Assembly (NCBI GenBank): GCA_050250895.1
Contig: JBFWNU010000001.1
Location: 1,096,008 to 1,160,007, forward strand
DNA from: Vulcanimicrobiota bacterium
Lineage (GTDB): Bacteria > Vulcanimicrobiota > Xenobia > Xenobiales > JADMJV01
Length of the DNA: 64,000 bases
Direction: 5' to 3'
Shown piece by piece: positions 1 to 64,000 of this stretch; positions within the stretch are counted from its first letter, which is position 1; the number at the start of each line of letters is the position of its first letter. The notes beneath the pieces were generated by a model. The model ran no database searches, had not been told where the DNA came from, and was given only the letters and a program-made list of their open reading frames with translations. Made by a program: the position numbers and the translations under genes.

Positions 1-69
1 GTCTTCTTGCTGTTTCTGGCCATCGCGCTGATCTACGCCTGGAAGAAAGGGGCACTGGAATGGGTCTAA
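1..69 (+). CDS. nuoA: NADH-quinone oxidoreductase subunit A, C-terminal fragment (5' end outside window)
   Basis: Frame 1 reads [22 protein letters not shown], the classic NuoA C-terminal WKKGALEW motif; overlaps the nuoB start. Confidence 0.93.
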
Positions 70-668
70 TCGAACGAATCCCAGCCTACATCGAAAAAAT
101 TCCTAACGGGGGCATCCTGATGGCTCCCATTGACTGGATCCTCAACAACGCCAAAGCGTCGTCCATCTGGTACATGCTGTTCGGCCTGGCCTGCTGCGCC
201 ATCGAACTGATGGCCACGGGGGCGTCGCGCTACGACTTCGACCGCCTGGGAATGATCTTTCGGGCCACCCCCCGCCAAACCGACCTGATGATCGTGGCCG
301 GGACCCTGACCTTGAAGATGGCTCCCCGCGTCAAGCTGCTCTACGACCAGATGCCCGAACCCAAATACGTCATCGCCATGGGCGGTTGCACCGTCTATGG
401 CGGGCCGTTCTATCACGATTCGTACTCGGTGCTCAAGGGAGTCGACAAGATCATCCCCGTCGACATTCACGTGGCCGGCTGCCCTCCTCGCCCCGAAGCT
501 CTGCTCAACGGCTGCATCGAGTTGCAGAAGTTGATCAAGACCGAGAAATTTGGCAAAAAGCGAGACCGTCCCGGTCTGCGCCACATCGTGCCCCAGCAGA
601 TTCCCGGGCAGCCGCCCCAGCTGGCTGGTCAACTTATCCGCTCCAACGAGATTCCCATCCTGTCCTGA
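60..668 (+). CDS. nuoB: NADH-quinone oxidoreductase subunit B
   Basis: [21 protein letters not shown] and GCPPRPE motifs (N2 cluster ligands). Confidence 0.97.
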
Positions 669-1132
669 TGAACAAGTACGAGCTACTGGCAAAGATCCGT
701 GAACAGTATCCCGAGCACGACGTGGTCGATGATCCCGTCAACCCCCAGGGCATCATCATCGACCGGACCCTGGTGCCGGAGCTCTTCGGATGGCTGCGCG
801 ACACTCCCGAGATGGGGTTTGATTTTCTCGAGTTCGAGACCTGTACCGATCGGCCGCCCGACCATCTCGATATGATCTACTATCTCTATTCCTACACTCA
901 CCACCATCGGTTGGGTTTGAAAGTCAAGCTGCCGCGGACGCACCCCTCGATCGCCTCGCTGGCCGGGCTCTGGGCCAACGCCGACTGGAACGAACGCGAG
1001 GTCTACGATCTGTTTGGGGTCCATTTTCCCGGGCACCCCGATCTGCGCCGCTTGATGATGCCCGAAGACTGGGAGGGTCACCCCCTGCGCAAAGACTACA
1101 TGCATCCCAATGTCGTCTTTCGTCCGGATTGA
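668..1132 (+). CDS. nuoC: NADH-quinone oxidoreductase subunit C
   Basis: WNEREVYDLFGVHFPGHPDLRRL and GHPLRKDY motifs; ATG at 668 overlaps the nuoB stop (TGATG). Confidence 0.95.
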   Translation: MNKYELLAKIREQYPEHDVVDDPVNPQGIIIDRTLVPELFGWLRDTPEMGFDFLEFETCTDRPPDHLDMIYYLYSYTHHHRLGLKVKLPRTHPSIASLAGLWANADWNEREVYDLFGVHFPGHPDLRRLMMPEDWEGHPLRKDYMHPNVVFRPD

Positions 1133-1140
1133 GAAACACT

Positions 1141-2235
1141 ATGGTTACCGAAGAATTCGAACTCAACATGGGACCTCAGCATCCTTCCACCCACGGGGTG
1201 CTGAGGATGCTGCTCAAAATGGACGGAGAGCGGGTGGTCAGTTGCGAGCCAATTGTCGGTTACCTCCACCGTTCTATCGAGAAGATGGCCGAAAACCGAA
1301 CCTTCACCCAGGTCATTCCGGTCACCGATCGGCTCGATTACTGCACCTCGATGACCTCGAACTATGTCTATGTCATGTCCGTCGAGGCACTGGCCGATCT
1401 CTCGCCGCCGCCGCGGGCCGAGTTCATCCGCGTGATCATGTCCGAGTTAAACCGGATCGCGTCGCATCTGCTGTGGTACGGCACCTTTTGCCTCGAGATC
1501 GGAGCCACCACGCCCTTCCTCTATGCCTTCGAAGACCGCGAGCGGGTGCTTGATCTCTTCGAGATGGCCTGCGGGGCCCGGTTGCTCTACAACTATATCC
1601 GCATCGGCGGGGTCAGCCGTAACATCGACCGTCCCTTCCTGGACAGGATGATGGTCTTTCTCGACGACTGGGAACCGCGCATCGTCGAATACGAAAAGCT
1701 GCTGGATGAAAACCCCATCTTCTACAATCGAACCAAAGGCGTGGGGGTGCTCAGCATCGAGAAGGCCAAGCATTACGGGGTAACCGGCCCCAACATCCGG
1801 GCCTCGGGCTTGGAAGTGGACGTGCGCAAGGACAACACCTACGCCGCCTACAGCGACCTCGCCTTCGACGTACCCACCCTGCCCGAGGGGGATGTCTTCG
1901 CCCGCTACCGCCTGCGCATGCTCGAATTGCGCCAAAGCGCGGCGATCCTGAGGCAATGCTTCGAGAAGATCCCCCCCGGAGACCATTGCTTGCCCTTGAA
2001 CTATCGCATCAAGATTCCCGAGGGTGAAACCTATCAGCACATCGAGAGTCCCCGGGGAGACATCGGCTGCTGGCTGGTCTCCACCGGTGGCGATATGCCC
2101 TGGCGCTGTAAGTTCCGCACGCCATCCTTCGTCCATATCCAGATCTTTCGCGACCTCTTGCCGGGGGTACTCGTCCCCGACATCATGGCCATCTGCGCCA
2201 GCTTCGACATCGTTCTGCCCGAGACGGATCGGTAG
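1141..2235 (+). CDS. nuoD: NADH-quinone oxidoreductase subunit D
   Basis: NMGPQHPSTHGVLR, GYLHRSIEK and DRLDY motifs; no NiFe CxxC motifs; alternative TTG start at 1129. Confidence 0.96.
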   Translation: MVTEEFELNMGPQHPSTHGVLRMLLKMDGERVVSCEPIVGYLHRSIEKMAENRTFTQVIPVTDRLDYCTSMTSNYVYVMSVEALADLSPPPRAEFIRVIMSELNRIASHLLWYGTFCLEIGATTPFLYAFEDRERVLDLFEMACGARLLYNYIRIGGVSRNIDRPFLDRMMVFLDDWEPRIVEYEKLLDENPIFYNRTKGVGVLSIEKAKHYGVTGPNIRASGLEVDVRKDNTYAAYSDLAFDVPTLPEGDVFARYRLRMLELRQSAAILRQCFEKIPPGDHCLPLNYRIKIPEGETYQHIESPRGDIGCWLVSTGGDMPWRCKFRTPSFVHIQIFRDLLPGVLVPDIMAICASFDIVLPETDR

Positions 2236-2272
2236 GAACTGACCCTATGTCGTCTCGAAAGCGGCGCCATTC

Positions 2273-3505
2273 ATGAGCCTCGATTGGATCCATAGCCCGG
2301 CCAGCAAAGCCCTGGACGACCTGTTCTTTGGAGCTACCGGTCGGCATGTGCCCGACTGGTTGCTGATGCCGTTGATGCTGCTCATCATCATCGGTTTTCT
2401 GAGCGTCTCGGCGCTCTTTCTCATCTGGCTCGAGCGCAAAGTCTCGGCGGCCATCCAGAACCGCATGGGCCCCATGTTGACCGGACCCCGACTTCTGGCC
2501 AATAGCTTCTGGGGCGGAGGGTGGCTGCAGACTGCCGCCGATGCCATCAAGCTCTTGATCAAAGAGTTGATCATACCCGGCAAAGCCGACGCCGGTCCCT
2601 TTATTCTAGCGCCGATCCTGATCTTCTCGGTCTGCCTGACGGCCTATGTGGCCATCCCTTTCGCTCCCGCCCTGGCCGTGAGCGACCTCAACATCGGGCT
2701 GCTCTACGTCGTCTCGATCTCCTCTTTGACGGTGCTCTCGATCCTGATGGCCGGCTGGGCCTCCAACAACAAGTATAGCTTGCTGGGCGGACTGCGCTCG
2801 GCAGCCCAGATGCTGTCCTACGAAATTCCTTTGCTCTTCGCCTTGCTCGGCCCCATCATGATGGCCGGCACCCTTTCGATGCAGGGCATCGTCAAGGCCC
2901 AGATGGAATTGGGCGTGTGGTTTATCGTGCCTTCCTTCCTGGGGGCGGTGGTCTACTACGTGGCCTCGATCGCCGAGGTGAACCGGCCGCCGTTCGACAT
3001 TCCCGAAGCCGAGTCCGAACTGGTGGCGGGCTATGTGTCGGAATACTCGGGAATGATGTTCGCCATGTTCTTTTTGGCCGAGTTTTGCAACATGATGCTG
3101 GTCTCGGCCGTGGCCGCCACCGTCTTTCTGGGTGGCTGGGCCGTTCCGTTCTGGCCCCCGCCCGAAAGCTTCAGCTGGGCCTACACGCTGGTGGGCTGCC
3201 TGGTCTTCTTCATCAAGACCTACATCCTGATCGCAATCATGATGTGGATCCGCTGGACCTTCCCTCGCATTCGGCCTGACCACCTGATGAATCTGGGCTG
3301 GAAGTTTATGTTGCCCATGGCCTTCGTCAACCTGCTCTTGTGCTCGGTGGTGGCCATCTTCCAGGCCACGGGCCAGTCCAGTCCCTGGATGGCGTTGACC
3401 GTCGGGGTGCTGGGGGTCGGGGCTGTAGGCATCTTCATGAGCCTGTTTAAACTCCACGAGGCGGGGGCTCTCTCTCCCTCGGTCGTGACAGGGCCAACCG
3501 AATGA
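2273..3505 (+). CDS. nuoH: NADH-quinone oxidoreductase subunit H
   Basis: ERKVSAAIQNRMGP, SNNKYSLLGGLR and NRPPFDIPEAESEL motifs; extra C-terminal hydrophobic segment. Confidence 0.96.
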   Translation: MSLDWIHSPASKALDDLFFGATGRHVPDWLLMPLMLLIIIGFLSVSALFLIWLERKVSAAIQNRMGPMLTGPRLLANSFWGGGWLQTAADAIKLLIKELIIPGKADAGPFILAPILIFSVCLTAYVAIPFAPALAVSDLNIGLLYVVSISSLTVLSILMAGWASNNKYSLLGGLRSAAQMLSYEIPLLFALLGPIMMAGTLSMQGIVKAQMELGVWFIVPSFLGAVVYYVASIAEVNRPPFDIPEAESELVAGYVSEYSGMMFAMFFLAEFCNMMLVSAVAATVFLGGWAVPFWPPPESFSWAYTLVGCLVFFIKTYILIAIMMWIRWTFPRIRPDHLMNLGWKFMLPMAFVNLLLCSVVAIFQATGQSSPWMALTVGVLGVGAVGIFMSLFKLHEAGALSPSVVTGPTE

Positions 3506-4023
3506 GCGACGTCTCACCGATCGTCTTCTATCTGTTGGCAGCGGCCGTGCTGGCGCCGGCGGTCATGGTCGTCGTCAGCGAGAACCTGTTCCATTCGGGC
3601 ATCGCTCTGGTCACCTGCTTTCTCGGGGTGGCGGGCCTCTATGTCACGCTCTCGGCCCCCTTTGTGGCCGGCATGCAAGTGCTGGTCTACGCGGGCGCCA
3701 TTGCCGTGATCTTATTGTTTGCGTTCATGTTGACCCACAACCTGATGCATCCCGAGGCGGGCAGTTTGACTTTTCAGCAAGGTCCGGCGGCAGCCATCTG
3801 CCTGCTGGTCGGGTGCGCCCTGCTCTTGATCATCGAAAATTCGTCCTTTGCCAGTAACCCGGTCAGCGTCGAGGCTATCCGTCAGGCGACCTCGATCGCC
3901 GGGTTGGGCGCGCAGTATCTGACCGATAACTTGCTGGCCTTCGAACTGGTCTCGCTGTTGCTGCTGGTCACGCTGGTGGGAGCCGTCGTGATCGCCCGCA
4001 AGGAAGAAGGCGAGCCCGAATGA
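3502..4023 (+). CDS. nuoJ: NADH-quinone oxidoreductase subunit J
   Basis: QVLVYAGAIAVILLFAFML and FELVSLLLL motifs; ATGA overlap with nuoH. Confidence 0.94.
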   Translation: MSDVSPIVFYLLAAAVLAPAVMVVVSENLFHSGIALVTCFLGVAGLYVTLSAPFVAGMQVLVYAGAIAVILLFAFMLTHNLMHPEAGSLTFQQGPAAAICLLVGCALLLIIENSSFASNPVSVEAIRQATSIAGLGAQYLTDNLLAFELVSLLLLVTLVGAVVIARKEEGEPE

Positions 4024-4322
4024 TCGGTCTGGCTCACTACCTGATGCTGGGGGCCATGCTCTTCTGCATCGGTCTGTACGGGGTCCTGACTCGCCGCAAC
4101 GCTGTGGCCGTACTGATGTCCCTCGAGCTGATGTTCAACTCGATCAACATCAATATGGTCGCCTTTTCACGCTTCAATCCAGACATCACCGGGGTCGTAT
4201 TCTCGATCTTCATCATCGCTGTGGCCGCCGCCGAGGCCACCGTCGGGGTGGCGCTGGTGCTGGCCGTCTATCGCAACCAGCGGGTCATCGACCTGGAACG
4301 AGTCGACCACCTCAAGTGGTAG
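4020..4322 (+). CDS. nuoK: NADH-quinone oxidoreductase subunit K
   Basis: RRNAVAVLMSLELM and AVAAAEATVG motifs; 100 aa, 3 TM. Confidence 0.96.
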   Translation: MIGLAHYLMLGAMLFCIGLYGVLTRRNAVAVLMSLELMFNSININMVAFSRFNPDITGVVFSIFIIAVAAAEATVGVALVLAVYRNQRVIDLERVDHLKW

Positions 4323-4812
4323 GCGTGTTGCGCGCGAACTCGTATCCTTCGAGAAAGCCGATCGCCTTCTGGGCGTGAGGGAAGCGATGCACCAATTCCC
4401 AAAAAGCCGGCGAATGGTCGGCCACCACCAGATGAGCCAGCTCATGCACGATCACATAGTCAAGCACGAAGTCGGGCAAACCGGCCAGCACGTGCGAGAT
4501 GCGGATGGTGCCATCGAGCGGGGTGCACGAGCCCCAGCGCGACTGCTGATTGCTGACCCAGCGGATGCTAAATTCGAGCCGACCTTGAAAGTAACGCCGA
4601 TTCAAGCGCTCGGCTCGCGAGGCCAGGTCCTGGTCGGTGGCCAGGTCGGCGGCCACCTGACGACGCGACAGACGCTCTCGCATCTTTTCGACCCACTGCT
4701 GCTCTTCTCGTTTAGAAAACCAGGCCGGAATGCGCACCACCAGAGTGCCCCGATCCAGGGTGGCCGAGACCGTCTTTCGGCGCTTACGACTGCGAACAAC
4801 GCGAATCTCCAT
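4312..4812 (-). CDS. M48/YgjP (DUF45, SprT-like) zinc metallohydrolase
   Basis: RSRKRRKT, RWGSC and DYVIVHELAHLV..HSPAFW motifs (HExxH). Confidence 0.88.
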   Translation of the reverse strand: MEIRVVRSRKRRKTVSATLDRGTLVVRIPAWFSKREEQQWVEKMRERLSRRQVAADLATDQDLASRAERLNRRYFQGRLEFSIRWVSNQQSRWGSCTPLDGTIRISHVLAGLPDFVLDYVIVHELAHLVVADHSPAFWELVHRFPHAQKAIGFLEGYEFARNTPTT

Positions 4813-4901
4813 GCGGATCTCTACTCCGTCGCGATTGATAAACCTTCAAGGAGGGGTGCCGAAAGGCATCTCGAAACGGCCGGTATCTCTGGGAGTCTTG
4901 A

Positions 4902-7097
4902 GTGATAACACCCGCCATGCTGGTCCTGGCCTCGGAGGGTCTACTTGAACCTGAGGTCCTGTCCGGGGCAGCAGCCAACTGCTGGCTGATTCCTCTATTT
5001 CCCCTGCTGGCGTGCCTCATCATCGCGTTCGTCACTCGCCCCTGGGGCAAGCTTTCCGCCGGCCTCTCGATCCTGGCAATGGGCGGGTCACTCGTGACCG
5101 CTCTGGGCGTCTTCTCGCAACGACTGGCCCATCTCGAAGCCCCCCCGATGGAGGCCTCCTACCCCTGGGTATCGGTGCTCGAAGGACGGCTCGGGATCAT
5201 CGAGATGGGCCTGCTGGTCGACAACCTGAGCGCCACCATGCTGGCCATGGTGTGCTTTATCGCGCTGCTCATCCAAATTTACTCGTTTTCCTACATCGAC
5301 ACCGAGATCCACCACTTCCCCACCCAGGACGAATCGAGCATGTCCCGATTCTATGTCTATCTGTCGCTGTTCGCTTTCTCGATGCTGGGCCTGGTGCTCT
5401 CGAACAACCTGCTTCAGATCTACATCTTCTGGGAACTGGTCGGAGTCTGCAGCTACTTCTTGATCGGCTTCTGGTATTTCAAGAAGAGCGCCGCCGACGC
5501 GTGCAAGAAGGCCTTCATCGTCACCAAATTCGCCGACCTGGGATTTCTGATCGGCATCCTGATGGTCGGAGTCGGCAGCGGCTCGTTCAACTTTCTGCAA
5601 CTGATGCATCCCGGTGCCCTCGCCGCCGGAATCATGTTCAGCAACGCCCTGGCGCTGGCCCTGGTGTTCTGCGGCGCCATCGGCAAGAGTGCGCAATTCC
5701 CATTACAAATCTGGTTGCCTGACGCGATGGAAGGCCCCACCCCGGTCTCGGCCCTCATCCACGCCGCCACCATGGTCGCGGCCGGCATCTTTCTGGTGGC
5801 GCGTTTATTCGACATCTTCGCCGCCACCCCCGGAGCGGCCACTTTCGTCGCCACCATCGGCACCATTACAGCCTTCGTGGCCGCCAGCATCGCGGTCACC
5901 CAGAACGACATCAAACGGGTGCTGGCCTACTCGACCGTCTCGCAACTGGGCTTCATGCTGGCCGCCCTGGGCTGCGGAGCCCTGACTGCCGGAGTCTTCC
6001 ATCTGCTCACCCACGCGTTCTTCAAAGCCCTCCTGTTTCTGGGCTCCGGAGCGGTGATTGTGGCCTGTCACAACAACGATATGTGGACCATGGGGGGTCT
6101 GAAGAAAAAGCTTCCTTTCACCCATTTCGCCTTTGCCATGGGCTGCTTGGCGCTGTCTGGCATCCCCCCCTTCGCCGGCTTCTGGTCCAAGGACGAGGTG
6201 GTGGCCGGCACCCAGAATCACCCCGTCATCATGGTGGTTCTGCTCATCTCCGCCTTTCTTACCGCTTTTTATGTGACCCGAATGTACTGCATCGCCTTCA
6301 ACGGCGACTATCGTGGCGCTGAGCACGCCCCCGAGTTCGCCGGCCCTATTCCTCCGGCTAACCTGCCGGCCCCGATGCAGCCCTCGCGCGATGTCTTCGA
6401 GACCGTGCCCGATTGGACCGAGGAGAAGGCTCTGGAAGCCGGCCCGGATCTGCCGCCCGCCTGCCTGGGCGCTCATATGGAACACGTCTCCCACGACCAC
6501 CACGAGCCCCACGAAGTGTCCCCCGTCATGTACGGCCCGCTGCTGATTTTGTCGGTGTTCGCCATCGGACTCGGCTTCATCGGCGTGCCCCACGAAATGG
6601 GCGGAAGCAACTGGTTCCACTCGGTCATTCATTCCCAGCAGGCTCATCCCGTGCCCTTTTCTGGGCTCTTGATGGGCATCTCGGTACTGGTGGCTGGCGG
6701 CGGCGTGCTCTGGGGCTGGCTGCTCTTTGGCAACGACCCGGCGGCGGGTGAGGCCAAGCTGCGCAAGATGCTCGGTCCGGTCTGGACCTTTCTGGCCCAA
6801 AAGTGGTATATGGACCATCTCTGGGCCTGGCTGGTCTCGAACACCATGTTCCTGGCCGCTCGAGTCACTGCCTGGCTCGATGACGAGGTGGTGGACGGCA
6901 GTGTGCGCGGTGTAGCCTGGGGCACCGGCCTGCTGGGCGAAAAACTCCGCTACGAGCATAGCGGCCTGGTCCAGCAGTATATCCTGATGCTGCTTTGCTC
7001 TGGCTTGATCCTGTTAGCGGTAGTGGCCTTTGCCGAGCCAGATTTCGTGCTCAGCCCAGCTCGCATGCTCAACCTCGACTTTGGAGGGCTGCGGTGA
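4902..7097 (+). CDS. nuoL: NADH-quinone oxidoreductase subunit L
   Basis: GKSAQFPLQIWLPDAMEGPTPVSALIHAATMV and DIKRVLAYST motifs; His-rich loop; exact start uncertain. Confidence 0.96.
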   Translation: MITPAMLVLASEGLLEPEVLSGAAANCWLIPLFPLLACLIIAFVTRPWGKLSAGLSILAMGGSLVTALGVFSQRLAHLEAPPMEASYPWVSVLEGRLGIIEMGLLVDNLSATMLAMVCFIALLIQIYSFSYIDTEIHHFPTQDESSMSRFYVYLSLFAFSMLGLVLSNNLLQIYIFWELVGVCSYFLIGFWYFKKSAADACKKAFIVTKFADLGFLIGILMVGVGSGSFNFLQLMHPGALAAGIMFSNALALALVFCGAIGKSAQFPLQIWLPDAMEGPTPVSALIHAATMVAAGIFLVARLFDIFAATPGAATFVATIGTITAFVAASIAVTQNDIKRVLAYSTVSQLGFMLAALGCGALTAGVFHLLTHAFFKALLFLGSGAVIVACHNNDMWTMGGLKKKLPFTHFAFAMGCLALSGIPPFAGFWSKDEVVAGTQNHPVIMVVLLISAFLTAFYVTRMYCIAFNGDYRGAEHAPEFAGPIPPANLPAPMQPSRDVFETVPDWTEEKALEAGPDLPPACLGAHMEHVSHDHHEPHEVSPVMYGPLLILSVFAIGLGFIGVPHEMGGSNWFHSVIHSQQAHPVPFSGLLMGISVLVAGGGVLWGWLLFGNDPAAGEAKLRKMLGPVWTFLAQKWYMDHLWAWLVSNTMFLAARVTAWLDDEVVDGSVRGVAWGTGLLGEKLRYEHSGLVQQYILMLLCSGLILLAVVAFAEPDFVLSPARMLNLDFGGLR

Positions 7098-8608
7098 ACG
7101 ACTGGCCCGTCCTGAGCGTCATCACGCTGCTGCCCTTGCTGGCAGCCACTCTGATTATGCTCTTGCCCGAGAAGGCCGAGCAAGCCGTGCGAGCGCTGGC
7201 CCTGGGCAGCACCGGCCTGGCCGGTCTGTTCTCGGTCTGGCTCTTCGTCGACTACAGCCACGCCCCCACGGCCGGCTTCACCTATATCGAAGAGATGGCC
7301 TGGTTGCCCCGTCTGGGTATCAGCTACAAACTGGGCGCCGACGGCCTTTCGGTGCCGATGATTTTGCTCACCGGCATCATCGGCTTCACGGCCATGCTGA
7401 TGTCGGGCGACCCCCAGCGGACCCGGCAAAGGGAGTACTACGCTCTGGCCCTGGCGGCCATCAGCGGAGTCTACGGTGTTTTTTGCTCGCTGGACCTGTT
7501 CTTCTTTGTCCTGTTCTATGAACTGGCCTCGATTCCGATGTTCTTTCTGGTCGGTATCTGGGGCTCCGACAAGAGCGGCGATGGCCGCAACATCAACCGC
7601 CAGGCAGCGGCCATGAAACTGCTGCTCTATCTTCAGTTGGGAGGCGGATTGGTCTTGCTGGGCATCCTGGGCCTCTATTTCGGCTCGGGGGCTGACACCT
7701 TCGATTTTACCAAGATCGCCGAAGCCAGCTTTAGCGCCGGTTGGCAGAAGTTTTTGTTCTTCCTACTTTTCCTGGGCTTTGGTATCGAAGCCGGCCTGGT
7801 GCCGTTCCACACCTGGCTGCCCGACGGTCACTCGAGCGCCCCCACGGCTCTGTCGATGCTGCTGGCCGGTGTGCTGCTCAAGATGGGCGGTTACGGTATT
7901 TTGCGCCTGGGAGTCCAGTTGTTACCCGAGGGCACCCAGCACTGGATGCACGTCTTCGTAGTCATGGCCGTGGTCAACATCCTCTACGGCGGCCTGTGCG
8001 CCTTGCGCCAGACCGACGTCAAGGTGATGATCGCCTATTCGAGCGTCAGCCACATGGGAATGGTCTTTCTGGGGGTGGCCTGCGTCAACTCGGTGGGCCA
8101 GGCCCACGTGCTCTATGGCCTGAGCGGAGCCGTCTTCCAGATGTTCTCCCACGGCATCATCACGGCGCTGCTATTCGCCCTGGCCGGCACCATCTACGAG
8201 ATCACGCACGTGCGCAATCTCAAGAGCTGGGGCGGTCTGGCCGTGCAGATGCCATTCTTCGCGTGTCTTTACGTGTTCGCGGCCATGGCCTCGCTCGGGC
8301 TGCCGGGGATGACCGGCTTTGTAGCCGAGTTGATGGTCTTGATCGGCATCTGGCAGTTCAACCCGACCATCGCCTGCTTTGCCATTCTGGGTCTGGTCAT
8401 CACCACCACCTATCTGCTGCGCTCGGTTCAGTTCGGCTTCTATGGCCCACTCAACCCCAAGCACACCGAGGCTCGTGACGCCAACCTGCGGGAACAGGTG
8501 GCGACCTTAACGCTGGCGGCCACGACCCTCTTCTTTGGTCTGTTGCCCGGCGTGATGGTGGCCGTGATGAATCCCACTCTACTCGAAATTTCGAAGGGCT
8601 ACATCTGA
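7094..8608 (+). CDS. nuoM: NADH-quinone oxidoreductase subunit M
   Basis: PFHTWLPDGH, LLKMGGYG and AYSSVSHMG motifs; GTG start overlaps the nuoL stop (GTGA). Confidence 0.95.
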   Translation: MNDWPVLSVITLLPLLAATLIMLLPEKAEQAVRALALGSTGLAGLFSVWLFVDYSHAPTAGFTYIEEMAWLPRLGISYKLGADGLSVPMILLTGIIGFTAMLMSGDPQRTRQREYYALALAAISGVYGVFCSLDLFFFVLFYELASIPMFFLVGIWGSDKSGDGRNINRQAAAMKLLLYLQLGGGLVLLGILGLYFGSGADTFDFTKIAEASFSAGWQKFLFFLLFLGFGIEAGLVPFHTWLPDGHSSAPTALSMLLAGVLLKMGGYGILRLGVQLLPEGTQHWMHVFVVMAVVNILYGGLCALRQTDVKVMIAYSSVSHMGMVFLGVACVNSVGQAHVLYGLSGAVFQMFSHGIITALLFALAGTIYEITHVRNLKSWGGLAVQMPFFACLYVFAAMASLGLPGMTGFVAELMVLIGIWQFNPTIACFAILGLVITTTYLLRSVQFGFYGPLNPKHTEARDANLREQVATLTLAATTLFFGLLPGVMVAVMNPTLLEISKGYI

Positions 8609-10080
8609 TGTCGATCGAGACCGCCAGCACCCTGGTAGCTCTCTCGCCCGATCTCGTGGTGACGGTGGGAGCGGTGCTGGTTTTGCTCACCGACCTGTTC
8701 CAACCGAAGTCGCATCGCTCTTGCCAGGGTCTGACCGCCGCCTGCCTGCTGGTGGGGTTGATCTGCTCGATCATGTTAGGCCAATCACAGCTCGGCCCGA
8801 TGCACCCCTGGGCCGCCCGGGTGCTCGTGGTAGACTCGATGACCGCCGCTTGCAAAGGGCTCATCTGCCTTTTGGCTTTGCTGGTGGTGATGGTCTCGTA
8901 CCGCTCGTTTGACGAAGAAGAGCGCCATCCGGGTGAGTACTACACGATGATTCTCTTCGTCACCCTGGGCATGTTGGTGGTAGCTGCCAGCAACGAGTTC
9001 CTCACTTTCTTCGTGGCCTTCGAGCTACTCTCGATCCCGCTCTACATGCTGGTTGGCTTTCGCCGTTACGAAGTGACCTCGGCCGAGGCCGGCCTGAAGT
9101 ATTTTTTGACCGGAGCCGCTTCCTCGGCGATCCTGCTGTTCGGCATCAGCTGGATCTATGGAGCCACCGCCACCACCCAGTTCAATCAACTGGCTCAGGG
9201 GGTCAAACCCGGAACTCTGAGCCTTTTCCTGCTGGGTCTGGTGTTCGTGCTGGTAGCCCTGGGTTTTAAGATTTCGGCTGCCCCCTTTCACATGTGGGCG
9301 CCCGACGCTTATCAAGGCGGACCCACCCCGGTCGTAGCCCTGCTCTCGACCGCGCCCAAAGCCGCCATGCTGGTCTTCATTCTGAGGCTGTTTGCCAACA
9401 ACCTCAATGGCCTACCCGAGAAGTACGGCCCCGAGCTAATGTACCTGTTCGCGGCCCTGGCCACGCTATCAGTGGTGGTCGGCAATCTAGTGGCCCTGCC
9501 GCAGAGCGACCTGCGCCGCCTGCTGGCCTATTCTGGGGTGGCCCAGATCGGCTACATCCTCATCGGCGTCATGAGTTCGGTCGGCAACCCGAGCGAGGGA
9601 ATGGGAGCCGGCTCGGTGCTTTTCTATCTGGTGGTTTACACCCTGACCAACGTGGGCCTTTGGACCGTTGTCCAGCTGATCGGTTCGCAGACCAATTCCT
9701 ACGCCATCGCCGACCTGGCCGGCCTGTCCCGCCGCAATCCCTTCCTGGCTCTGGTGCTGCTATTCGGCCTGCTGTCGCTAGCCGGAGCCCCGCCCTTTAG
9801 CGGATTCGTCGGCAAGGTCTACCTGTTCCGTGCGGCTTTCTCTATCGAGCCGATGGTGGTCGTGGTCGGGGTGCTGGGGTCGGTCATCTCGCTGTATTAC
9901 TACTTTGGCATCCTAAAACTCGTCTATTTCGACCAGCCCGAAGAGGGCGAGGTGCTGGCCGTGGCTCCCGTGCAAAAGCTGGTGCTGAGCCTGTGCCTGG
10001 CCTCGACGGTGGTGCTCGGACTGTGGCCCACCCTGGCCGAGCACTGCTATCAAATCGCCGAAGGCAGCCTGGGACTATGA
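8608..10080 (+). CDS. nuoN: NADH-quinone oxidoreductase subunit N
   Basis: EAGLKYF, FKISAAPFHMWAPDAYQGGP and RLLAYSG motifs. Confidence 0.95.
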   Translation: MSIETASTLVALSPDLVVTVGAVLVLLTDLFQPKSHRSCQGLTAACLLVGLICSIMLGQSQLGPMHPWAARVLVVDSMTAACKGLICLLALLVVMVSYRSFDEEERHPGEYYTMILFVTLGMLVVAASNEFLTFFVAFELLSIPLYMLVGFRRYEVTSAEAGLKYFLTGAASSAILLFGISWIYGATATTQFNQLAQGVKPGTLSLFLLGLVFVLVALGFKISAAPFHMWAPDAYQGGPTPVVALLSTAPKAAMLVFILRLFANNLNGLPEKYGPELMYLFAALATLSVVVGNLVALPQSDLRRLLAYSGVAQIGYILIGVMSSVGNPSEGMGAGSVLFYLVVYTLTNVGLWTVVQLIGSQTNSYAIADLAGLSRRNPFLALVLLFGLLSLAGAPPFSGFVGKVYLFRAAFSIEPMVVVVGVLGSVISLYYYFGILKLVYFDQPEEGEVLAVAPVQKLVLSLCLASTVVLGLWPTLAEHCYQIAEGSLGL

Positions 10081-10418
10081 GCGAAGAGGAAAAACTGCTA
10101 CCTCAAGAACTGGTCATCACTCGCCTGCTCAACCAGCGCATGGTCGAAGAAGACTGTCTGCGCCCCGGCGACCGCGAGTCGGTCGCCTATCGCATCGCCG
10201 AGCTCATGATAGCTGCCAAGGAACTGTACACCCGCTCGCTACCCCGTCTGACCGAAAAACAAGCAGATGGCGAGTCGATGTTCGCCGAGTTGGCCGGCTT
10301 GAGAATGGTCTTCCTGCACCTCCGCGACCTGGTGGGTGACTTCGAGGACTCCTTCATGGAAGCCATCGTCCACCAGCGGGAAGAAGACGAAGACGCCGGC
10401 GAAGCCACCGACGAATAA
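10077..10418 (+). CDS. hypothetical acidic helical protein coupled to nuoN
   Basis: ATGA overlap with the nuoN stop; coding-like codon usage; about 113 aa. Confidence 0.7.
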   Translation: MSEEEKLLPQELVITRLLNQRMVEEDCLRPGDRESVAYRIAELMIAAKELYTRSLPRLTEKQADGESMFAELAGLRMVFLHLRDLVGDFEDSFMEAIVHQREEDEDAGEATDE

Positions 10419-10426
10419 CCTCGAAT

Positions 10427-11119
10427 CTAGTCTTCGACGCGTTGGAGTTCTTGAAGGATGACGTTGCTGGTGTGATAGGTCATCAGCCCGATGCGGGGTG
10501 AAGAGATGGTTTCGATCTCCATTCTGACCACAAACCCGCTCTCGGGGGCGAAATGAATTAGGCCGCTACCGGCCATAACCACTTTAGCAGCCCCTTGACC
10601 GCCAGGTAGCGGAAAGTCGAACTCTAGCTCTTCGGTAACCACCTCAATGACCACACAGTCGAAGCCGTTGACCGTCTCGGCGCCCTCGACCGTATACGTG
10701 TTCTTGCAGAGCACCGGGTCGGGACGGTTGGGAATGGGAATCTGGCTGCTACCCTCCCAGCTCGAGCCCTGGGCGACCGGCATCTCGGGAAAGGAATAAG
10801 AGTTGGTGGGGTTGGCCCCCGTCGACTCGAGCACTCGCCCGGCCGAGGAGATTTCTTGGTAGACCAATTGGCGAGGGGTGCCGGGAGGGGGCGGGGGCTC
10901 TTTGGGATCCGTCAGACTGACCACATGGCCGTGCCCGCTTTGATCGCAGTACACAGTCCGCTGGATCAGATCGGCCACGAAGACCATCTCTTGTTCGCGG
11001 AGGACCGTGCCTTCTTGCATGATCTCCGTACTCACTGTGGTGGTCAGCTTATAGTGAAGTCTACGGTCGGTCTTGAACCGGAGCTTAAGCTCGATACCTT
11101 TTTCGATGTCAATCGCCAA
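10427..11119 (-). CDS. hypothetical beta-rich protein
   Basis: 230-aa ORF with GGGAGG SD before a TTG start; FPEMPVAQGSSW resembles DUF6263-like beta proteins. Confidence 0.7.
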   Translation of the reverse strand: MAIDIEKGIELKLRFKTDRRLHYKLTTTVSTEIMQEGTVLREQEMVFVADLIQRTVYCDQSGHGHVVSLTDPKEPPPPPGTPRQLVYQEISSAGRVLESTGANPTNSYSFPEMPVAQGSSWEGSSQIPIPNRPDPVLCKNTYTVEGAETVNGFDCVVIEVVTEELEFDFPLPGGQGAAKVVMAGSGLIHFAPESGFVVRMEIETISSPRIGLMTYHTSNVILQELQRVED

Positions 11120-11209
11120 AGCTTCCTCCCTGGTCGCCTCTTGGCTTTCTAGGGTGTGAGAATCGTTCCTTCCTCGCGGCTTATTCGCTCCCAGGGCGGA
11201 ACCGGGGTC

Positions 11210-11743
11210 ATGGGTGTGGAAACAACCAGGGTGCGAAAGACGATGCCCGCTTCGGTCCTGCTGGTGGCGATGACCATCGTCCTCGGCTTGAGCGATTTAG
11301 GCTACCTCAGGGTTTCGGGGTTTGGGGGCGCTATCACCATAGTGCACGTCCCCGTGATCCTGGCCGCTATTTTGGACGGTCCCCTGGTCGGGGGTCTGGT
11401 AGGCCTGGTTTTTGGCACCCTCACCCTGCTCAAGTTCGAACCCCACGACCCGTTCCTGCATCTGGTTCCGCGCATCCTGCTCGGGGTGGTGGCCGGACTG
11501 GTCTTCCAATTCGTGCGCGAAGCGATGGACGGAGGCGCCCGCACCAGTCTGGCGGCCGCGGCTGCGGCCGTAGCCGGAAGCCTCACCAATACCCTGGGGG
11601 TGGCCGCCATCGCGGTCACCCGGGGTCACTATCGAATCGACGAACTCGGTTCGATGGTGCTGCTTCACGGAGTCATCGAATTGGCCATCGCCCTGGTCTT
11701 GATCGTGCCCTCGGCCGTCTGGTTGACCCTCCAGAGGGACTAG
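11210..11743 (+). CDS. ECF transporter S component, probably pantothenate-specific (PanT-like)
   Basis: TIVHVPVILAAILDGP..G..VGLVFG, LVPRILLG and GSLTNT motifs; adjacent to coaX; start uncertain. Confidence 0.85.
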   Translation: MGVETTRVRKTMPASVLLVAMTIVLGLSDLGYLRVSGFGGAITIVHVPVILAAILDGPLVGGLVGLVFGTLTLLKFEPHDPFLHLVPRILLGVVAGLVFQFVREAMDGGARTSLAAAAAAVAGSLTNTLGVAAIAVTRGHYRIDELGSMVLLHGVIELAIALVLIVPSAVWLTLQRD

Positions 11744-11769
11744 GGCCCCCTGGGCGAACCGGGTCTTCC

Positions 11770-12540
11770 ATGGCCAAGATGCTCGCCCTGGATGTCGGCA
11801 ATACCAACCTGGTCGTCGGCCTCTACGACAATGACCACCTGCTTCAATCCTTCCGCCTTTTCACCGATCGCACCCGGACCGTAGACGAGTACGGCGTGCT
11901 GCTCAAGAAAATGCTGCTCGACCACGAGCACGACCCGCGCGAAGTCGAAGGAGTTTGCGTTTCCAACGTGGTCCCCATTCTGACCGATCGCATCGAACAG
12001 GTTTGCCGCAAATACCTGCGCCTCGAGCCTCTCTTCGTGAGGGCCCACCTGGATCTGGGCTTGACCGTCGTGGTGGAGCGGCCCGAGGAGGTCGGGGCCG
12101 ATCTACTGGCGGCCATGGTGGCGGCCCGCCAGCGTTTCGGTGCTCCCGTGGCCGTGGCCGATCTCGGTACGGCCACGACGATCTCGTTTCTGACCGATGA
12201 CGGCTGCTTTCGCGGGGTCATCATTGCTCCTGGCCTCGAAATCTCGATGGAGGCCGTGCTGTCCCGGGCTCCTCACTTGCCTCCCTTCCGACTCGAGGCC
12301 CCCCCTCAGGCTCACGGCACCAACACCATCCACTGCCTCCAATCGGGGCTACTATTAGGCCACGCCTGCATGATCGACGGATTGGTCGAACGGGTCGAGC
12401 AAGAGTTGGGCCCCACCCAACTGGTGGCCACCGGCGGTCTGGCCCCCCTGGTCGGCACCGTTTCGCGCCGCATCACCACCGTGGAACCCAACCTGATCCT
12501 GGAAGGTATTCGCCAGATCTGGACCCGCAACCGAGCCTGA
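11770..12540 (+). CDS. coaX: type III pantothenate kinase
   Basis: LALDVGNTN, VGADL, DLGTATT and ATGG motifs. Confidence 0.95.
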   Translation: MAKMLALDVGNTNLVVGLYDNDHLLQSFRLFTDRTRTVDEYGVLLKKMLLDHEHDPREVEGVCVSNVVPILTDRIEQVCRKYLRLEPLFVRAHLDLGLTVVVERPEEVGADLLAAMVAARQRFGAPVAVADLGTATTISFLTDDGCFRGVIIAPGLEISMEAVLSRAPHLPPFRLEAPPQAHGTNTIHCLQSGLLLGHACMIDGLVERVEQELGPTQLVATGGLAPLVGTVSRRITTVEPNLILEGIRQIWTRNRA

Positions 12541-12613
12541 GTCCCGAGCCGTCGGTGGTTGAAGGAAGGCCTATTCATTTGTCGAAGGCGCGGTTGCTTT
12601 TAGCGGGTATTTC

Positions 12614-13885
12614 ATGACCGTAGACATCCAGAACAAAGCTGCCACCGACGAGATCCACGAAGTCAGCCGCCTTTATCGGGACTATCTCAATCCCGATCTG
12701 GCTCGCCTGATCAAGTTCAGTGGCCTGGGCACCATCGAAGAGCGCGCCAGCGGCTCGCTGGTCTATGACTACAAAGGTCGCGACTATCTCGACTTTTCTG
12801 GCGGCTACGGCGTTTTTTCGCTGGGCCACAGCCATCCCAGGGTGGTGGCGGCTGTCCAAGAGCAACTCGAGGCCATGGCCCTGAGCCCGCGCGTTTTCCT
12901 CAATCGCCAGCAAGCTCGCCTGGCGGAGCGTCTGGCCCAACTCAGCCCCGGCAAGCTGCAGTACTCGTTTTTTTGCAACAGCGGCACCGAAGGGGTCGAG
13001 GGGGCCCTCAAATTGGCCCGGGCCGCCACCGGCCGCAGCCATTTTGTTTCGGCCACCAACTCTTATCACGGCAAGACCATGGGCAGCCTGTCGGTCTCGG
13101 GTCGAGACAATTACAAGGCTCCCTTCGAGCCGCTCGTGCCCGGCACCAGACAGGTTCCGTGGGGCGATCTCGAGGCCCTTGATTTGGCCCTCGACCAGGA
13201 CGTGGCTGCGGTCATTCTCGAGCCGGTCCAGGGCGAAGGCGGCATCCATCTACCCCCGGACGGCTATTTGCAAGGCGCTGCCGACCGGGCTCGCCGCCAC
13301 GGGGCTTTGTTCATTGCCGACGAGGTCCAGAGCGGTCTGGGCCGCACCGGCAGACTGTTCGCCGTCGAGCACTGGGGGGTCGAGCCCGACATCATGGTGC
13401 TGGCCAAAGCCCTGGGCGGAGGCGTCATGCCCATCGGCGCCTATCTGGCCACGCCTGAGGTGGCGGCGGCCTACCGAGGCAAGCCGCTGCTCCACACCAG
13501 CACCTTTGGTGGCAACCCGCTGGCCTGCGCGGCCGCTCTGGCGACCCTGGAGGTGCTGGTCGAGGAACAGCTCTCCCAGCGCGCGGCTGAGGCTGGGCAG
13601 GCCATTATGGCGTCCCTGACCCGCCTGCAAAAAGAATTTCCCAACCTCATCAAGGAGGTCCGTGGTCTGGGCCTGATGATCGGGCTGGAATTGCTCGAAG
13701 ACCGGTTTGGAGGCTCGATCATCTCCGAGATGGCCAAGCGGCGGGTGGTGGCTGTCTACACCTTGAATCAACCTCGAGTTATCCGGTTTGAACCCCCCCT
13801 CAACGTGGAACATGGGGAAATCGACCGAGCTATGCAAGCCTTGCAAGAAGCCATGGTCGAGACGGCCAGACGGATGGGCGGCTAA
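12614..13885 (+). CDS. class III PLP aminotransferase (putrescine/acetylornithine aminotransferase-like)
   Basis: CNSGTEGVEGALK, ILEPVQGEGG, DEVQSGLGRTG, LAKALGGG (PLP Lys) and HTSTFGGNP motifs. Confidence 0.92.
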   Translation: MTVDIQNKAATDEIHEVSRLYRDYLNPDLARLIKFSGLGTIEERASGSLVYDYKGRDYLDFSGGYGVFSLGHSHPRVVAAVQEQLEAMALSPRVFLNRQQARLAERLAQLSPGKLQYSFFCNSGTEGVEGALKLARAATGRSHFVSATNSYHGKTMGSLSVSGRDNYKAPFEPLVPGTRQVPWGDLEALDLALDQDVAAVILEPVQGEGGIHLPPDGYLQGAADRARRHGALFIADEVQSGLGRTGRLFAVEHWGVEPDIMVLAKALGGGVMPIGAYLATPEVAAAYRGKPLLHTSTFGGNPLACAAALATLEVLVEEQLSQRAAEAGQAIMASLTRLQKEFPNLIKEVRGLGLMIGLELLEDRFGGSIISEMAKRRVVAVYTLNQPRVIRFEPPLNVEHGEIDRAMQALQEAMVETARRMGG

Positions 13886-13895
13886 AGGAGACAAC

Positions 13896-14342
13896 ATGCC
13901 TTACGTCGAGAAAAGCATCATTATCGCGGGCGACCTCGAGACCGTGTACGAGCTGGCCAAGGACATGGAAAGCTATCCCCGCTTCATGCCAGATGTCGAG
14001 AGCGTCAAAGTCGTTTCTCGCACCTCGAACGAGACCATCACCGAGTGGGTCACCAACGTTGACGGCACTCCCTTTCTCTGGACCGAGAAAGATTCGTTCG
14101 ACGACCTGAACCATCGCATCACCTATTGCCTGATTGAAGGCGACCTGGAGAAGTTTGAGGGCGCCTGGTCTTTCGCTCGCATCGACGACGGAGGCACCCA
14201 GGTCACGCTGGCCGTCGACTACGACTTCGGGCTGCCCGAGCTGACCGAGCTGATCGGTCCCACCTTGCATGAAAAGGTCGGGGAGAACTCCGAGATGATG
14301 CTGCAGGGAATGAAGCGTCATGTGGAGGGCAGTTCCACGTGA
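13896..14342 (+). CDS. SRPBCC/START (Coq10/polyketide cyclase-like) lipid-binding protein
   Basis: DMESYPRFMPDV and LIEGDLEKFEGAW motifs; AAGGAG SD before ATG 13896. Confidence 0.88.
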   Translation: MPYVEKSIIIAGDLETVYELAKDMESYPRFMPDVESVKVVSRTSNETITEWVTNVDGTPFLWTEKDSFDDLNHRITYCLIEGDLEKFEGAWSFARIDDGGTQVTLAVDYDFGLPELTELIGPTLHEKVGENSEMMLQGMKRHVEGSST

Positions 14343-15433
14343 ACCGTTTCGGTTTCTTGCTGCACCCCCTGGGGATGCAAGACGTGGTGCGGTATGCACC
14401 CAAAGCCGCTGGCAAGCGCGAACCGCTGGTCCGTAAGCTATTGGAGTGGATGCCGCCCTACGAGGCGTCCAACATCGACGGGGTTCGTTCGCAGCGCGGG
14501 ATCGATATCACCGGCAAGTTCGTGATGGTGCCCCTCCTGCCAGCTCAGTTTATCGACATGCCACGAAAGGCGGTGCTCGAGCGAGTCAAAAAGGCCGCTC
14601 TGCTGGCTCAAAAACTGGGCGCGCAGATGGTAGGTCTGGGTGGCTACAACTCGGTGGTTGGTGGGGCCGGCAAAGAAGTGGCCGACCTGTTGGATGTGGC
14701 CGTCACCAGTGGCAACTCCTATACGGTTGCCACCGCTCTCGAAGGCGCTCTGGCCGCCGCCCAGGCCCTGGATGTCGATATGGCCAAGGCCACCGTGGCC
14801 GTAGTTGGTGCCACCGGCTCCATCGGTAGCGTTTGTGCCCGCCTACTGGCCCGCCACGTGCCCCGCCTGGTTTTGATGGCCCGCAGCAAGTCACGGCTCA
14901 AAGTACTGGCCGAACAGATTCACAGCGAAAGCCGCACCGCTCTAGCCATCGAAATGGACCTGGCGCGAGCCCTCGAGAGTGCTGACGTGGTCATCACGGC
15001 CACCTCTTCCGGAGGCGGTATCATCCAGGCCAAGCACCTCATGCCGGGGGCCATCGTCTGTGACGTGGCCGTGCCCCACGACGTGTGCCGCGAGGTTGCC
15101 AAGCTGCGTCCGGACGTGCTGGTGATTGAAGGCGGAGTAGTGCAGGTTCCCGGCAACCCGCAATTTAATTTCGACTTCGGCTATCCACCCGGGGTGGCCC
15201 TGGCCTGCATGGCCGAGACGATGGTGCTGACCATGGAGAACCGGTTTGAAGATTTCAGCATCGGCCGCGGCCTCGACTTCGACAAAGTCGACGAAATCGA
15301 GCGTCTGGCCCAACGCAACGGCTTTCGCCTGGCCGGTTTTCGCGCCTTTGACCAACCGATTACCACCGAACGCATCGAGGAGGTGCGGGCCCTGCGCGAA
15401 GAGCAACGTCGGGGCCTGAAAGTAATCGGGTGA
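14339..15433 (+). CDS. acyl-ACP reductase-like NAD(P)-dependent oxidoreductase (often labelled shikimate dehydrogenase)
   Basis: FGFLLHP N-terminus, GLGG, TSGNSYT, Rossmann VVGATGSIG, DVAVPHDV and ACMAE (catalytic-Cys motif of cyanobacterial AAR, ACFAE). Confidence 0.8.
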   Translation: MNRFGFLLHPLGMQDVVRYAPKAAGKREPLVRKLLEWMPPYEASNIDGVRSQRGIDITGKFVMVPLLPAQFIDMPRKAVLERVKKAALLAQKLGAQMVGLGGYNSVVGGAGKEVADLLDVAVTSGNSYTVATALEGALAAAQALDVDMAKATVAVVGATGSIGSVCARLLARHVPRLVLMARSKSRLKVLAEQIHSESRTALAIEMDLARALESADVVITATSSGGGIIQAKHLMPGAIVCDVAVPHDVCREVAKLRPDVLVIEGGVVQVPGNPQFNFDFGYPPGVALACMAETMVLTMENRFEDFSIGRGLDFDKVDEIERLAQRNGFRLAGFRAFDQPITTERIEEVRALREEQRRGLKVIG

Positions 15434-16338
15434 AGCACGTCGTCAGCGTAAGTCTTGGCTCGAACAAAAGAGACCACACAGCCGAGACCGAATTTCTGGG
15501 GCATACCTTTCGCTTCGAGCGCCGAGGCACCAACGGCCAGTTCAAAAAGGCGGTGGCCCTGTTGCAGGAACTCGACGGCAAGGTCGACGCCATCGGCCTG
15601 GGCGGGATCGATGTCTATCTCTGCAGCCGCAATCAGCGGTACGCTCTGCGCGACGGTTTGCGCCTGATGGAGACCGTCAAACAGACCCCGGTGGTCGACG
15701 GCTCGGGCCTCAAGAACACCCTCGAACGCGAGACCATTCGCTTTCTCGAGCGAGATGGGCGCATCCAACTCAAAGACCGCCATGTGCTGATGGTGTGTGC
15801 CATGGATCGTTTCGGTATGGCCGAGGCGCTCGAGGCCGCCGGCGCCAAAGTCACCTATGGCGACCTCATCTTCACGCTGGGGGTGGATAAGCCCATTCGC
15901 AGCCTCGACGAACTCGAAGAACGAGCCGAGAAACTGTTGCCCGAGGTGTGCAAACTGCCCATCAGCATGGTTTATCCCATCGGCCAAAAGCAAGAGATCA
16001 TCGCCCCCGACGAGTCTACTTCGCGCTACTACCACGAAGCCGACATCATCGCTGGCGACTTTCACCTGATCCGCAAGAAAATGCCCGACTCTCTCGAGGG
16101 CAAAACCATCATCACCAATACCGTTACCGAGAAAGACGTCAAAGAACTGGTCAAGCGCAAGGTCAAATGGCTGGTGACCACCACCCCGGCCATCGACAAC
16201 CGCAGTTACGGGACCAACGTGCTCGAGGCCGCCATGGTTGCCCTGATCGGCAAGCCCTGGCAAGAGACCCTGCCCGAGGACTACCTCAAGCTCATCCGCG
16301 AAGCGGACCTTCGGCCCCGAATCCAGCAACTCAACTAG
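15430..16338 (+). CDS. conserved protein of unknown function (family usually labelled quinate 5-dehydrogenase)
   Basis: MKHVVSVSLGS.KRDH, DAIGLGG, VVDGSGLK and GTNVLEA motifs; GTGA overlap with the upstream gene. Confidence 0.75.
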   Translation: MKHVVSVSLGSNKRDHTAETEFLGHTFRFERRGTNGQFKKAVALLQELDGKVDAIGLGGIDVYLCSRNQRYALRDGLRLMETVKQTPVVDGSGLKNTLERETIRFLERDGRIQLKDRHVLMVCAMDRFGMAEALEAAGAKVTYGDLIFTLGVDKPIRSLDELEERAEKLLPEVCKLPISMVYPIGQKQEIIAPDESTSRYYHEADIIAGDFHLIRKKMPDSLEGKTIITNTVTEKDVKELVKRKVKWLVTTTPAIDNRSYGTNVLEAAMVALIGKPWQETLPEDYLKLIREADLRPRIQQLN

Positions 16339-16347
16339 GAGCAACCC

Positions 16348-17835
16348 ATGAGTGAGAGCGAAAGCGGAGGGCTGGCCGAACAGCGCGCCCGCCGTGTTGA
16401 AAACCTCGAGGCCCTGAGAGCCACCGGACGCGACCCTTACGGCGCGCGCTTCGACCGGACCACCACGGCCGCCCAGATCCAGGCCGATCATGCCGAATTG
16501 AGCAAGGAAGACCACGGACCCGTCGTCTCGCTAGCCGGCCGGGTGACCGGTAAGCGAGGCCACGGCAAGGCCTGTTTTATCGACCTCACCGACCTCTCGG
16601 GTCGCCTTCAGACCTACTGTAAGGTCGACATCCTGGGCGAGGACCAGTATCAGGCCCTGGATCACGTCGACCTCGGCGATTTTCTCGGCGTCACCGGACC
16701 GGTGTTTCGCACCCGGCGCGGCGAGTTGAGCATCCAGGTCGAAAAGTGGGAGATGCTGAGCAAGGCCATCATGCCCCCGCCCGAAAAGTGGCACGGCCTC
16801 AAGGATGTCGAAATCCGCTATCGGCAACGCTACGCCGATCTCTTGAGCAACGCCGAGGTGCGCCAGACTTTCATCACGCGCAGTCGCATCGTCTCGGCCA
16901 TTCGCAATTATCTCGATGGCCTGGGCTATCTCGAGGTCGAAACCCCCACCATGACGCCCCTGGCTGGGGGAGCCTCGGCTCGGCCCTTCGTCACCCACCA
17001 CAACGCCCTCGATCTGACCCTGTATCTGCGCATTGCCACGGAACTCTACCTGAAGCGCTGCATCGTGGGCGGGCTCGAAAAGGTCTACGAAATCGGCCGC
17101 ATCTTCCGTAACGAAGGGATCTCGACCCGCCACAACCCCGAGTTCACCATGCTCGAACTCTACGAGGCCTATAGCGACTACGAGGGAATGATCGACATTA
17201 CCGAGGGGATCATCGACCATGTCTGTCAGACAGTGTTGGGTACCCACGAGGTGGAGTTCGGCGGCCATCAGCTCAATCTCAAGCCGCCCTATCGCCGAGC
17301 CACCATGGATGAACTCTTCCGCGAACACGCCGGAGTCGGCATCCACGACGTGCGCAACCCCGAAACGGCCTTCCGCCTGGCGGCTGAAGCGAAACTTGGC
17401 ATCAAGCCCAGCGACACCACCATCGCCCACGCCATCGACAAACTCTTTGACCACTTCATCGGCGACCACCTGGTCCAACCCACCGTGGTGATGGACTATC
17501 CCATCGAACTGTCGCCGCTGGCCAAGCGCAAGAGCGACGATCCCGACCTGACCTATCGCTTCGAGCTGTTCGTAGCCGGAACCGAAATCGCCAACGCCTT
17601 CTCCGAGCTCAACGATCCGGTCGACCAGCGCGGCCGCTTCGAATCCCAGCAGCAGAACAAGGCCATCGACGACGAGGCCCACCCTCTCGATGAGGACTAC
17701 ATCACCGCCCTGGAATACGCCATGCCTTCCACCGGCGGAATGGGGATGGGTATCGATCGTTTGATCATGTTGCTGACCGGATCCACTTCGATCCGTGACG
17801 TGGTGCTCTTTCCGTTGTTGCGTCCTCGCCAGTGA
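16348..17835 (+). CDS. lysS: lysine--tRNA ligase (class II)
   Basis: OB fold, YRQRY, LRIATELYLKR, FRNEG and GMGIDR motifs. Confidence 0.97.
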   Translation: MSESESGGLAEQRARRVENLEALRATGRDPYGARFDRTTTAAQIQADHAELSKEDHGPVVSLAGRVTGKRGHGKACFIDLTDLSGRLQTYCKVDILGEDQYQALDHVDLGDFLGVTGPVFRTRRGELSIQVEKWEMLSKAIMPPPEKWHGLKDVEIRYRQRYADLLSNAEVRQTFITRSRIVSAIRNYLDGLGYLEVETPTMTPLAGGASARPFVTHHNALDLTLYLRIATELYLKRCIVGGLEKVYEIGRIFRNEGISTRHNPEFTMLELYEAYSDYEGMIDITEGIIDHVCQTVLGTHEVEFGGHQLNLKPPYRRATMDELFREHAGVGIHDVRNPETAFRLAAEAKLGIKPSDTTIAHAIDKLFDHFIGDHLVQPTVVMDYPIELSPLAKRKSDDPDLTYRFELFVAGTEIANAFSELNDPVDQRGRFESQQQNKAIDDEAHPLDEDYITALEYAMPSTGGMGMGIDRLIMLLTGSTSIRDVVLFPLLRPRQ

Positions 17836-19022
17836 ACGCCAGCGGCCGAGTCTGGGTCGAGATCGACCTCGAGAGCATCCGGCGCAACTTTCGCACCCTG
17901 GCAGCTCTGGTGGCCCCCGCCAGGCCGGCCGCCGTGGTCAAAAGCGAAGCCTACGGCCATGGCCTGATCGAGGTCTCGAAGGCGGTGCTCGAAGAGGGCG
18001 CCTGGGGCCTCTGTGTGGTCTATGCCGAAGAAGGGCAGCGCCTTCGTCAGGCGGGCATCGAGGCCCCCATCCTGGTGGTGGGACCGCTGCTCGAGTTCGA
18101 GATGGAGACGGCCATTACCAACCGTTTGCAAGTCGCCGTCTACGACAGCCAGCAGGCCCGCCAGCTCTCGGCCGAATGCGCGCGCCTGGGCCAGGACATC
18201 CTGGTCCATCTGAAAGTCGACACCGGTCTGGCCCGCCTATCGACGGTGGCCGAGGACGCCCTGGAGTTCGTGCACGAGGTCCGCAACTTGCCGGGGTTGG
18301 TCATCGAAGGCGTCTATTCGCACTTTGCCGACGCCGAAGGTCTGGACCAATCTTACACCTTGCTGCAATATCGGCGCTTTCGCCAATTTCTCGACCGCCT
18401 CCAGGAAGCCGGCCTGCGCCCGCCGCTGCGCCACATCTCGGGCAGCGCAGCCGCTCTGCTGCTCAAAGAGGCCCGCCTGGACCTGGTGCGCCTGGGCATC
18501 GCCATCTACGGCCTATGGCCGGCCGACGAAACCCGTCTGCTGCTGCTCAGCCGCGGTCGCGACCTGCTGGAGTTGGTCAACGACCAGTTCGAGAACGGCC
18601 AGACCCCGGCCATCGAAGAGTTACTCACCCCGGCCCTGTCGTTTAAGACCCGCTGCCTGCAGGTCAAGGCCGTGCCGGCCGGCTGCAAGGTCGGCTACGG
18701 CTGCACTTACGAGACCCAGCGCCCCACCCGCATCGCCGTGCTGCCGGTCGGCTACGCCGAGGGTTACGACCGCCATCTTTCCAACTGCGGCGAGGTGCTG
18801 GTGCGCGGTCGCCGGGCTCGCGTGCTGGGACGCATCTGCATGAATCTGACCGTGGTCGACGTGACCGACATTCCCGAAGTCACTGCCGGCGACGAAGTGG
18901 TGCTGATCGGCACCCAAAACGGCCAGACCATCCGCGCCGAAGAGGTAGCCGCCAAGATCGGCACCATCCACTACGAGGTGGTCACCCGCATCCCGGCCTG
19001 CGTGCCCCGCGTGTTCGTCTAG
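17832..19022 (+). CDS. alr: alanine racemase
   Basis: VVKSEAYGHG (PLP Lys), HLKVDTG, GYAEGY, GRICMN and GTIHYE motifs. Confidence 0.94.
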   Translation: MNASGRVWVEIDLESIRRNFRTLAALVAPARPAAVVKSEAYGHGLIEVSKAVLEEGAWGLCVVYAEEGQRLRQAGIEAPILVVGPLLEFEMETAITNRLQVAVYDSQQARQLSAECARLGQDILVHLKVDTGLARLSTVAEDALEFVHEVRNLPGLVIEGVYSHFADAEGLDQSYTLLQYRRFRQFLDRLQEAGLRPPLRHISGSAAALLLKEARLDLVRLGIAIYGLWPADETRLLLLSRGRDLLELVNDQFENGQTPAIEELLTPALSFKTRCLQVKAVPAGCKVGYGCTYETQRPTRIAVLPVGYAEGYDRHLSNCGEVLVRGRRARVLGRICMNLTVVDVTDIPEVTAGDEVVLIGTQNGQTIRAEEVAAKIGTIHYEVVTRIPACVPRVFV

Positions 19023-19030
19023 AAAAGCAA

Positions 19031-19054
19031 AAGCCCCGCAACAGGGCGGGGCTT
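19031..19054. terminator. intrinsic terminator between convergent alr and rpsU
   Basis: AAGCCCCGC-AACAGG-GCGGGGCTT hairpin; the preceding A-run reads as a U-tract on the minus strand. Confidence 0.75.
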
Positions 19055-19069
19055 GTAACTCAGATCGGC

Positions 19070-19240
19070 CTAGTGCCGACGGCGTCGAGCAGCCAGCATC
19101 TTCTTCTTGCGTTTGACGCTAGGCTTCTCGTAATATTCACGCTTTTTGATTTCGGCGAGAACACCGTCTCTCTGGCACTGACGACGAAATCGTTTGAGAG
19201 CAGAGTCGATGGATTCGCCATCCTCTACGCGAGTCTCCAT
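19070..19240 (-). CDS. rpsU: 30S ribosomal protein bS21 (not in ORF track, 56 aa)
   Basis: Manual translation [47 protein letters not shown]...; SD-like AAGGAGG upstream. Confidence 0.96.
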
Positions 19241-19419
19241 TCCCTCACCCCTCCTTTCCCTCGTCGCGCTTGTTCAAGGCCGACGTTGATATACCCCACC
19301 ATCAATGGGTCAGCCGCAGGCGACTGACCCGAAGCTAATTTGAGAAGCTTACACCAGAATCCTCTTTCGGGCAAGTCCTACGAAGGACGAGTCGCCAATT
19401 CGCCCGAAAAGCGACCCTA

Positions 19420-20211
19420 GTGCTCGTGGGACGTTACGAAATCAAGGCCATTGTGGCCGAGCCCGAGACCGGCCGGGTCTACACAGCTCTCGACCATCAG
19501 GCTGGAGGCGCGGTCACTCTCAAGACCATCCATCCCCCGGCCAACCCCGACGAGCTCGAAGCCTTCCGCCGGGCTTTTCAGAACGAGGCCGGGATTCTGC
19601 AGTCCCTCTCTCACCCCGGCCTGCCCCGCGTGCTCGACTCGTTCGAAGACGAAGAGCTGCTCTATCTGGTGCTCGAGCCTCTCGAGGGGGAATCTCTGGC
19701 CGAGCGTCTCGACCGTCACCACGGCCCCTTGCCCTGGCCCGAGGTGCGCCCGTGGGCTCATGCGCTGGTGGACACTCTGGCCTACCTGCACAGCCAGGAT
19801 CCTCCGGTCATCGTGCGCAATCTCAACCCCACCAGCGTGCTGCTCACTTCATCAGGCCCCAAGATTGCCGATTTTGGACTGGCCCGCGTGGTCGAAGACG
19901 GCTCGCGCACGATGACAAGCCTTCGGGGCGTGGCCGCCAAGAACTATGCCCCCCTCGAGCAGTACGACTTCACCAGCACCACCCACACCTATAGCGACAT
20001 CTATTCGCTAGGGGCCACCCTTTACTTCGCCTTGAGCGCCCAGGAGCCGCCCACCGCCGCCGCCCGAGCCGGCCAGGACGTGCCCCTGGCCGACCTTGCC
20101 GAGCTAAACCCCACTGTGCCGGCTGCGGTTGCCGAAATGCTCGAGGCCATGCTGGCCCTCGGCAAACATCGGCGTCCTGACCTCGAGACCATCCGAGCGG
20201 CCTTCGCCTAG
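19420..20211 (+). CDS. Ser/Thr protein kinase-like domain (probable pseudokinase)
   Basis: Hanks fold motifs (ADFGLAR, YAPLEQ, SDIYSLG), but the catalytic loop reads VRNLNP instead of HRDLKP and there is no Gly-rich loop. Confidence 0.85.
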   Translation: MLVGRYEIKAIVAEPETGRVYTALDHQAGGAVTLKTIHPPANPDELEAFRRAFQNEAGILQSLSHPGLPRVLDSFEDEELLYLVLEPLEGESLAERLDRHHGPLPWPEVRPWAHALVDTLAYLHSQDPPVIVRNLNPTSVLLTSSGPKIADFGLARVVEDGSRTMTSLRGVAAKNYAPLEQYDFTSTTHTYSDIYSLGATLYFALSAQEPPTAAARAGQDVPLADLAELNPTVPAAVAEMLEAMLALGKHRRPDLETIRAAFA

Positions 20212-20296
20212 GTGGGGGGCCAGTTCGATTTACCGCCGAGGGGTGGAGCTTTGAGGAGAACCGCTGAGCTCCGCGGAGGACGCCGGGGGGGCGGTA

Positions 20297-20740
20297 GTGC
20301 ACTTCGAAAAGGTGGGCGCTTTCGATGAGAGCCGCCGAGAGAGCACGACCGTGAGCGACGGCCACCCGATCAATGATGGTGTTTCCTTATCCTCAGATTG
20401 TCTGTTGAGGCAAGAGAACGGTCTCTATCGTGTCAACGTGGGGATTCCCACTGTGCTTGGCGGTGATTTCGTGAACTTTGGAGACCTGGTCGAAATCGGA
20501 GAGGAACGTGACGGGATGGTGCCCGTAGTCCGAGTTGTCGAAAAAGGCAAATGCCGCTCCTGGGAATGGCTACTCCCCGAGTCTTTTGATTGGGAATCGG
20601 TTTACGAATATGGCCGACGAGTCGAAGACCACGGCGGCAGTTGGGATAGAATGTGCGGAGGAATCCTCATCATCCATCTTCCCCAAGACTCACCGCTGGA
20701 CCCCGAACTCGACCTGGCCCACTTGTTTGGCCGCACATAG
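20297..20740 (+). CDS. hypothetical protein, DUF4265-like
   Basis: NGLYRV....P......NFGDLVE and GGILIIHLP patterns. Confidence 0.55.
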   Translation: MHFEKVGAFDESRRESTTVSDGHPINDGVSLSSDCLLRQENGLYRVNVGIPTVLGGDFVNFGDLVEIGEERDGMVPVVRVVEKGKCRSWEWLLPESFDWESVYEYGRRVEDHGGSWDRMCGGILIIHLPQDSPLDPELDLAHLFGRT

Positions 20741-20758
20741 CTATCGAAGGACCCGATC

Positions 20759-21493
20759 ATGCCAGACATCAACGACCCGCATGAAGAGCCCGAGGAGGAA
20801 CAGCTGGGCTACGACCCCATTTTGAAGAGGTCGATAGTCACCCGGAAGGTCCCCCTCTCCATTAGCTCAGACCCCGAGGCTCGAGCCCAGTATGTAAAGG
20901 CGATCACTGCCTCGGTCCGGCTTAAACACCCGAACCTTCGCACCATCTACGACTGCGCCCAAAATGACGAGGGTATGCACCTCATCCTGGAATCGGTGCC
21001 AATGACCATCCTGGACGCGCTAAGTCACGGACACGACCTGCGAGCTTTGATCGCGGGCCTGGTGAGCGGTCTCGACTATGCTCATCAGCATGGAGTCATC
21101 CACCAGTCCGTGGCGCCTCGATATATCCGTGTCACCGAAGGCGGGGTGGTCAAGATTTGGGGCTTTGGTGTTGGCCTTCTCGAGGCTCAACACACCGGGA
21201 CTCCCTGGGCCGACGAATACCACTACATGTCCCCAGAGCAAACTCGCGGAGACCCCGTTGACCGGCGAACCGACATCTTCTCCCTGGGCGTTCTACTCTA
21301 CCGGCTGATCGCGGCCAGGCTGCCCTTTCCGGGAAAGAGCCTCCCAACACTGGCGGATCAGGTGCTCCGTCTCGAACCAGAACCACTCGACGACGAGGCC
21401 GACTCGCGACTCCTCAAAGCCGTCCACCGCTGCCTCGCCAAAGACCCCGCCGACCGCTTCCAGAGCCTGCGCGACTTCAGACACGCACTCTGA
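20759..21493 (+). CDS. Ser/Thr protein kinase-like domain (probable pseudokinase)
   Basis: HPNL, YMSPEQ, TDIFSLG and KDPADR motifs; HRD replaced by HQS and DFG by GFG. Confidence 0.85.
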   Translation: MPDINDPHEEPEEEQLGYDPILKRSIVTRKVPLSISSDPEARAQYVKAITASVRLKHPNLRTIYDCAQNDEGMHLILESVPMTILDALSHGHDLRALIAGLVSGLDYAHQHGVIHQSVAPRYIRVTEGGVVKIWGFGVGLLEAQHTGTPWADEYHYMSPEQTRGDPVDRRTDIFSLGVLLYRLIAARLPFPGKSLPTLADQVLRLEPEPLDDEADSRLLKAVHRCLAKDPADRFQSLRDFRHAL

Positions 21494-21542
21494 TAGGTGG
21501 CGGCAAAGGCCAGCCCTGGGTCCCCCTCGAACGTAAACACCG

Positions 21543-22994
21543 ATGCCCTCCCGACTCCTTTTGTCGTTGCTTTTCTTGACGCTGCTCGCCGGCCCCGGGT
21601 TTGGCCTAGTGGAAGAAGGTGGGAGCGAGGTTACTCTTGGTCCTGGCGCTGCCTTCGAGGTTACCGCGCCAGCCGGCTGGATCTTTGACAATGAAAGCTG
21701 CCGGCGCTACTTCACCGACGTGGTCATCTATCCGTTGGGAAAATCGTGGGATGGCAGCGACGGGCCAGTCATCTCCTGCCAAACGTATCCCAAATATGGA
21801 GAAAGCCTCGACAAGATGATCGCCCGAGAATACGAGCAGCTGAGAAAGTCGGGAAATCCTCAACTAAAGTGTCGAGACCTTCCCGACCTCACCACACGGA
21901 ACGGCCAAAAGGCTCGGGTGCGAGTGTTCGGCATCGAAGAGTTCGGGGGGAACGTAGCTTACATCGAAACGCCTCAGTTCTTCTGTCAAATCAGTCTCGA
22001 GGTGCCGGAAATGGCTAGTGAAGAGGGAGGCGTGTCGGCGTTCGAAAAGGTGGTGGAATCGTTCCACTACCTCGCTCCTGATTCCGCAGAGTATCAAGCG
22101 CGCGCAGGGGTAAAGAGTATCCTGGTGGGCACAACCCAAATTGAGGATATCCTTCAATTCGGGCCGCCAGAGGGCTGGACGAAATATGGACCAGGCAAAC
22201 CCGGGGTCTCGATCTATCAGTTCATCGAAGGTCAGAACTACACGGTGATCGCCACCTACACCTCGAAGGTTAGTTCAGGCGACCCCGAGGCCGATTTCGA
22301 AGCTGCCTGGAGCGAACTGGTGCAGAACACCTTCCGAGCCGGCCCTGCCCCACCCGCGGAGCCAGTGGTATTCTATACCGGTTGGCCAATGAGAGTCGGG
22401 CAAACCACGGTCAATGCTGCCGGCCAAGAAACGACTCTTGTTCTCACAGTCTTCTCGGGATGGGGTAAGCGCGCCAGCCTGCTCGCCCTGTCTAACGACA
22501 GGTCGCTTCCCATCAAACTGCACAAGATCCTCGAATCAGCCCTCTACGTGCAAGGTTCTCTGACTGGTCAATGGGGCGCCTATCGCAGCCCACGACACAT
22601 GGTCGACGGCAACGTGGTGGAGTTGGGCGACCCCTACGGTCTAAGCAGAAGCTACCGTTTCTCGGGCAACGACTACAAGTTTGAGAGCCACGCCAAAGTG
22701 GACTCCGACCACGCCGTTTGGGTAGATGAAGAAGGCACAATGACCATCAGCGGAAACAAGTTGACCCTCCACGGCCAGGGCGGCACCCAACGCCACGTAA
22801 GGCCAGACGGGACCGTCGTCAGCAGTCGGGTCCTACCGCCCTGGGAGAGAACTTACACCTTCAAATTGGTTGACATCGACGACGCCTATCACGGCCCCCA
22901 CCTGGTCCTCGAGGGTGTCGAAGAGAACGAGCTTGACGGTGTTTACAGCGAACTCTTCCCGAACGCCTTCGTCTATGTATTAGGCTACCACTAA
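21543..22994 (+). CDS. secreted multidomain hypothetical protein
   Basis: N-terminal signal peptide; 483 aa; codon usage appears less GC3-biased than core genes. Confidence 0.75.
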   Translation: MPSRLLLSLLFLTLLAGPGFGLVEEGGSEVTLGPGAAFEVTAPAGWIFDNESCRRYFTDVVIYPLGKSWDGSDGPVISCQTYPKYGESLDKMIAREYEQLRKSGNPQLKCRDLPDLTTRNGQKARVRVFGIEEFGGNVAYIETPQFFCQISLEVPEMASEEGGVSAFEKVVESFHYLAPDSAEYQARAGVKSILVGTTQIEDILQFGPPEGWTKYGPGKPGVSIYQFIEGQNYTVIATYTSKVSSGDPEADFEAAWSELVQNTFRAGPAPPAEPVVFYTGWPMRVGQTTVNAAGQETTLVLTVFSGWGKRASLLALSNDRSLPIKLHKILESALYVQGSLTGQWGAYRSPRHMVDGNVVELGDPYGLSRSYRFSGNDYKFESHAKVDSDHAVWVDEEGTMTISGNKLTLHGQGGTQRHVRPDGTVVSSRVLPPWERTYTFKLVDIDDAYHGPHLVLEGVEENELDGVYSELFPNAFVYVLGYH

Positions 22995-23037
22995 GACAGC
23001 CTCGCGCCGGACATCCAAACCTTCGTAGCGCCGCAAG

Positions 23038-23103
23038 TTGAAGTTCCTGGTGGACGCGCAACTGCCGCCGGCCCTGGCTCGCTGGCTAGCCAGCCAAGGT
23101 CAT
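23038..23103 (+). pseudogene. N-terminal stub of a DUF5615 PIN-like toxin
   Basis: LKFLVDAQLPPALARWLASQGH matches the family start; similarity then stops and the frame runs into repeats and the antisense of mlaD. Confidence 0.65.
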
Positions 23104-23130
23104 CAGACGGATATAACAGCCCCGCCACGT

Positions 23131-23179
23131 CTACCGTCTGAGAACTACCGTCTACCGTCTCCAGACTACCGTCTCAAAG
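23131..23179. repeat. heptamer tandem array (CTACCGT consensus), 7 units
   Basis: ctaccgt-ctgagaa-ctaccgt-ctaccgt-ctccaga-ctaccgt-ctcaaag. Confidence 0.85.
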
Positions 23180-23184
23180 CAAGC

Positions 23185-24669
23185 CTAGAATCGCTTACCA
23201 GCGCCGATGACGGGATAGCTGTTCTTCGAGTCGGTGATGTCGCGCACGCCGCCCTGGATGAAGAAGTCGCCTTTGAAGAGCAGTTTGCCCAGCACGTCGA
23301 CTTTGGGGTCGCCGGTGTCATAAGCGTCGAGATTGAGCTCGAGGCGCTTTTTGAACAGCCAGGCGTCGGCCCCCAGGCCGAACTGCGAGCGGACCACGCC
23401 GGCCCGCAGGCGATAGTTCTCCCAGGTGCGCATCGCCTGCAGGTTGACCAGGTTGTCATTGCCCAGCGAGTCGATGCCCAGCTTGGCGCCGTAAGGGCCC
23501 TGGGGCAGCAAATAGGCGTTGAGATTGGTGTGGGCCTCGCCGATGTCGATATTCCACTGTTGTTCGAGGTCGAGGCCGAACAGATGACCACCGGCCACAT
23601 TGTCGACGACGCCTTCCACCCGGCCCATGACCCGCCTGGCGGTATCGCTGGCTTCCTTGGCGTTGTGGATGGTGTCGCGCAGGTCGCCCTGGACCTCGGG
23701 ATCCGAGGTGATCGAGCGGATGTCCGAGGCGATCCCCTGGATCTCTTCCGAAGTGCGCCGCAGATTGTCGGCCGCGGCTACCACGTCGTCTTTGAGCTCT
23801 TCGTTGTCAGCCAGCTCTTCTACCGTGCGCATCGCTTTCTTGAGGCTGATCGAGGTCTCCCGCAGGTTCATCACGATGGTGTCGATGTTACCCTGATGCT
23901 TGTCGACCGTGCGGCGCACCGTCGAAGAAACGACGCGCAAGTCGTCGCCCACCACCCGGGCGTCACCCTGGAACGAAAGCACCGTATCGTCGACATGGGC
24001 CATCACCAGCTCGAGCGAGTCGCCCAGGCGTTCGACCCGCGAATTGAGACCCGCCACCAGCACCTTGGCATCGGCCGAAGCGCCTTTGATGTTCTCAGAA
24101 ATCTCGCGGAAGTTGCCCATGGTGAGCTTGATATCGTCCTGAAACTTCTCGTCGGCCACCAGCTGATTGAGAGCGTTCACCGACTGGCGAAACTCGCTCA
24201 TCACCTCATTGCCCTCGCGGGCGAGGTCGTCGAGGGTCACCGGCGATTCGCCGATGACCTGACCCCCCTCGGGTAGCGGCTCTTCTTCGGCCGGCACCGA
24301 GCCCGGTTTGATCTCGATCCACTTATCTCCCAGCAAGTTGCCGGTGATCGTGTAGACGTAGTAGCTTCCCGGCGCCTCGTCGGGCTGGCGCGAGCGATAC
24401 AGGTTGACGTTCTTGCGAGTGACCAGGATGGTGGCTTTTACCTGGTTGTTGTTCGAATCGACCAGCTCGAGGTCTTTGACATAGCCGATGCGCACTCCGG
24501 CGAGATGGACTGGGGCCCGCACCTGCAGACCTCCCACGCTCTCGAAGAGAACGCGATACTCGGTGCCAGACTCGCCCCCGACGCGGCCGATCTGGCTGAC
24601 CACGACCAGCAGTAAGATAAAGGCCGTGACAGCGACCATACCTACTCGTGCAGCTGGGTTGATAACCAT
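23185..24669 (-). CDS. mlaD: MlaD/MCE family protein with long helical region and C-terminal beta-rich domain
   Basis: N-terminal TM, F.SVGGL...APV.LAGVRIG.V, LLGDKWIEIKPG. Confidence 0.9.
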   Translation of the reverse strand: MVINPAARVGMVAVTAFILLLVVVSQIGRVGGESGTEYRVLFESVGGLQVRAPVHLAGVRIGYVKDLELVDSNNNQVKATILVTRKNVNLYRSRQPDEAPGSYYVYTITGNLLGDKWIEIKPGSVPAEEEPLPEGGQVIGESPVTLDDLAREGNEVMSEFRQSVNALNQLVADEKFQDDIKLTMGNFREISENIKGASADAKVLVAGLNSRVERLGDSLELVMAHVDDTVLSFQGDARVVGDDLRVVSSTVRRTVDKHQGNIDTIVMNLRETSISLKKAMRTVEELADNEELKDDVVAAADNLRRTSEEIQGIASDIRSITSDPEVQGDLRDTIHNAKEASDTARRVMGRVEGVVDNVAGGHLFGLDLEQQWNIDIGEAHTNLNAYLLPQGPYGAKLGIDSLGNDNLVNLQAMRTWENYRLRAGVVRSQFGLGADAWLFKKRLELNLDAYDTGDPKVDVLGKLLFKGDFFIQGGVRDITDSKNSYPVIGAGKRF

Positions 24670-24680
24670 ATCGTTCTCCT

Positions 24681-25487
24681 CTAGACCCGGATGGGACCCT
24701 CGACGTTACCCTCGCGAAACTGGACCACGATGGGATTGTCGGTCGATTGAAATTCTTGGGGGGTGCCAAAGAAGGCGGCCTTCCCCTCATGTATCATCAA
24801 AATCTGGTTGGCCACAAGCATCGCCCCGCTAAGATCGTGGGTGATTACCACAGAAGTGGCGTGAAGCCTGCGTTGCAGGTCGAGAATCAGCTCGTTGATC
24901 ACCCTCGAGATGATGGGATCGAGTCCGGTGGTGGGCTCGTCATAAAGCACCACATCGGGGTCGGTGGCGATGGTGCGGGCGAAGCTGGCGCGCTTTTGCA
25001 TTCCACCCGAGAGTTGGCTGGGATAAAGGTGACCCATGCCCTCGAGGTCCACGATGGCCAGTTTCTCGGCCACGATCCGCTGGATCTCTTCCTCAGGCAG
25101 TTTGGTGTGCTCGCGCAATCCGAAGGCCACGTTGTCGGCCACCGTCATCGAGTCAAAGAGGGCTCCGTGTTGAAAGCAGGTGCCGATGCGCTTGCGCAGC
25201 TGATTCAGCGCGCGCTTGCTCAGGTCGGGGATACTCTGATTGTTGACCATCACCTTGCCGCTGGTAGGTCGCAGCAGGCCGTTGATCGAGCGCAGAGTGG
25301 TGCTTTTGCCCGTGCCCGACAGGCCCATAATCACCAGGGCCGTGCCTTTGGGCACTTCAAACGAGATGCCCTTGAGAATATCCCGGGTCCCGAAGGTGAC
25401 CCGCAGGTCCTCGACCACGATGGCCGGGTCCGACATGGGCTCGCGCTGGCCCATTACCGGAGTAGTAGTATTTTGGCGCGAACTCAT
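24681..25487 (-). CDS. mlaF: MlaF/Mkl ABC ATPase
   Basis: GLSGTGKS, FQHGALFDSMTV, LSGGMQKR and YDEPTTGLDP motifs. Confidence 0.92.
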   Translation of the reverse strand: MSSRQNTTTPVMGQREPMSDPAIVVEDLRVTFGTRDILKGISFEVPKGTALVIMGLSGTGKSTTLRSINGLLRPTSGKVMVNNQSIPDLSKRALNQLRKRIGTCFQHGALFDSMTVADNVAFGLREHTKLPEEEIQRIVAEKLAIVDLEGMGHLYPSQLSGGMQKRASFARTIATDPDVVLYDEPTTGLDPIISRVINELILDLQRRLHATSVVITHDLSGAMLVANQILMIHEGKAAFFGTPQEFQSTDNPIVVQFREGNVEGPIRV

Positions 25488-25490
25488 GGT

Positions 25491-26270
25491 CTAGGTCACC
25501 GGGAACAGCCAGGCGGAAAGAAAGTAGTTGCTGATGAAGATGATGATCATGGCCGACACCACCGACTCGGTGGTAGCCTTACCGACGCCGGCGGCCCCAC
25601 GCCCGGCGTTCAGGCCCTGATAGCAGGCTACGGCGGCGATCTCGATACCGAAGATGATCGCTTTGAAGAGGCCTTTCCAGACATCGCCCATCTCGGTCAG
25701 ACGCTTCACCGAGTCCCAGAAGACCTCGTAGGGAATGCCCGCCGTCTCGAAGGCCACGAAGGAGCCACCGATCAGTCCGGCGACGTCTGAAAACAGCGCC
25801 AGCACCGGCACCATCGTCATCAGGGCCAGCAGGCGGGGCACCACCAGGTAGCGCACCGGGCTGACGGCCATACAAACCAGGGCATCGATCTGCTCGGTGA
25901 CCTTCATCGAACCGATTTCGGCGGTCACCGCCGAACCGGCCCGACCGGCCACCACGATGGCCGTCAGCATCGGCCCCAGCTCGCGAGCCATGGCCAGGGC
26001 TGCACCGCCGCCCACCATGTTGCCCACCCCGTAACTAACGGCCAAATGCGCCAACTGAAGCGAGATGACCATTCCAGCGAAAGTCGTGGTGAGCAGCACG
26101 ATCAACAACGAGTTCACTCCCAAAAAGGCCATCTGGTTGAGCGTCAAACCCACCCGGATGGCCCCCTTGAAGATGAACCCGAGGCACTCCCAGATCAGCA
26201 TGGTCAAACCGCCAACGTACTCGAGCACGTTGATGATTCCGTTGCCGACTGATTCGAAGAACGCAATCAT
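25491..26270 (-). CDS. mlaE: MlaE ABC permease
   Basis: RELGPMLTAIVVAGRAGS..AEIGSMKVTEQIDAL motif. Confidence 0.94.
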   Translation of the reverse strand: MIAFFESVGNGIINVLEYVGGLTMLIWECLGFIFKGAIRVGLTLNQMAFLGVNSLLIVLLTTTFAGMVISLQLAHLAVSYGVGNMVGGGAALAMARELGPMLTAIVVAGRAGSAVTAEIGSMKVTEQIDALVCMAVSPVRYLVVPRLLALMTMVPVLALFSDVAGLIGGSFVAFETAGIPYEVFWDSVKRLTEMGDVWKGLFKAIIFGIEIAAVACYQGLNAGRGAAGVGKATTESVVSAMIIIFISNYFLSAWLFPVT

Positions 26271-26319
26271 AGAGATAAAAAGACCTCAAGTTTACGAGAC
26301 TTGAGGTCAACTGAGTGAC

Positions 26320-27591
26320 TTAATGTAGCACACTTACGGTACTGGACACCAGATCACCGACAGATTTCTCGCCTCGCAGGAAGCTCGGAAGCTCCTTGCC
26401 GATAGAGTCGAGAGTGGAGTTGGCACGTCCTGCCGTGTCGACCGGTTTGGATCGACCCAGAACGTTCACGAAGACGCGCAGGCCGCTGTGTTCGGCCAGA
26501 CGCTCGCGCCGATAGAACGGATTGTCGAAGACTTTGACGTGGGCAGCCAGATAGGGAGTCTGCTCAGCCCAGGCCCGCTGCTGGGGAAAGTCGAGCAGCC
26601 AGAAGGCGAACTCCTGCACCTTGTAGAGTTGCTCGGCATCGGTCTGGAACATGCCCAGCGACCAGACCTGCAATTCGGTGGTCCGGTTCTTGCTGTCAGG
26701 GCCCGGTAGAGAAGCCGTTTTTACGGCCACCCCGTTAGCGCGCAGGCGCAGATAGTCGGCTACGGTGCCGGGGAACATGGCGATCTGGTCGGGCACGAAC
26801 ATCGAGTCGGGGTCGCTGTTGCCTTTGCCCAGTGAGGTCAGGAACTCGAGGGCCTTCTCGATGCCCGCCCCACTGCCTTTGCCGTTGGCCGTAGCCAGAT
26901 CACTACCGGCCTGCCAGGTGAAGATCTGAAGGTTCTTAGCCAGATCCCGCGGCGAACCGGAGGGGGCCAGACGAAAGGCCCACAAACTGGCTTCGGGCTT
27001 GGCAATCTTGGCCGAGACTTTGGTCATCTCTTCCCAGGTGGTGGGAGGAGCAGCTACGCCAGCGGCCTTGAAAATCTCGGTGTTGTAAATGAGCGCCTTG
27101 GTAGTGAAAAAGAAGGGACGAGCCATGAGCTGGTCGCCCACGCTCGAGGCGTCGAACAGCGGCCTGTAGACGTCGTGTTTGACGCTCCAGCTGAAGAGGA
27201 ACTTGTCGCGAGGCATCCAGTCCTCGACACTCATCAGCTTGCCTCCCGAAGCCACGTGCGAAAGCCAGCTGCTTTCCATCACCGCTACCGTAGGCAGCTC
27301 CTTTCCAGACGTAAGGGCACGATAGAGACGATCCGCGTCGGGAAAGTTCTTGGAGGTAAGTTTAACGTAAGGATGGGACCCCTGATATTCAGTGATCATC
27401 GACTCGAGGACCCGAGCTTCGTCACTGGGCAGACTGTACCAAATAGAGATCTCGAACTTGTCGCCCACCGTCGCGCGCGGCGCGGGGGTGGGCTGCTGGG
27501 GTTGTTCGGGCTTGTCTTCGGTCTGCGCGAAGGCCGTAGCACCCAAGAGCAGACTTACTAGTGTGAGGATGATGATTGATGATCGCTTCAA
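26320..27591 (-). CDS. extracellular solute-binding protein (CUT1/UgpB-like)
   Basis: Signal peptide; LIYNTEIFKAAGV..PPTTWEE motif. Confidence 0.82.
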   Translation of the reverse strand: MKRSSIIILTLVSLLLGATAFAQTEDKPEQPQQPTPAPRATVGDKFEISIWYSLPSDEARVLESMITEYQGSHPYVKLTSKNFPDADRLYRALTSGKELPTVAVMESSWLSHVASGGKLMSVEDWMPRDKFLFSWSVKHDVYRPLFDASSVGDQLMARPFFFTTKALIYNTEIFKAAGVAAPPTTWEEMTKVSAKIAKPEASLWAFRLAPSGSPRDLAKNLQIFTWQAGSDLATANGKGSGAGIEKALEFLTSLGKGNSDPDSMFVPDQIAMFPGTVADYLRLRANGVAVKTASLPGPDSKNRTTELQVWSLGMFQTDAEQLYKVQEFAFWLLDFPQQRAWAEQTPYLAAHVKVFDNPFYRRERLAEHSGLRVFVNVLGRSKPVDTAGRANSTLDSIGKELPSFLRGEKSVGDLVSSTVSVLH

Positions 27592-27720
27592 ATCGATCCC
27601 TCCTTAAATTCCGGCCGTGCGAAAAGGATATCTTGAGAATTTTTCTAGTTGGGAGCGAAAATCCTTTCGCCCAGGGGCATTGTTGTCTGGATCATGCCTG
27701 AAACGGCGAAATGCTAAACC

Positions 27721-28755
27721 CTAGCGCACCTGGAATTCGAGCGTGCCGCGATCCCCAAACATCTGCTCGATCGCGATGCTGAGCGTGTCCTGGCCGGCCA
27801 CCGCCAACTTGGGATAGAGCACCAATCCGCTCACCTCTTGTCCCGGTTGCAGCAGACTATCGAGGGCCGGATCATAGCGCGAGGGCGCCAGCGGCCGATT
27901 GTCTGCGTTCATCATATACATATGCCACTTGAAGGGCTTGAGCGGGGCCTCTTTCACTCCGGTGTTGCGAACTCGCACCTCGAACACGGCGTAGCGGTCG
28001 ACCTGGCGCTCGGTGACCAGACGTTGCTTGAGCATCAGGGTCTCATCCAGATTCATCCCCTCGCGAGCGGCCAGATATTCGGCACAACGATCGACCAGGT
28101 ACTCATCCCAGTAAGTCACCGATACTTGAAGTCGGGTCCGCTGCGGTTCCCACGGATCATTGGTCTGAAATTGATGGATTACCGGAGGGGCCGCCATGCT
28201 GGCCAGCCAGAAAGGGTTCACCAAGCTGGCGCCGGTGGGGTCAAAGGCCGTGGCCGCATCGTAAAACTGGTACATTGTGTAGAGTTGGGCCCCGGTGTTG
28301 ACCGTCGACATCGCCGTGCTGGGGTGGGGGTGGGGGGTGACAAAATCTCTCGTATGCGTATTCTCGGTGAAAGCCCGATGGTAGCGCTCGCGCACCCGCT
28401 TGAGGTCTTCCCGGTCGGGTTTGATCGCCGAGGCCAGAGTCGGGCTGGCGGTGGCCGAGCTGTAGGCAGGCGGCGCGGTGAGGGTTACCAGGTCGCCGGG
28501 ATAGACCGCGGTCCCGTCGGGCAGGCGAGCCGTGGCTGAATACTCCGAGACCGATTCGACCACGGCCTCCCCCACTTTCTGGCCTTGATGAAACACCAAC
28601 CAGCGCTGGCCAGGAGTGACATTCTCCAGTTCACCCCGATTGAAGCGAAAGACCGGCCCGGTGGTTTCGAGTACGGTTCCGCCGTCGGCCAGGGCCATTG
28701 CTGGCAACAGCAGGGCCACCCAAACCAGGAGATATGTCAGTTGCCGAACTTGCAT
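27721..28755 (-). CDS. exported hypothetical protein (FlgT C-terminal-like and DUF4352-like domains)
   Basis: Signal peptide; NRG...V.PG..VGEAVV...GDLV pattern; C-terminal VRNTG...LQPGQEVSG Ig-like motif. Confidence 0.6.
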   Translation of the reverse strand: MQVRQLTYLLVWVALLLPAMALADGGTVLETTGPVFRFNRGELENVTPGQRWLVFHQGQKVGEAVVESVSEYSATARLPDGTAVYPGDLVTLTAPPAYSSATASPTLASAIKPDREDLKRVRERYHRAFTENTHTRDFVTPHPHPSTAMSTVNTGAQLYTMYQFYDAATAFDPTGASLVNPFWLASMAAPPVIHQFQTNDPWEPQRTRLQVSVTYWDEYLVDRCAEYLAAREGMNLDETLMLKQRLVTERQVDRYAVFEVRVRNTGVKEAPLKPFKWHMYMMNADNRPLAPSRYDPALDSLLQPGQEVSGLVLYPKLAVAGQDTLSIAIEQMFGDRGTLEFQVR

Positions 28756-28828
28756 CGCTTTCGGACGGGCCCCTTCAGGAGGAAACCTGCGCCAACATTA
28801 TGAAGCATGACAGTATCCCCTGACAAGA

Positions 28829-29416
28829 GTGAGGCCGTTGTCAACCACCACCCGTAAAGTGCGCCTCAAAAGGCGAGCACCTAAACGCGAGGTCGATCCG
28901 AAGAAAGCGGCCCTGGCTTTCGGGTCTCTCTTAATCTTGTGTATCGCCACCTTTTTCGTGGTCATCAACTATGTGGTCGAGCAAGATCAATCCAAGCTCA
29001 ATCGAACCGCCGACCTTGAATCCCAGGGCCTCTACTTCACCCTCGAAATGGATAAGTCTCGCTACAAGCTGGGCGAACCCATCGATGTCAAGCTGTCGGT
29101 ACGCAATATCACCTCGTCTCCTATCACGCTGAAGTTCGATCAAGACCAAGAATTCGATTTTCTGGTCCAGAAAGAGATGAACTTGCTCTTTGCCCAGGTG
29201 CCCATGAACGTCTGGCGCTTTTCCAACAAGCAGATTCCTCACGAGGACCCCCACAGCATTACCATTCCCCCCGGAAAGGTCAGGGTCTTTTCCGGCACCT
29301 GGGAGCAAGAAGACGCCAAGGGCAAGACGGTCCGGCCGGGTCAATACGTCATCACCGGCTATCTTCGCGCCGAGAATCGCAATGAAACCCTCCAGTTGCG
29401 CGGTGCCACCAAGTAA
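28829..29416 (+). CDS. membrane-anchored BsuPI (intracellular proteinase inhibitor)-like Ig domain protein
   Basis: Basic N-terminus plus TM; DKSRYKLGEP, Q.FDF, VWRFS and W...D..G..V.PG.Y patterns. Confidence 0.7.
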   Translation: MRPLSTTTRKVRLKRRAPKREVDPKKAALAFGSLLILCIATFFVVINYVVEQDQSKLNRTADLESQGLYFTLEMDKSRYKLGEPIDVKLSVRNITSSPITLKFDQDQEFDFLVQKEMNLLFAQVPMNVWRFSNKQIPHEDPHSITIPPGKVRVFSGTWEQEDAKGKTVRPGQYVITGYLRAENRNETLQLRGATK

Positions 29417-29457
29417 TTGACCGCCGGACCACTTCGTGGTAGCCTTGGAAACGAGGT

Positions 29458-29836
29458 CTGGAGTAGGCTGGGTGACCGCGGAGATTCGTGGGAATCTTTG
29501 AGGAAAGTCCGGGCTCCATAGGGCAGGGCGCTGGATAACGTCCAGTAGGGGCGACCCTCAGGCTAGTGCCACAGAAATGAAGACCGCTAAGCCCCGGTAT
29601 CTGGGGCCAGCAAGGGTGCAACGGTGGGGTAAGAGCCCACCAGCAGCACGGTGACGTGCTGGCTAGGTAAACCCCGCTTGGAGCAAGACCGAATAGGGAA
29701 GCAGGTGCTCGACACCACTGGCGGCCCGTCAGAAGCTTCCGGGTAGCGTCGCTAGAGGTGGGTGGTAACACTCATCACAGATAGATGGTCACCTCCACCA
29801 CGGTGGAACAGAACCCGGCTTATAGGTCTGCTCCAG
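29458..29836 (+). ncRNA. rnpB: RNase P RNA, type A
   Basis: GAGGAAAGTCCGGGCTCC, AGTGCCACAGAAA, GGTAAACCCC..GGAGCAAG and AACAGAACCCGGCTTA conserved blocks; terminal P1 pairing CTGGAGTAGGC/GTCTGCTCCAG. Confidence 0.97.
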
Positions 29837-30929
29837 GCCTCACTTTTGCATAAAAGCGTCGGGTCAAAGACGCGACCCAACGTCCGGCCTCGAGATCATC
29901 AAGACGTTGGGTGATGATGAGGGCGTCCGAAATAAATTGCAGAAAAGCCCCTTGAGCGGAGTTGCGCACGGCGATATCCTCTAGCTCGGTGACCGGGATG
30001 CTCTGAGAGCGCACCGGCACTCCGAAGACGGTGGCGCGCACGCTGACCTGCTGCCGGTCGGCCACCAGCAGCACCCGATAGCCGGCCAACATCACCAGGG
30101 CGATGACCAACAGGCCGGCCAGGGCGTAGAAATAAAGATACTCTTTCTCCAGTCGAGCCAGATCCAACAGGGAGCGATTGCCCGTGGACTTGCCCAGGGG
30201 TAGCAGTGAAAAGCCGAACAACACCGCGAAAAGAACGCCTACTTGAAGGACCAGCTGGGCGCTCCAGAGGCGCCAGTGGAACTCCTGGCGCTCGCTCGAG
30301 AGCGTCTCTTTCACGGCGCAATCGGAGGGCTTGTCGACCTCCTGGCCGAGCAAGATCGGATGGCGATGAACCCGTTCAACAAAGGGCAGGTCAAGCTCTG
30401 ACCGTTCGATGCGCACATCCTTGCCGCCAGCCTTCTCGATGACCGGACAATTGATGGTCTTGGCTACCATCTCGGCCAGGGTGCGACTGGCCATCTGCTG
30501 TCCGACACGCTGGTCGAGGGTGTACTGGTTCTTTCCGTCCACGAGATTGACCAGCCAGACCTCGACCTGACGGCCGCCCCGCTCTTCCTCGATGGAGTAC
30601 AACCGAACCGCCGGTTGCTCGCTCCAGCCAAAGCGCATGCCAGGCCTGAAGAGCCCGTCCTTGACGGTGATGTTGGTCTGAGAGACGGTAATCTTCTTGC
30701 GCGAAAACAAGATCAGGACAACCCCGATCAGACCCATCCCGAGCGCCAGCAACAAGCCCTTGTTCCAATCATATTCGGTGGTCTCGAAGACCAGACGCAT
30801 GGTCAGAGCGTAGAGCGGAACCACCGCGAACACCGAGAGGAAAAGCAAAAAGACGCCGATGTCACGGTTGGCATCGGTGGGGATGGACAGCTCGGTGCTA
30901 TCCCCGCGCCTGGTCTTTTTGACGGCCAT
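29820..30929 (-). CDS. hypothetical membrane protein with two (2TM + soluble beta domain) modules
   Basis: Four hydrophobic helices in two pairs; ATG directly follows the upstream TAA. Confidence 0.75.
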   Translation of the reverse strand: MAVKKTRRGDSTELSIPTDANRDIGVFLLFLSVFAVVPLYALTMRLVFETTEYDWNKGLLLALGMGLIGVVLILFSRKKITVSQTNITVKDGLFRPGMRFGWSEQPAVRLYSIEEERGGRQVEVWLVNLVDGKNQYTLDQRVGQQMASRTLAEMVAKTINCPVIEKAGGKDVRIERSELDLPFVERVHRHPILLGQEVDKPSDCAVKETLSSERQEFHWRLWSAQLVLQVGVLFAVLFGFSLLPLGKSTGNRSLLDLARLEKEYLYFYALAGLLVIALVMLAGYRVLLVADRQQVSVRATVFGVPVRSQSIPVTELEDIAVRNSAQGAFLQFISDALIITQRLDDLEAGRWVASLTRRFYAKVRPGADL

Positions 30930-32192
30930 TTATCGGCCTACCATACAAACCGTGTTCACCTCTGTCAAGGGAGCGACTTCGCTATAGCTGAGCACCGGCA
31001 GGAAGGGAAAAGACGGCTCTAGCAGTCTGCGCAAAAACCGTCGCGGTTTAGGCGAACACAAAATCACGACCGGCAGGCTCTCGGCCGCCGCCTTCTCGAG
31101 CCCCCGGGCCACCGAACCCAGGATTTTCAGGCTCTCGTCGAGGTCAAGGTCAAGCCAAACGGCCGAGGACGACTCGCGCAACCCTCTCAAGATGGCTCTT
31201 TCGGCGGCTGGATCGAGCATCAAAGCGTGAAGACGACCGACCCGGTCGCTAAAACGGTTGGATAAATGATATCGAAAGGCCGAGCGGACATACTCGGTCA
31301 GCAGATCGGCATCTTCGGTGGCCTCGAGATGGTCCAAAATCGCCTCGAGGATCCCGGGCAGATCGCGAATGGACACCCTTTCGCGCAGCAGATTGCGTAA
31401 AATCTGACGCAACGCTCCCAAGGATAGGCGGTGAGGAAAAAGTTCCTTGTAGAGAGCTGAGTGGCTCTTCTTGACCACTTTAACCAGGGCTTCGACCTCG
31501 CGATAGCCGAGCAGCCGCCAGGCTTGAGCCTCGACCGCCTCGAGCAACGGCCGGGCCAAACGCGCCACCCCGTCGCCGGGCTCGAGTTCACTAGAGATGG
31601 CATCGACGCCTCGAATCCGCACTCTATAAGCCAAACCCTCCAGGGCCGGCTCCAGGCGCACCGGAATCGGCGAAAGCATCAAGCCAAATTCAAGTTCGAG
31701 ACGCTGGCGAGAAAGTTCGACCAACTCGTCGAGCCCTTCACTGGGAAAGCCCGGTCCCACCACCATCTCGATTTGAGCCAATTCTAACGTGGCGATCAAC
31801 TCAGAGGCTTTGACGCCAAGCCTCTTGGCGAGACTGGACGGCTTTTTACCCAGGGCCCGGACCAGCCGAATCGGAGTGGGCGCCTGATGACTCTTCTGGG
31901 CCGCGGCCAGGGCCAGGGCAACCATTCGGTAAAGACTTTCCGGAATAATTTGGTCCTGACGCAACTCTTTCATGATGTCAGGACCAAATTTGGCTGACTC
32001 TACAATGGGCAGGGCCAGCTCCTGGGCGCACCAGAGCATCTCTTCGAAACGGGCTGAAGTGGAAGCCAGGGCTACCACCGTCGGTGTCTGCCCTGGCTTG
32101 TAAGACAAAGCCACCGCATTCTTCTTGGCGTCCGTCAGGACGATTTCGGCTTCGCCGAGCGCCGACGGGTGGAAAGCTTTTTGTTTTGGCAA
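30930..32192 (-). CDS. soluble FlhB C-domain / FlhA C-domain (FHIPEP) fusion
   Basis: N-terminal AEIVLTDAKKNAVALSY..P.VVA...LPIVE...IPESLYRMVA (FlhB-C) followed by LRNLLRERVSIRDL, LTEYVR and LPVLSYSEV (FlhA-C); likely TTG start at 32192 with GGAGG SD (ORF track start 32237). Confidence 0.85.
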   Translation of the reverse strand: MPKQKAFHPSALGEAEIVLTDAKKNAVALSYKPGQTPTVVALASTSARFEEMLWCAQELALPIVESAKFGPDIMKELRQDQIIPESLYRMVALALAAAQKSHQAPTPIRLVRALGKKPSSLAKRLGVKASELIATLELAQIEMVVGPGFPSEGLDELVELSRQRLELEFGLMLSPIPVRLEPALEGLAYRVRIRGVDAISSELEPGDGVARLARPLLEAVEAQAWRLLGYREVEALVKVVKKSHSALYKELFPHRLSLGALRQILRNLLRERVSIRDLPGILEAILDHLEATEDADLLTEYVRSAFRYHLSNRFSDRVGRLHALMLDPAAERAILRGLRESSSAVWLDLDLDESLKILGSVARGLEKAAAESLPVVILCSPKPRRFLRRLLEPSFPFLPVLSYSEVAPLTEVNTVCMVGR

Positions 32193-32289
32193 GCTACCCC
32201 TCCGAGCTATTGAAATTCCTTCTCGGGGTTGCCTCAAACTCCTTTACTGGCCGGGAAAGGAACGGGGGGATAATGACGAACGTTCCCAG

Positions 32290-33513
32290 ATGTCCTGGCG
32301 CCCATCCCTGCTGATGCTGCTGATTCTGCTGCTGGCCAGCTGCAGTAAGCCTCCCGACCCCAATCGGGTGGTGCTGTGGACGGCCTTCGAGGGCAAGGAA
32401 CTGGCCGAACTCAAACAACTTGTGAACGAATTCGAGCAAGAGAGTTCACTGCACGTTCAGGTGCTCAAAGTGCCCTTCGATGCTCTCCAGAAGAAGTTTC
32501 TGGTGGCGGGACCCGCCGACCAGGGCCCGGACCTCTTGATCGGCCCCCAAGACTGGCTGGGGGTGTTCGCCACCGCCGGACTGCTCGAACCGGTGCCCGA
32601 AACCGTGCTCAGCAGCGAGCGCCGGGCCGATTTTATTCCCGTAGCCATCGAAGCCGTCACCTTCGAGGGCAAAGTCTATGCCGTACCCTTACTTTTGGAT
32701 TGTATCGCGCTGTTGCGCAACACCGAACTGGCTCCCCAGGCGCCGACCAGCCTGGAAGAACTGGTGAGCCAGGCCCAGAGCGTTCAACAGGGCTCGGTTC
32801 GAGGCTTCTATTACGAACTCAACAACTTCTACTTCTCCTGGCCCTTCCTGGCCGCTCACGGAGCTCACCTGTTCCACACCGAGGGAGGGCACCTCGATCC
32901 CTTTCAATTGGGCCTGGACGAACCCGCAGCCGTCAACGGTATGCAGTTCCTGGCCGACTTGCGCGGCAAGTACAACCTGATCCCCCTGGGAGCCACCAAC
33001 GATCTGGCCAAAAGCTTGTTCCTGGACAAGAAACTAGCCATGACCCTGGCCGGGCCGTGGATGATGGACTCGGTTCGCGAGGCACAAATACCCTACGTGG
33101 TCGAGCCGATTCCGCCTACGGCCGACGGAGGCGTGGCCGCCCCCTTCGTGGGGGCCACCGGCCTGATGCAGAGCGCCGGCAGTCGCAACCCCAGCGGAGG
33201 TGAAGCCCTCTACAAATTTCTCACCCGCACCGATTCGATCTATCGCTTGGCCCTGGCGGCGGGCCGAGCCCCGGCCGACAAGAACGCGTTGGAGAAAGCC
33301 AGCCAGCAACCGGTGGTCGGTCGAGACATTATGGCCTTTGCCCGCATCGCCGAACAGGGCACCCCGATGCCGAGCCACCCGGCCATGAATGCCGTCTGGG
33401 AACCGATGGAACAGGCTATCGACCTGGTCTCTTCGGGGCAGGTCGAACCCGCCCACCAGATGGAGCAGACCGAGAAACGAATCGTGACGAAGATTCGCTT
33501 CATGATGGAGTAA
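32290..33513 (+). CDS. maltose/maltodextrin-type ABC substrate-binding lipoprotein
   Basis: Lipobox LLASC; GPDLLIGPQDWLG, GKVYAVP, GPW and PMP..P.M..VW motifs. Confidence 0.88.
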   Translation: MSWRPSLLMLLILLLASCSKPPDPNRVVLWTAFEGKELAELKQLVNEFEQESSLHVQVLKVPFDALQKKFLVAGPADQGPDLLIGPQDWLGVFATAGLLEPVPETVLSSERRADFIPVAIEAVTFEGKVYAVPLLLDCIALLRNTELAPQAPTSLEELVSQAQSVQQGSVRGFYYELNNFYFSWPFLAAHGAHLFHTEGGHLDPFQLGLDEPAAVNGMQFLADLRGKYNLIPLGATNDLAKSLFLDKKLAMTLAGPWMMDSVREAQIPYVVEPIPPTADGGVAAPFVGATGLMQSAGSRNPSGGEALYKFLTRTDSIYRLALAAGRAPADKNALEKASQQPVVGRDIMAFARIAEQGTPMPSHPAMNAVWEPMEQAIDLVSSGQVEPAHQMEQTEKRIVTKIRFMME

Positions 33514-33514
33514 A

Positions 33515-34414
33515 GTGGACAAGAAGACCAATCAGCCATACCTTTACATTATGCCGGCTCTGGTCTTGATGACGGTGCTGTCGCTCTTGCCCAACGCCTA
33601 CTCGGTCTATCTGGCGTTCACCAATTTTAGCCTCTATCACTACACCGACTTCAACTTTGTAGGCCTAAAGAACTTCGGCAAGATCCTGGCTGGTCCTGAG
33701 CTTCAGACCTTTGCCAAGGTGCTGATCTGGACGCTGGCCTGGGCCGCCATCTCGGTGATGGCCAGCCTGGCCATCGGCCTGCTGCTGTCGATCCCCCTCA
33801 ATCGCGAAGACCTCAAGGGAGCCAAGGTCTACCGCACTCTGTTTATCGTACCCTGGGCCATTCCGGCCTTTATTTCGGTGCTGATGTGGCAGGGTTTGCT
33901 CAACTCGGACCAGGGCGCCTTCAACATGCTCCTTCAGGGCTTCGGTCAAGAGAAGATCGCCTGGCTGGATGACCCGGGCTGGGCTCGCTTCTCGGTCTTG
34001 CTGGTCAACATCTGGCTCGGCTACCCGTTCATGATGACGGTTTGCCTGGGAGCCTTGCAATCGATACCCAAAGAGATCTACGAAGCCGCCGATGTCGACG
34101 GCGCCAGCCCCTGGCTTCAGTTTCGAGCCCTGACACTGCCGTTGCTGCGCTCGGCCCTCGTCCCGGTGCTGGTCTCGAGCTTTGCTTTCAACTTCAACCA
34201 GTTCACCGCCATCTATCTGCTGACCGAAGGGGGTCCCACCGTGCCAGGCAGCGAGGCCGGGGCTACCGACATTCTGCTCACATACTCTTATAAGCTCGCC
34301 TTCGATCTCTATCAGTACGGCACCGCCTGCGCTTACGCCGTCTTTATCTTCTTGATCGTGGCCGCCCTGTCCGGGGCAAATTTCCGCCTCACCGGCGCTT
34401 TTGAGGACGAGTGA
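33515..34414 (+). CDS. carbohydrate ABC permease (MalF-like)
   Basis: PWAIPAFIS, WLGYPFMM and EAA loop YEAADVDGA. Confidence 0.9.
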   Translation: MDKKTNQPYLYIMPALVLMTVLSLLPNAYSVYLAFTNFSLYHYTDFNFVGLKNFGKILAGPELQTFAKVLIWTLAWAAISVMASLAIGLLLSIPLNREDLKGAKVYRTLFIVPWAIPAFISVLMWQGLLNSDQGAFNMLLQGFGQEKIAWLDDPGWARFSVLLVNIWLGYPFMMTVCLGALQSIPKEIYEAADVDGASPWLQFRALTLPLLRSALVPVLVSSFAFNFNQFTAIYLLTEGGPTVPGSEAGATDILLTYSYKLAFDLYQYGTACAYAVFIFLIVAALSGANFRLTGAFEDE

Positions 34415-35271
34415 TGACTAGAAAAAGCCCCTATACCGTCTATTTCTGGCACGCCTTCCTGCTGGCGGGACTGTCGGCGACGCTGATGCCGGCGTTTCTA
34501 GTCTTGATGGCGGCCCTGCGCAAGAAAGCGACCCTGGTATCGAGCACCATCATCCCCGGCCCCAACGAAGTGACGCTGGCCAACTTCTCGACGCTGCTGA
34601 CTCAGACACCGTTCTTGACCTGGATGGGTAACACGCTCATCTGCTCGACCATCGCCACGATCGCGGCCCTCCTGGTCACCACCCTGGCAGGGTATGCCTT
34701 CAGCCGCTTTCGCTTCTTCGGTCGCAAGAACGGGCTGTTGATCATGATTTTGCTGCAGATGTTTCCGGCCGCCATGAGCATGGTGGCCGTCTTTCGCATC
34801 CTCCAATACCTGGGTCCGATCACTGGGGGCCTGGTGGGCCTCAACAGCTTGATGGGTCTGTCGCTGGTTTACATCGGAGCCGGCATCCCGTTCAATACCT
34901 GGATGATCAAAGGCTATGTCGACGCCCTGCCCCGCGAGTTGGAAGAATCTGCCTACATCGACGGAGCCACCCCGACCCAAACCTTCCTCCAGATCATTCT
35001 TCCACTCATGGGACCCATTCTGGCCGTGGTGGCCGTGTTCAACTTCATCACGCCCTACTCCGACTTCATCTTTCCCTCGGTCTTGCTGTTCGAAGAGCAA
35101 CGCTACACCCTGGCCGTCGGTATGCAGGGCTTCATTTCCGGCAACTTCTCGGCCAATTGGACTCTCTTCGCGGCCGCCTCCATTCTGGGATCGTTGCCCA
35201 TCCTCGTGCTTTTTCTGTCGCTTCAGACCTTTCTCGTGCAAGGTTTGACGCAGGGTGCAGTGAAGGGATAA
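34411..35271 (+). CDS. carbohydrate ABC permease (MalG-like)
   Basis: YAFSRFRF.GRK, LEESAYIDGA and GLTQGAVKG motifs. Confidence 0.9.
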   Translation: MMTRKSPYTVYFWHAFLLAGLSATLMPAFLVLMAALRKKATLVSSTIIPGPNEVTLANFSTLLTQTPFLTWMGNTLICSTIATIAALLVTTLAGYAFSRFRFFGRKNGLLIMILLQMFPAAMSMVAVFRILQYLGPITGGLVGLNSLMGLSLVYIGAGIPFNTWMIKGYVDALPRELEESAYIDGATPTQTFLQIILPLMGPILAVVAVFNFITPYSDFIFPSVLLFEEQRYTLAVGMQGFISGNFSANWTLFAAASILGSLPILVLFLSLQTFLVQGLTQGAVKG

Positions 35272-35336
35272 CACTAGGAACAGAAACCTTGCCGCGCTAG
35301 GCCGGTTGTTTCGTGCAACGAAAAGGAGTTTTAAAT

Positions 35337-36212
35337 TTGAGATCCCTGCGCCCTCCCATCCTGATTTTTTGTCTCGGAGTCTTTCTGAGTTCGGCGCCCG
35401 CGCTGGCGAAGGCATATTCTCCAGAGCTCGAGCAGGCGATGGCCCTCTTCTATCAGGAAAAATACGACGAGTGTATCCCCATGTTCGAGAGAGTCGTGGA
35501 ACAGGACGCTCAGAACACCCTGGCCATGAGTTACATCCTGCACGCGGCCTATAAGCAGAAGAATATCGAGGAAATCGTCGGTCGCATCGAGCAGCGAGCG
35601 GTAGCGCGGGGCGAAGACCCCACCGCGGCTACCCATCTCGGCATGGCCTACTTCCTGCGCGGGATGATCATCCCCAACCAGCTGGATGAGGCTCTCACCG
35701 AATTCAAACAGGCCATCAAGGACGACCCCCAATTGGCCATGGCCTACACCGGCCTGGGAATGGTCTATTTTCAGAAGCGCATGATGCCCCGCGCCAAGGG
35801 TTATCTAATCCGGGCCCTGCGCATCAATCCCCACGACATCATGGCCGTCGATCTGCTCGGCAACATCATGCTGGTGGACGAAAAGAAACCCGCCGACGCG
35901 CTGCAACTCTACGAGCGCTGCATCGCCGAACTGCCCACCTATCCCGACGGCCACTACTATGCTGGCTCGTGCCTGTTTGACCTCAAGCGCTACGACGAGG
36001 CCATCGCCCAACTCACCCAGGCCCGCGAGCTCGACCCCAAGGGCATCACCAAAGGCTTTGACGCGGCCACTCTACTAGGAGACTGCTACATGTTGCAGGG
36101 TCGCAGTGCGGAGGCTATCGAAGCGTTCGAGCATGCGAAGAAAATCCGGCCTGACAGTAAATATGTCGACATCAAGCTGCAAAAGCTGCGCGGCCAGAGC
36201 AAGGACGAATAG
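35337..36212 (+). CDS. exported tetratricopeptide-repeat protein
   Basis: Signal peptide; multiple TPR patterns; AAGGAG SD before TTG 35337. Confidence 0.82.
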   Translation: MRSLRPPILIFCLGVFLSSAPALAKAYSPELEQAMALFYQEKYDECIPMFERVVEQDAQNTLAMSYILHAAYKQKNIEEIVGRIEQRAVARGEDPTAATHLGMAYFLRGMIIPNQLDEALTEFKQAIKDDPQLAMAYTGLGMVYFQKRMMPRAKGYLIRALRINPHDIMAVDLLGNIMLVDEKKPADALQLYERCIAELPTYPDGHYYAGSCLFDLKRYDEAIAQLTQARELDPKGITKGFDAATLLGDCYMLQGRSAEAIEAFEHAKKIRPDSKYVDIKLQKLRGQSKDE

Positions 36213-37047
36213 CCTTGTCGCTTTAGTCCTCCTTTGCCTGACCGCCACCGCCGTCGCCGAAGACCTCAAGATTTCGGTTGCCGGCCCGGCCCGCGCTATC
36301 CGCGACCAGACCACCAGTCTGGTCGTTCGTCTTCAAGGGGGAACGCCTCCCCTTCGTTGGGAGTGGAACGTCGATGGCTACTCTGAGGCGGGCGATGAGG
36401 CCGAGTTCACCATGGCGGCCAAAGGCAAGGCCGAGCAAATGGAGTTCCATCTCAGGATCTGGGACCAGGCCGACTATCTTTCCGAGCCGTACGAGACCAG
36501 CTTTCCCCTGGAAGTCATCGCAGAGCCGCCCAAGCCGATCCGAGTGGTGCTAAAGTCCCACTGGTCGCGCGCCGAGGACGAAGTTTTGAGTCTCAGGCCC
36601 GAAGTGACCGGTGGCACTGGCCCTTTGCGCTATCAATGGTTGGTGGATGACCGCACCGTGACCGAACCGACCCTCGACCTTCCTCCGGGGCCGGCCGGTG
36701 ATTCGCTGGTCGTCCTGAGGATCTATGACCAGGGCTTGTATCAGGACCAGCCCCAGGAACTAAAGATCCGAATTCACACCCAGGCCCGTTTACAGGGGCG
36801 TATCGAAGGACCCGATCTGGTCATCGTTAACGATCCGCTGGAGTTTCGCGCGGTCATCGAGGGCGGCACCAAGCCCTACAAGTTCGTCTGGCAGTGGCCC
36901 ACCGGTAGTCGTGACGATGACGAGGTGTTGACGGGCCGCGTAGGGCCCGATACCGGGGAGCGCTGGATCAGGGTGCTGGTGACCGACTCGTCCAAGCCGC
37001 CCCAGGAGTTGCGCCTGGAAAAGACCTATCGGGCCGAGGCCCGCTAG
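36163..37047 (+). CDS. exported protein with three Ig/PKD-like repeats
   Basis: GGTPPLRWEW, GGTGPLRYQW and GGTKPYKFVW repeats; signal-like N-terminus; start uncertain. Confidence 0.7.
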   Translation: MSTSSCKSCAARARTNSLVALVLLCLTATAVAEDLKISVAGPARAIRDQTTSLVVRLQGGTPPLRWEWNVDGYSEAGDEAEFTMAAKGKAEQMEFHLRIWDQADYLSEPYETSFPLEVIAEPPKPIRVVLKSHWSRAEDEVLSLRPEVTGGTGPLRYQWLVDDRTVTEPTLDLPPGPAGDSLVVLRIYDQGLYQDQPQELKIRIHTQARLQGRIEGPDLVIVNDPLEFRAVIEGGTKPYKFVWQWPTGSRDDDEVLTGRVGPDTGERWIRVLVTDSSKPPQELRLEKTYRAEAR

Positions 37048-37643
37048 AAATCCCTTCGGCCCTGAAGGGCCCGGCCTAGCGTTACCTCGTCGGCATACTC
37101 GAGATCGGAACCCATCGGCAGGCCCTGCGCCAGGCGGGTAACCCGCACCGGACCAGAAGCCAATTGGCGATGCAAGAAAAGCGCGGTGGCCTCGCCGGCC
37201 ACGGTGGGATTGGTGGCCAGGATGACCTCTTGGATGTTCTCTCGCCTCACCCGATCCAGCAACGAATCGATGCGCAACCGGTCTGGCCCGATGCCGTCCA
37301 TTGGCGAGATCAAGCCACCCAGAACGTGATAACGACCGCGGAACTCATTGGTCCGCTCGAGAGCCGCGATGTCACGAGGATCACTCACCACACAGAGCAG
37401 ACCTGCATCGCGGCGCGAATCCGAGCAAATCGAGCAGAACTCTCGCTCGGTCAGGTTGCCACAGCGGGCACAGTCGTGAATCTTGCGCTTGACATCGAGC
37501 ATCGACTCAGCCAGTTCTTCGACCAACTCCTGACGGGCGTGCAACAAGAAGAAAGCCAGGCGATGGGCACTCTTGGGTCCGATCGTAGGAAGCTCCATTA
37601 GAGCCTCCACCAGGCGCTCTACCGGCTGCGGAAATTCATACAT
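37044..37643 (-). CDS. recR: recombination protein RecR
   Basis: LPTIGPKSA.RL, C4 zinc finger, TOPRIM domain, GSDLEYAD. Confidence 0.97.
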   Translation of the reverse strand: MYEFPQPVERLVEALMELPTIGPKSAHRLAFFLLHARQELVEELAESMLDVKRKIHDCARCGNLTEREFCSICSDSRRDAGLLCVVSDPRDIAALERTNEFRGRYHVLGGLISPMDGIGPDRLRIDSLLDRVRRENIQEVILATNPTVAGEATALFLHRQLASGPVRVTRLAQGLPMGSDLEYADEVTLGRALQGRRDF

Positions 37644-37661
37644 CGCCAGCCAGATCCTGGG

Positions 37662-37982
37662 CTAGAGCAAACCGGGAGGAATGGGTAAACCCTGAGTGAG
37701 TTCGGAAACCTTTTGCGAAGAGAGCTCCTTGGACTTCTCCACAGCGTCCTTGATGGCCGTCAGGACGAGGTCTTCGAGCATCTCGACATCTTCGGGATCG
37801 ACCACCTCAGGGTTGATCTTGACCGACTTGATCTCTTGATGGCCGTTGACAACGACTTTGACCATTCCCTGGCCGGCGGTACCTTCCACCGTCACGTCGG
37901 CCAGTTCTTCCTGAATTTGGCCCATCGAAGCCTGCAGCTTCTGCTGCATCTTCTGCATCTTTCGCATCATCTGTCTCTGCAT
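37662..37982 (-). CDS. ybaB: YbaB/EbfC nucleoid-associated protein
   Basis: Q/M-rich N-terminus; GMVKV; DVEMLEDLVL motif. Confidence 0.95.
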   Translation of the reverse strand: MQRQMMRKMQKMQQKLQASMGQIQEELADVTVEGTAGQGMVKVVVNGHQEIKSVKINPEVVDPEDVEMLEDLVLTAIKDAVEKSKELSSQKVSELTQGLPIPPGLL

Positions 37983-37997
37983 GGGGTTCCTCCTTTA

Positions 37998-38396
37998 TTA
38001 CTTCTTGCCCATGGCGAAGACCTGATGAATCGTATCCACCAGCTCATCCAGGTTAAAGGGCTTGACCAAATACGAGGTGGCACCCTTCTGATAACCCGTC
38101 ATCACGTCCTCGGACTGATCTTTGGCCGTCAGCATGATGACCGGAATGTCCGCCGTTTGCGCGCCGGCACGAATCTTATCGAGAACCTCGAAGCCGTCCA
38201 TGCCTGGCATCATCACGTCGAGCACCACCAGATCGGGAATCGACTCATCTACCTTCTCCAGGGCTTCAAAACCCGAGGAGGCGGTAGTCACATCAAAGTT
38301 CTCCATCTCGAGATAGGTCGCCAACGACCGCAAAATGTGGGGCTCATCGTCCACCACCAAAACTTTCTGCCCTTCAGACACGGCTGTCTCCTCCAT
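37998..38396 (-). CDS. single-domain response regulator receiver
   Basis: VVDDE, PDLVVLDVMMPGMDG, LTAK and YLVKPF motifs. Confidence 0.93.
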   Translation of the reverse strand: MEETAVSEGQKVLVVDDEPHILRSLATYLEMENFDVTTASSGFEALEKVDESIPDLVVLDVMMPGMDGFEVLDKIRAGAQTADIPVIMLTAKDQSEDVMTGYQKGATSYLVKPFNLDELVDTIHQVFAMGKK

Positions 38397-38398
38397 CC

Positions 38399-40480
38399 TT
38401 AGTCCACAATCTCGCCCGCAAACAAGCCGGACGCCCTTCTCACCAATTCGTCATGCTCTTCATCGTTGGAGCGCACGGTCTTGGCACCATCAACCCGACA
38501 CTCCACCCGCACTCTACGTCCCAAGGTGCTGGCTGCCAAGCCTTCCAACACACTGCGAGACTTCAGAATCGTGTCTCGATGCCAGTCGTAGCCGTCAGGC
38601 AGTCCCAACACGACCTCTTCTTCGCCCAACTCGGTGACCTTGGCGTCAGCCAACACAGCGTGCAGTCGCATGTCGTGGTCTCGGACTGCATTCATCAGAC
38701 CCATCCAGAACTCTTTCTTGCCTGGCGCCCGACCATCCGAGCCACGGCTGGGCTCGACCCGACGAAGCCCCGCCGCCTCTGGCTCTCGTTTGCGCTGAGG
38801 CGACTCCGGCCGCTGAGGAGTGCTCGCCTGCCGCGACTCCGGCCGCTCGCCTGAATGAGGAACTCTCTCGTGCCCAGCCTCGGGCCGCTCGCTTCGCTGA
38901 GGCGCTCGTTCCAGAGAGGGTTCGGGCCGCTCAGGCGCTCTCTCCTGGCGCTCCGCTCGCCGAGGCTCTTGGACAGCCTCGGGCCGCTCCTCCCGCTGAG
39001 GATTTCTGCCTTGGAAAGCCTCGGGTCGCTCACCTCGCTCAGGCATCGCTTCGCGCGAAGGCTCCGGCCTCTTCTCCGACTGAGGCGCTCTTTCCGGGGG
39101 AGGCTCCGGCCTCTTCTCCGGCTGAGGCGCTCTTGCCGGCGAAGGCTCCGGCCTCTTCTCCGACTGAGGCGCTCTTTCCAGGGGAGGCTCCGGCCTCTTC
39201 TCCGGCTGAGGCGCTCTTGCCGGGGGAGGCTCCGGCCTCTTCTCCGGCTGAGGCGCTCTTTCCGGGGGAGGCTCCGGCCTCTTCTCCGGCCGGTCCCGCA
39301 CCGGCACGTCTACCGTCTTCTGACTCCCATTCGCCATGCGCTCTTCCAGGGCGGAGATGCGGGCCTCGAGGCCGTTTAGTCCTGGCTCGGCCGAGGGGGT
39401 AGCCAGCCGAACCAGGGTCAACTCCCATAAAAGCTTGGCCTGGCGGCCTTCTCTCACTTCGGCCGAAAGCTCCATTCCGGCTCGAATCCAGTGCATCAGG
39501 TCAACCAGAGAGACGGCGCTGGCCAATCTTTCCAAACTCTCGCGCTCCTCGACCGCCATCTGCTCGAAGGTGCTATCGGGAGCCTTCACCTTGACCAGCA
39601 TCACCAGGCGCAAATGCTCGAGAAAGGCAGAAGCCAGTCGCTTCAAATCGCGCCCCTGAGCGTTAAGCTCGTGCAAGAGCATCAGCAGACCGCCGGCTTC
39701 GCGAGCCCTGAGAGCCATCACCAGACGCTCCATCACCTGATAGCCGACGGTCCCCAGCAGTTCGAGCACCGGCTCGAGTTCGACCCGTTCTCCACAGAAC
39801 GTCACCGCCTGCTCGAAGAGCACCAGGGCGTCGCGCAGCGAACCATCGGCGGCTCGGGCCAACTGGTCACCGGCCTCACTCGCCAGTTCGACCCCTTCGC
39901 TCTCGGCGATTAAGGCCAGCCGCGCTCGGATCTCGGCCACCGAAAGCGGTCGAAAGTCATAGCGTTGGCAGCGCGAGAGAATGGTCGGCGGCAACTCGTG
40001 TGGATGAGTCGTGGCCAGAATGAAGACCACGTGCGAGGGGGGCTCTTCGAGGGTCTTCAAAAGCGCATTGAACGAAGAGGCCGAGAGCTTGTGGACCTCG
40101 TCGATGATATAGACTTTGACCCGAGCCGTGACCGGGGCGAAGTGAACCTTGTCGACAATGAAGTCACGAATCTTGTCGACCTGGGTGTGAGAGGCCGCAT
40201 CGATCTCGAAGACATCGAGACTATTGCCCGAGGCGATGGAACGGCACTGATCGCACTCGTTGCAGGGCTCAAGACCCGGACCATTCTCGCAGTTGAGTGC
40301 CTTGGCGAAGATGCGGGCGCTGCTGGTCTTGCCGGTGCCGCGCGGACCACAGAAAAGATAAGCCCTGGCGGGAGAGTCGCTGAGAAGAACATTCTGCAGG
40401 GTGCGAACCACCGACTCCTGGCCCACCAGGTCCTGGAAGCGCTGAGAGCGCCATTTCCTAAACAGAGAAACGCTGGGCAT
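38399..40480 (-). CDS. dnaX: DNA polymerase III subunit gamma/tau
   Basis: GPRGTGKTS, C4 zinc motif, IIDEVH, SRC; long Pro/Glu/Arg repeat linker. Confidence 0.96.
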   Translation of the reverse strand: MPSVSLFRKWRSQRFQDLVGQESVVRTLQNVLLSDSPARAYLFCGPRGTGKTSSARIFAKALNCENGPGLEPCNECDQCRSIASGNSLDVFEIDAASHTQVDKIRDFIVDKVHFAPVTARVKVYIIDEVHKLSASSFNALLKTLEEPPSHVVFILATTHPHELPPTILSRCQRYDFRPLSVAEIRARLALIAESEGVELASEAGDQLARAADGSLRDALVLFEQAVTFCGERVELEPVLELLGTVGYQVMERLVMALRAREAGGLLMLLHELNAQGRDLKRLASAFLEHLRLVMLVKVKAPDSTFEQMAVEERESLERLASAVSLVDLMHWIRAGMELSAEVREGRQAKLLWELTLVRLATPSAEPGLNGLEARISALEERMANGSQKTVDVPVRDRPEKRPEPPPERAPQPEKRPEPPPARAPQPEKRPEPPLERAPQSEKRPEPSPARAPQPEKRPEPPPERAPQSEKRPEPSREAMPERGERPEAFQGRNPQREERPEAVQEPRRAERQERAPERPEPSLERAPQRSERPEAGHERVPHSGERPESRQASTPQRPESPQRKREPEAAGLRRVEPSRGSDGRAPGKKEFWMGLMNAVRDHDMRLHAVLADAKVTELGEEEVVLGLPDGYDWHRDTILKSRSVLEGLAASTLGRRVRVECRVDGAKTVRSNDEEHDELVRRASGLFAGEIVD
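39061..39290 (-). repeat. 42-bp coding tandem repeat in dnaX (PEKRPEPPPERAPQ), about 5.5 copies
   Basis: GCTCCGGCCTCTTCTCCG recurs at 39061, 39103, 39145, 39187, 39229 and 39271; degenerate copies extend to about 38800. Confidence 0.95.
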
Positions 40481-40543
40481 GCGGTCGCGCTTTACTACCA
40501 CCCCGAAGGATTCGATCCCTGCCCTGGACTGGACTCCCTGGGC

Positions 40544-41440
40544 CTACAACACTCCGAGGGACGGTCGCGCTTCAACCCGCTCGCCGAGGTAGATCAAGAG
40601 TTCCACCAATCGTTCCAGCTCCTGGGTCGAGGCATAGTTCAACTCGATCTTGCCCTTGCCCCGAGAGCCAGGTCGGATATGCACATGAGTGCCCAGCTGG
40701 CGGGTGAGGTGGTCCTGAATCTCCATCCAATCGGGCGACAGCTTCGCCTGCCTGGCCAGGGATGACTTCTTGGCTTCTTCCTGGAGGTCACGAACCAGCT
40801 TCTCGGTTTGGCGAACCGATAGGGCTCGCTGCGTGATCATTGCCCACACTCGCATCTGCTGACTCTCGCTATCTAGACCGAGCAACGCCCGGGCATGGCC
40901 GGCCGAAAGGTCGCCGGACTCCACTTCACGACGAATCGGGTCAGGCAGCGCCAGCAGACGCAGGGTATTGGAAATGGCCGGTCGGCTCCGCCCCAGACGC
41001 GTAGAAAGTTGATCCTGGGTCAACTTATGCTCGCTGAGCAGGTAGGAGTAAGCCCGTGCCTCTTCGATAGGATTGAGGTCCTCACGCTGGATGTTCTCGA
41101 TGAGCGCCACCTCGAGCAGCTCGACGTCGGCCATCTCGCGAACGATGGCCGGGATAGCCTCGAGCCCCGCTAGCCGAGCGGCGCGACAGCGTCGTTCGCC
41201 CACTACCAAACGGTATCCGTCAGCCTCACGGGTACAGACCACCGGCTGGACCACCCCGTGTTCCCGAATGGACTCCGCCAACTCTTCGAGCTTCTCCTGA
41301 TCGAAGCTCTGGCGGGGCTGCAGAGGATTGGCGCGGATCTCCGCCAGGGGTAGATCCAGGATCGACTGGGCGTTGGTGGGGACCTTATGGCTATCCGACA
41401 AGAGCGCGGACAGGCCTCTTCCGAGTGCTTTCTTTTTCAC
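40544..41440 (-). CDS. parB: chromosome partitioning protein ParB/Spo0J
   Basis: KKALGRGLSALL, VVGERR.RA, ENIQREDLNPIEEA motifs; HTH. Confidence 0.96.
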   Translation of the reverse strand: MKKKALGRGLSALLSDSHKVPTNAQSILDLPLAEIRANPLQPRQSFDQEKLEELAESIREHGVVQPVVCTREADGYRLVVGERRCRAARLAGLEAIPAIVREMADVELLEVALIENIQREDLNPIEEARAYSYLLSEHKLTQDQLSTRLGRSRPAISNTLRLLALPDPIRREVESGDLSAGHARALLGLDSESQQMRVWAMITQRALSVRQTEKLVRDLQEEAKKSSLARQAKLSPDWMEIQDHLTRQLGTHVHIRPGSRGKGKIELNYASTQELERLVELLIYLGERVEARPSLGVL

Positions 41441-42194
41441 GGGCTAGAACCTCCTTGGCCAAACTAAGATAGTGAGTAGCACCTGCCGAGCGGCGGTCGT
41501 AAGCTAAGATCGACTGACCAAAACTGGGCGCCTCGGCCAACTTGACGTTGCGCGGAATCACGGTTTTGAATACGGTAGACCCGAAGTGGCCTCGCACCTC
41601 GGCCGCTACCTGGTCAGACAAATTGAGACGGGCGTCATGAAGCGTGAGCAGGACCCCAAAAATCGACAGACCGGGGTTGAGGTGAGACCGAACCATCTCG
41701 ATCACCTCGAGCAACTGGGTGATCCCCTCGAGCGCATAAAACTCGCATTGGATCGGCACCAGCAAGCCGTCCGCAGCGGTGAGAGCGTTCATGGTCAAAA
41801 GACCCAGCGAGGGGGGACAGTCGACTAGAACAAAGTCATAGTCATCGACCACCGGTTCGAGCAAACGCTGCAGCCGGGTCTCGCGAGAGACAGCGGATAC
41901 CATCTCTATCTCGGCCGCCGCCAACCGCAGAGTGGCTGGCACGAGCCAGAGACTGGACTGCTCGGTGGTCTGAATCAGCTCGGCCACAGCCGAGCCCTTG
42001 CACAGACCATCATAGATGCACCCTTCCAGCGCGCTCTTATCGACCCCGAGCCCACTGGTGGTGTTGCCCTGGGGATCGGCATCCACCAACAGCACTTTTT
42101 TGCGCTTCTGGGCCAGGGCGGCGCCGAGATTCACGGCCGTCGTCGACTTTCCGACGCCCCCCTTCTGGTTGGTGATTGCAAGTATCCTGGCCAT
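41391..42194 (-). CDS. parA: chromosome partitioning ATPase ParA/Soj
   Basis: NQKGGVGKST, DPQGN, DCPPSLG and IPRNVKLAEAPS motifs. Confidence 0.96.
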   Translation of the reverse strand: MARILAITNQKGGVGKSTTAVNLGAALAQKRKKVLLVDADPQGNTTSGLGVDKSALEGCIYDGLCKGSAVAELIQTTEQSSLWLVPATLRLAAAEIEMVSAVSRETRLQRLLEPVVDDYDFVLVDCPPSLGLLTMNALTAADGLLVPIQCEFYALEGITQLLEVIEMVRSHLNPGLSIFGVLLTLHDARLNLSDQVAAEVRGHFGSTVFKTVIPRNVKLAEAPSFGQSILAYDRRSAGATHYLSLAKEVLAREKESTRKRPVRALVG

Positions 42195-42238
42195 AGCATG
42201 CCTACCCATCTGGAATGAAATTCAGTGAAACTTGAAGA

Positions 42239-42254
42239 TGTTTCACGTGAAACA
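42239..42254. promoter_or_regulatory. parS centromere site
   Basis: Perfect palindrome TGTTTCACGTGAAACA immediately upstream of parA. Confidence 0.95.
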
Positions 42255-42286
42255 TTCTCCTGGCCCCACAAGATTACCTTCAACCG

Positions 42287-42991
42287 TCAGATCAGAGGGT
42301 GCTTGGCCGGTTGCCCCGGACGTCGAGGGTAACGATCCGGACTGGGTCCCGTCTTGCGTACCTCGACCAGGCAGTAGCTTTTGTCGAAAAGGCTATACTC
42401 CCGAACCACCCGCACCTCGCCCGATAGAAGTTGCAGGGCGCGGGCCGCCTCCTGAATTTCCTGAGCAGCCCGGGGTCCTTTATAAGCTAGTAAGAGGCCA
42501 TCTTTCTTCAACAAAGGGATGCCCAACTCGATCAAAGTAGCCAGACTGGCTACCGCTTTGGCCGTCACCACCTCGAAGGCGCCTCGATAACTCCGGTCAT
42601 GAGCCACTTCTTCCGAGCGACCCTGGAGCACTACCACGTTGGCCAAAGACAACTCTTCGATGACCTCTCGCAAAAAGATACACTTCTTGCCGTTAGCTTC
42701 CAGCAGGGTCAGATCGAGATCCGGACGGAATACCGCCAGCGGGACCCCGGGCACCCCACCACCCGAACCCAGGTCCACCACCCGAGCGCCCGGTGGAAAG
42801 CAACCCTCGCCCGCCAGAGAATCGACGACCAACTCCCTGGCCATGGCCGCCTCCTCGCGCAGGGCGGTCACCCCGGCCCGCCGACCGATGTCGGCTACCA
42901 ATTCCAGATAACGAACCAGACGAGCCAGGGTCTGCCCATCGAAGCTGAGAGCTAACTGCTCTAGACCTTCCTCGAGAGCTTGCCTAAACAC
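42287..42991 (-). CDS. rsmG: 16S rRNA m7G527 methyltransferase
   Basis: [10 protein letters not shown] and YPRRPG.P motifs; follows mnmG. Confidence 0.94.
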
Positions 42992-44867
42992 CGGCAGCGC
43001 GGCGATGCTCGCCCTGCTTGAGATAGATCAGTAGAGCGGAAATGTCCGAGGCCGACACGCCCGGAATCCTAGAAGCCTGCCCCACCGTGCGAGGTCGCTG
43101 CTTTTCGAGCTTCTCCCGCCCCTCCGAAGAGATGGCTTTGAGGTCAATATAGGCGAAATCGGCCGGAATGACCTTGTTCTCCATCTTGCGAAACTGGGCC
43201 ACATCCTGGGCCTGCCGTTCGAGATAGCCTTCATACTTAATCTGAATCTCGACCTGTTCGGCCACCCTGGGCGCCAACGGCTCGAGCTTCTCGAACTCGC
43301 GCAGGCTGGCCAACTCCACCCTGGGGCGGCGCAGAATATCCTTGAAAGTCAGGCCGGGACGCACCGGCTCACTGAGGTGGTCGGCCAGGCCGTCGGCCTC
43401 GGCTCCGGCTACTCGGCGTTGGTCAAGACGCCGCAACTCGTCCTCAATGGCCTGTTGCTTGGCTTCGAAGATGGCCCACCTGGCGGCGTCGACCACCCCA
43501 ACCCGGCGACCGAGAGGAGTGAGCCGCAAATCGGCGTTGTCCTGGCGCAAGAGCAATCGGTATTCTGAGCGACTCGTATGCATGCGGTAAGGCTCGGCGG
43601 TACCGCGGCTCACCAGGTCGTCGACCAACACGCCCAGGTAACCTTGATCGCGACCGATCTCGATGGCCTCGCCTCCGCCACCGGTCAACCCGGCGTTGAT
43701 GCCGGCCAGAAGTCCCTGAGCGGCCGCCTCTTCGTAGCCCGAGGTACCGTTGATCTGGCCGGCCAGGAAAAGGCCCGGAAGCACCTTGACCTGCAAGCCG
43801 TGATCGAGCTGGGTCGGATCGACGAAATCATACTCGACCGCGTAACCGGGCCGTAGGATTTCAGCCCGTTCCAATCCTGGAATGGTTCTCACCAACTCGG
43901 TCTGCACGTCCAGGGGCAGACTGGTCGAGACCCCCTGAAGATAGACTTCGGGCACCTCGAAACCTTCAGGTTCGACAAACACCTGATGGGTGTCGCGGTC
44001 AGGAAATCGGACCATCTTGTCCTCGATAGAAGGGCAGTAGCGAGGTCCCGTGCCCTCGATCACCCCGGCGTACATCGGTGAACGGTGAAGGTTGGCCAGA
44101 ATCACCTCGCGGGTGGCCGGGGTCGTCGCGGTCAGATAGCAACTCAACTGGCGCTCCGGCCTGACCAGTTCGGACATTTCGCTGAATACGAGCGGAATAT
44201 CCGAAGGCGGCTGCTCGGTCATGCGATCCCAGTCGATGGAGTCCCGATGAATCCGAGGAGTCGTGCCGGTTTTGAGCCGTCCCAATCGCAATCCAAAGTC
44301 GGACAGGGAATTGCTCAGGCCAAGGGCAGCCGGCTCACCCGAGCGCCCGCCCGCAAACGAGACCTCGCCCATGTGGATCTTGCCACCCAGAAAGGTGCCG
44401 GTGGTCAAGACCACCGACGCGCCCCGGTACTCGATTCCCGAAGCAGCGCGCACTCCGATGACTCGACCCTTACGCAGCAGTAGATCCACCACCAAATCCT
44501 GGACCAATTGAATCCTGGATTCAGATTGGACACACTCGGCCATGGCGGCGGAATAGACGGGGCGATCGGCCTGGGCTCGCAAGGCGTGGACAGCCGGCCC
44601 CTTGCGGGTGTTGAGCATCCGGATATGGATGTGGGTTCGGTCGATGACCCGTCCCATCTCGCCGCCGAGCGCGTCTACCTCCTTCACCAGCTGAGCCTTG
44701 GCGGGGCCGCCGATGGAGGGGTTACAGGGCATGCGGGCCACCTGAGAGAGGCTGGCCGTCAGCATGACCACCTGACAGCCCATGCGGGCCGCCGCCAACC
44801 CCGCCTCACAGCCGGCATGGCCCGCACCCACTACCACTACATCCGTCTTGACAACCATGTCGCTCAC
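42984..44867 (-). CDS. mnmG: tRNA uridine-5-carboxymethylaminomethyl modification enzyme
   Basis: [29 protein letters not shown] and [16 protein letters not shown] motifs; alternative ATG start at 44858. Confidence 0.97.
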
Positions 44868-46237
44868 TTTCCCAGACAAAAGGTCGAGAAGATGCGATCG
44901 AGCACCTCTTCGGAGACGTCGATGCCCACGATCTCGCCCAGGGCCCCGGCCGCAGCGCGCAAATCCAAACAGAGAAACTCGCCGCTCAAGCCGTCATCCA
45001 CCGCCAGAGCCACTCGCTCCAGGCTCTCGCGAGCTCGAACCAGGGCCTGGTAATGCCTCTGATTGACACTAAAGCACTCCACCTGCTGCCCCGTCAAGAC
45101 GCGAGCCTTCTCGACCAGGGCCGCCTCGACCCCGGCAGCCCCCTGTCGCAACAAACTGGCTTCGAGGACTACCGCCCGAGGATATTGGGTCCGAATTTCG
45201 TCAGCCTGGATACGGGCCCCCAGGTCCTGTTTGTTGAGAACGATCAACCACTCGGCGGGACCCATGGCCAGCACCTCCAGGGCCAACTCCTGGGGCCACT
45301 CCTGATGACAATCCACCACCAGGATACCGAGATCGGCCTCGTGCAAAGCCTGGCGCGAGCGTTCCATCCCGAGTTGCTCAACCAGATCCATGGTACAATC
45401 GCGCAAGCCGGCGGTATCGCTGAGATTCAAGCGCATACCGGAGAGCACGACCGAATGCTCGAGGCGATCCCGGGTAGTCCCCGGGATGTCGGTCACCAGC
45501 GCCCGGTCTTCCCCCAGCAAAGCGTTGAGCAAAGTGGACTTGCCAGCGTTAGGAGGCCCCACCAGGACCACCTCCACTCCGCGGTGGGTGAGCCGCCCCA
45601 CCTCGGCCTGGGCAATCAACTGCGCAACCCGATGCTGCAACTCTTGTAAACGCTGGCGATTCTCCTGGGGAGTGAGTTCAGGCACTTCATCGCCAAAGTC
45701 TATTTCGGCCTCGAGCAGCGACATCCAGTTCAAAACATCCTGGCGCAAACCACCTACCAACTCCGAGAGCCGGCCCAGGAGATTGCCCGAGGCCAGCCGC
45801 AAACTGGCTCGGCTACGACTCTCGATGACTTCAGCCACCGATTCCGCCTGGGCCAGGTCCAGTCTCCCATTGAGAAAGGCCCGCTGGGTGAACTCGCCCG
45901 GCGCAGCTAGCCTGGCGCCCCCCGCCAGACAGAGGCGAAGAACCTCTTCGCAGATCAGGCTGCCCCCATGGGTGTGGAATTCGACCACATCCTCGCAAGT
46001 GTAGGAGCGCGGAGCCTGCATGAACACGGCCAGAGCCTCGTCGACCGGTCGACCCCCCGCCGGGTCGACGACCCGTCCGAAAACCATCTTGTGACTCTCG
46101 AACTCGGCCTGCCTGACGTAGGGAGCAAATAGCAAATGCAAAAGGCCGCGCGCGCGCGGCCCTGAGACTCGGACGATGGCCACCCCTCCCAACCCGGGGG
46201 GCGTGGCCACAGCTACAATGGTGTCAGTCGGCGTCAC
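44864..46237 (-). CDS. mnmE: tRNA modification GTPase
   Basis: [27 protein letters not shown] and C-terminal FCLGK. Confidence 0.97.
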
Positions 46238-46739
46238 CTGGCGCCACCACCACACACCGATCGGGGTCTTCCCCCTCCGAATAGGTGCGCACGTCATAAC
46301 GGTCGGCCAAAGCCAGATGGATTACGCGCCGGTCCCCCGCAGCCATCGGTGAGAGCACCACCTCACGACCCTCGCGTTGGACACGGTCCGCGCTTCGTCG
46401 GGCCAGATCCCTCAACTGCTTCTCGCGGCGGTCTCGGTAGCCTTCGACATCCACCACCACCCGGTAATCCACCAGCTTCTTGCGGGCGTTGATCACCCCG
46501 ACCAGAAACTGCAGGGCGTCCAGGGTCGAGCCATGGCGGCCGATGAGCACGCCCATGTCGGCTCCCTCGATATGATAGCGAACGTGATCCTCACGCTCCT
46601 CGAACTCGATATCGACGTCTAGTCCAAAATAGTCAAGAATGTCAAAAAGAAGTTCGGCAACAGGATCCTCATCGTCACCCTCTTCCCATTCATCGTCACT
46701 GTCGACATCGCGGTCGCTCACGGTCTTTTCCTTTGTCAT
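46224..46739 (-). CDS. jag: Jag/KhpB (KH + R3H) RNA-binding protein lacking the Jag_N domain
   Basis: LIGRHGSTLDALQ (KH) and RRVIH...SEGEDPDR (R3H). Confidence 0.92.
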   Translation of the reverse strand: MTKEKTVSDRDVDSDDEWEEGDDEDPVAELLFDILDYFGLDVDIEFEEREDHVRYHIEGADMGVLIGRHGSTLDALQFLVGVINARKKLVDYRVVVDVEGYRDRREKQLRDLARRSADRVQREGREVVLSPMAAGDRRVIHLALADRYDVRTYSEGEDPDRCVVVAPGDAD

Positions 46740-46801
46740 GCTACCCCTCTCTCCAGCTTCCCGCTGTCAAAATTCCTATCCCCACCCGGGAATCCCTCCC
46801 G

Positions 46802-47482
46802 TCAAGCCGCGGCGCTCTGCTGCGATTCCTCATCGGGGGTACGCATGATGATCCCCTGCTGAATAATAGTGAGGAAACTGAACACGCTGAAATACAGGAT
46901 GAGAGCACAAGGCCACTTGTAAGTCCACATCATCACGGTGAACATCACACTCATGACGAGGCCCAGATACTTCTGGCTGCCCTGGCCGCTGGCGGGAGTG
47001 ATCAATTGCGACAAGAGCATGGTCAAGCCATAGAAGATGACCAGCGGCAAATCCCGGTCGGCCAGGCTCGAGGCAAACAGTACGGGGTAAGCGTTCTGCA
47101 ACGGTCCGGGGTGAATCCACAGAAAGTAAGAGTTCGAAAACAGATCGGGCGCACCCATGATGGCTCGCCAGATCGAGAACAGAATCGGCATCTGAATCAG
47201 CATCGGCAAACACCCACTCAGGGGGTTGATACCCCGAGACTGATAAAACTCGGTCTGGGCTTGCATGGCCGCCTCTTTGTCGTGGGCGTACTTCTTCTGC
47301 AGGGCTTCGATCTCTGGCTGGATCTTCTGCATTTGCTTCATCGACTTGTACTGCTGATGGGTCGGGCCGTAGAGCGCGATTTTGATCAAAACGGCAAAAA
47401 GGACCAGCGCCAGACCGTAGCTTCCGGTCAGGACGTTGAGGGTCCCCAACACCTTCATCAGCAGATCAACGATGATTTGCAT
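46802..47482 (-). CDS. yidC: membrane protein insertase YidC (short form)
   Basis: MQKIQPEI and NPLSGCLPMLIQMPI motifs. Confidence 0.93.
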   Translation of the reverse strand: MQIIVDLLMKVLGTLNVLTGSYGLALVLFAVLIKIALYGPTHQQYKSMKQMQKIQPEIEALQKKYAHDKEAAMQAQTEFYQSRGINPLSGCLPMLIQMPILFSIWRAIMGAPDLFSNSYFLWIHPGPLQNAYPVLFASSLADRDLPLVIFYGLTMLLSQLITPASGQGSQKYLGLVMSVMFTVMMWTYKWPCALILYFSVFSFLTIIQQGIIMRTPDEESQQSAAA

Positions 47483-47495
47483 TAACTCGAAACTC

Positions 47496-47681
47496 CTAGT
47501 CGACCGGGTCATGCCCCCCGGCACTAAACGGGTGGCATCGGCAGATTCTTTTAAATCCCCGCCACCCGCCTCTGATCAAACCGTACTTCACGATTGCCTG
47601 TCGCGTATACTCCGAACAAGTCGGGTAGAACCTGCACACTGCCGGCGTCTTGCGGGACACCCATTGATATCCCTCAATCAA
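47496..47681 (-). CDS. yidD: membrane protein insertion efficiency factor
   Basis: CRFYPTCSEY and RICRCHPFS.GG.DPV motifs; start uncertain (TTG overlapping the rnpA stop chosen). Confidence 0.9.
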   Translation of the reverse strand: MIEGYQWVSRKTPAVCRFYPTCSEYTRQAIVKYGLIRGGWRGFKRICRCHPFSAGGHDPVD

Positions 47682-48040
47682 ACGGACGGCGAGCGAGCTG
47701 CCGAGGCCTGATGGTGGTTGCTCTTCTGCAACCGCTTGATCAGGCTCAGAAACGCCGTCCGAAGTTCCTGGAAGGTCGCCTGAGCAGCATCCTTCCTCGC
47801 TACAATGACCAGGTCCCATCGCGAATTGAAATTCTGAACGTTCTCTCGGTAGACCTCTCGAAGCCGCCGCCTTAACTTGTTACGCACCACCGCTTTGCCT
47901 AGCTTCTTGCTGACACAGAAACCCACCCGGGGCCCCGGGCGACGCTTGGCTAACGCAAACAAAACAAGCTCCCGACAGGCCACAGACCGTCCGGAGCGGA
48001 AAACGCGATCGAAATCCCTGGAACGCTTTAACGTCTCCAC
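47678..48040 (-). CDS. rnpA: RNase P protein component
   Basis: LKRSRDF and VSKKLGKAVVRNKLRRRLRE (RNR motif). Confidence 0.95.
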   Translation of the reverse strand: METLKRSRDFDRVFRSGRSVACRELVLFALAKRRPGPRVGFCVSKKLGKAVVRNKLRRRLREVYRENVQNFNSRWDLVIVARKDAAQATFQELRTAFLSLIKRLQKSNHHQASAARSPSV

Positions 48041-48042
48041 CG

Positions 48043-48177
48043 CTAGTGGGTAAGACGTTTGCGACCCTTCCTGCGACGCCGCGACAGCACCGCTCGGCCA
48101 CCGGGTGACGACATTCTCTTAAAGAAGCCGTGTTCTTTCTTTCTCTGGCGAACCTTGGGTTGGTAAGTCCTCTTCAT
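48043..48177 (-). CDS. rpmH: 50S ribosomal protein bL34 (not in ORF track)
   Basis: Manual translation [44 protein letters not shown]. Confidence 0.97.
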
Positions 48178-48269
48178 AGCACTCCTCCGCCTTGTGGGCT
48201 GGCTCAACAGTATAGGAGCAGCTCAAGACGATGTCAAGGTGGACCTCCGGGCAGGCTCGAACCCGTTTT

Positions 48270-48450
48270 CCCCAATTGGGGATAAGCCTGTGGATAACGA
48301 CATCGCGACGACTAAAGGTCCGGGGTCGAATTTCACGGTTTCCCAAAGAAAACTTGAATTCCCCTCGATCAATTCGAGCTGTGTACAAAACCATCATGAG
48401 GTGTTTTCCACAATTGTCCACAGAGCCTGTGGACATTGTGGATTAGGTTT
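48270..48450. promoter_or_regulatory. oriC part 1 / dnaA promoter DnaA-box cluster
   Basis: TGGGGATAA 48277, TGTGGATAA 48289, TTTTCCACA 48404, TTGTCCACA 48414, TGTGGACAT 48428, TGTGGATTA 48437. Confidence 0.9.
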
Positions 48451-48555
48451 CGGCTAGTTTTCGGTAGGAATCGATTCTGGACCAACCGAAGCGGCTCGGA
48501 CTCCAGTATTTATCCGGTTTCACAAATATATATAGAGACAAGAGGACTCTCCTGA

Positions 48556-49965
48556 ATGCTTGATCAGCATAGCGTAATTCCCGAACTCGGGCATACTTGG
48601 CAACAATGTCTGCAAGACCTTGATGCCAATTTAGACGTGAGGGCGCGATCAGCTATTCTGAACTCCGTACCACTGGAGGTGAAGGGGCAGCACCTGCGTA
48701 TCGGGGTTCACGGCAACTTTTCGCGAGACTTTCTCAACAGAAAGGCCTGTTTGGAAGCGGTTCGCTCTATCGTTCACCGGCGCACCCAGCGTCGTTTCGA
48801 AGTCGAATTCGTTTCCCTAGAGGGTGAACCTCCGGTCGAGACAGCAGCGCCAGTTCCTGGTGCAGTCCCCGCCGCGACGGCAAGCCCCAATCGTGAGGAG
48901 TCGGATAGCCAGTTCGACAGCATGTCCCCATCGAGCCATGCCTGTCTCAACCCTCGCTACACCTTCTCGACTTTTATTCGAGGCAATAGCAATAGCCTGG
49001 CGGCGGCCGCCGCTATGGCCGTGGCCGACCGGCCGGCGCGAGCCTACAACCCACTCTTCATCTATGGCGGAGTCGGGCTGGGCAAGACCCATTTGATGCA
49101 TGCGATCGGCCACGCCGTGCTCAGCGCGCGGAGTGATGCTCGTATCGTCTACATGTCGGCCGAACGCTTTACCAACGAGATGATCGATTCCATCTCGGAT
49201 GCAAAGATGAAGCGCTTCCGGCGAAACTATCGCAGCGTGGATGTACTGCTGGTCGATGATATCCAGTTTCTGGCCAACAAAGAGCGGACTCAGGAAGAGT
49301 TCTTCCATACTTTTAATGAGCTCCACGGCGCCAACAAACAGATCGTCATCTCCAGCGACCGCCCTCCGCGCCAAATCCCCACTCTGGAAGACCGACTCCG
49401 GTCGCGCTTCGAATGGGGAATGATAGCCGATATCCAGGCTCCCGACTTCGAGACTCGCGTAGCCATCCTTCGCAAGAAAGCCGAACAATGCGGTGCTCAT
49501 GTTCCCAACGACGTGGCCGAGCTATTGGCCGAACGGGTGCCTTCCAACATCCGTGAGCTGGAGGGGGCTTTAACGCGCCTGATGGCGATGAGTTCGCTTA
49601 ACCAGAAGGCCATCAACTTTGAGCTAGCGGAAGAGGCCTTACAGGGCATCCTGCCCGATTCAGCTCACCAGGTGCTCGACATCGGCACCATCCAGGAAGC
49701 AGTCTGCGATTACTTCAGCATTACCAAGAAGGACCTTCTGGGCAAACGGCGAGACCAGAAAGTCGTGCGCCCGCGTCAGTTGGCCATGTATCTCTGCAAA
49801 GAGATGACGGGGGCCTCGTACCCCGAGATCGGCGGAGAATTCGGCGGCAAGGACCACACCACGGTGATGCACGCTTGCCGCAAGATCGACGCCAATCTAG
49901 AGGATCATTACTATAAAACCAGCCTCGAGAACATCCGTAACCGACTCAAAGGACATACTCGCTAA
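48556..49965 (+). CDS. dnaA: chromosomal replication initiator DnaA
   Basis: YNPLFIYGGVGLGKTHL, LLVDDIQF, RELEGAL and GGKDHTTVMHA motifs. Confidence 0.98.
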   Translation: MLDQHSVIPELGHTWQQCLQDLDANLDVRARSAILNSVPLEVKGQHLRIGVHGNFSRDFLNRKACLEAVRSIVHRRTQRRFEVEFVSLEGEPPVETAAPVPGAVPAATASPNREESDSQFDSMSPSSHACLNPRYTFSTFIRGNSNSLAAAAAMAVADRPARAYNPLFIYGGVGLGKTHLMHAIGHAVLSARSDARIVYMSAERFTNEMIDSISDAKMKRFRRNYRSVDVLLVDDIQFLANKERTQEEFFHTFNELHGANKQIVISSDRPPRQIPTLEDRLRSRFEWGMIADIQAPDFETRVAILRKKAEQCGAHVPNDVAELLAERVPSNIRELEGALTRLMAMSSLNQKAINFELAEEALQGILPDSAHQVLDIGTIQEAVCDYFSITKKDLLGKRRDQKVVRPRQLAMYLCKEMTGASYPEIGGEFGGKDHTTVMHACRKIDANLEDHYYKTSLENIRNRLKGHTR

Positions 49966-49990
49966 GCTATCGTCCATCCGGTCGAACCTC

Positions 49991-50020
49991 AGCCCGAAGC
50001 CGCTCTTTGGCTTCGGGCTT
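49991..50020 (+). terminator. hairpin downstream of dnaA
   Basis: AGCCCGAAGCC-GCTCTTT-GGCTTCGGGCT followed by only a short T tail. Confidence 0.6.
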
Positions 50021-50039
50021 ATGTGCATGGGAAAGTCCA

Positions 50040-50275
50040 GAAAGCCTTTTCTGCCCGTGGAAAGCCTGGGGAAATTTTCTCAATCTGGAGTGGAAAATTA
50101 TTCACGAATTGAAAAATCCTCTGGACCATGTGGAAATGTGAATAATTTTCTTCAATTTTTGAACGGGCAGTCCACAGGGGATCGGAGCAGCAAAGTGTTG
50201 TCACGTCTTGAACTTGAAGGTTATTCACACACTCCACACCCCCTACTATAGACTACTAAGATCAATAAATAAAAC
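50040..50275. other. oriC part 2 with DnaA boxes, DnaA-trios and AT-rich unwinding element
   Basis: TGTGAATAA near 50137; TTATTCACA-CACTCCACA (50221-50238), CCCCC, TACTATAGACTACTAA trios, then an AT-rich tract. Confidence 0.88.
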
Positions 50276-50290
50276 ATGATGGAGGAAATC

Positions 50291-51448
50291 ATGAAGGTCG
50301 CATGTGAAAAAAAGATTCTCGAGGAGGCAGTCCAGGTTGCCAGTCGAGCCATCAACTCGAGAAGCCCTCTGCCGATCTTGAGTCATATCCTGATGGAAGC
50401 CCACGGAGATCGAATGGTCTTCACCGCAACGGACCTTGATCTCGGTGTTCAGATTCGCTTACCTGCTCAGGTAGAGGTCGAAGGTGCTCTAACCTGCCCG
50501 GCCAAGCTCCTCCAGGAAATCGTAACCCGCTTGCAGGCGGGCCTGGTGCATCTCGAATTGATCCGCGAAGGCCAGTTGATGCTCAAATGCGGCTCATCTC
50601 AATTCGAACTCTCGACTTTACCCGCCGAAGAGTTTCCCACCCTGCCTTCGGCCGAAGACGCGCCGGAGTTCGAATTGCCTCAGGCCACGATTCGCGAGAT
50701 GATTCGTCAGGTGGCGGTGGCTTCGGCTTCACCCAACGAAGAAGCCCGAGCGGTCATGACCGGCATTTTGACCCAGGTCGAGGCTGAACGTTTGACGATG
50801 GTGGCCACGGACGGACGTCGACTGGCCTGCATGCGCGAACCGCTCGAAAACCAGGGCGGCCGAGATGCGAAAGTGATCATCCCAGCCCGAGCGCTGCAAG
50901 AATTGACCCGCATTCTTGGCGATGAGCAGACGGTCGTGCTGGCCCGCATCGCTCAGGGGCAGGTGTTTTTCACGGTCAACGACGTGTCGCTCCACTGTCG
51001 GTTACTCGAAGGTAACTTCCCCGATTACAAAAAGGTGGTGCCCACCGAGTTCCAGCGCAGTTGCCGCATCGGTCGCGAGACCTTCCTGTCGGCCCTCAAG
51101 CGAATGTTGATCATGGCGCAAGAGAAACGCTCTCCCAACCTGATCAAACTCGAGTTCGAGTCCGATCATCTGTGGCTGTCGGCCAATACTCCTGACCTGG
51201 GTTCCGGCCGTGAGCAGGTGGATATCGTCTATCAGGGGGATCCGCTCCTGATTGCTTTCAATGGTCGCTACCTGGTGGACGTGCTCAACGTGCTCGAGTG
51301 CGAAGAGGTTCAGTTCGACCTGCAGGAAGAGACCCGTAGCGCCGTGCTCAAGCCTTTTGGAAGCGAAGCTTATGACTATGTGGTGATGCCGGTGAAACTT
51401 CGCGAGCCGGTCACGGAAAGTGGTGAGAGAGTGGCCGTGGGAGCGTGA
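50291..51448 (+). CDS. dnaN: DNA polymerase III beta sliding clamp
   Basis: ATDLDL, VATDGRRL, LLEGNFPDY and VVMPV motifs; GGAGG SD at 50281. Confidence 0.96.
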   Translation: MKVACEKKILEEAVQVASRAINSRSPLPILSHILMEAHGDRMVFTATDLDLGVQIRLPAQVEVEGALTCPAKLLQEIVTRLQAGLVHLELIREGQLMLKCGSSQFELSTLPAEEFPTLPSAEDAPEFELPQATIREMIRQVAVASASPNEEARAVMTGILTQVEAERLTMVATDGRRLACMREPLENQGGRDAKVIIPARALQELTRILGDEQTVVLARIAQGQVFFTVNDVSLHCRLLEGNFPDYKKVVPTEFQRSCRIGRETFLSALKRMLIMAQEKRSPNLIKLEFESDHLWLSANTPDLGSGREQVDIVYQGDPLLIAFNGRYLVDVLNVLECEEVQFDLQEETRSAVLKPFGSEAYDYVVMPVKLREPVTESGERVAVGA

Positions 51449-51516
51449 TCGAAGCCATGTTGCATTGTCAAAAGACCCATGCTATAGTAGGGGCGCTCAA
51501 ACTCCGGTATGGGTAG

Positions 51517-51540
51517 AAGAGTGGGTTTTCCCGCTCTTTT
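51517..51540 (+). promoter_or_regulatory. rimP leader hairpin / attenuator
   Basis: AAGAGTGGG-TTTT-CCCGCTCTT-TT, resembling the conserved hairpin seen upstream of rimP-nusA operons. Confidence 0.6.
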
Positions 51541-51616
51541 ATTATGACTGCCTTGTGAGGCGAAAGGGGCTACTCTTTCGCCTCCTGGTTATAAGGACCC
51601 GGGAGGAAAGATTTCA

Positions 51617-51883
51617 ATGTCCGGAGTCAGCGCGAGAACTTTGGAGAGGATCGAACAGGCGGCACAGGACCTGGCCAACGAGCTGGGCCTTCAAGTAGTG
51701 AGAGTCGAGTATCTGCGGGGGGACATCGGTTGGACGCTTAGCGTCGCCGTGACGGTCGCGGACGGGACAGTGGGCGTAGAGGACTGCGCCCGCCTGGCCC
51801 GACCCCTCTCAAAAAGACTTGACGAACTGGATTTGATTCAAGATCACTACTACCTGGAGGTTTGCTCTCCAGGAGCGGAATGA
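51617..51883 (+). CDS. rimP: ribosome maturation factor RimP, N-terminal domain only (88 aa)
   Basis: VGVEDCA...S..LD..D.I...Y.LEV.SPG motif; position upstream of nusA. Confidence 0.85.
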   Translation: MSGVSARTLERIEQAAQDLANELGLQVVRVEYLRGDIGWTLSVAVTVADGTVGVEDCARLARPLSKRLDELDLIQDHYYLEVCSPGAE

Positions 51884-51921
51884 AACCGTCCGGTGTTGCT
51901 GGGCTTGAGGAGGAATAGCAG

Positions 51922-53076
51922 ATGAATTCAGATTTTCTGAGCGCTCTACGACAGATCGAAAAAGAGCGAAACATCCCCCTGGATATTCTGCTCAAGGCGA
52001 TTGAGGACGCGCTGGTGGCCGCTTACAAACGCAATTTTGGCGCCAATCAGAACGTGATCATCGAGATTGACCGCCACACCGGAGAGCTGGGCATCTGGCA
52101 GCGTAAGCTGGTCGTGCCCGAGGTCGAAGACGACGATTTGGAAATGTCGTTGGCTGAGGCTCAGGGTTTGTCGCCGGAGGTCGAAGTGGGCATGGAACTC
52201 GACCTCGAGGTGCCTAACCGCACCTTCGGGCGCATCGCGGCTCAAACGGCTAAGCAGGTCATCGTGCAGCGCATTCGCGAGGCCGAGCGCGACATTATTT
52301 ACGGAGAGTTCATCAAGCGGGAGGGCGAGCTCATCAGTGGCACCGTGCAACGCTACGAACACCGCAATGTGCTGGTCGACCTGGGTCGGGCCGAGGGTGT
52401 CGTGCCGGTCTCTGAGCAGGCTCAGAACGAGTGGTTTCGCCACGGCGACCGCATCAAGTGCTATGTGATGGAAGTCAAGACCGCCACTCGCGGTCCCCAG
52501 GTGGTTCTCTCTCGCGCTCAACCTGGATTTTTGAAGAAGCTTTTTGAGCTGGAGGTGCCCGAGATTCGTCAGGGCATCATCCAGGTCAAAGCCGTGGTTC
52601 GTGAAGCGGGTTTTCGCTCCAAGATCGCGGTGAAGTCGCTGGACAATTCGGTCGACCCGGTCGGTGCCTGCGTAGGCCCGAAGGGCAGCCGCGTGCAGGC
52701 TGTGGTCGACGAGTTGCGAGGCGAGAAAATCGATGTCATTCCCTGGTCGGACGACCCGATCAATTTCGTGGCCAATAGCCTCCAGCCGGCTCGCGTCTCG
52801 CGGGTGACCCTGTATGAAGACGACGCTTCGGCGGTAGTGGTGGTTCCCGACAATCAACTGTCGCTTGCCATCGGTCGCGAAGGGCAGAACGCTCGCCTGG
52901 CCGCCAAGTTGACGGGCTGGAAGATCGACATCAAGAGTGAAGCGCAAATGCGCGACATTATGGAAAGAGAAGCTCGTCGGGCTGAGGAAAATCAAGCCCC
53001 AGAACCGGCGGCTGAAGAAGAAGTTCCGGTAGCGAATGTCGCCGCTGGTGGCGAGGAGCTCAAAAAAGAGGATTGA
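51922..53076 (+). CDS. nusA: transcription factor NusA
   Basis: FGRIAAQTAKQ, S1 domain, GACVGPKGSRV and SLAIGREGQNARLA (KH domains). Confidence 0.97.
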   Translation: MNSDFLSALRQIEKERNIPLDILLKAIEDALVAAYKRNFGANQNVIIEIDRHTGELGIWQRKLVVPEVEDDDLEMSLAEAQGLSPEVEVGMELDLEVPNRTFGRIAAQTAKQVIVQRIREAERDIIYGEFIKREGELISGTVQRYEHRNVLVDLGRAEGVVPVSEQAQNEWFRHGDRIKCYVMEVKTATRGPQVVLSRAQPGFLKKLFELEVPEIRQGIIQVKAVVREAGFRSKIAVKSLDNSVDPVGACVGPKGSRVQAVVDELRGEKIDVIPWSDDPINFVANSLQPARVSRVTLYEDDASAVVVVPDNQLSLAIGREGQNARLAAKLTGWKIDIKSEAQMRDIMEREARRAEENQAPEPAAEEEVPVANVAAGGEELKKED

Positions 53077-53178
53077 CTCTGATAACGAGGAAATCGTGGC
53101 CATATTTGGGCACACTATTTCACCCAGCCCTGCCCTCTGGCCCTATTACCCGGTTGGCTTGAAGGAGGGCTTTGTGCG

Positions 53179-53448
53179 TTGAGGGAACGACACGTTCCCC
53201 TCAGGATGTGTGTGGTCTGTCGTGACCTTAAACCTCGTGAGGAGCTTTTTCGGTGCGTTAGGCAGAAAGGGACGCAGCAGATAGAACCTGACCCGGACAA
53301 GATGCTTGCCGGCAAAGGAGTTTACTTCTGCCGTCGGTCTGAATGTCTGGCTCGGCTCAAAAAGGAGCGGCGGCTTCGGCGCCTGTTCCTCGAGAGGTTG
53401 AGGGCCGGAACCATGGACTGGATGGAAGCAGAACTAAGCGGCGAATAA
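53179..53448 (+). CDS. ylxR: YlxR/RnpM (DUF448) RNA-binding protein
   Basis: PLRMCVVCR...K.ELFR...GKGVYFC...C motif; sits between nusA and infB. Confidence 0.88.
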   Translation: MRERHVPLRMCVVCRDLKPREELFRCVRQKGTQQIEPDPDKMLAGKGVYFCRRSECLARLKKERRLRRLFLERLRAGTMDWMEAELSGE

Positions 53449-53462
53449 GGATGTGGTAATTT

Positions 53463-56102
53463 ATGGGCAAAGTTAGAGTATATGAGTTAGCCCGAGAGCT
53501 TGGAATGGAAGACAGCAAGCACCTGATGCGGATTATCCGAGATATGGGCATCAAGGTGAAGACTGCATCCAGTGGCCTCTCAGCTGATGCCGTTCGCAAG
53601 ATTCGTGAGGTGGTAGCCCCGCATATCGAGCAAGCTCGCCGCGACGCGGAAGAGAAGCAGAAGCAAGCCGAGCAAGCCAAGGCCAAGCAGGCAGCCGAGC
53701 AGGTCAAACCAAGTCGCGTGGTGCGTATTGTCAAACGCGCTTCGGATGCTCAGAAAGAGGCTATCCTCGAGCGGCATCGACGCAAGATGGCTGGCGAGAC
53801 CCCGACCGCCAGCGTTCAAGAGGTCATGCAGACGGCTTCCGAGCCGATTCCCGAGCCGGTGGTGGAGGAAGCTCCCCCGGTGGTCGAGGAGACGGTCGAA
53901 ATGCCGGCTCTAGAGAGCGAGGTTCCGGCCGAAGAAACGGCGCCCGTCACCGTAGAGATGCCGGCCGTCGAAGAACAGATTCCGGCCTCGGTGGCTGCCA
54001 AGGCAACCGAGGCTTCCAAAGCCGAAGCCGAACGTGCTCGGGCCCTTCCCCCTGATCAGGCCATCGCCATTCAGTATCGCGAGCAGAGCCCTCGACCGGC
54101 CCCTCCGGTCACAGCGCCTGCTCCGCCGCCGACCAAGAAATCGGCCCCAGCCGCCAAGACGGGCGAACGCGATCGTCGCACCGGCACCACCGCTGCCGGC
54201 GCGCCGGGCACGGCCAAGCGAGGGGGCGGTCGCACGCGAGAGATTACTCAGCAGAGCCGTGGTCCCCGTCGGCACAATTTCCGCCAGATGCGAGGCAGCG
54301 CGAAGAAGCGTCGCAGACATCGTCGTCGCAACGAGGACAGGATAGATCGTCGTAAGTCCATCGAGATCCCTGAAATGATCTCGGTGGGTGACCTGGCCTC
54401 GCGGATGGAAGTTCCTGCTAGCGATGTCATCAAGTACTTGCTCAAGCAAGGCCAGATGGTGACCATCAATCAGGGTCTCGATTACGATACGGCCTCGAGC
54501 ATCATCGAGAGCTATGGTTTTGATGTGGCCGAGGCCGAGGACGAACTGCCGGATCTCGAGTTGCTCGAAGAAGAGGTGGACGAGAACCTTCAGGGTCGAC
54601 CGCCGGTGATTACCGTTCTGGGTCACGTTGACCACGGTAAGACTTCGTTGCTCGACGCCATCCGCGAGACCAACGTGACGGCCGGTGAGGCGGGTGGTAT
54701 CACCCAGCGCATCGGCGCTTACCAGGTCGAGTATGGTGACAAGATCATCACCTTCATCGATACCCCTGGTCACGAGGCTTTCACCGAAATGCGCGCTCGC
54801 GGCGCTCAGGTTACCGACATCGCGGTGTTGGTGGTGGCCGCCGACGACGGCGTGATGCCGCAGACGATCGAGGCCATCAACCACGTCAAGGCAGCCGGTG
54901 TGCCCATCGTGGTGGCCATGAACAAGATCGACAAGCCCCAGACCAATCCTGACCGTGTGATGCAGCAACTGGCGGAGCACAACCTGGTGGTCGAGGCCTG
55001 GGGCGGCGACGTGCCCTGCGTACCGGTTTCGGCCTTGCAGAAGATCGGCATTGACGAGTTGCTCGAGATCTTGACTTTGTTGGCCGACATTCAAGAGTTG
55101 ACCGCTAATCCTGACCGCGATGCCGAAGGCATCATCATCGAGGCGGGCCTTAGTAAGGGTCTGGGCCCGGTGGCTACGGTGTTGGTGAAAAACGGCACTC
55201 TGTGTGTGGGCGACACGATTGTGGTCGGCGACACCTGGGGTCGGGTGCGCGGGCTGCTCGATGAGAATGGCGAGCGGATCGAAGAGGCCGGCCCGTCTAC
55301 CCCGGCCGAGATCGTCGGGTTGTCCGACGTCCCGGATGCCGGTGACCGACTGGTGGTGGTCGACGACGAGAAGATGGCCCGTCAGGTGTCTGAGGCCCGC
55401 ACAGAGAAGTCTCGGCGGACGCGCATCAAAGGCAGTGGCCGAACCACCCTCGAGGATCTCTTCGCCGGCATCAGCCAGGGCGAGCAGAAAGAACTTCGTC
55501 TGCTGATCAAGGCCGATGGCCACGGGAGTGTCGAGGCGCTCGGTCAGTCGCTCGAGAAGCTCACCACCGACGAGGTTCGTGTATCGATCGTGCACTCGGC
55601 CGTGGGAGCTATCTCGGAATCCGACGTGATGCTGGCTAGTGCATCCGATGCGATCATCATTGGCTTCAACGTGCGTCCGGCCACAGCCGTCAAACGTCTA
55701 GCCGATCAAGAGCAGGTCGAGATGCGGCTCTATACCGTCATCTATCACGCTCTCGAAGAGGTCAAGAAGGCGATGGCCGGTTTGCTGGCCCCCGAGATTC
55801 AAGAGGTCGAACTGGGCAAAGTCGAGATTCGTCAGGTCTTCAAGATCTCGAAGACCGGCCGCGTAGCCGGCTGTATGGTGATCGAGGGCAAAGTGACCCG
55901 CGACGCCAACGTCAGGCTTGTGCGCGACGGCATCTTGATCTACGACGGCAAACTCGATTCGCTCCGTCGCTTCAAGGACGATGTCCGCGAGGTGACCGAA
56001 GGCTACGAATGCGGTCTGACGATCGAGAACTATGCGGACATTCAGGAAGGCGATATCCTCGAGGCCTACAAGAAGGAATCCATCGCTAGAGAGTCCATCT
56101 GA
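53463..56102 (+). CDS. infB: translation initiation factor IF-2
   Basis: [24 protein letters not shown] and NKID motifs. Confidence 0.98.
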
Positions 56103-56491
56103 TGGCCCGCAATCGAAGGATGGAGCGCGTCGAGGACCTGCTTCGCGAAGTGATCGCGGATAAACTACGCGATGTTCGCGAGCCAGCTCTGCATGCCGAC
56201 GATGTGCTGGTGACGGTCACCCGGGTGGTCGTCACCAGCGATCTGAGCTATGCCCGCGTCGGGATCAGCGTCATGGGCAGCAGCCAGCGCCAGGCTGAGG
56301 TGATGGACGGCCTCGAGCGTGCGGCCGGTTTCATTCGCCGCGAGGTCAATCGTGAGGTCAGACTACGCAAAGTGCCCGAGCTTCGCTTTGAATTAGACGA
56401 ATCGCTCGAGCACGGTAGTCAGATGCTGCAGATGCTAAAAGAAGTCTCGGCCAAGCTGCCTGAGGAAGAAGAATCGGAATCTATCGGATGA
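56102..56491 (+). CDS. rbfA: ribosome-binding factor A
   Basis: VTVT.V.VTSDLSYARV and LRKVPELRF.LD motifs. Confidence 0.94.
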   Translation: MARNRRMERVEDLLREVIADKLRDVREPALHADDVLVTVTRVVVTSDLSYARVGISVMGSSQRQAEVMDGLERAAGFIRREVNREVRLRKVPELRFELDESLEHGSQMLQMLKEVSAKLPEEEESESIG

Positions 56492-56879
56492 GGCCGTAGA
56501 CGGCACCGACGGCACCGCCCACGACGGCCCCTACGGCCATGCCGCCAAACCCCCCGATGGTGGAGCCGCCGTGGAGGAATTTCTCTTCCGCCAGGCCGAC
56601 GGCCAGGCCGACTACGGCTCCCCCGATTTGGCCCGGCAGACCCAGCGAAGAACCCACGCGCATACCCATATAGCCAGCGCCTGCCACCGCGCCGATCTTA
56701 CCGGCCAGGGCACCCACGACAGTGCCGAAGCCAGCGCCGATGGTCGCTCCCGCGACGGCTCCTTCTTTGACAGTGAGGTTGGCGGGAGTAAAGCGGTCGG
56801 CGGCCGGGCCCTGGGGGCTCGGCGCCTGGTTGCCAGCCCGGTAGGTCTGGGTGGGAAGATATGCGCTGCGAATCTGCAT
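56481..56879 (-). CDS. small glycine-zipper membrane protein
   Basis: Repeated GxxxG hydrophobic helices; GGAGG SD upstream. Confidence 0.7.
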   Translation of the reverse strand: MQIRSAYLPTQTYRAGNQAPSPQGPAADRFTPANLTVKEGAVAGATIGAGFGTVVGALAGKIGAVAGAGYMGMRVGSSLGLPGQIGGAVVGLAVGLAEEKFLHGGSTIGGFGGMAVGAVVGGAVGAVYGLIR

Positions 56880-57022
56880 AGGTTGATGGTCCTCCGTTGA
56901 TTCGGCCTCAGAATCCCATGGTGATGGGTGGGGGTGATTGAGAGGATGTTAACAGTCCGACTCTGCGGGGCTGGTTTTGGCGTTTGGAACTTAGGGTAAT
57001 CCCTAGAGACGGAGCTTAGAGT

Positions 57023-58096
57023 ATGAGTAAAGTTGCTTATGACAAGAGTCTGGTCCCCGGTGCCAGGAATGCGATCGAGGTCTGTCTGGGAGTCACCCCG
57101 GAGCAGCCGGTCTACATCTTGACTGATCGCCAGACCGCCACGGTGGGGAGCGCGCTTTTTGACGCTGTCGAGAAGATCAAAGCACCGGTGCGGCTAGAGG
57201 TGCTCGAGGAGCATGTCGACCGACCGGCCACCCGTTTGCCCGATTCGATCATGAAGCCGCTCGACGACTGCCGAGTCTGCCTTTATTGTGTGCAGCCCCT
57301 GCCCGGCGAACTGCCGTCGCGCCAACAGTTCGTCTATCGTATCGAAGAACTGGGCATTCGCTACGCTCATATGGTGGGCATCACTGAGGCCATCATGTGT
57401 CAGGGCATGCGGGCCGATTTTCGGAAGGTCGACGAGGTCAGTCGCCGTCTGCTCGAGAAAGCCAAAAAGGCCAAGCATATCGAGGTTCGCAGCCGCTGTG
57501 GCACCGATGTAGTGGCAACCTTCAGTCCTGATCGGATTTGGCGCAAGACCAGCGGAATCATCGAGGAGGTCTGGTCTAACCTGCCTGGTGGAGAGATCTT
57601 TACTGCTCCCATGTCAGTGGACGGCGTGTTCGTGGTGGATGGAAGCGTCGGCGACCATTTCAGCGCCAAGTACGGGGTGCTCGACAAGACTCCGATGACG
57701 CTCGAGCTCGAAGGGGGCTATCTCAAGAAAGTGAGTTGCGCCAACAAGGCGCTAGAGCGCGAGTTCTGGGACTATTGTCACACGGCCCTGGGTTCGGACC
57801 GAGTGGGCGAGTTCGCCATCGGAACCAATCTGGCCGTGTTCGAATTTACCGGTAATCTACTTCAAGATGAGAAGATGCCGGGCGTGCACATCGCTTTCGG
57901 TGACCCCTACGGCAGCCAGACGGGCGCGGACTGGTCGTGTCCGACCCACGTCGATGTGATTACCGGTACCTGTGATGTCTGGATCGACGGCTTCCAGGTG
58001 ATGGAACACGGAATCTTCCTGGCCGACCAACTGGACTTCGACTATTCTTACCTGGCCGAAGACCCGTCGGTGGCGGTCTCTACCAACGGTCGTTAG
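57023..58096 (+). CDS. M29 (thermophilic/AmpS-like) aminopeptidase
   Basis: NLPGGEIF, GEFAIGTN, DEK..GVHIAFG and H.D motifs. Confidence 0.88.
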   Translation: MSKVAYDKSLVPGARNAIEVCLGVTPEQPVYILTDRQTATVGSALFDAVEKIKAPVRLEVLEEHVDRPATRLPDSIMKPLDDCRVCLYCVQPLPGELPSRQQFVYRIEELGIRYAHMVGITEAIMCQGMRADFRKVDEVSRRLLEKAKKAKHIEVRSRCGTDVVATFSPDRIWRKTSGIIEEVWSNLPGGEIFTAPMSVDGVFVVDGSVGDHFSAKYGVLDKTPMTLELEGGYLKKVSCANKALEREFWDYCHTALGSDRVGEFAIGTNLAVFEFTGNLLQDEKMPGVHIAFGDPYGSQTGADWSCPTHVDVITGTCDVWIDGFQVMEHGIFLADQLDFDYSYLAEDPSVAVSTNGR

Positions 58097-58615
58097 TTAG
58101 CCGATCGTTCCGTTCTTACTGGCAGACGAGCCTTCCGAGGCTCGTCTTCTCCAGGCACGATAAATCGTGGTGATGCCGACTCGGAGACCGAATTTGTCCA
58201 GGATCTCTTTTTGCACTTCCTGGACCGAGGCCAGGCCCTGGCGCGAGCAGCAATAGTCGGCAACCGGCCCGACAAAGCGGCGACCGGGTCCAAGCGAGCC
58301 GGGTTCACGCATGCGTTTGGGCTTGGGCTTGTTGGCCCCTTTGGCGCGACGCCGCCTTTCCAGGTGGGCGTCATAGCACGAGCGGCTGCAGTAGCGGCGC
58401 CCTACAGCTTTCGGCATGAATTCTTGCTGGCAGCCTACACAGATCTGCAGCTCGAGTGGTCGTGACTCTTCGGGTGACACGCGCTGGATGGACCAGGAAT
58501 CCGCGACACCCGGATCGTTCAGTAGTAGATCAACGATTTTTTGGGCTAACTCTGGTGGGGTCTTGCTCATCTCAAAACCTATATTCGCTAGAAAATATTT
58601 CAATTCCTTTCGCAA
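58097..58615 (-). CDS. hypothetical Zn-finger + HTH DNA-binding protein
   Basis: CVGC...YCSRSC motif and C-terminal EILDKFGLRVGITTIYRAWRR HTH-like segment; start uncertain. Confidence 0.6.
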   Translation of the reverse strand: MRKELKYFLANIGFEMSKTPPELAQKIVDLLLNDPGVADSWSIQRVSPEESRPLELQICVGCQQEFMPKAVGRRYCSRSCYDAHLERRRRAKGANKPKPKRMREPGSLGPGRRFVGPVADYCCSRQGLASVQEVQKEILDKFGLRVGITTIYRAWRRRASEGSSASKNGTIG

Positions 58616-58705
58616 TTTTTGTTTCCTTTAAAACTTTCTTTGGTTAGCAGAAACCGCGCCATTCTTACCCACTTCGTCCCACTAATCACCACAATTAATG
58701 TTTGA

Positions 58706-58749
58706 ATCTCCACATTTAGCTGTGGATAAAGCCGTGGATATGTGGATAA
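58706..58749. promoter_or_regulatory. DnaA-box cluster outside oriC
   Basis: TGTGGATAA at 58721 and 58741 (perfect), CGTGGATAT at 58733, ATCTCCACA at 58706; AT-rich tract nearby. Confidence 0.82.
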
Positions 58750-58883
58750 CTGAGTGAGACCGGGCCAGGGAGGGTCGGTTAGGGAATCGGCCATGACGCT
58801 GAAAACTTGAGGGCTTAGCCATCTCCGGCGGCGGTCAAAGTTGGTGTGGTTAACGGACTAGGCAGGCGAGCCGGGCTCCCAAA

Positions 58884-58911
58884 CTGCCGTCTACCGTCTG
58901 ACGACTACCGG
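58884..58911. repeat. heptamer array (CTACCGT family), second copy
   Basis: ctgccgt-ctaccgt-ctgacga-ctaccgg. Confidence 0.65.
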
Positions 58912-58927
58912 CTGGAAAACCCGTCTG

Positions 58928-61900
58928 TTAGAAACGGACCGCGAGTAGTGAAAAGTCGTCGGTGATACGCTCGCGCGTGAATTTGCGGATGCGTGTATAG
59001 AGGCGGTTCACCAGGCGCTGGGCTGAATTGCCGGTGTGCTCTTTGAGCACCTCGAAGACACGCTCCAGGCCGAAGAACTCACCCGATGGGCTACGCGCCT
59101 CGGTCAGGCCGTCGGTGTAGAGCAAAATCCAGGCATCCTTCGGGACTTCGATAGTACCCTGTTCGAAGGTGGCTCCGTCGAGAGCGCCCAGTACGATGCC
59201 ATCGGCTCGGAGAAGAACCGGCTCTTGCGCTCCGGGAACCCAGAAGATGGGGGGCTCGTGGCCGGCACAAGCAAAGGTCAGCGTGCGGGCGTCGAGGTCT
59301 GCCTCAGCATAGAAGACGGTGACCTGGCGGGCCATGTCAGAGTCGGACAGATGCCGATTGAGCATCTCGAGGATCTTTCCCGGCTCATAGTTGGCCATGG
59401 CATAGGACTTGATGACGTGTTTGGCCCGGGCCGTCTGGATGGCCGCATCCGGGCCCTTACCCGAGACATCGGCGATCACCAGGGCGCAGCGCCGCGGACC
59501 CAGAGGGATCAGATCGTAATAGTCGCCAGATAGGTCCATGGAGGGGATGAATCGATGGCCCACGGTTAGGCCGGGAAAGTCCAGCCGTTCTTTGGGAATA
59601 AGAGCACCTCGCAGCAGCTCGGTGACCCTCTCCTTGTCGGCGTAGAGCCTGGCGTTCTCGATGGCCACCGCCGCCTGGCTACCCATGGCGGTCAAAAGAT
59701 TTAGTTGGGCCGGGGTGTGGGTGGTGATGTCGCGGTAATAGACGTTGACCAGTCCGATGGTTCGACCGCGGGTCTTGATGGGCACGCTCAGAATGGTTCG
59801 CAAGCCCTCGGAACGGACGGTGGCAGGAAAGCGATTGCCGTCTTCGCCGTCGCGGTCGAACAAGACCATGGGTTGGCCGGTCTTGGCCGCCAGGCCCGCC
59901 ACTCCGCGACCGACCGGGATAGGCTTGCGGTGGCGCTCGGTCTGAATGCCTTCGGCGGCCTTCAGCAGCAGATTCGAGCCTTCGAGCAGCATCAGCGAGC
60001 AAGCGTCGGCGCGCAGAATCTCGCGAACGTGATGCACGATCTCGTCGAGCACACGGTCGAGTCGCAAGGTCGAGGTCACCGCTTTGCTGACCTCGAACAG
60101 GGTGCCCAGTTCGCCCATCTTGAAGCGAATCATCCCGTGCAAGCGGGCGTTCTCGACCGCGATGGCGGCCTGGTTGGCAAAGCCCCGGAGCAACCGAATC
60201 TCTTGCTGGCGGAAGCGGATGCTGGGTTTGACGAAGCAGTTGAGCACGCCGACCATCTTCTTCTTGGCGATCAGAGGCACCGACAGCAGCCCGCCAAATC
60301 CCGAACGCTGGAGAATGTCAGGCACGATGCCCGGCTCACTACCCGGTTCTATGTAGTGGGAAAAGGCACGCTTGCGCTCGACGGCGGTCTTGGCCACCTT
60401 GGCCTGCAGCGATGGATCGAGCAACTCTTCAGGCAGTCCCACACTGGTTTCAAGGCGGAAGCTTTCTCCGATTTCGTCGAGCACCAGCAGAGCACAGGCA
60501 GAGTGCTCGAGCAGTTCGACGGCTTGATCGACGATGAGGCGTATGACCTTGGTCAGGCTCAGGGTGCCAGTGATGGCCGTGGACACCTGATAGAGGGCCT
60601 TCAGGGGACCGAGGTTCTCTTGCAGTTGCTGGATCAGGCTGGCTCGGTGGATAGCATTTGCCACCTGCAGCGAGAGGGTCATAATGCGGCGGGTGGTGGA
60701 GGGTGGGAAGTGGTGGGCCCCCCGCGACGAGTCAAGGTAGATCAAACCCAAAAGACGCTCTTGCGCGCGCAGGGGCACCATCAGGCACGAGGCTGTCGGC
60801 AACAGTGAACAGAGGCGCCCCACTCCCGAATTATCGGTGGGAGCAGAGTCAAAGACCAACGGCTTGCCCTGGTTGAGGCTTTCACGAAATTCTCCCGAGA
60901 GTTGCGATAAATGCAGGCGAAATTCATCGAAGAACTGGCGCTGGTCAGGCGAGAGGCCGGTAGCGGCCACCACCGTCAGGAAAGAACGATGGCTGTCTTT
61001 GAGCAAGATCAGGCAACGGTCGACCTCGGCGATGCGGGCCAAAACTTCGGCTGATTGCTCGAGTACCTCGTCGAGTTCCTGCCCTTCTTCGATGGTGCGA
61101 GCAGCTTGATAGAGGGCGGTGGCCTCGCGAGCCCTCTGTTGCTCCCACTCGAAGATCTGGGCGTTCTCGATAGCCATAGCGGCCTGGGTGCCGAAAGCCT
61201 CGAGCAGGCGCAGGTCCTCGATGGGCAGATCGCTACCCTCGCACCGATCCAGGCGCAAGACCGCCTTGACCCGGTCGTGTCGAGTGATGGGAAGATAGAG
61301 TTTTGAACTCGAGCCGTTACCACCCGGGATGGTGTACGCCAGGGTAGGATTCTGGGCCTCGATCAGCTGAATCCTACCACCCTCGGCTTTGGTTAGCTTC
61401 ATAGAGAGCTCGAGGATCAGCTTGAGCAGGTCTTCGAGATTGAGGGCCGAGGCCAGGGCTGCTCCCACCTGGCCAAACCACAGCTCGACCTGTCGTTGCG
61501 AGGCCCGCAACTTCTCGTCGCGCTCGTCGCACAGTTCGGCCAGGCCGCTATTTCGACAGGCTAGCACCAGTTCGCTGAGCAGGGCCTGGGCTATCGGCTC
61601 GTAGATCCGCAGGTCGGGTTGACCTGTCCACAGCAGCACCAGCACTCCGTGGCCTCCGGGCAGGGCCAGCCATAAGCCCTGACCCTGCTCGCGGGTTAGT
61701 TCGGCGCTGGTCTCGGGGCCGTCGAGCAAGCGGGTGAACTCTTGGTAGTCGCCAGGTTCGAGTCCCGTGGTCGAGGTCCAAAACAGCGGCGCCGCCGCCT
61801 TCTCGCGATAGCCGAGCACGGCCGCTTCGCATTCAAGGGCTTGCACCACCAGTTCCAGGGCTCGTTGGCCGAAACGGCTGGGGCTGAGCCCCTCCTCGAG

Positions 61901-62311
61901 TAGTTCAAGTAGCTTGAGGCCCAGGCCCTGGGGTGGGCAGGGGGCGAGCAGAGGGCGCAGGCGCTCGAGGCTGGCGGCCAACTTCGCTTCGGAGTGCTGC
62001 CCGTTGAGGTGCCCCCCGCAGACGGTGTGGCTGCCACAGCGAAAGGCAAAGCAATTGATACCGGCGTGGCACTTGCGAATCAGGGGGCCGGCTTCGACTT
62101 CCCCCTCGAGTTGTTGGTGGAACTGGGCACAGGCTTGCGGCTTGGTGGCCAAGGAGTTCAAGCAAGTCTCGGGCAGCGGCTGATCAGGAGATAGGGGGGA
62201 AAGGTAAATAGGAAAACCCACCAGGTCAGAAACGCTCTGAACGCGCTCTCTCAGGTGGCGTAGCCTGTTTGCTTTGACTTCGCTATTGGCCACGCAGCCC
62301 CCCCGCAGCAT
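58928..62311 (-). CDS. PocR-like sensor + multiple GAF domains + SpoIIE/RsbU PP2C phosphatase
   Basis: N-terminal C..C..CHAG (PocR); repeated QAAxAIENA GAF ends; SGDYYD, DVSGKG, AGHEPP, LYTDGL and DDFS motifs. Confidence 0.9.
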   Translation of the reverse strand: MLRGGCVANSEVKANRLRHLRERVQSVSDLVGFPIYLSPLSPDQPLPETCLNSLATKPQACAQFHQQLEGEVEAGPLIRKCHAGINCFAFRCGSHTVCGGHLNGQHSEAKLAASLERLRPLLAPCPPQGLGLKLLELLEEGLSPSRFGQRALELVVQALECEAAVLGYREKAAAPLFWTSTTGLEPGDYQEFTRLLDGPETSAELTREQGQGLWLALPGGHGVLVLLWTGQPDLRIYEPIAQALLSELVLACRNSGLAELCDERDEKLRASQRQVELWFGQVGAALASALNLEDLLKLILELSMKLTKAEGGRIQLIEAQNPTLAYTIPGGNGSSSKLYLPITRHDRVKAVLRLDRCEGSDLPIEDLRLLEAFGTQAAMAIENAQIFEWEQQRAREATALYQAARTIEEGQELDEVLEQSAEVLARIAEVDRCLILLKDSHRSFLTVVAATGLSPDQRQFFDEFRLHLSQLSGEFRESLNQGKPLVFDSAPTDNSGVGRLCSLLPTASCLMVPLRAQERLLGLIYLDSSRGAHHFPPSTTRRIMTLSLQVANAIHRASLIQQLQENLGPLKALYQVSTAITGTLSLTKVIRLIVDQAVELLEHSACALLVLDEIGESFRLETSVGLPEELLDPSLQAKVAKTAVERKRAFSHYIEPGSEPGIVPDILQRSGFGGLLSVPLIAKKKMVGVLNCFVKPSIRFRQQEIRLLRGFANQAAIAVENARLHGMIRFKMGELGTLFEVSKAVTSTLRLDRVLDEIVHHVREILRADACSLMLLEGSNLLLKAAEGIQTERHRKPIPVGRGVAGLAAKTGQPMVLFDRDGEDGNRFPATVRSEGLRTILSVPIKTRGRTIGLVNVYYRDITTHTPAQLNLLTAMGSQAAVAIENARLYADKERVTELLRGALIPKERLDFPGLTVGHRFIPSMDLSGDYYDLIPLGPRRCALVIADVSGKGPDAAIQTARAKHVIKSYAMANYEPGKILEMLNRHLSDSDMARQVTVFYAEADLDARTLTFACAGHEPPIFWVPGAQEPVLLRADGIVLGALDGATFEQGTIEVPKDAWILLYTDGLTEARSPSGEFFGLERVFEVLKEHTGNSAQRLVNRLYTRIRKFTRERITDDFSLLAVRF

Positions 62312-62475
62312 CGATCAGATTGGGGAGTTCCCTAATTGATGACCCCGCGATAGTGAAGAAGAATCTGTATGAACTTCGAATTGTCTACAAGAATGATGTC
62401 TTGTTTCATATCAGAACCGCTTTACCCCGCCGAAAAAGACCATTATATCTTATCATTGTGGCTCCCGGCCGTCAA

Positions 62476-62805
62476 TCAGAGTTCGCTAAAAGAGAGGCTC
62501 CAGTAGCGTTCGGAGTCCATGACCGAGGGATAGTGAATGAGCGCCATATTGACCAGCACTTCATATTCCAGCAGTGTTTTGGTCAACAAGGTGTGGGTTT
62601 TGTCGTCGAGAGTCGGCTCGAGGTCTCGGAGCATTTCGACAATCCGGGTCTCTTGCTCCAAAATCTCGTCGGCCGTGATCTCGCCGTCTTCGATGTACTT
62701 TTGCCAACCGGCGTGATGTTCGAGGAACTCGTCTCGGTGAAGATCAAAGCCCTTGCCATCGAACCATCCGTCCCGACCCATACTCGCCTCCAGTCCTGGC
62801 CACAA
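62476..62805 (-). CDS. small acidic hypothetical protein
   Basis: About 100-aa ORF; start uncertain. Confidence 0.55.
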   Translation of the reverse strand: MWPGLEASMGRDGWFDGKGFDLHRDEFLEHHAGWQKYIEDGEITADEILEQETRIVEMLRDLEPTLDDKTHTLLTKTLLEYEVLVNMALIHYPSVMDSERYWSLSFSEL

Positions 62806-62873
62806 CGCTTTGACATCAGGTCGAATCTCCCTTTTACGGAGGGGCCTTCCCGGCCGGTGCTAAATTAAGCCAG

Positions 62874-63425
62874 GTGACCGGTCCGGCTGAGGAGAGGCTC
62901 AGGCTCAAACGCAGCACGGCAGCAGCGATGCTGGTCACTTTGACCTGTCTGGTGCAGGTGCTCAGCCCCCCCGGCTCCGCCCTTAAACTCACCGGATTTC
63001 CCATTATCTTGTCAGGATTCTTGTTGGGGCCTGGCTACGGCGCCATGGTGGGGGCCGTGAGCGATATTCTCGGTTACCTGCTTTATCCAGCCGGCCCGTT
63101 CTTTCCCGGGTTCACCCTGACCCAGGCCCTGACCGGGGCACTACCGGCAGCCATCTTTGGACGGCGCGAGATTCACAAGCTGGGTTGGAAGGCGCTGCCC
63201 TGGCTATTGTTGGCCATTGCCGTCGGCCAACTGGTCACCTCGGTGCTGATGGTGAGCGGATTTTTGTATTGGCTGTATGAACTGCCCTTCTGGGCGCAGG
63301 CGACTTATCGTGGGCTCGCCCAGTTGGTTCACGTGCCTCTTTATGCCTGGCTTGCCTGGAAGGTGCTCGACAGTCTCGAAGCGGACCCCCGGGTGGCCGG
63401 TGAGTTGGCCCGGCTCAGACCCTGA
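62874..63425 (+). CDS. ECF transporter S component, folate (FolT) family
   Basis: G.LLGPGYGAMVGAVSDILG...PAGPFFPGFTL motif. Confidence 0.82.
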   Translation: MTGPAEERLRLKRSTAAAMLVTLTCLVQVLSPPGSALKLTGFPIILSGFLLGPGYGAMVGAVSDILGYLLYPAGPFFPGFTLTQALTGALPAAIFGRREIHKLGWKALPWLLLAIAVGQLVTSVLMVSGFLYWLYELPFWAQATYRGLAQLVHVPLYAWLAWKVLDSLEADPRVAGELARLRP

Positions 63426-64000
63426 CTCGAACGATGTAGTCTCGGATGGCCTCGAGTTGACGGGGCGCGATGGTGGCCGGCAGGGGGTCGCCCGGGGCCA
63501 CCAGATCAAACCGCGAGTGGACGACGTCCCCCACGTGGCGTTGGAGCTCGAGGAACGACATCGTCGGCAGGCGGGTTTCGTCGAGCCCACCCATCAGGCG
63601 CCCCGGCCAATAGAGGGCAACCTTTTCCAGGCTTGGGCCGGTGGCCGTCGACCATTGCAAGAACTCGGCCGGCAGCCCCATCAGGGGCTTGAGATACAAG
63701 CGCGACCCCCGGACGTGCAGGATGCGGAACTCGGCTCCCGAGGCCGCCTCGAGCAGCTGTTGATCATAGGGGAGGCCCAGCTCGCTGTACTCCTCGGGAG
63801 TCATCAGGTCGTGGCTGGGACCCTCGAGCTCGAAGGCGACAGCCGTGGCTCCGGCCTCGATGATGGCCCGGGTGTAGTTGGTCAGGCAGGCTGTGATGGC
63901 TTGCAGGGCGTGGGTCAGATAAGAGGGGTGCTCTCGTCCGCTTTTGCGAGCCAGTTCGAAAGCCCCTAACCGGCGTAGCACCGACCACGGGTTGGGAATG
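63415..64000 (-). CDS. uroporphyrinogen decarboxylase / MtaA family protein (5' end outside window)
   Basis: IEAGA.A, MTPEEY...LPYD, ILHV.G, LMGGLD and VAPGD motifs; frame stays open to the window edge. Confidence 0.75.
   Translation of the reverse strand, partial: IPNPWSVLRRLGAFELARKSGREHPSYLTHALQAITACLTNYTRAIIEAGATAVAFELEGPSHDLMTPEEYSELGLPYDQQLLEAASGAEFRILHVRGSRLYLKPLMGLPAEFLQWSTATGPSLEKVALYWPGRLMGGLDETRLPTMSFLELQRHVGDVVHSRFDLVAPGDPLPATIAPRQLEAIRDYIVRVRV

Follow-up and report, generated by a model that had tools for sequence, protein, structure and literature searches.

The question raised by this locus is which product is made by four closely packed genes that lie between a pantothenate kinase gene and a lysyl-tRNA synthetase gene in a Vulcanimicrobiota bacterium (GCA_050250895.1 JBFWNU010000001.1:1096008-1160007, a stretch of 64,000 nucleotides termed the window herein). 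The original prediction was a fatty-amine biosynthesis operon. The ORF listing gives an operon-like unit on the plus strand (12614-16338) with the order AT–SRPBCC–RED–G4, and both the coupled genes with their predicted content and the three predicted reductase motifs are found in the ORFs and their translation. AT (12614-13885) is a class III (omega-) aminotransferase of 423 residues, followed by a small SRPBCC/START-fold protein (13896-14342; 148 residues), a reductase of the AAR/PigE-N (COG5322) family, RED (14339-15433; 364 residues), and G4 (15430-16338; 302 residues). The RED start and the SRPBCC stop share 4 nt, as do the G4 start and the RED stop.

The borders of the conserved locus are housekeeping genes, all on the plus strand. 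Upstream, coaX for type III pantothenate kinase (11770-12540; PF03309, E 4e-58; NF009855, 249.6 bits vs a cut-off of 233) ends 73 nt before AT and precedes the cluster on the same strand in 34 of the 63 canonical loci described below. Immediately 5′ of coaX lies an ECF transporter S component (11156-11743; PF12822, E 4e-14), which may be of the pantothenate type; the same pairing with coaX recurs in loci L001, L002, L010, L017, and L020 as well as in two Bacillota-type loci, L093 and L095. Downstream, lysS for lysyl-tRNA synthetase (16348-17835) starts 9 nt past G4 and is followed by alr for alanine racemase (17832-19022; PF01168 and PF00842). lysS is located downstream on the same strand in 48/63 canonical loci and also 3′ of RED in Bacillota-type and Actinomycetota-labelled genomes. 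The predicted housekeeping setting is borne out by the family search: positions 1-32000 of the window show no PKS or NRPS domains and no ORF of at least 750 residues. Two features of this setting count against an amine product, namely that the locus is an island of cofactor and translation genes (pan genes, coaX, dusB, greA, lysS) rather than a lipid locus, and that ORF and family searches find neither an ACP nor an acyl-activating gene within the cluster.

The arrangement is conserved. Among 80 related loci fetched through G4, the order AT–SRPBCC–RED–G4 is found in 63 (termed canonical), and nine more are cut by contig ends but consistent with it. Hence, the cluster is not a product of chance, and the co-occurrence of the four genes in other genomes, as predicted, is observed. 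G4 itself is present in 149/151 sampled Eremiobacterota genomes and in all 71 genera.

RED matches the PigE model NF053554 at positions 34-360 (222.5 bits, E 1.1e-65; cut-off 850) and the AAR model TIGR04058 at positions 38-335 of 339 (112.5 bits, E 2.5e-32; cut-off 449.7), the latter being the sole match of this model in the genome. That both scores stay far under their cut-offs counts against the amine reading. In comparison with solved structures, residues 2-351 match PigE (4ppm, E 3.5e-37), and AAR (6jzq) is matched at E 2.4e-21. The motifs TSGNSYT, GATGSIG, and ACMAE are all contained in the translation. In the PDB alignment, GATGSIG is matched to GATGDIG, and the ACMAE cysteine to the one in "faCfae" of cyanobacterial AAR and to the one in "gCMAET" of PigE. 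The catalytic cysteine, which corresponds to C294 of Synechococcus elongatus AAR in the numbering given in passages of PMC10829540 and PMC9594044, and the GxxGxxG nucleotide motif are invariant in 20 relatives. RED would thus appear to reduce acyl thioesters with NAD(P)H as a member of the AAR/PigE-N family. A place in the AAR–ADO alkane pathway is rejected, since the aldehyde-deformylating oxygenase (PF11266) is not found in the genome, which is 99.6% complete. The shikimate dehydrogenase NAD-binding domain PF01488 is also matched (E 6e-15); herein the aroE models cover residues 120-244, the Rossmann part only, with ~24-30 bits, and Pfam and NCBIfam models detect no shikimate-binding N-terminal domain. 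As to database names, some RED relatives are already labelled "fatty aldehyde-generating acyl-ACP reductase" by JGI.

AT contains PF00202 (E 2.4e-111) and belongs to the YgjG/PigE-C type of class III aminotransferases by profile and PDB sequence comparison. It matches positions 369-744 of the PigE model (433.8 bits, E 1.5e-129), so RED and AT together cover the two halves of this model, and the analogy drawn to PigE and TamH in the original prediction is upheld. Among solved proteins, the putrescine aminotransferase of Escherichia coli ranks first (E 7e-116). Three subfamily cut-offs are missed: AT scores 455.1 bits on the putrescine aminotransferase model PRK11522 (equivalog cut-off 612), 402.6 on TIGR03372 for the same enzyme (cut-off 658.65), and 380.1 on the argD model TIGR00707 (cut-off 410.05). 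The genome encodes 12 class III aminotransferases, and a gene elsewhere (G000:C3:847440-848540) passes the argD cut-off with 437.2 bits. True ArgD, ornithine aminotransferase, and GabT are encoded outside the cluster, which rules out AT for these roles. Its proposed role is the conversion of an aldehyde to a primary amine. Stand-alone AT relatives with 47-54% identity occur in 5/5 Bacillota-type genomes without conserved neighbours there, which counts against the amine reading.

The SRPBCC protein, placed between AT and RED in 63/63 canonical loci, is listed as an ORF from 13788; starting at ATG 13896, it has 148 residues, the length aligned in relatives. It matches PF03364 with 72.5 bits (gathering cut-off 23.4; profile positions 4-121 of 126), PF10604 with 49 bits, and, weakly, a RatA/Coq10-like model. 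In the Desulfotomaculia-type loci, an SCP2 gene adjoins G4 (6/6). Hence, two unrelated lipid-binding folds are found beside G4 in different lineages, which indicates a hydrophobic ligand, and the SRPBCC protein is proposed to be a carrier of a hydrophobic intermediate or product.

From homology, a pathway can be outlined as follows. In the first step, the RED cysteine would accept an acyl group from a 4′-phosphopantetheine thioester, most likely acyl-ACP, and NAD(P)H-dependent reduction by RED would yield an aldehyde, in the manner of AAR, PigE-N, and the TamH reductase domain. In the second step, AT would aminate this aldehyde to a primary amine, the donor being glutamate or alanine. The SRPBCC protein would hold the hydrophobic aldehyde or amine, and G4 may supply RED with the acyl group or act on the product. 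The parts of this outline differ in strength. Judged by sequence, the logic of thioester to aldehyde to amine is probably correct, and for the four genes acting as one operon-like unit that performs both steps the balance is even. A medium- or long-chain, hydrophobic substrate falls slightly short of that balance, and a product that is a core component of membrane or envelope lipids is a tentative, less likely proposal. Against the amine reading, the polar lipids of the one cultured member of the Eremiobacterota are uncharacterised, and the available text of PMC9758169 mentions no aminolipid from TLC.

The feature missed by the original prediction is the nature of its "conserved unknown" gene: G4 accompanies this RED subfamily as an obligate partner. 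G4 has no family in Pfam or NCBIfam and no PDB sequence match, and 72 members searched against Pfam show no consistent match. By hhalign, it gives probabilities of 6.7% and 0.8% against RED, 0.6% against CoaX, and 0.2% against PlsX. The family is large, with 7991 of 8000 scored candidates matching G4, and has no curated model. Outside the Eremiobacterota, G4 and RED are adjacent without AT or SRPBCC in 8/8 Bacillota-type loci, and they are adjacent in 7/8 further Actinomycetota-labelled genomes. In the Bacillota-type phylum, 191 genomes contain both, 37 G4 only, one RED only, and 72 neither, meaning that G4 accompanies RED in 191/192 RED-positive genomes. Many G4–RED fusion proteins exist (the RED part was verified in 3/3 checked), among them proteins labelled Chloroflexota by their sources. 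The pair lies in a coaX–dusB…greA–lysS housekeeping locus throughout. RED and G4 thus form the older core of two genes, which are neighbours in three phyla and fused in other proteins. The role of G4 could alter the proposed pathway.

AT and SRPBCC stand beside this core in the Eremiobacterota and in one Actinomycetota-labelled genome. Because the core lacks a transaminase in most other lineages, the amine step looks like a lineage-specific addition and an amine is not a universal product, which counts against the amine reading. Of the original prediction, the gene content, the motifs, the analogy to PigE and TamH, and the co-occurrence, seen across a phylum, stand; the amine step does not appear to be the core of the system. 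The same distribution is the basis of the first alternative, in which RED and G4 are the real unit and make, instead of an amine, a fatty aldehyde, a fatty alcohol, or some other housekeeping compound derived from an aldehyde, with AT and SRPBCC as a side branch or mere neighbours. The adjacency without AT and SRPBCC, the genome counts, and the fusions all favour it. Nevertheless, it is unlikely, since in the Eremiobacterota neighbouring genes of the four either overlap or lie almost end to end, with their order kept throughout the phylum, and AT is fused to RED in relatives characterised in PMC9594044, as far as excerpted. Locus L055, furthermore, independently unites AT, SRPBCC, RED, G4, and X, an HTH regulator family found 5′ of G4–RED in Bacillota-type genomes. 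X also precedes an AT–RED fusion gene in locus L090 (923 residues, 40% identical to AT and 33% to RED), which ties the two architectures together.

Equally improbable is a polyamine-type metabolism, in which AT interconverts a diamine and an amino-aldehyde, RED is a thioester-forming or -reducing aldehyde dehydrogenase, and an APC-family permease moves the amine. Putrescine aminotransferase is indeed the best characterised relative of AT, and APC permease genes lie 3′ of G4 in two unrelated lineages, that is, in 24/80 of the fetched loci and in 6/6 Desulfotomaculia-type loci; one G4–permease fusion (P0404) is listed as well. These permeases would also suit a soluble amine or an amino acid, and they are counted against a fatty amine. 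However, they match no defined subfamily and are absent from the window's own lineage, AT stays at 455 bits where the putrescine model demands 612, and the SRPBCC and SCP2 neighbours indicate a hydrophobic ligand. In addition, the characterised members of the RED family all use hydrophobic acyl thioesters according to the portions available of PMC10829540, PMC6498172, and PMC9594044.

The neighbourhood of coaX and the ECF S component suggests a further possibility, in which the cluster converts a malonyl thioester via malonate semialdehyde to β-alanine for pantothenate and CoA, substituting a missing aspartate decarboxylase PanD. PanD is not found in the bacterium's own 99.6% complete genome and is found in only 1/151 genomes of the phylum, PanC is present in 110/151, and several complete genomes have panC at a distance of 6-16 kb from G4. 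This explanation is weakened by the persistence of the cluster in genomes without PanC and is very unlikely: G4 is kept in families lacking PanC (f2, 0/19; f13, 0/5; f14, 0/6), and the full cluster is present in 4/4 PanC-less genomes checked. Moreover, RED and PanD show no exclusion in the Bacillota-type phylum (PanD in 126/192 RED-positive genomes), and such chemistry would not call for a lipid-binding partner. That the automatic labels are correct, with shikimate/quinate dehydrogenases and an arginine-pathway transaminase, is hardly credible: sources do name relatives of RED "shikimate dehydrogenase" and of G4 "quinate 5-dehydrogenase", and PF01488 and the argD model are matched, but RED lacks the shikimate-binding domain and reaches about 29 bits on aroE models, G4 matches no dehydrogenase family, and AT (380 vs 410) yields to the true ArgD (437 vs 410), so that the labels mislead as predicted.

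For the preferred reading, acyl thioester to primary amine, a wider extension is conceivable though doubtful: RED and G4 would be an unrecognised, ancient two-protein enzyme of Terrabacteria type whose aldehyde, with AT and the START-fold protein added in the Eremiobacterota, leads to long-chain alkylamines as building blocks of core membrane lipids; it would supply the as yet unassigned route to alkylamine lipids such as those found in Deinococcus and Thermus. Within this extension, G4 would found a new enzyme family and either supply the acyl-thioester reductase or finish its reaction; the hosts would comprise anaerobic Bacillota-type clades, sources of Chloroflexota-labelled proteins, some Actinomycetota-labelled genomes, and all Eremiobacterota; and Deinococcus and Thermus genomes would likewise possess an AAR-like gene but no alkane pathway. 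The link to Deinococcus–Thermus is tentative and consists of AAR-model matches (E 1e-12 to 1e-25) in two control genomes. If true, alkylamines would be a core, vertically inherited trait of a largely uncultured, globally abundant soil phylum instead of a secondary metabolite, and a defined group of genes for making bacterial alkylamine lipids would be at hand; the biosynthetic enzymes of such lipids are not named in the available text of the Thermus lipid paper PMC9636437. Whatever the answer on the amine, a functional assignment of G4, whose family is very large, highly conserved, and strictly coupled to its reductase, would correct thousands of annotations, since the pair is often misannotated as quinate/shikimate dehydrogenases. 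Such an assignment might also uncover a new way in which thioester reductases work with a partner, which would be of interest for the biocatalytic production of fatty amines.

Among known systems, PigE of the prodigiosin MAP branch in Serratia combines the same domains, an AAR-like thioester reductase and a class III aminotransferase, and is described as reducing a thioester before transamination (passages of PMC8341465 and PMC10829540). RED and AT match its N- and C-terminal halves in both NF053554 and structure 4ppm. However, PigE is one fused protein in a pigment cluster, whereas here separate genes are split by SRPBCC and accompanied by G4 in a housekeeping locus with phylum-wide conservation and scores far under the PigE cut-off of 850. 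TamH and TamA of the tambjamine YP1 pathway in Pseudoalteromonas likewise pair a transaminase with an AAR-type reductase (acyl-ACP to aldehyde to amine) and, according to the excerpted text of PMC9594044, convert a C12 acid to the C12 amine via the aldehyde, for which the acyl group has to be ACP-bound. In contrast to the system here, TamH is an AT–RED fusion that needs a dedicated adenylation–ACP protein, neither part of which is encoded in this cluster, and the TamH system contains no counterpart of G4 or SRPBCC. The two domains also occur in KecF/PP_2782 and in the AT–AAR fusions of Thermincola and Thermaerobacter, to which the L090 fusion is similar. Their transaminase parts favour long aliphatic aldehydes (parts of PMC10829540 and, for KecF/PP_2782, also PMC6498172); unlike the separate genes here, they are fused and stand mostly in secondary-metabolite contexts. 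Cyanobacterial AAR shares the fold family of RED, with the catalytic cysteine and nucleotide motif aligned, but its partner is ADO, whereas that of RED is G4, and RED reaches 112 bits where the model demands 450. Among solved and curated proteins, AT is closest to E. coli YgjG/PatA; it differs by staying under the equivalog cut-off, by its length (423 residues vs 464 model positions, aligned from position 41), and by its translational coupling with genes for a lipid-binding protein and a thioester reductase. Finally, TabE and TabA of the tambjamine BE-18591 pathway in Streptomyces resemble the present arrangement in that, as far as their source is excerpted, separate reductase and omega-transaminase genes lead from acyl-ACP to a fatty amine, although TabE is an aldehyde-dehydrogenase-type enzyme that is not homologous to RED.

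The cluster at 12614–16338 consists of four genes read in the same direction. The first encodes a class III aminotransferase (AT; 12614–13885 (+), a 423 aa ORF), and the second a small START-fold SRPBCC protein, the ORF of which is listed from 13788 and ends at 14342 (+), with the ATG at 13896 as the likely start of a 148 aa product. They are followed by a reductase of the cyanobacterial acyl-ACP reductase (AAR)/PigE N-terminal type (RED; 14339–15433 (+), a 364 aa ORF) and by G4 (15430–16338 (+), a 302 aa ORF), for which no Pfam or NCBIfam family is found. RED overlaps the SRPBCC stop, and G4 the RED stop, by 4 nt each, and lysS starts 9 nt past G4. These ORFs and overlaps, together with the strong conservation of the cluster, confirm that the four coupled genes are real.

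Upstream of AT lies coaX (11770–12540) and, directly 5′ of it, the S component of an ECF transporter (11156–11743 (+)), which may be a pantothenate-type S component; related loci and two genomes of the Bacillota type show the same pairing with coaX. Downstream, lysS is followed by alr. In the wider surroundings, the upstream side carries nuo genes and the downstream side a Ser/Thr kinase and unassigned ORFs. With these neighbors identified and no PKS- or NRPS-sized ORF in positions 1–32000 of the window, the housekeeping setting described in the original prediction holds. A promoter and terminator scan gave no convincing match within the cluster, and Rfam no riboswitch or other cis element between 9000 and 21000. 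Sizeable ORFs without a Pfam match lie at 10427–11119 (−), for which NCBIfam likewise gives none, and at 21543–22994, 23038–24276, and 24747–25790 (all +).

The class III transaminase and SRPBCC identities proposed earlier are borne out by matches to PF00202 (E 2.4e-111) and PF03364 (72.5 bits), respectively. Among curated models, AT scores best against putrescine aminotransferase, at 455 bits for a cut-off of 612, and against the C-terminal half of PigE, at 434 bits; its closest solved relative is the E. coli putrescine aminotransferase (E 7e-116). Its genome encodes 12 class III aminotransferases, and those located elsewhere include one that exceeds the argD cut-off, one that is GabT-like, and an ornithine aminotransferase; hence, the AT of the cluster is not the arginine-pathway enzyme. 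A second PigE-C-like paralogue is found at another site of the genome (G000:C1:1663030–1664199 (−), within a 534 aa open frame, 385 bits to the PigE model).

In the PigE model, it is the N-terminal half to which RED corresponds (E 1.1e-65); in the cyanobacterial AAR model, RED reaches 112 bits against a cut-off of 450. RED also aligns to AAR itself and to residues 2–351 of PigE. The acyl-ACP-reductase motifs that had been read from the sequence are thereby placed: the Cys of ACMAE aligns with the catalytic Cys and GATGSIG with the nucleotide motif, and both motifs are invariant across 20 relatives. Of the shikimate dehydrogenase family, RED possesses the NAD-binding part only. In the plasmid collection, RED matches are confined to PigE-like fusions (Ralstonia and others), and G4 has no match.

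The conservation of the cluster was followed with a G4-alignment scan at one genome per species, which gave 555 relatives; the best 80 loci were analyzed. The expected co-occurrence of the four genes is present, the order AT-SRPBCC-RED-G4 occurring within 5.5 kb in 63 of these 80 loci. A contig end interrupts nine more, with a content consistent with this order; one (L027) is devoid of SRPBCC, one (L055) has the order G4-X-G4-AT-SRPBCC-RED, where X denotes a helix-turn-helix protein family, and six (Desulfoscipio, Pelotomaculum, and Peptococcaceae-type) contain G4 without AT, SRPBCC, or RED nearby. The window falls within Eremiobacterota/Vulcanimicrobiota, where it belongs to the Xenobia/UBP9 group. 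Across this phylum, G4 occurs in 149 of 151 sampled genomes (one of them, G127, unpublished), in 119/121 high-quality genomes, and in all 71 genera, and SRPBCC accompanies the cluster throughout. The cluster is thus strongly conserved. Phylum names were taken from record titles and returned organism names. Loci labeled “Chloroflexota” (L027) and “Armatimonadetes” (L024) were rejected as independent lineages, since both genomes are part of the GTDB phylum sample of the window, with identical contig coordinates. Label and placement also conflict for L001, an “uncultured Burkholderiales” whose proteins are 78–84% identical to those of the window.

Beyond Eremiobacterota, RED and G4 are found as a pair. 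In the Bacillota-type phylum, the one holding Desulfoscipio geothermicus, Moorella, Thermacetogenium phaeum, Thermosediminibacter oceani, Zhaonella, and Anoxybacter, G4 is present in 228 and RED in 192 of 301 genomes (E up to 1e-40). Both are encoded by 191 genomes, G4 only by 37, RED only by one, and neither by 72, a descriptive count given that related genomes are not independent. All eight fetched loci exhibit the layout X-G4-RED, with X being a helix-turn-helix protein of 175–210 aa; coaX-dusB lies upstream in seven, and greA-lysS and then an rRNA operon downstream in six. Neither AT nor SRPBCC is found in these eight loci. In the phylum of L055, labeled Actinomycetota in the record, G4 occurs in 11 of 61 sampled genomes, and X-G4(-G4)-RED lies between coaX and greA-lysS in seven of eight further loci. 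Tandem G4 copies are seen in three genomes of this phylum (L055:323–1225 and 1837–2739; L112:7041–7937 and 8002–8865; L117:6992–7891 and 7945–8805). This housekeeping location of the RED+G4 pair is thus shared by at least three phyla. It is the older core, with AT and the START protein being an extension in Eremiobacterota. The main interest lies in this core, which is widespread, uncharacterized, and routinely mislabeled.

Some Bacillota-type G4 or RED matches contain a single in-frame TGA, TAA, or TAG (e.g., G452:C114:2834–3730 and G251:C22:2533–3615), which recoding, pseudogene formation, or a sequencing error could explain. In nine loci, the Rfam search of the region upstream of X-G4-RED returned rRNA, tRNA, and one pan motif RNA and no other cis element. 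The pan motif (RF01749, 52.7 bits, L097:684–778 (+)) lies 5′ of pantothenate genes at a Moorella-type locus, within the island that also contains X-G4-RED. The X family, located 5′ of G4-RED in two phyla, consists of an N-terminal helix-turn-helix, for which the HTH_3 matches are weak, and an unassigned C-terminal part (examples are L093:7367–7924, L092:4402–4944 (−), L088:8344–8949, and L055:1293–1919). It is also found upstream of a gene for a 923 aa AT-RED fusion (L090) and is not present in the genome of the window.

For G4 itself, sequence searches of the PDB, including one with a 72-sequence profile, found no relative. Individual Pfam searches of the 72 members, with E values of up to 5 allowed, revealed neither a consistent weak match nor a shared family; hhalign of G4 against RED, CoaX, and PlsX was insignificant, and no G4 paralogue was found in its own genome. 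In its motifs, G4 may resemble AroM-type proteins. Its invariant residues include S8, R31, D145, D210, and N263. Longer G4 relatives amount to 117 returned proteins, mostly of 670–750 aa. Many carry a RED-type NAD domain or the JGI name “predicted amino acid dehydrogenase,” and others are named “serine carboxypeptidase” (Anaerolineae, Caldilinea, and Oscillochloris records). The RED part was verified in all three G4 fusions tested (P0262, P0292, and P0383); P0401 and P0403 are other examples of natural G4-RED fusions. Because RED and G4 co-occur, adjoin, and fuse, G4 behaves as an extra domain of a RED subfamily. In two protein clusters (P0300 and P0461), G4 is fused to an α-oxoamine synthase of the BioF/Kbl/serine-palmitoyltransferase type, a type that likewise consumes acyl thioesters. 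LysS, BirA, and a permease are each fused to G4 once, which may represent read-through of adjoining genes.

As judged from sequence, the best-supported reading of the cluster is a conversion of a thioester to an amine. By homology, RED would form an acyl-enzyme thioester on its Cys and reduce it to an aldehyde, which AT would convert to a primary amine. Chain length, acyl carrier, amine donor, and the role of G4 are conjectural at best. SCP2, a lipid-binding fold unrelated to SRPBCC, follows G4 together with an APC-family permease in 6/6 Desulfotomaculia-type loci; the lipid-binding neighbors SRPBCC and SCP2 argue for a hydrophobic ligand. Since the genome contains no aldehyde-deformylating oxygenase, alkane formation is not the outlet.

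A role in diamine or polyamine metabolism is a live alternative, in line with the kinship of AT to putrescine aminotransferase and with the APC permeases as neighbors. A second, different permease of this kind follows G4 in 24 of the 80 loci, all in one part of Eremiobacterota, and neither permease fits any defined subfamily. A supply of β-alanine by the cluster has become improbable. PanD is not found in the genome of the window and occurs in 1 of 151 phylum genomes, PanC is present in 110 of the 151 (here G000:C2:922350–923147), and the cluster abuts coaX; however, families without PanC (f2, 0/19; f13, 0/5; f14, 0/6) keep G4, the cluster is complete in 4/4 PanC-less genomes checked, and PanD occurs in 126 of the 192 RED-positive Bacillota-type genomes. 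The missing PanD is still a genuine gap in this phylum. Family f2 includes small genomes of 2.2–2.9 Mb (G003, G012, G019, G025, and G034), with open frames of 2400–2600 aa carrying ketosynthase domains plus a FabF-sized gene, and PlsX is found in 0/7 of its genomes. The reading from database labels (“shikimate dehydrogenase” for RED, “quinate 5-dehydrogenase” for G4, for which the protein atlas returned only Pfam-less clusters of this name, and ArgD for AT) fails the membership tests and is rejected, these labels being as misleading as originally suspected.

Returning to the thioester-to-amine reading, the alkylamine-lipid idea of the original prediction is compatible with the distribution of AAR-like enzymes. 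Among 14 control genomes, the AAR model matches only Synechococcus elongatus, Thermus thermophilus, and Deinococcus radiodurans, with E between 1e-12 and 1e-25 in the latter two, whose control genomes give no match to the deformylating oxygenase. Alkylamine phosphoglycolipids are described for both in the available portions of PMC9636437 and PMC3398001. The literature search returned no paper tying an AAR-like enzyme to these alkylamines and none describing an AT-SRPBCC-RED-G4 cluster. For the sole cultured Eremiobacterota strain, the polar lipids are all listed as “unidentified” in the accessible part of PMC9758169.

Parallels are provided by known pathways. The Thermincola and Thermaerobacter AT-AAR fusions, from organisms within the broad group carrying X-G4-RED, have transaminase parts that favor long aliphatic aldehydes, according to the available text of PMC10829540. 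TamH, together with TamA, converts a C12 acid to a C12 amine through an intermediate bound to ACP, L-Glu being the donor, as the accessible sections of PMC9594044 report. The chemistry proposed for the cluster would be the one demonstrated for TamH/TamA, and it would equally be the revised chemistry of PigE, as outlined in the available excerpts of PMC8341465 and PMC10829540.

Follow-up and report, generated by a model that had tools for sequence, protein, structure and literature searches.

[quoted passage not shown] There is next to no doubt about the gene's identity and architecture; it is a real gene and under purifying selection. It lies on the minus strand of the 64,000-nt stretch of DNA that was analysed (the window), and all coordinates below are positions within that window. 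As to its role, the fusion may, as a tentative reading, be a platform close to the membrane but without a channel, at which early flagellar substrates or FliK dock.

Architecture of the fusion protein

The longest frame of the open reading frame spans 30930..32237 on the minus strand (435 aa counted from its first TTG). The likely start codon of the fusion is the TTG at 32192, with which the 420-aa database copy of the protein (P0002) agrees, as do the coordinates given in the preliminary description of this DNA. In the closest orthologue (L025), AGGAGG is followed after 6 nt by a TTG at the equivalent place. The gene and its parts are as follows:

30930..32192, minus strand: the FlhB-C/FlhA-C (delta-D2) fusion gene, coding for 420 aa and ending in TAA, from the open reading frame list, Pfam and the start context
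32190..32205, minus strand: TTG start (32192-32190), preceded at 6 nt by the ribosome-binding site GGAGG, by direct reading
31893..32174, minus strand: FlhB C-terminal domain of the FlhB-CC type, residues ~7-100, from Pfam, PDB profile matches and the AlphaFold2 model
32121..32132, minus strand: DAKK in place of the NPTH autocleavage motif, residues 21-24, from alignment with FlhB1 and FlhB2 of the genome
31773..31892, minus strand: linker, residues ~101-140, the block of lowest confidence in the model (pLDDT 48-64)
31578..31772, minus strand: first part of FlhA-C D1, residues ~141-205, where profile positions 134-202 align to residues 44-119 of the 3mix chain
31569..31586, minus strand: junction at the missing D2, residues ~203-208, where 4 profile positions (203-206) stand against 3mix residues 120-170
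31512..31577, minus strand: second part of FlhA-C D1, residues ~206-227, with a helix at 209-227 in the model
31272..31511, minus strand: FlhA-C D3, residues ~228-307, containing two invariant elements, the LRNLLRE block (262-271) and D277; its limits are approximate, the published D3 (504-583) having been transferred through profile-alignment ranges
30933..31271, minus strand: FlhA-C D4, residues ~308-420, with P381, R384, R389, P396, E405 and P408 among its invariant residues

Pfam recognises both halves on the same chain, as the preliminary description of this DNA had proposed. FHIPEP matches with 7.3e-49 and 167 bits (cut-off 29.1), covering residues 227-423 of the 435-aa frame and positions 457-654 of the 657 in the profile, plus a second short stretch. 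Bac_export_2 matches with 3.6e-8 and 33.5 bits (cut-off 24.4; residues 26-111 of the same frame against profile positions 247-333 of 335). The chain is without a transmembrane (TM) segment, its maximum Kyte-Doolittle 19-residue mean being 1.15 compared to 3.16 in the genome's own FlhA. The AlphaFold2 model (pLDDT 81.9, pTM 0.72) resembles FlhA-C and SctV-C structures in Foldseek, with 3mix at an E-value of 2.8e-24 (TM 0.81 on the target) and SctV-C nonamers next.

In the model, the FlhB-C domain consists of strands 17-20, 26-30, 38-43 and 63-66 and helices 46-58 and 85-99 (block pLDDT 78-88). A profile built from the 25 family members reaches 7e-12 and below for solved FlhB chains, and 7e-12 to 1e-6 for the solved C-domains of FlhB, EscU and YscU; on an FlhB chain of 383 aa, residues 257-349 correspond to profile positions 8-98. 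With the C-domains of FlhB and SctU (3b0z, 3b1s, 3bzt), the fusion shares a recognisable domain and the hydrophobic pocket positions, but it lacks both the 4-TM N-domain, which wraps FliPQR in FlhB, and the long FlhB-CN helix. Furthermore, it joins FlhB-C to FlhA-C covalently at 1:1. The native gate contains one FlhB per nine FlhA.

Both FlhBs of the genome have NPTH at the autocleavage site, and alignment with them bears out the earlier reading that DAKK has taken its place in the fusion. None of the 25 family members has N-P there (N occurs in 2 and P in 1, never together). Since NPTH has been replaced by a variable loop (0/25 with the motif), no autocleavage switch is expected in the fusion, and the protein is predicted to be non-cleavable, as had been claimed.

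The substrate pocket of FlhB, the binding site of the gate-recognition motif (GRM), is formed by A286, P287, A341 and L344, with A/V/S, A/V/S/G/I and L/I/V tolerated, according to PMC9307174. On a mapping to Salmonella residue numbers based on HMM ranges and alignment to the genome's own FlhBs, the equivalent of P287 is P and that of A341 is A in 25/25 members, L344 is represented by L in 22 and by I, M and V in one each, and the residue preceding the conserved P is T in 19, A in 3 and V, I or P in one each. At the sequence level, the substrate-docking pocket of FlhB is retained in the fusion family.

Stand-alone FlhB-CC proteins (FlhX/YlqH, TIGR00789) are likewise soluble, FlhB-CC-like and without NPTH. 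The fusion matches this family weakly, scoring 25.4 bits where 117.35 are required, and differs from it in its 420 aa and in being joined to FlhA-C. Its FlhB-C domain is self-contained, because the strand preceding the cleavage site is kept, unlike in the FlhX/YlqH type. The genome also has a stand-alone gene of that type (G000:C1:1291253-1291829), immediately after a FliK-like gene; Helicobacter FlhX is able to replace FlhB-CC.

The linker is moderately conserved in the family alignment and, by position only, would be equivalent to FlhA's own linker (FlhA-L). Behind it, the first part of D1 is modelled with strands 141-145, 178-180, 188-193 and 196-202 and helix 154-169. The alignment to 3mix is taken up again at residues 171-381 by profile positions 207-417. 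Since 3mix residues 120-170 are skipped in this way, about 51 residues of that structure are without a counterpart in the fusion, which agrees with the claim that D2 has been deleted and that D1 runs into D3. On a 692-aa FlhA chain, the family profile resumes at residue 481. As given in PMC5916509, D2 of Salmonella FlhA comprises residues 435-483 and holds D456 and F459, two of the three named chaperone-contact (dimple) residues, while the contacts of the FlhA-C ring are D1-D3 and D3-D3. D3 and D4 are well kept, as previously described, and the LRNLLRE block of D3 is invariant in the family.

Compared to the cytoplasmic domains of FlhA and SctV (3mix, 3a5i, 7amy, 4a5p), D1, D3 and D4 are shared in sequence and fold, including the D3 block LRNLLRE..SIRDL. 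However, the fusion lacks the 8-TM N-domain with the FHIPEP loop (profile ~1-320), has an FlhB-C domain at its N-terminus where FlhA has a membrane tether, and is without D2 (~50 aa) and its chaperone dimple residues. NCBIfam scores it higher as FlhA (147.7 bits) than as SctV (129.8 bits), the former being far under the cut-off of 772.1 for the FlhA equivalog TIGR01398. The FliR-FlhB fusion (NF009411), which matched weakly via the FlhB part, provides a precedent for two touching export-gate proteins encoded as one chain, but that protein sits in the membrane and works as a gate subunit, whereas the present fusion is without any membrane part.

Conservation, selection and origin of the family

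The 25 full-length homologues share 35-64% identity with the fusion and have lengths of 401-490 aa with an intact frame. Related loci were found with a 9-row alignment of the family. In all, 15 independently assembled genomes have the fusion; judging from the titles of related records, most belong to Xenobia/Eremiobacterota. Among 41 relatives, it is patchily distributed (13/41), and it was not found in g3 (0/8), in family f3 (0/19) or in G004, an assembly that is 96% complete. Given this patchiness, the fusion is dispensable for flagella. A supposed split form in G040 was rejected, the gene being merely cut by a contig end. In databases, the family proteins are named 'FHIPEP family type III secretion protein' or 'hypothetical protein', and no paper describing the FlhB-C/FlhA-C fusion architecture was found in the literature searched (main texts outside subscription journals). 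Six DNA sequencing runs contain 0.05-0.07 of the sampled sequence words, and no RNA run is listed.

For six pairs with dS of 0.40-0.91, the overall dN/dS is 0.039-0.069, pairs with dS >2 or undefined having been left out. Close pairs show similarly low values by part, with 0.02-0.08 for FlhB-C, 0.04-0.07 for FlhA-C and 0.02-0.11 for the linker. There is hardly any probability that the gene is what remains of a decaying flhBA operon, or an artefact of assembly or annotation. Truncated flagellar paralogues are often pseudogenes, and the gene does lie outside the flagellar clusters; against this stand the intact frame and length range of the homologues, the low dN/dS, the independent assemblies, a ribosome-binding site and coupling that are conserved, and a confident predicted fold. 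As far as sequence evidence goes, decay or artefact is refuted. On the three points that could have undone the preliminary description, the FlhB-C match is real, the architecture extends over 15 genomes and ~21 clusters at 50% identity, and selection is purifying.

In a quick IQ-TREE analysis, the 25 fusion members come out as a single clade among flagellar FlhAs, with a long stem and an SH-aLRT of 100. The tree comprises 64 of 66 rows, the HTH and TM-FliG_N paralogues having been excluded with <150 profile positions matched. The stem amounts to 0.83 changes per column, and the clade is far from both FlhAs of the genome. Most likely, the fusion originated from a duplicated flagellar flhB-flhA pair, of which both membrane domains were then lost, since its domain order mirrors the operon order of the genome, flhB then flhA.

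These relationships bear on the main idea of the preliminary description, that the fusion is a poison or regulatory subunit. Its FlhA-C part would join, stack on or cap the canonical nonamer, bringing in an uncleavable FlhB-C and removing chaperone sites, such that export is braked or locked in early mode. We consider this quite improbable. It would fit with D3 and D4, which form the ring contacts or adjoin them, being the best-kept parts, with the LRNLLRE block being conserved in the genome's FlhAs as well, and with FlhA2 of the genome being the best canonical FlhA against the D3-D4 profile of the fusion (212 bits). It would also fit with the failure of uncleavable FlhB variants to switch specificity, which PMC9307174 states for autocleavage mutants. 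However, a closed ring of nine membrane-tethered subunits has no obvious slot for a soluble tenth, and the long stem of the clade, together with a D3-D4 identity of 37-41% to the canonical FlhAs of relatives, argues against mixed rings.

Genomic context and related FlhA-C proteins

In agreement with the earlier observation, the window contains no flagellar or T3SS genes, as judged by Pfam on 47 further open reading frames and by genome searches with FHIPEP, Bac_export_2, FliP, flagellin and Flg_hook. The oriC/housekeeping region harbours the fusion gene, and ~330 kb separate it from the nearer flagellar cluster. The check for canonical flhA and flhB that had been suggested revealed two canonical flhBA pairs in the genome (2 FlhA, 2 FlhB), along with 2 FliP, flagellin and 3 FliK-like matches. 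In addition, there are seven other soluble FlhA-C paralogues, none of them in a flagellar context and one carrying an HTH_3 DNA-binding domain. At least two FHIPEP matches are found in 41/41 relatives, and up to 19 in one genome. Canonical FlhA is present in all 15 fusion genomes checked, full-length in 13 and as cut-off matches in two incomplete assemblies (G022, G024); this co-occurrence has no discriminating power, because FlhA is present in all 41 relatives. A tie between the fusion and the possession of two canonical FlhAs was rejected: a single full-length FlhA is seen in G016, G020 and G041, which have the fusion, and two each in G005, G007 and G009, which do not.

Two further features of the window flank the fusion gene:

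29820..30929, minus strand: gene of TM369, a lineage-specific protein of 369 aa with four TM helices plus two PH/PTB-like domains on the cytoplasmic side; next gene downstream of the fusion
32193..32287, no strand assigned: divergent intergenic region of ~95 nt that separates the fusion gene from the gene of a sugar-binding lipoprotein (likely ATG 32288)

By direct reading, the fusion stop and the TM369 start abut in a TAAATG junction, and TM369 is immediately downstream of the fusion in 14/15 genomes. The two genes therefore appear to form a co-transcribed operon, and the fusion is probably translationally coupled to TM369. The ribosome-binding site and the coupling junction are conserved among orthologues. 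No other neighbour is conserved, the remaining ones differing between lineages. TM369 itself is found in 38/41 relatives, including fusion-less ones, and G041 has the fusion without TM369, so that the pairing is obligate in neither direction. A modelled complex of the fusion and TM369 gave an ipSAE of 0.00 in both runs, which, being without controls, speaks neither for nor against binding.

The TM segments of TM369 are at 21-49, 55-78, 220-248 and 263-292. Its AlphaFold2 model (pLDDT 83.2) has a seven-stranded beta sandwich with a C-terminal helix cap. VIA-align relates the C-terminal half to PH, PTB and FERM-F3 folds (Z up to 10.2), residues 1-162 to EROS, a TM hairpin with a PH domain (Z 9.0 over 146 residues), and TM369 to the bacterial PH domain 3hsa (Z 7.5). 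The wide search returned Z-scores of 10.2-7.3 over 50 rows, of which rows 1-20 and 37 are PH, PTB, FERM-F3 or PH-like by title. Foldseek returned EROS alone (1.4e-3), and Pfam, including the bPH families, gave no credible match for TM369 and ten orthologues at E-values up to 5. The modelled structure places TM369 in the PH-like superfold, as fold likeness only.

A GAATTT-containing motif lies in the divergent intergenic region, ~25 nt ahead of the fusion start; by eye, it was seen in 10/14 upstream regions. In 14 orthologues, the 200 nt ahead of the gene contain no match to the sigma-28-like or sigma-54-like consensus, and a lone CCGATA hexamer lies upstream in one of them (L036). For sigma-70-like sites, none scored in the 32193..32287 region, and one was found in the 3' end of the fusion, shortly before TM369, which corresponds to chance (1 vs 0.6 expected).

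FlhA-C has been combined with other domains repeatedly in this lineage, namely with HTH_3, with TM plus FliG_N, or with uncharacterised N-domains, and such promiscuity suggests that it may serve purposes other than export. Among the other D2-less FlhA-C proteins, P0148, P0156 and P0170 are the closest; they carry FliG_N, the domain binding the MS-ring protein FliF. P0215 combines HTH_3 with a D2-less FlhA-C, P0225 and P0227 are full-length TM FlhAs without D2, and P0213, a singleton on a 2659-bp contig, joins a D2-less FlhA-C to an AAA+ domain of the SpoVK/CbbX/EccA type, which is not the flagellar ATPase type. The other D2-less architectures share the D2 excision with the fusion (single-stretch alignment, profile ~130-417), but all of them lack the FlhB-C domain. 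No literature or names were found for these other architectures, and one source calls P0148 'FliG'; a metagenome scan for P0148 returned a 2.9-kb contig only. The claim that the fusion is chaperone-blind holds insofar as D2 and two of the three contact residues are missing, but it carries less weight since D2 has also been lost in full-length FlhAs and in other fusions. The TM369 partner, the canonical flhBA pairs and seven paralogues, the retained FlhB pocket and the loss of D2 elsewhere had been missed in that description.

A scaffold outside flagella is conceivable as well, though rather doubtful. In such a scaffold, FlhA-C would be a general oligomerising or ligand-sensing module serving whatever TM369 does at the membrane, e.g. 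by forming a ring platform beneath this PH-domain membrane protein, with the FlhB-C pocket binding another short hydrophobic peptide. TM369 is the sole conserved neighbour of the fusion and is class-wide without a known flagellar relative or Pfam match; the seven soluble paralogues outside a flagellar context, including the HTH_3 protein, and the non-flagellar type of the AAA+ domain in P0213 point in the same direction. However, all four pocket positions of FlhB-C are within the range tolerated by real FlhB, the sister D2-less proteins are joined to FliG_N, a flagellar basal-body domain, and the fusion is seen in canonical-FlhA genomes only (15/15, two of the FlhA matches being cut off). P0213, moreover, is the singleton mentioned above.

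Possible role and significance

As a docking platform, the fusion would use its FlhB-C pocket to dock FliK or the gate-recognition motif that early subunits of the rod/hook type carry, while its D2-less FlhA-C would be unable to take chaperone-late-substrate complexes, which dock at the D1-D2 dimple. If the D1-D3 and D3-D3 contacts still form a ring, nine FlhB-C domains would lie on its membrane-facing side; in the native apparatus, the density of FlhB-C is found on this side of the FlhA-C ring. Early substrates could then be held, queued or titrated, and export could be tuned in organisms with two export gates. The platform is supported by the kept pocket, the lost D2 dimple residues, the canonical FlhA in fusion genomes, the FliG_N-fused relatives and the TM369 operon. 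Against it stand the distance of ~330 kb from the nearer flagellar cluster and the lack of a flagellar neighbour, as well as the patchy distribution, the non-obligate TM369 pairing, the promiscuous use of FlhA-C in this lineage and the missing sigma-28 and sigma-54 consensus upstream. Furthermore, the loss of D2 need not signal an early-only role, because D2-less full-length FlhAs exist (P0225, P0227).

A more far-reaching proposal, which we regard as unlikely, is that the fusion self-assembles as a nonameric ring with nine FlhB-C domains on the membrane side and, held by TM369, sorts, stores or senses GRM proteins without secretion, within a wider radiation of FlhA-C in Xenobia. It would then be a free-standing, channel-less 'export-gate cytoplasmic face'. 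The radiation would have wired a modular FlhA-C to HTH, MS-ring-binding FliG_N, AAA+ and membrane modules, forming a cytoplasmic signalling and assembly network made from export-gate parts.

The position of FlhB-C relative to the FlhA-C ring in the intact apparatus, like the cooperation of the two in recognising and switching substrates, has been glimpsed recently at low resolution (preprint 10.64898/2026.06.13.732081). A natural, soluble 1:1 fusion of FlhB-C and FlhA-C, conserved to 35% identity, is a possible construct for structural and binding studies, and its architecture, together with the proposed ring geometry, would make it a natural 'Rosetta stone' of the FlhB-C/FlhA-C contact. In addition, the family shows that FlhA-C can be kept by selection without D2. 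Taken together, the fusion and the expansion of soluble FlhA-C paralogues in this lineage point to the use of export-gate parts beyond the gate.

Domain composition of the fusion

[quoted passage not shown] Its gene and the adjoining TM369 gene, encoding a 369-aa protein, are located as follows:

From 32237, minus strand: open frame of the fusion in the ORF list
30930-32192, minus strand: fusion gene
29820-30929, minus strand: TM369 gene

The start codon with the best support is a TTG at 32192, preceded by a GGAGG 6 bases upstream, and the closest orthologue has this layout too. The resulting 420-aa protein is present in public collections (P0002). Both domains named in the preliminary description are found on one chain. 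Pfam matches FHIPEP, the FlhA family, at 7.3e-49 over the C-terminal third of the profile only, and Bac_export_2, the FlhB family, at 3.6e-8, above the curated cut-off and over profile positions 247-333 of 335 only. NCBIfam concurs, scoring flagellar FlhA (147.7 bits) over injectisome SctV (129.8 bits), although each score falls far short of its equivalog cut-off. No hydrophobic segment occurs in the fusion (maximum 19-residue Kyte-Doolittle mean 1.15 versus 3.16 for the genome's own FlhA), in line with the earlier claim that transmembrane (TM) domains are absent, and the chain is shown to be soluble, as judged from its sequence.

The N-domains of 25 family members were aligned with the C-domains of the two canonical FlhBs of the genome. 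NPTH, the FlhB autocleavage motif, is present in both canonical proteins, and the fusion carries DAKK at that site (residues 269-272 of a 383-aa FlhB chain by profile-to-PDB ranges), so that the replacement proposed earlier is borne out by the genome's own FlhBs. The former NPTH columns are variable among the 25 members, with N in 2/25 and P in 1/25, never jointly. The FlhB-C domain is shown to be self-contained, as it retains the strand leading up to the old cleavage site and lacks NPTH; with the motif missing across the 25 members, the fusion is also shown to be uncleavable at the level of sequence prediction, as had been claimed. PMC9307174 describes a hydrophobic FlhB pocket, formed by A286, P287, A341 and L344, that receives the gate-recognition motif found on early substrates. 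These four positions are kept in the family as T/A/V/I/P, P (25/25), A (25/25) and L/I/M/V (25/25).

The family profile aligns with Bacillus subtilis FlhA-C (3mix) in two pieces, with ~51 chain residues skipped and replaced by only 4 profile positions, and picks up again at residue 481 of the 692-aa FlhA chain. According to PMC5916509, D2 is an insert in D1 with limits at residues 435-483, carrying 2/3 of the export-chaperone contact residues and having no share in ring contacts. In the AlphaFold2 model of the fusion (pLDDT 81.9, pTM 0.72), the D1 hairpin runs directly into the next helix, and the model matches FlhA-C and SctV-C structures (3mix, E 2.8e-24). Both the NPTH-site change and the absence of D2, a domain previously described as apparently deleted, are thus confirmed. 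D3 and D4, said to be well kept, are highly conserved across the family. The preliminary interpretation is partly supported: the chain is soluble, uncleavable and D2-less, with ring formation and gating as predictions.

Functional FlhA or FlhB family membership is ruled out, as tests for the two membrane domains, for D2 and for NPTH all came back negative; identity with FlhX/YlqH was likewise rejected. Gate parts are also joined in the FliR-FlhB fusion, a precedent which, unlike the present fusion, is a working membrane subunit. The literature searched holds no description of an FlhB-C/FlhA-C fusion or of expansions of soluble FlhA-C paralogues. The available part of an Eremiobacterota genomics paper (PMC9259500) mentions neither, and its supplements, outside the search, might list such genes.

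Distribution, selection and origin

A word-indexed search retrieved 25 full-length homologues of 401-490 aa with 35-64% identity, and in an exhaustive search of 1.84 billion representatives ~21 clusters (50% identity) matched the whole length of the fusion profile in a single stretch. The window's genome (9.5 Mb, 17 contigs, 99.6% complete) was compared within a set of 41 related genomes; related public records are labelled Candidatus Xenobia, Vulcanimicrobiota or Eremiobacterota, a few bearing other automatic labels. Full-length fusions occur in 12/41, together with one copy truncated at a contig end. The gene is present in genera g1 (2/2), g2 (5/6), g4 (5/5) and g10 (1/1); among these 41 relatives it was not found in g3 (0/8) or the small-genome family f3 (0/19). 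Two genomes beyond the 41 (loci L035 and L036) bring the total to 15, and the architecture is therefore not unique to this assembly.

Across six orthologue pairs (dS 0.40-0.91) the fusion has a dN/dS of 0.039-0.069, which speaks against neutral decay. The ratio is equally low in each part: 0.02-0.08 in FlhB-C, 0.02-0.11 in the linker and 0.04-0.07 in FlhA-C. The fusion is a live gene, and the chance that it reflects decay or an artefact is negligible.

The 25 fusion members form one clade (SH-aLRT 100) in a quick maximum-likelihood tree built from 64 rows of the D3-D4 region. The clade has a long stem within an unresolved flagellar FlhA set, which indicates a single origin of the family. In both canonical pairs of the genome flhB immediately precedes flhA, and we infer that the gene arose most simply by duplication of an flhBA pair, with both membrane domains then removed through in-frame deletion.

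The TM369 partner and its neighbourhood

The TAA of the fusion abuts the ATG of TM369 (TAAATG). TM369 has four hydrophobic helices arranged as two hairpins, and its model (AF2 pLDDT 83.2) places a beta-sandwich and a closing helix after each. TM369 has no Pfam family match. In structure searches its first module matches EROS, a TM hairpin with a PH domain (Z 9.0; Foldseek E 1.4e-3), and its second matches PH/PTB/FERM-F3 folds (Z up to 10.2).

In 14/15 genomes TM369 is the next gene downstream of the fusion, with a spacing of 0 to ~20 nt, and all other neighbours vary between genomes. The exception is L035 (genome G041), where ispH stands next to the fusion and TM369 was not found anywhere in the genome. 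TM369 itself occurs in 38/41 relatives and stands without the fusion at the three loci examined in fusion-less genomes (G003, G004, G033). G033 keeps the order of a sugar-transporter SBP and TM369 seen in fusion genomes, the two being adjacent with no fusion gene between them. The dependence is one-sided. We consider a non-flagellar scaffold role linked to TM369 rather unlikely.

At one locus (L033, G012:C82:10879-11986) the TM369 orthologue is broken across two frames, with tblastn giving two pieces and a TAA within the match; a frameshift, sequencing error or pseudogene may account for this. Some of the synteny flanking the operon is kept in relatives, and at 10/14 orthologous loci a GAATTT-containing motif (mostly GGAATTT) was seen by eye 25-60 nt ahead of the fusion start; in g2 genomes it lies, again by eye, within a TTCGGAATTTGTTCCCGAA-like inverted repeat. 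The window also covers the replication-origin neighbourhood, with the cumulative GC skew minimum at ~48-50 kb.

27721-29416 and 32288-35271: partly kept synteny, comprising a BsuPI-family proteinase-inhibitor-like gene, an unassigned secreted protein of 344 aa and a divergently oriented sugar ABC transporter (SBP and two permeases)
32210-32235, minus strand, and upstream regions of L025-L037: GAATTT motif, by eye
37044-51448: origin neighbourhood, with the minus-side genes mnmE, mnmG, rsmG, parA, parB, dnaX and recR
48556-49965: dnaA
50276-51448: dnaN

Related export-gate proteins and a possible role

A check for canonical genes, suggested earlier, found full-length FlhA and FlhB in two copies each, paired side by side, along with two FliP, flagellin and three FliK-like matches. 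At G000:C1:1291253-1291829 (L110:8253-8829), the third of these FliK-like matches (Flg_hook) sits in a frame of 534 aa, and a stand-alone YlqH/FlhX-like FlhB-C gene lacking NPTH comes immediately after it. Seven further FlhA-C proteins lack the FlhA membrane domain; all seven keep D2, and no flagellar genes lie beside them in this genome. Their N-terminal parts are HTH_3, a multi-TM region with FliG_N, or domains without assignment.

Contigs C1, C6, C7 and C8 (L105-L109): further FlhA-C proteins
L106:13808-14935: HTH_3 with FlhA-C
L108:7604-10606: multi-TM region, FliG_N and FlhA-C, 1001 aa
L109:9611-11209: D1-D2-only fragment with unassigned C-terminal region

At least two FHIPEP matches occur in 41/41 relatives. 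A typical relative has one full-length FlhA and one soluble FlhA-C of ~500 aa, even in genomes of 2.2-2.9 Mb, whereas as many as 19 matches are reached in large genomes. Outside the lineage, several other D2-less FlhA-C architectures occur among the representatives searched, in public metagenomes:

P0148, P0156, P0170: with FliG_N
P0215: with HTH_3
P0225, P0227: inside full-length membrane FlhAs
P0213: fusion-family member, FlhB-C and FlhA-C with a SpoVK/CbbX/EccA-type AAA+ (singleton, 2.7-kb contig)

In the intact Salmonella apparatus, a preprint (10.64898/2026.06.13.732081) places an FlhB-C-sized density on top of the FlhA-C nonamer, on the side that faces the membrane. In the fusion, FlhB-C is on this side too, tethered where FlhA-C has its N-terminal side. 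We tentatively favour, as a possibility short of even, a channel-less copy of the cytoplasmic face of the gate that tunes flagellar export. The protein would probably be oligomeric and might sit near the membrane, held with or by TM369. It may dock early-type substrates or FliK, chaperoned late substrates would not dock, and flagellar export would thereby be buffered or tuned. The fusion might otherwise be a poison or capping subunit on the canonical ring, which seems improbable; the remaining probability falls to an explanation not yet conceived. For specialists in flagella and type III secretion, the fusion is of use mainly as a naturally occurring construct of the contact between FlhB-C and FlhA-C, and as a way into an unexplored radiation of export-gate domains.
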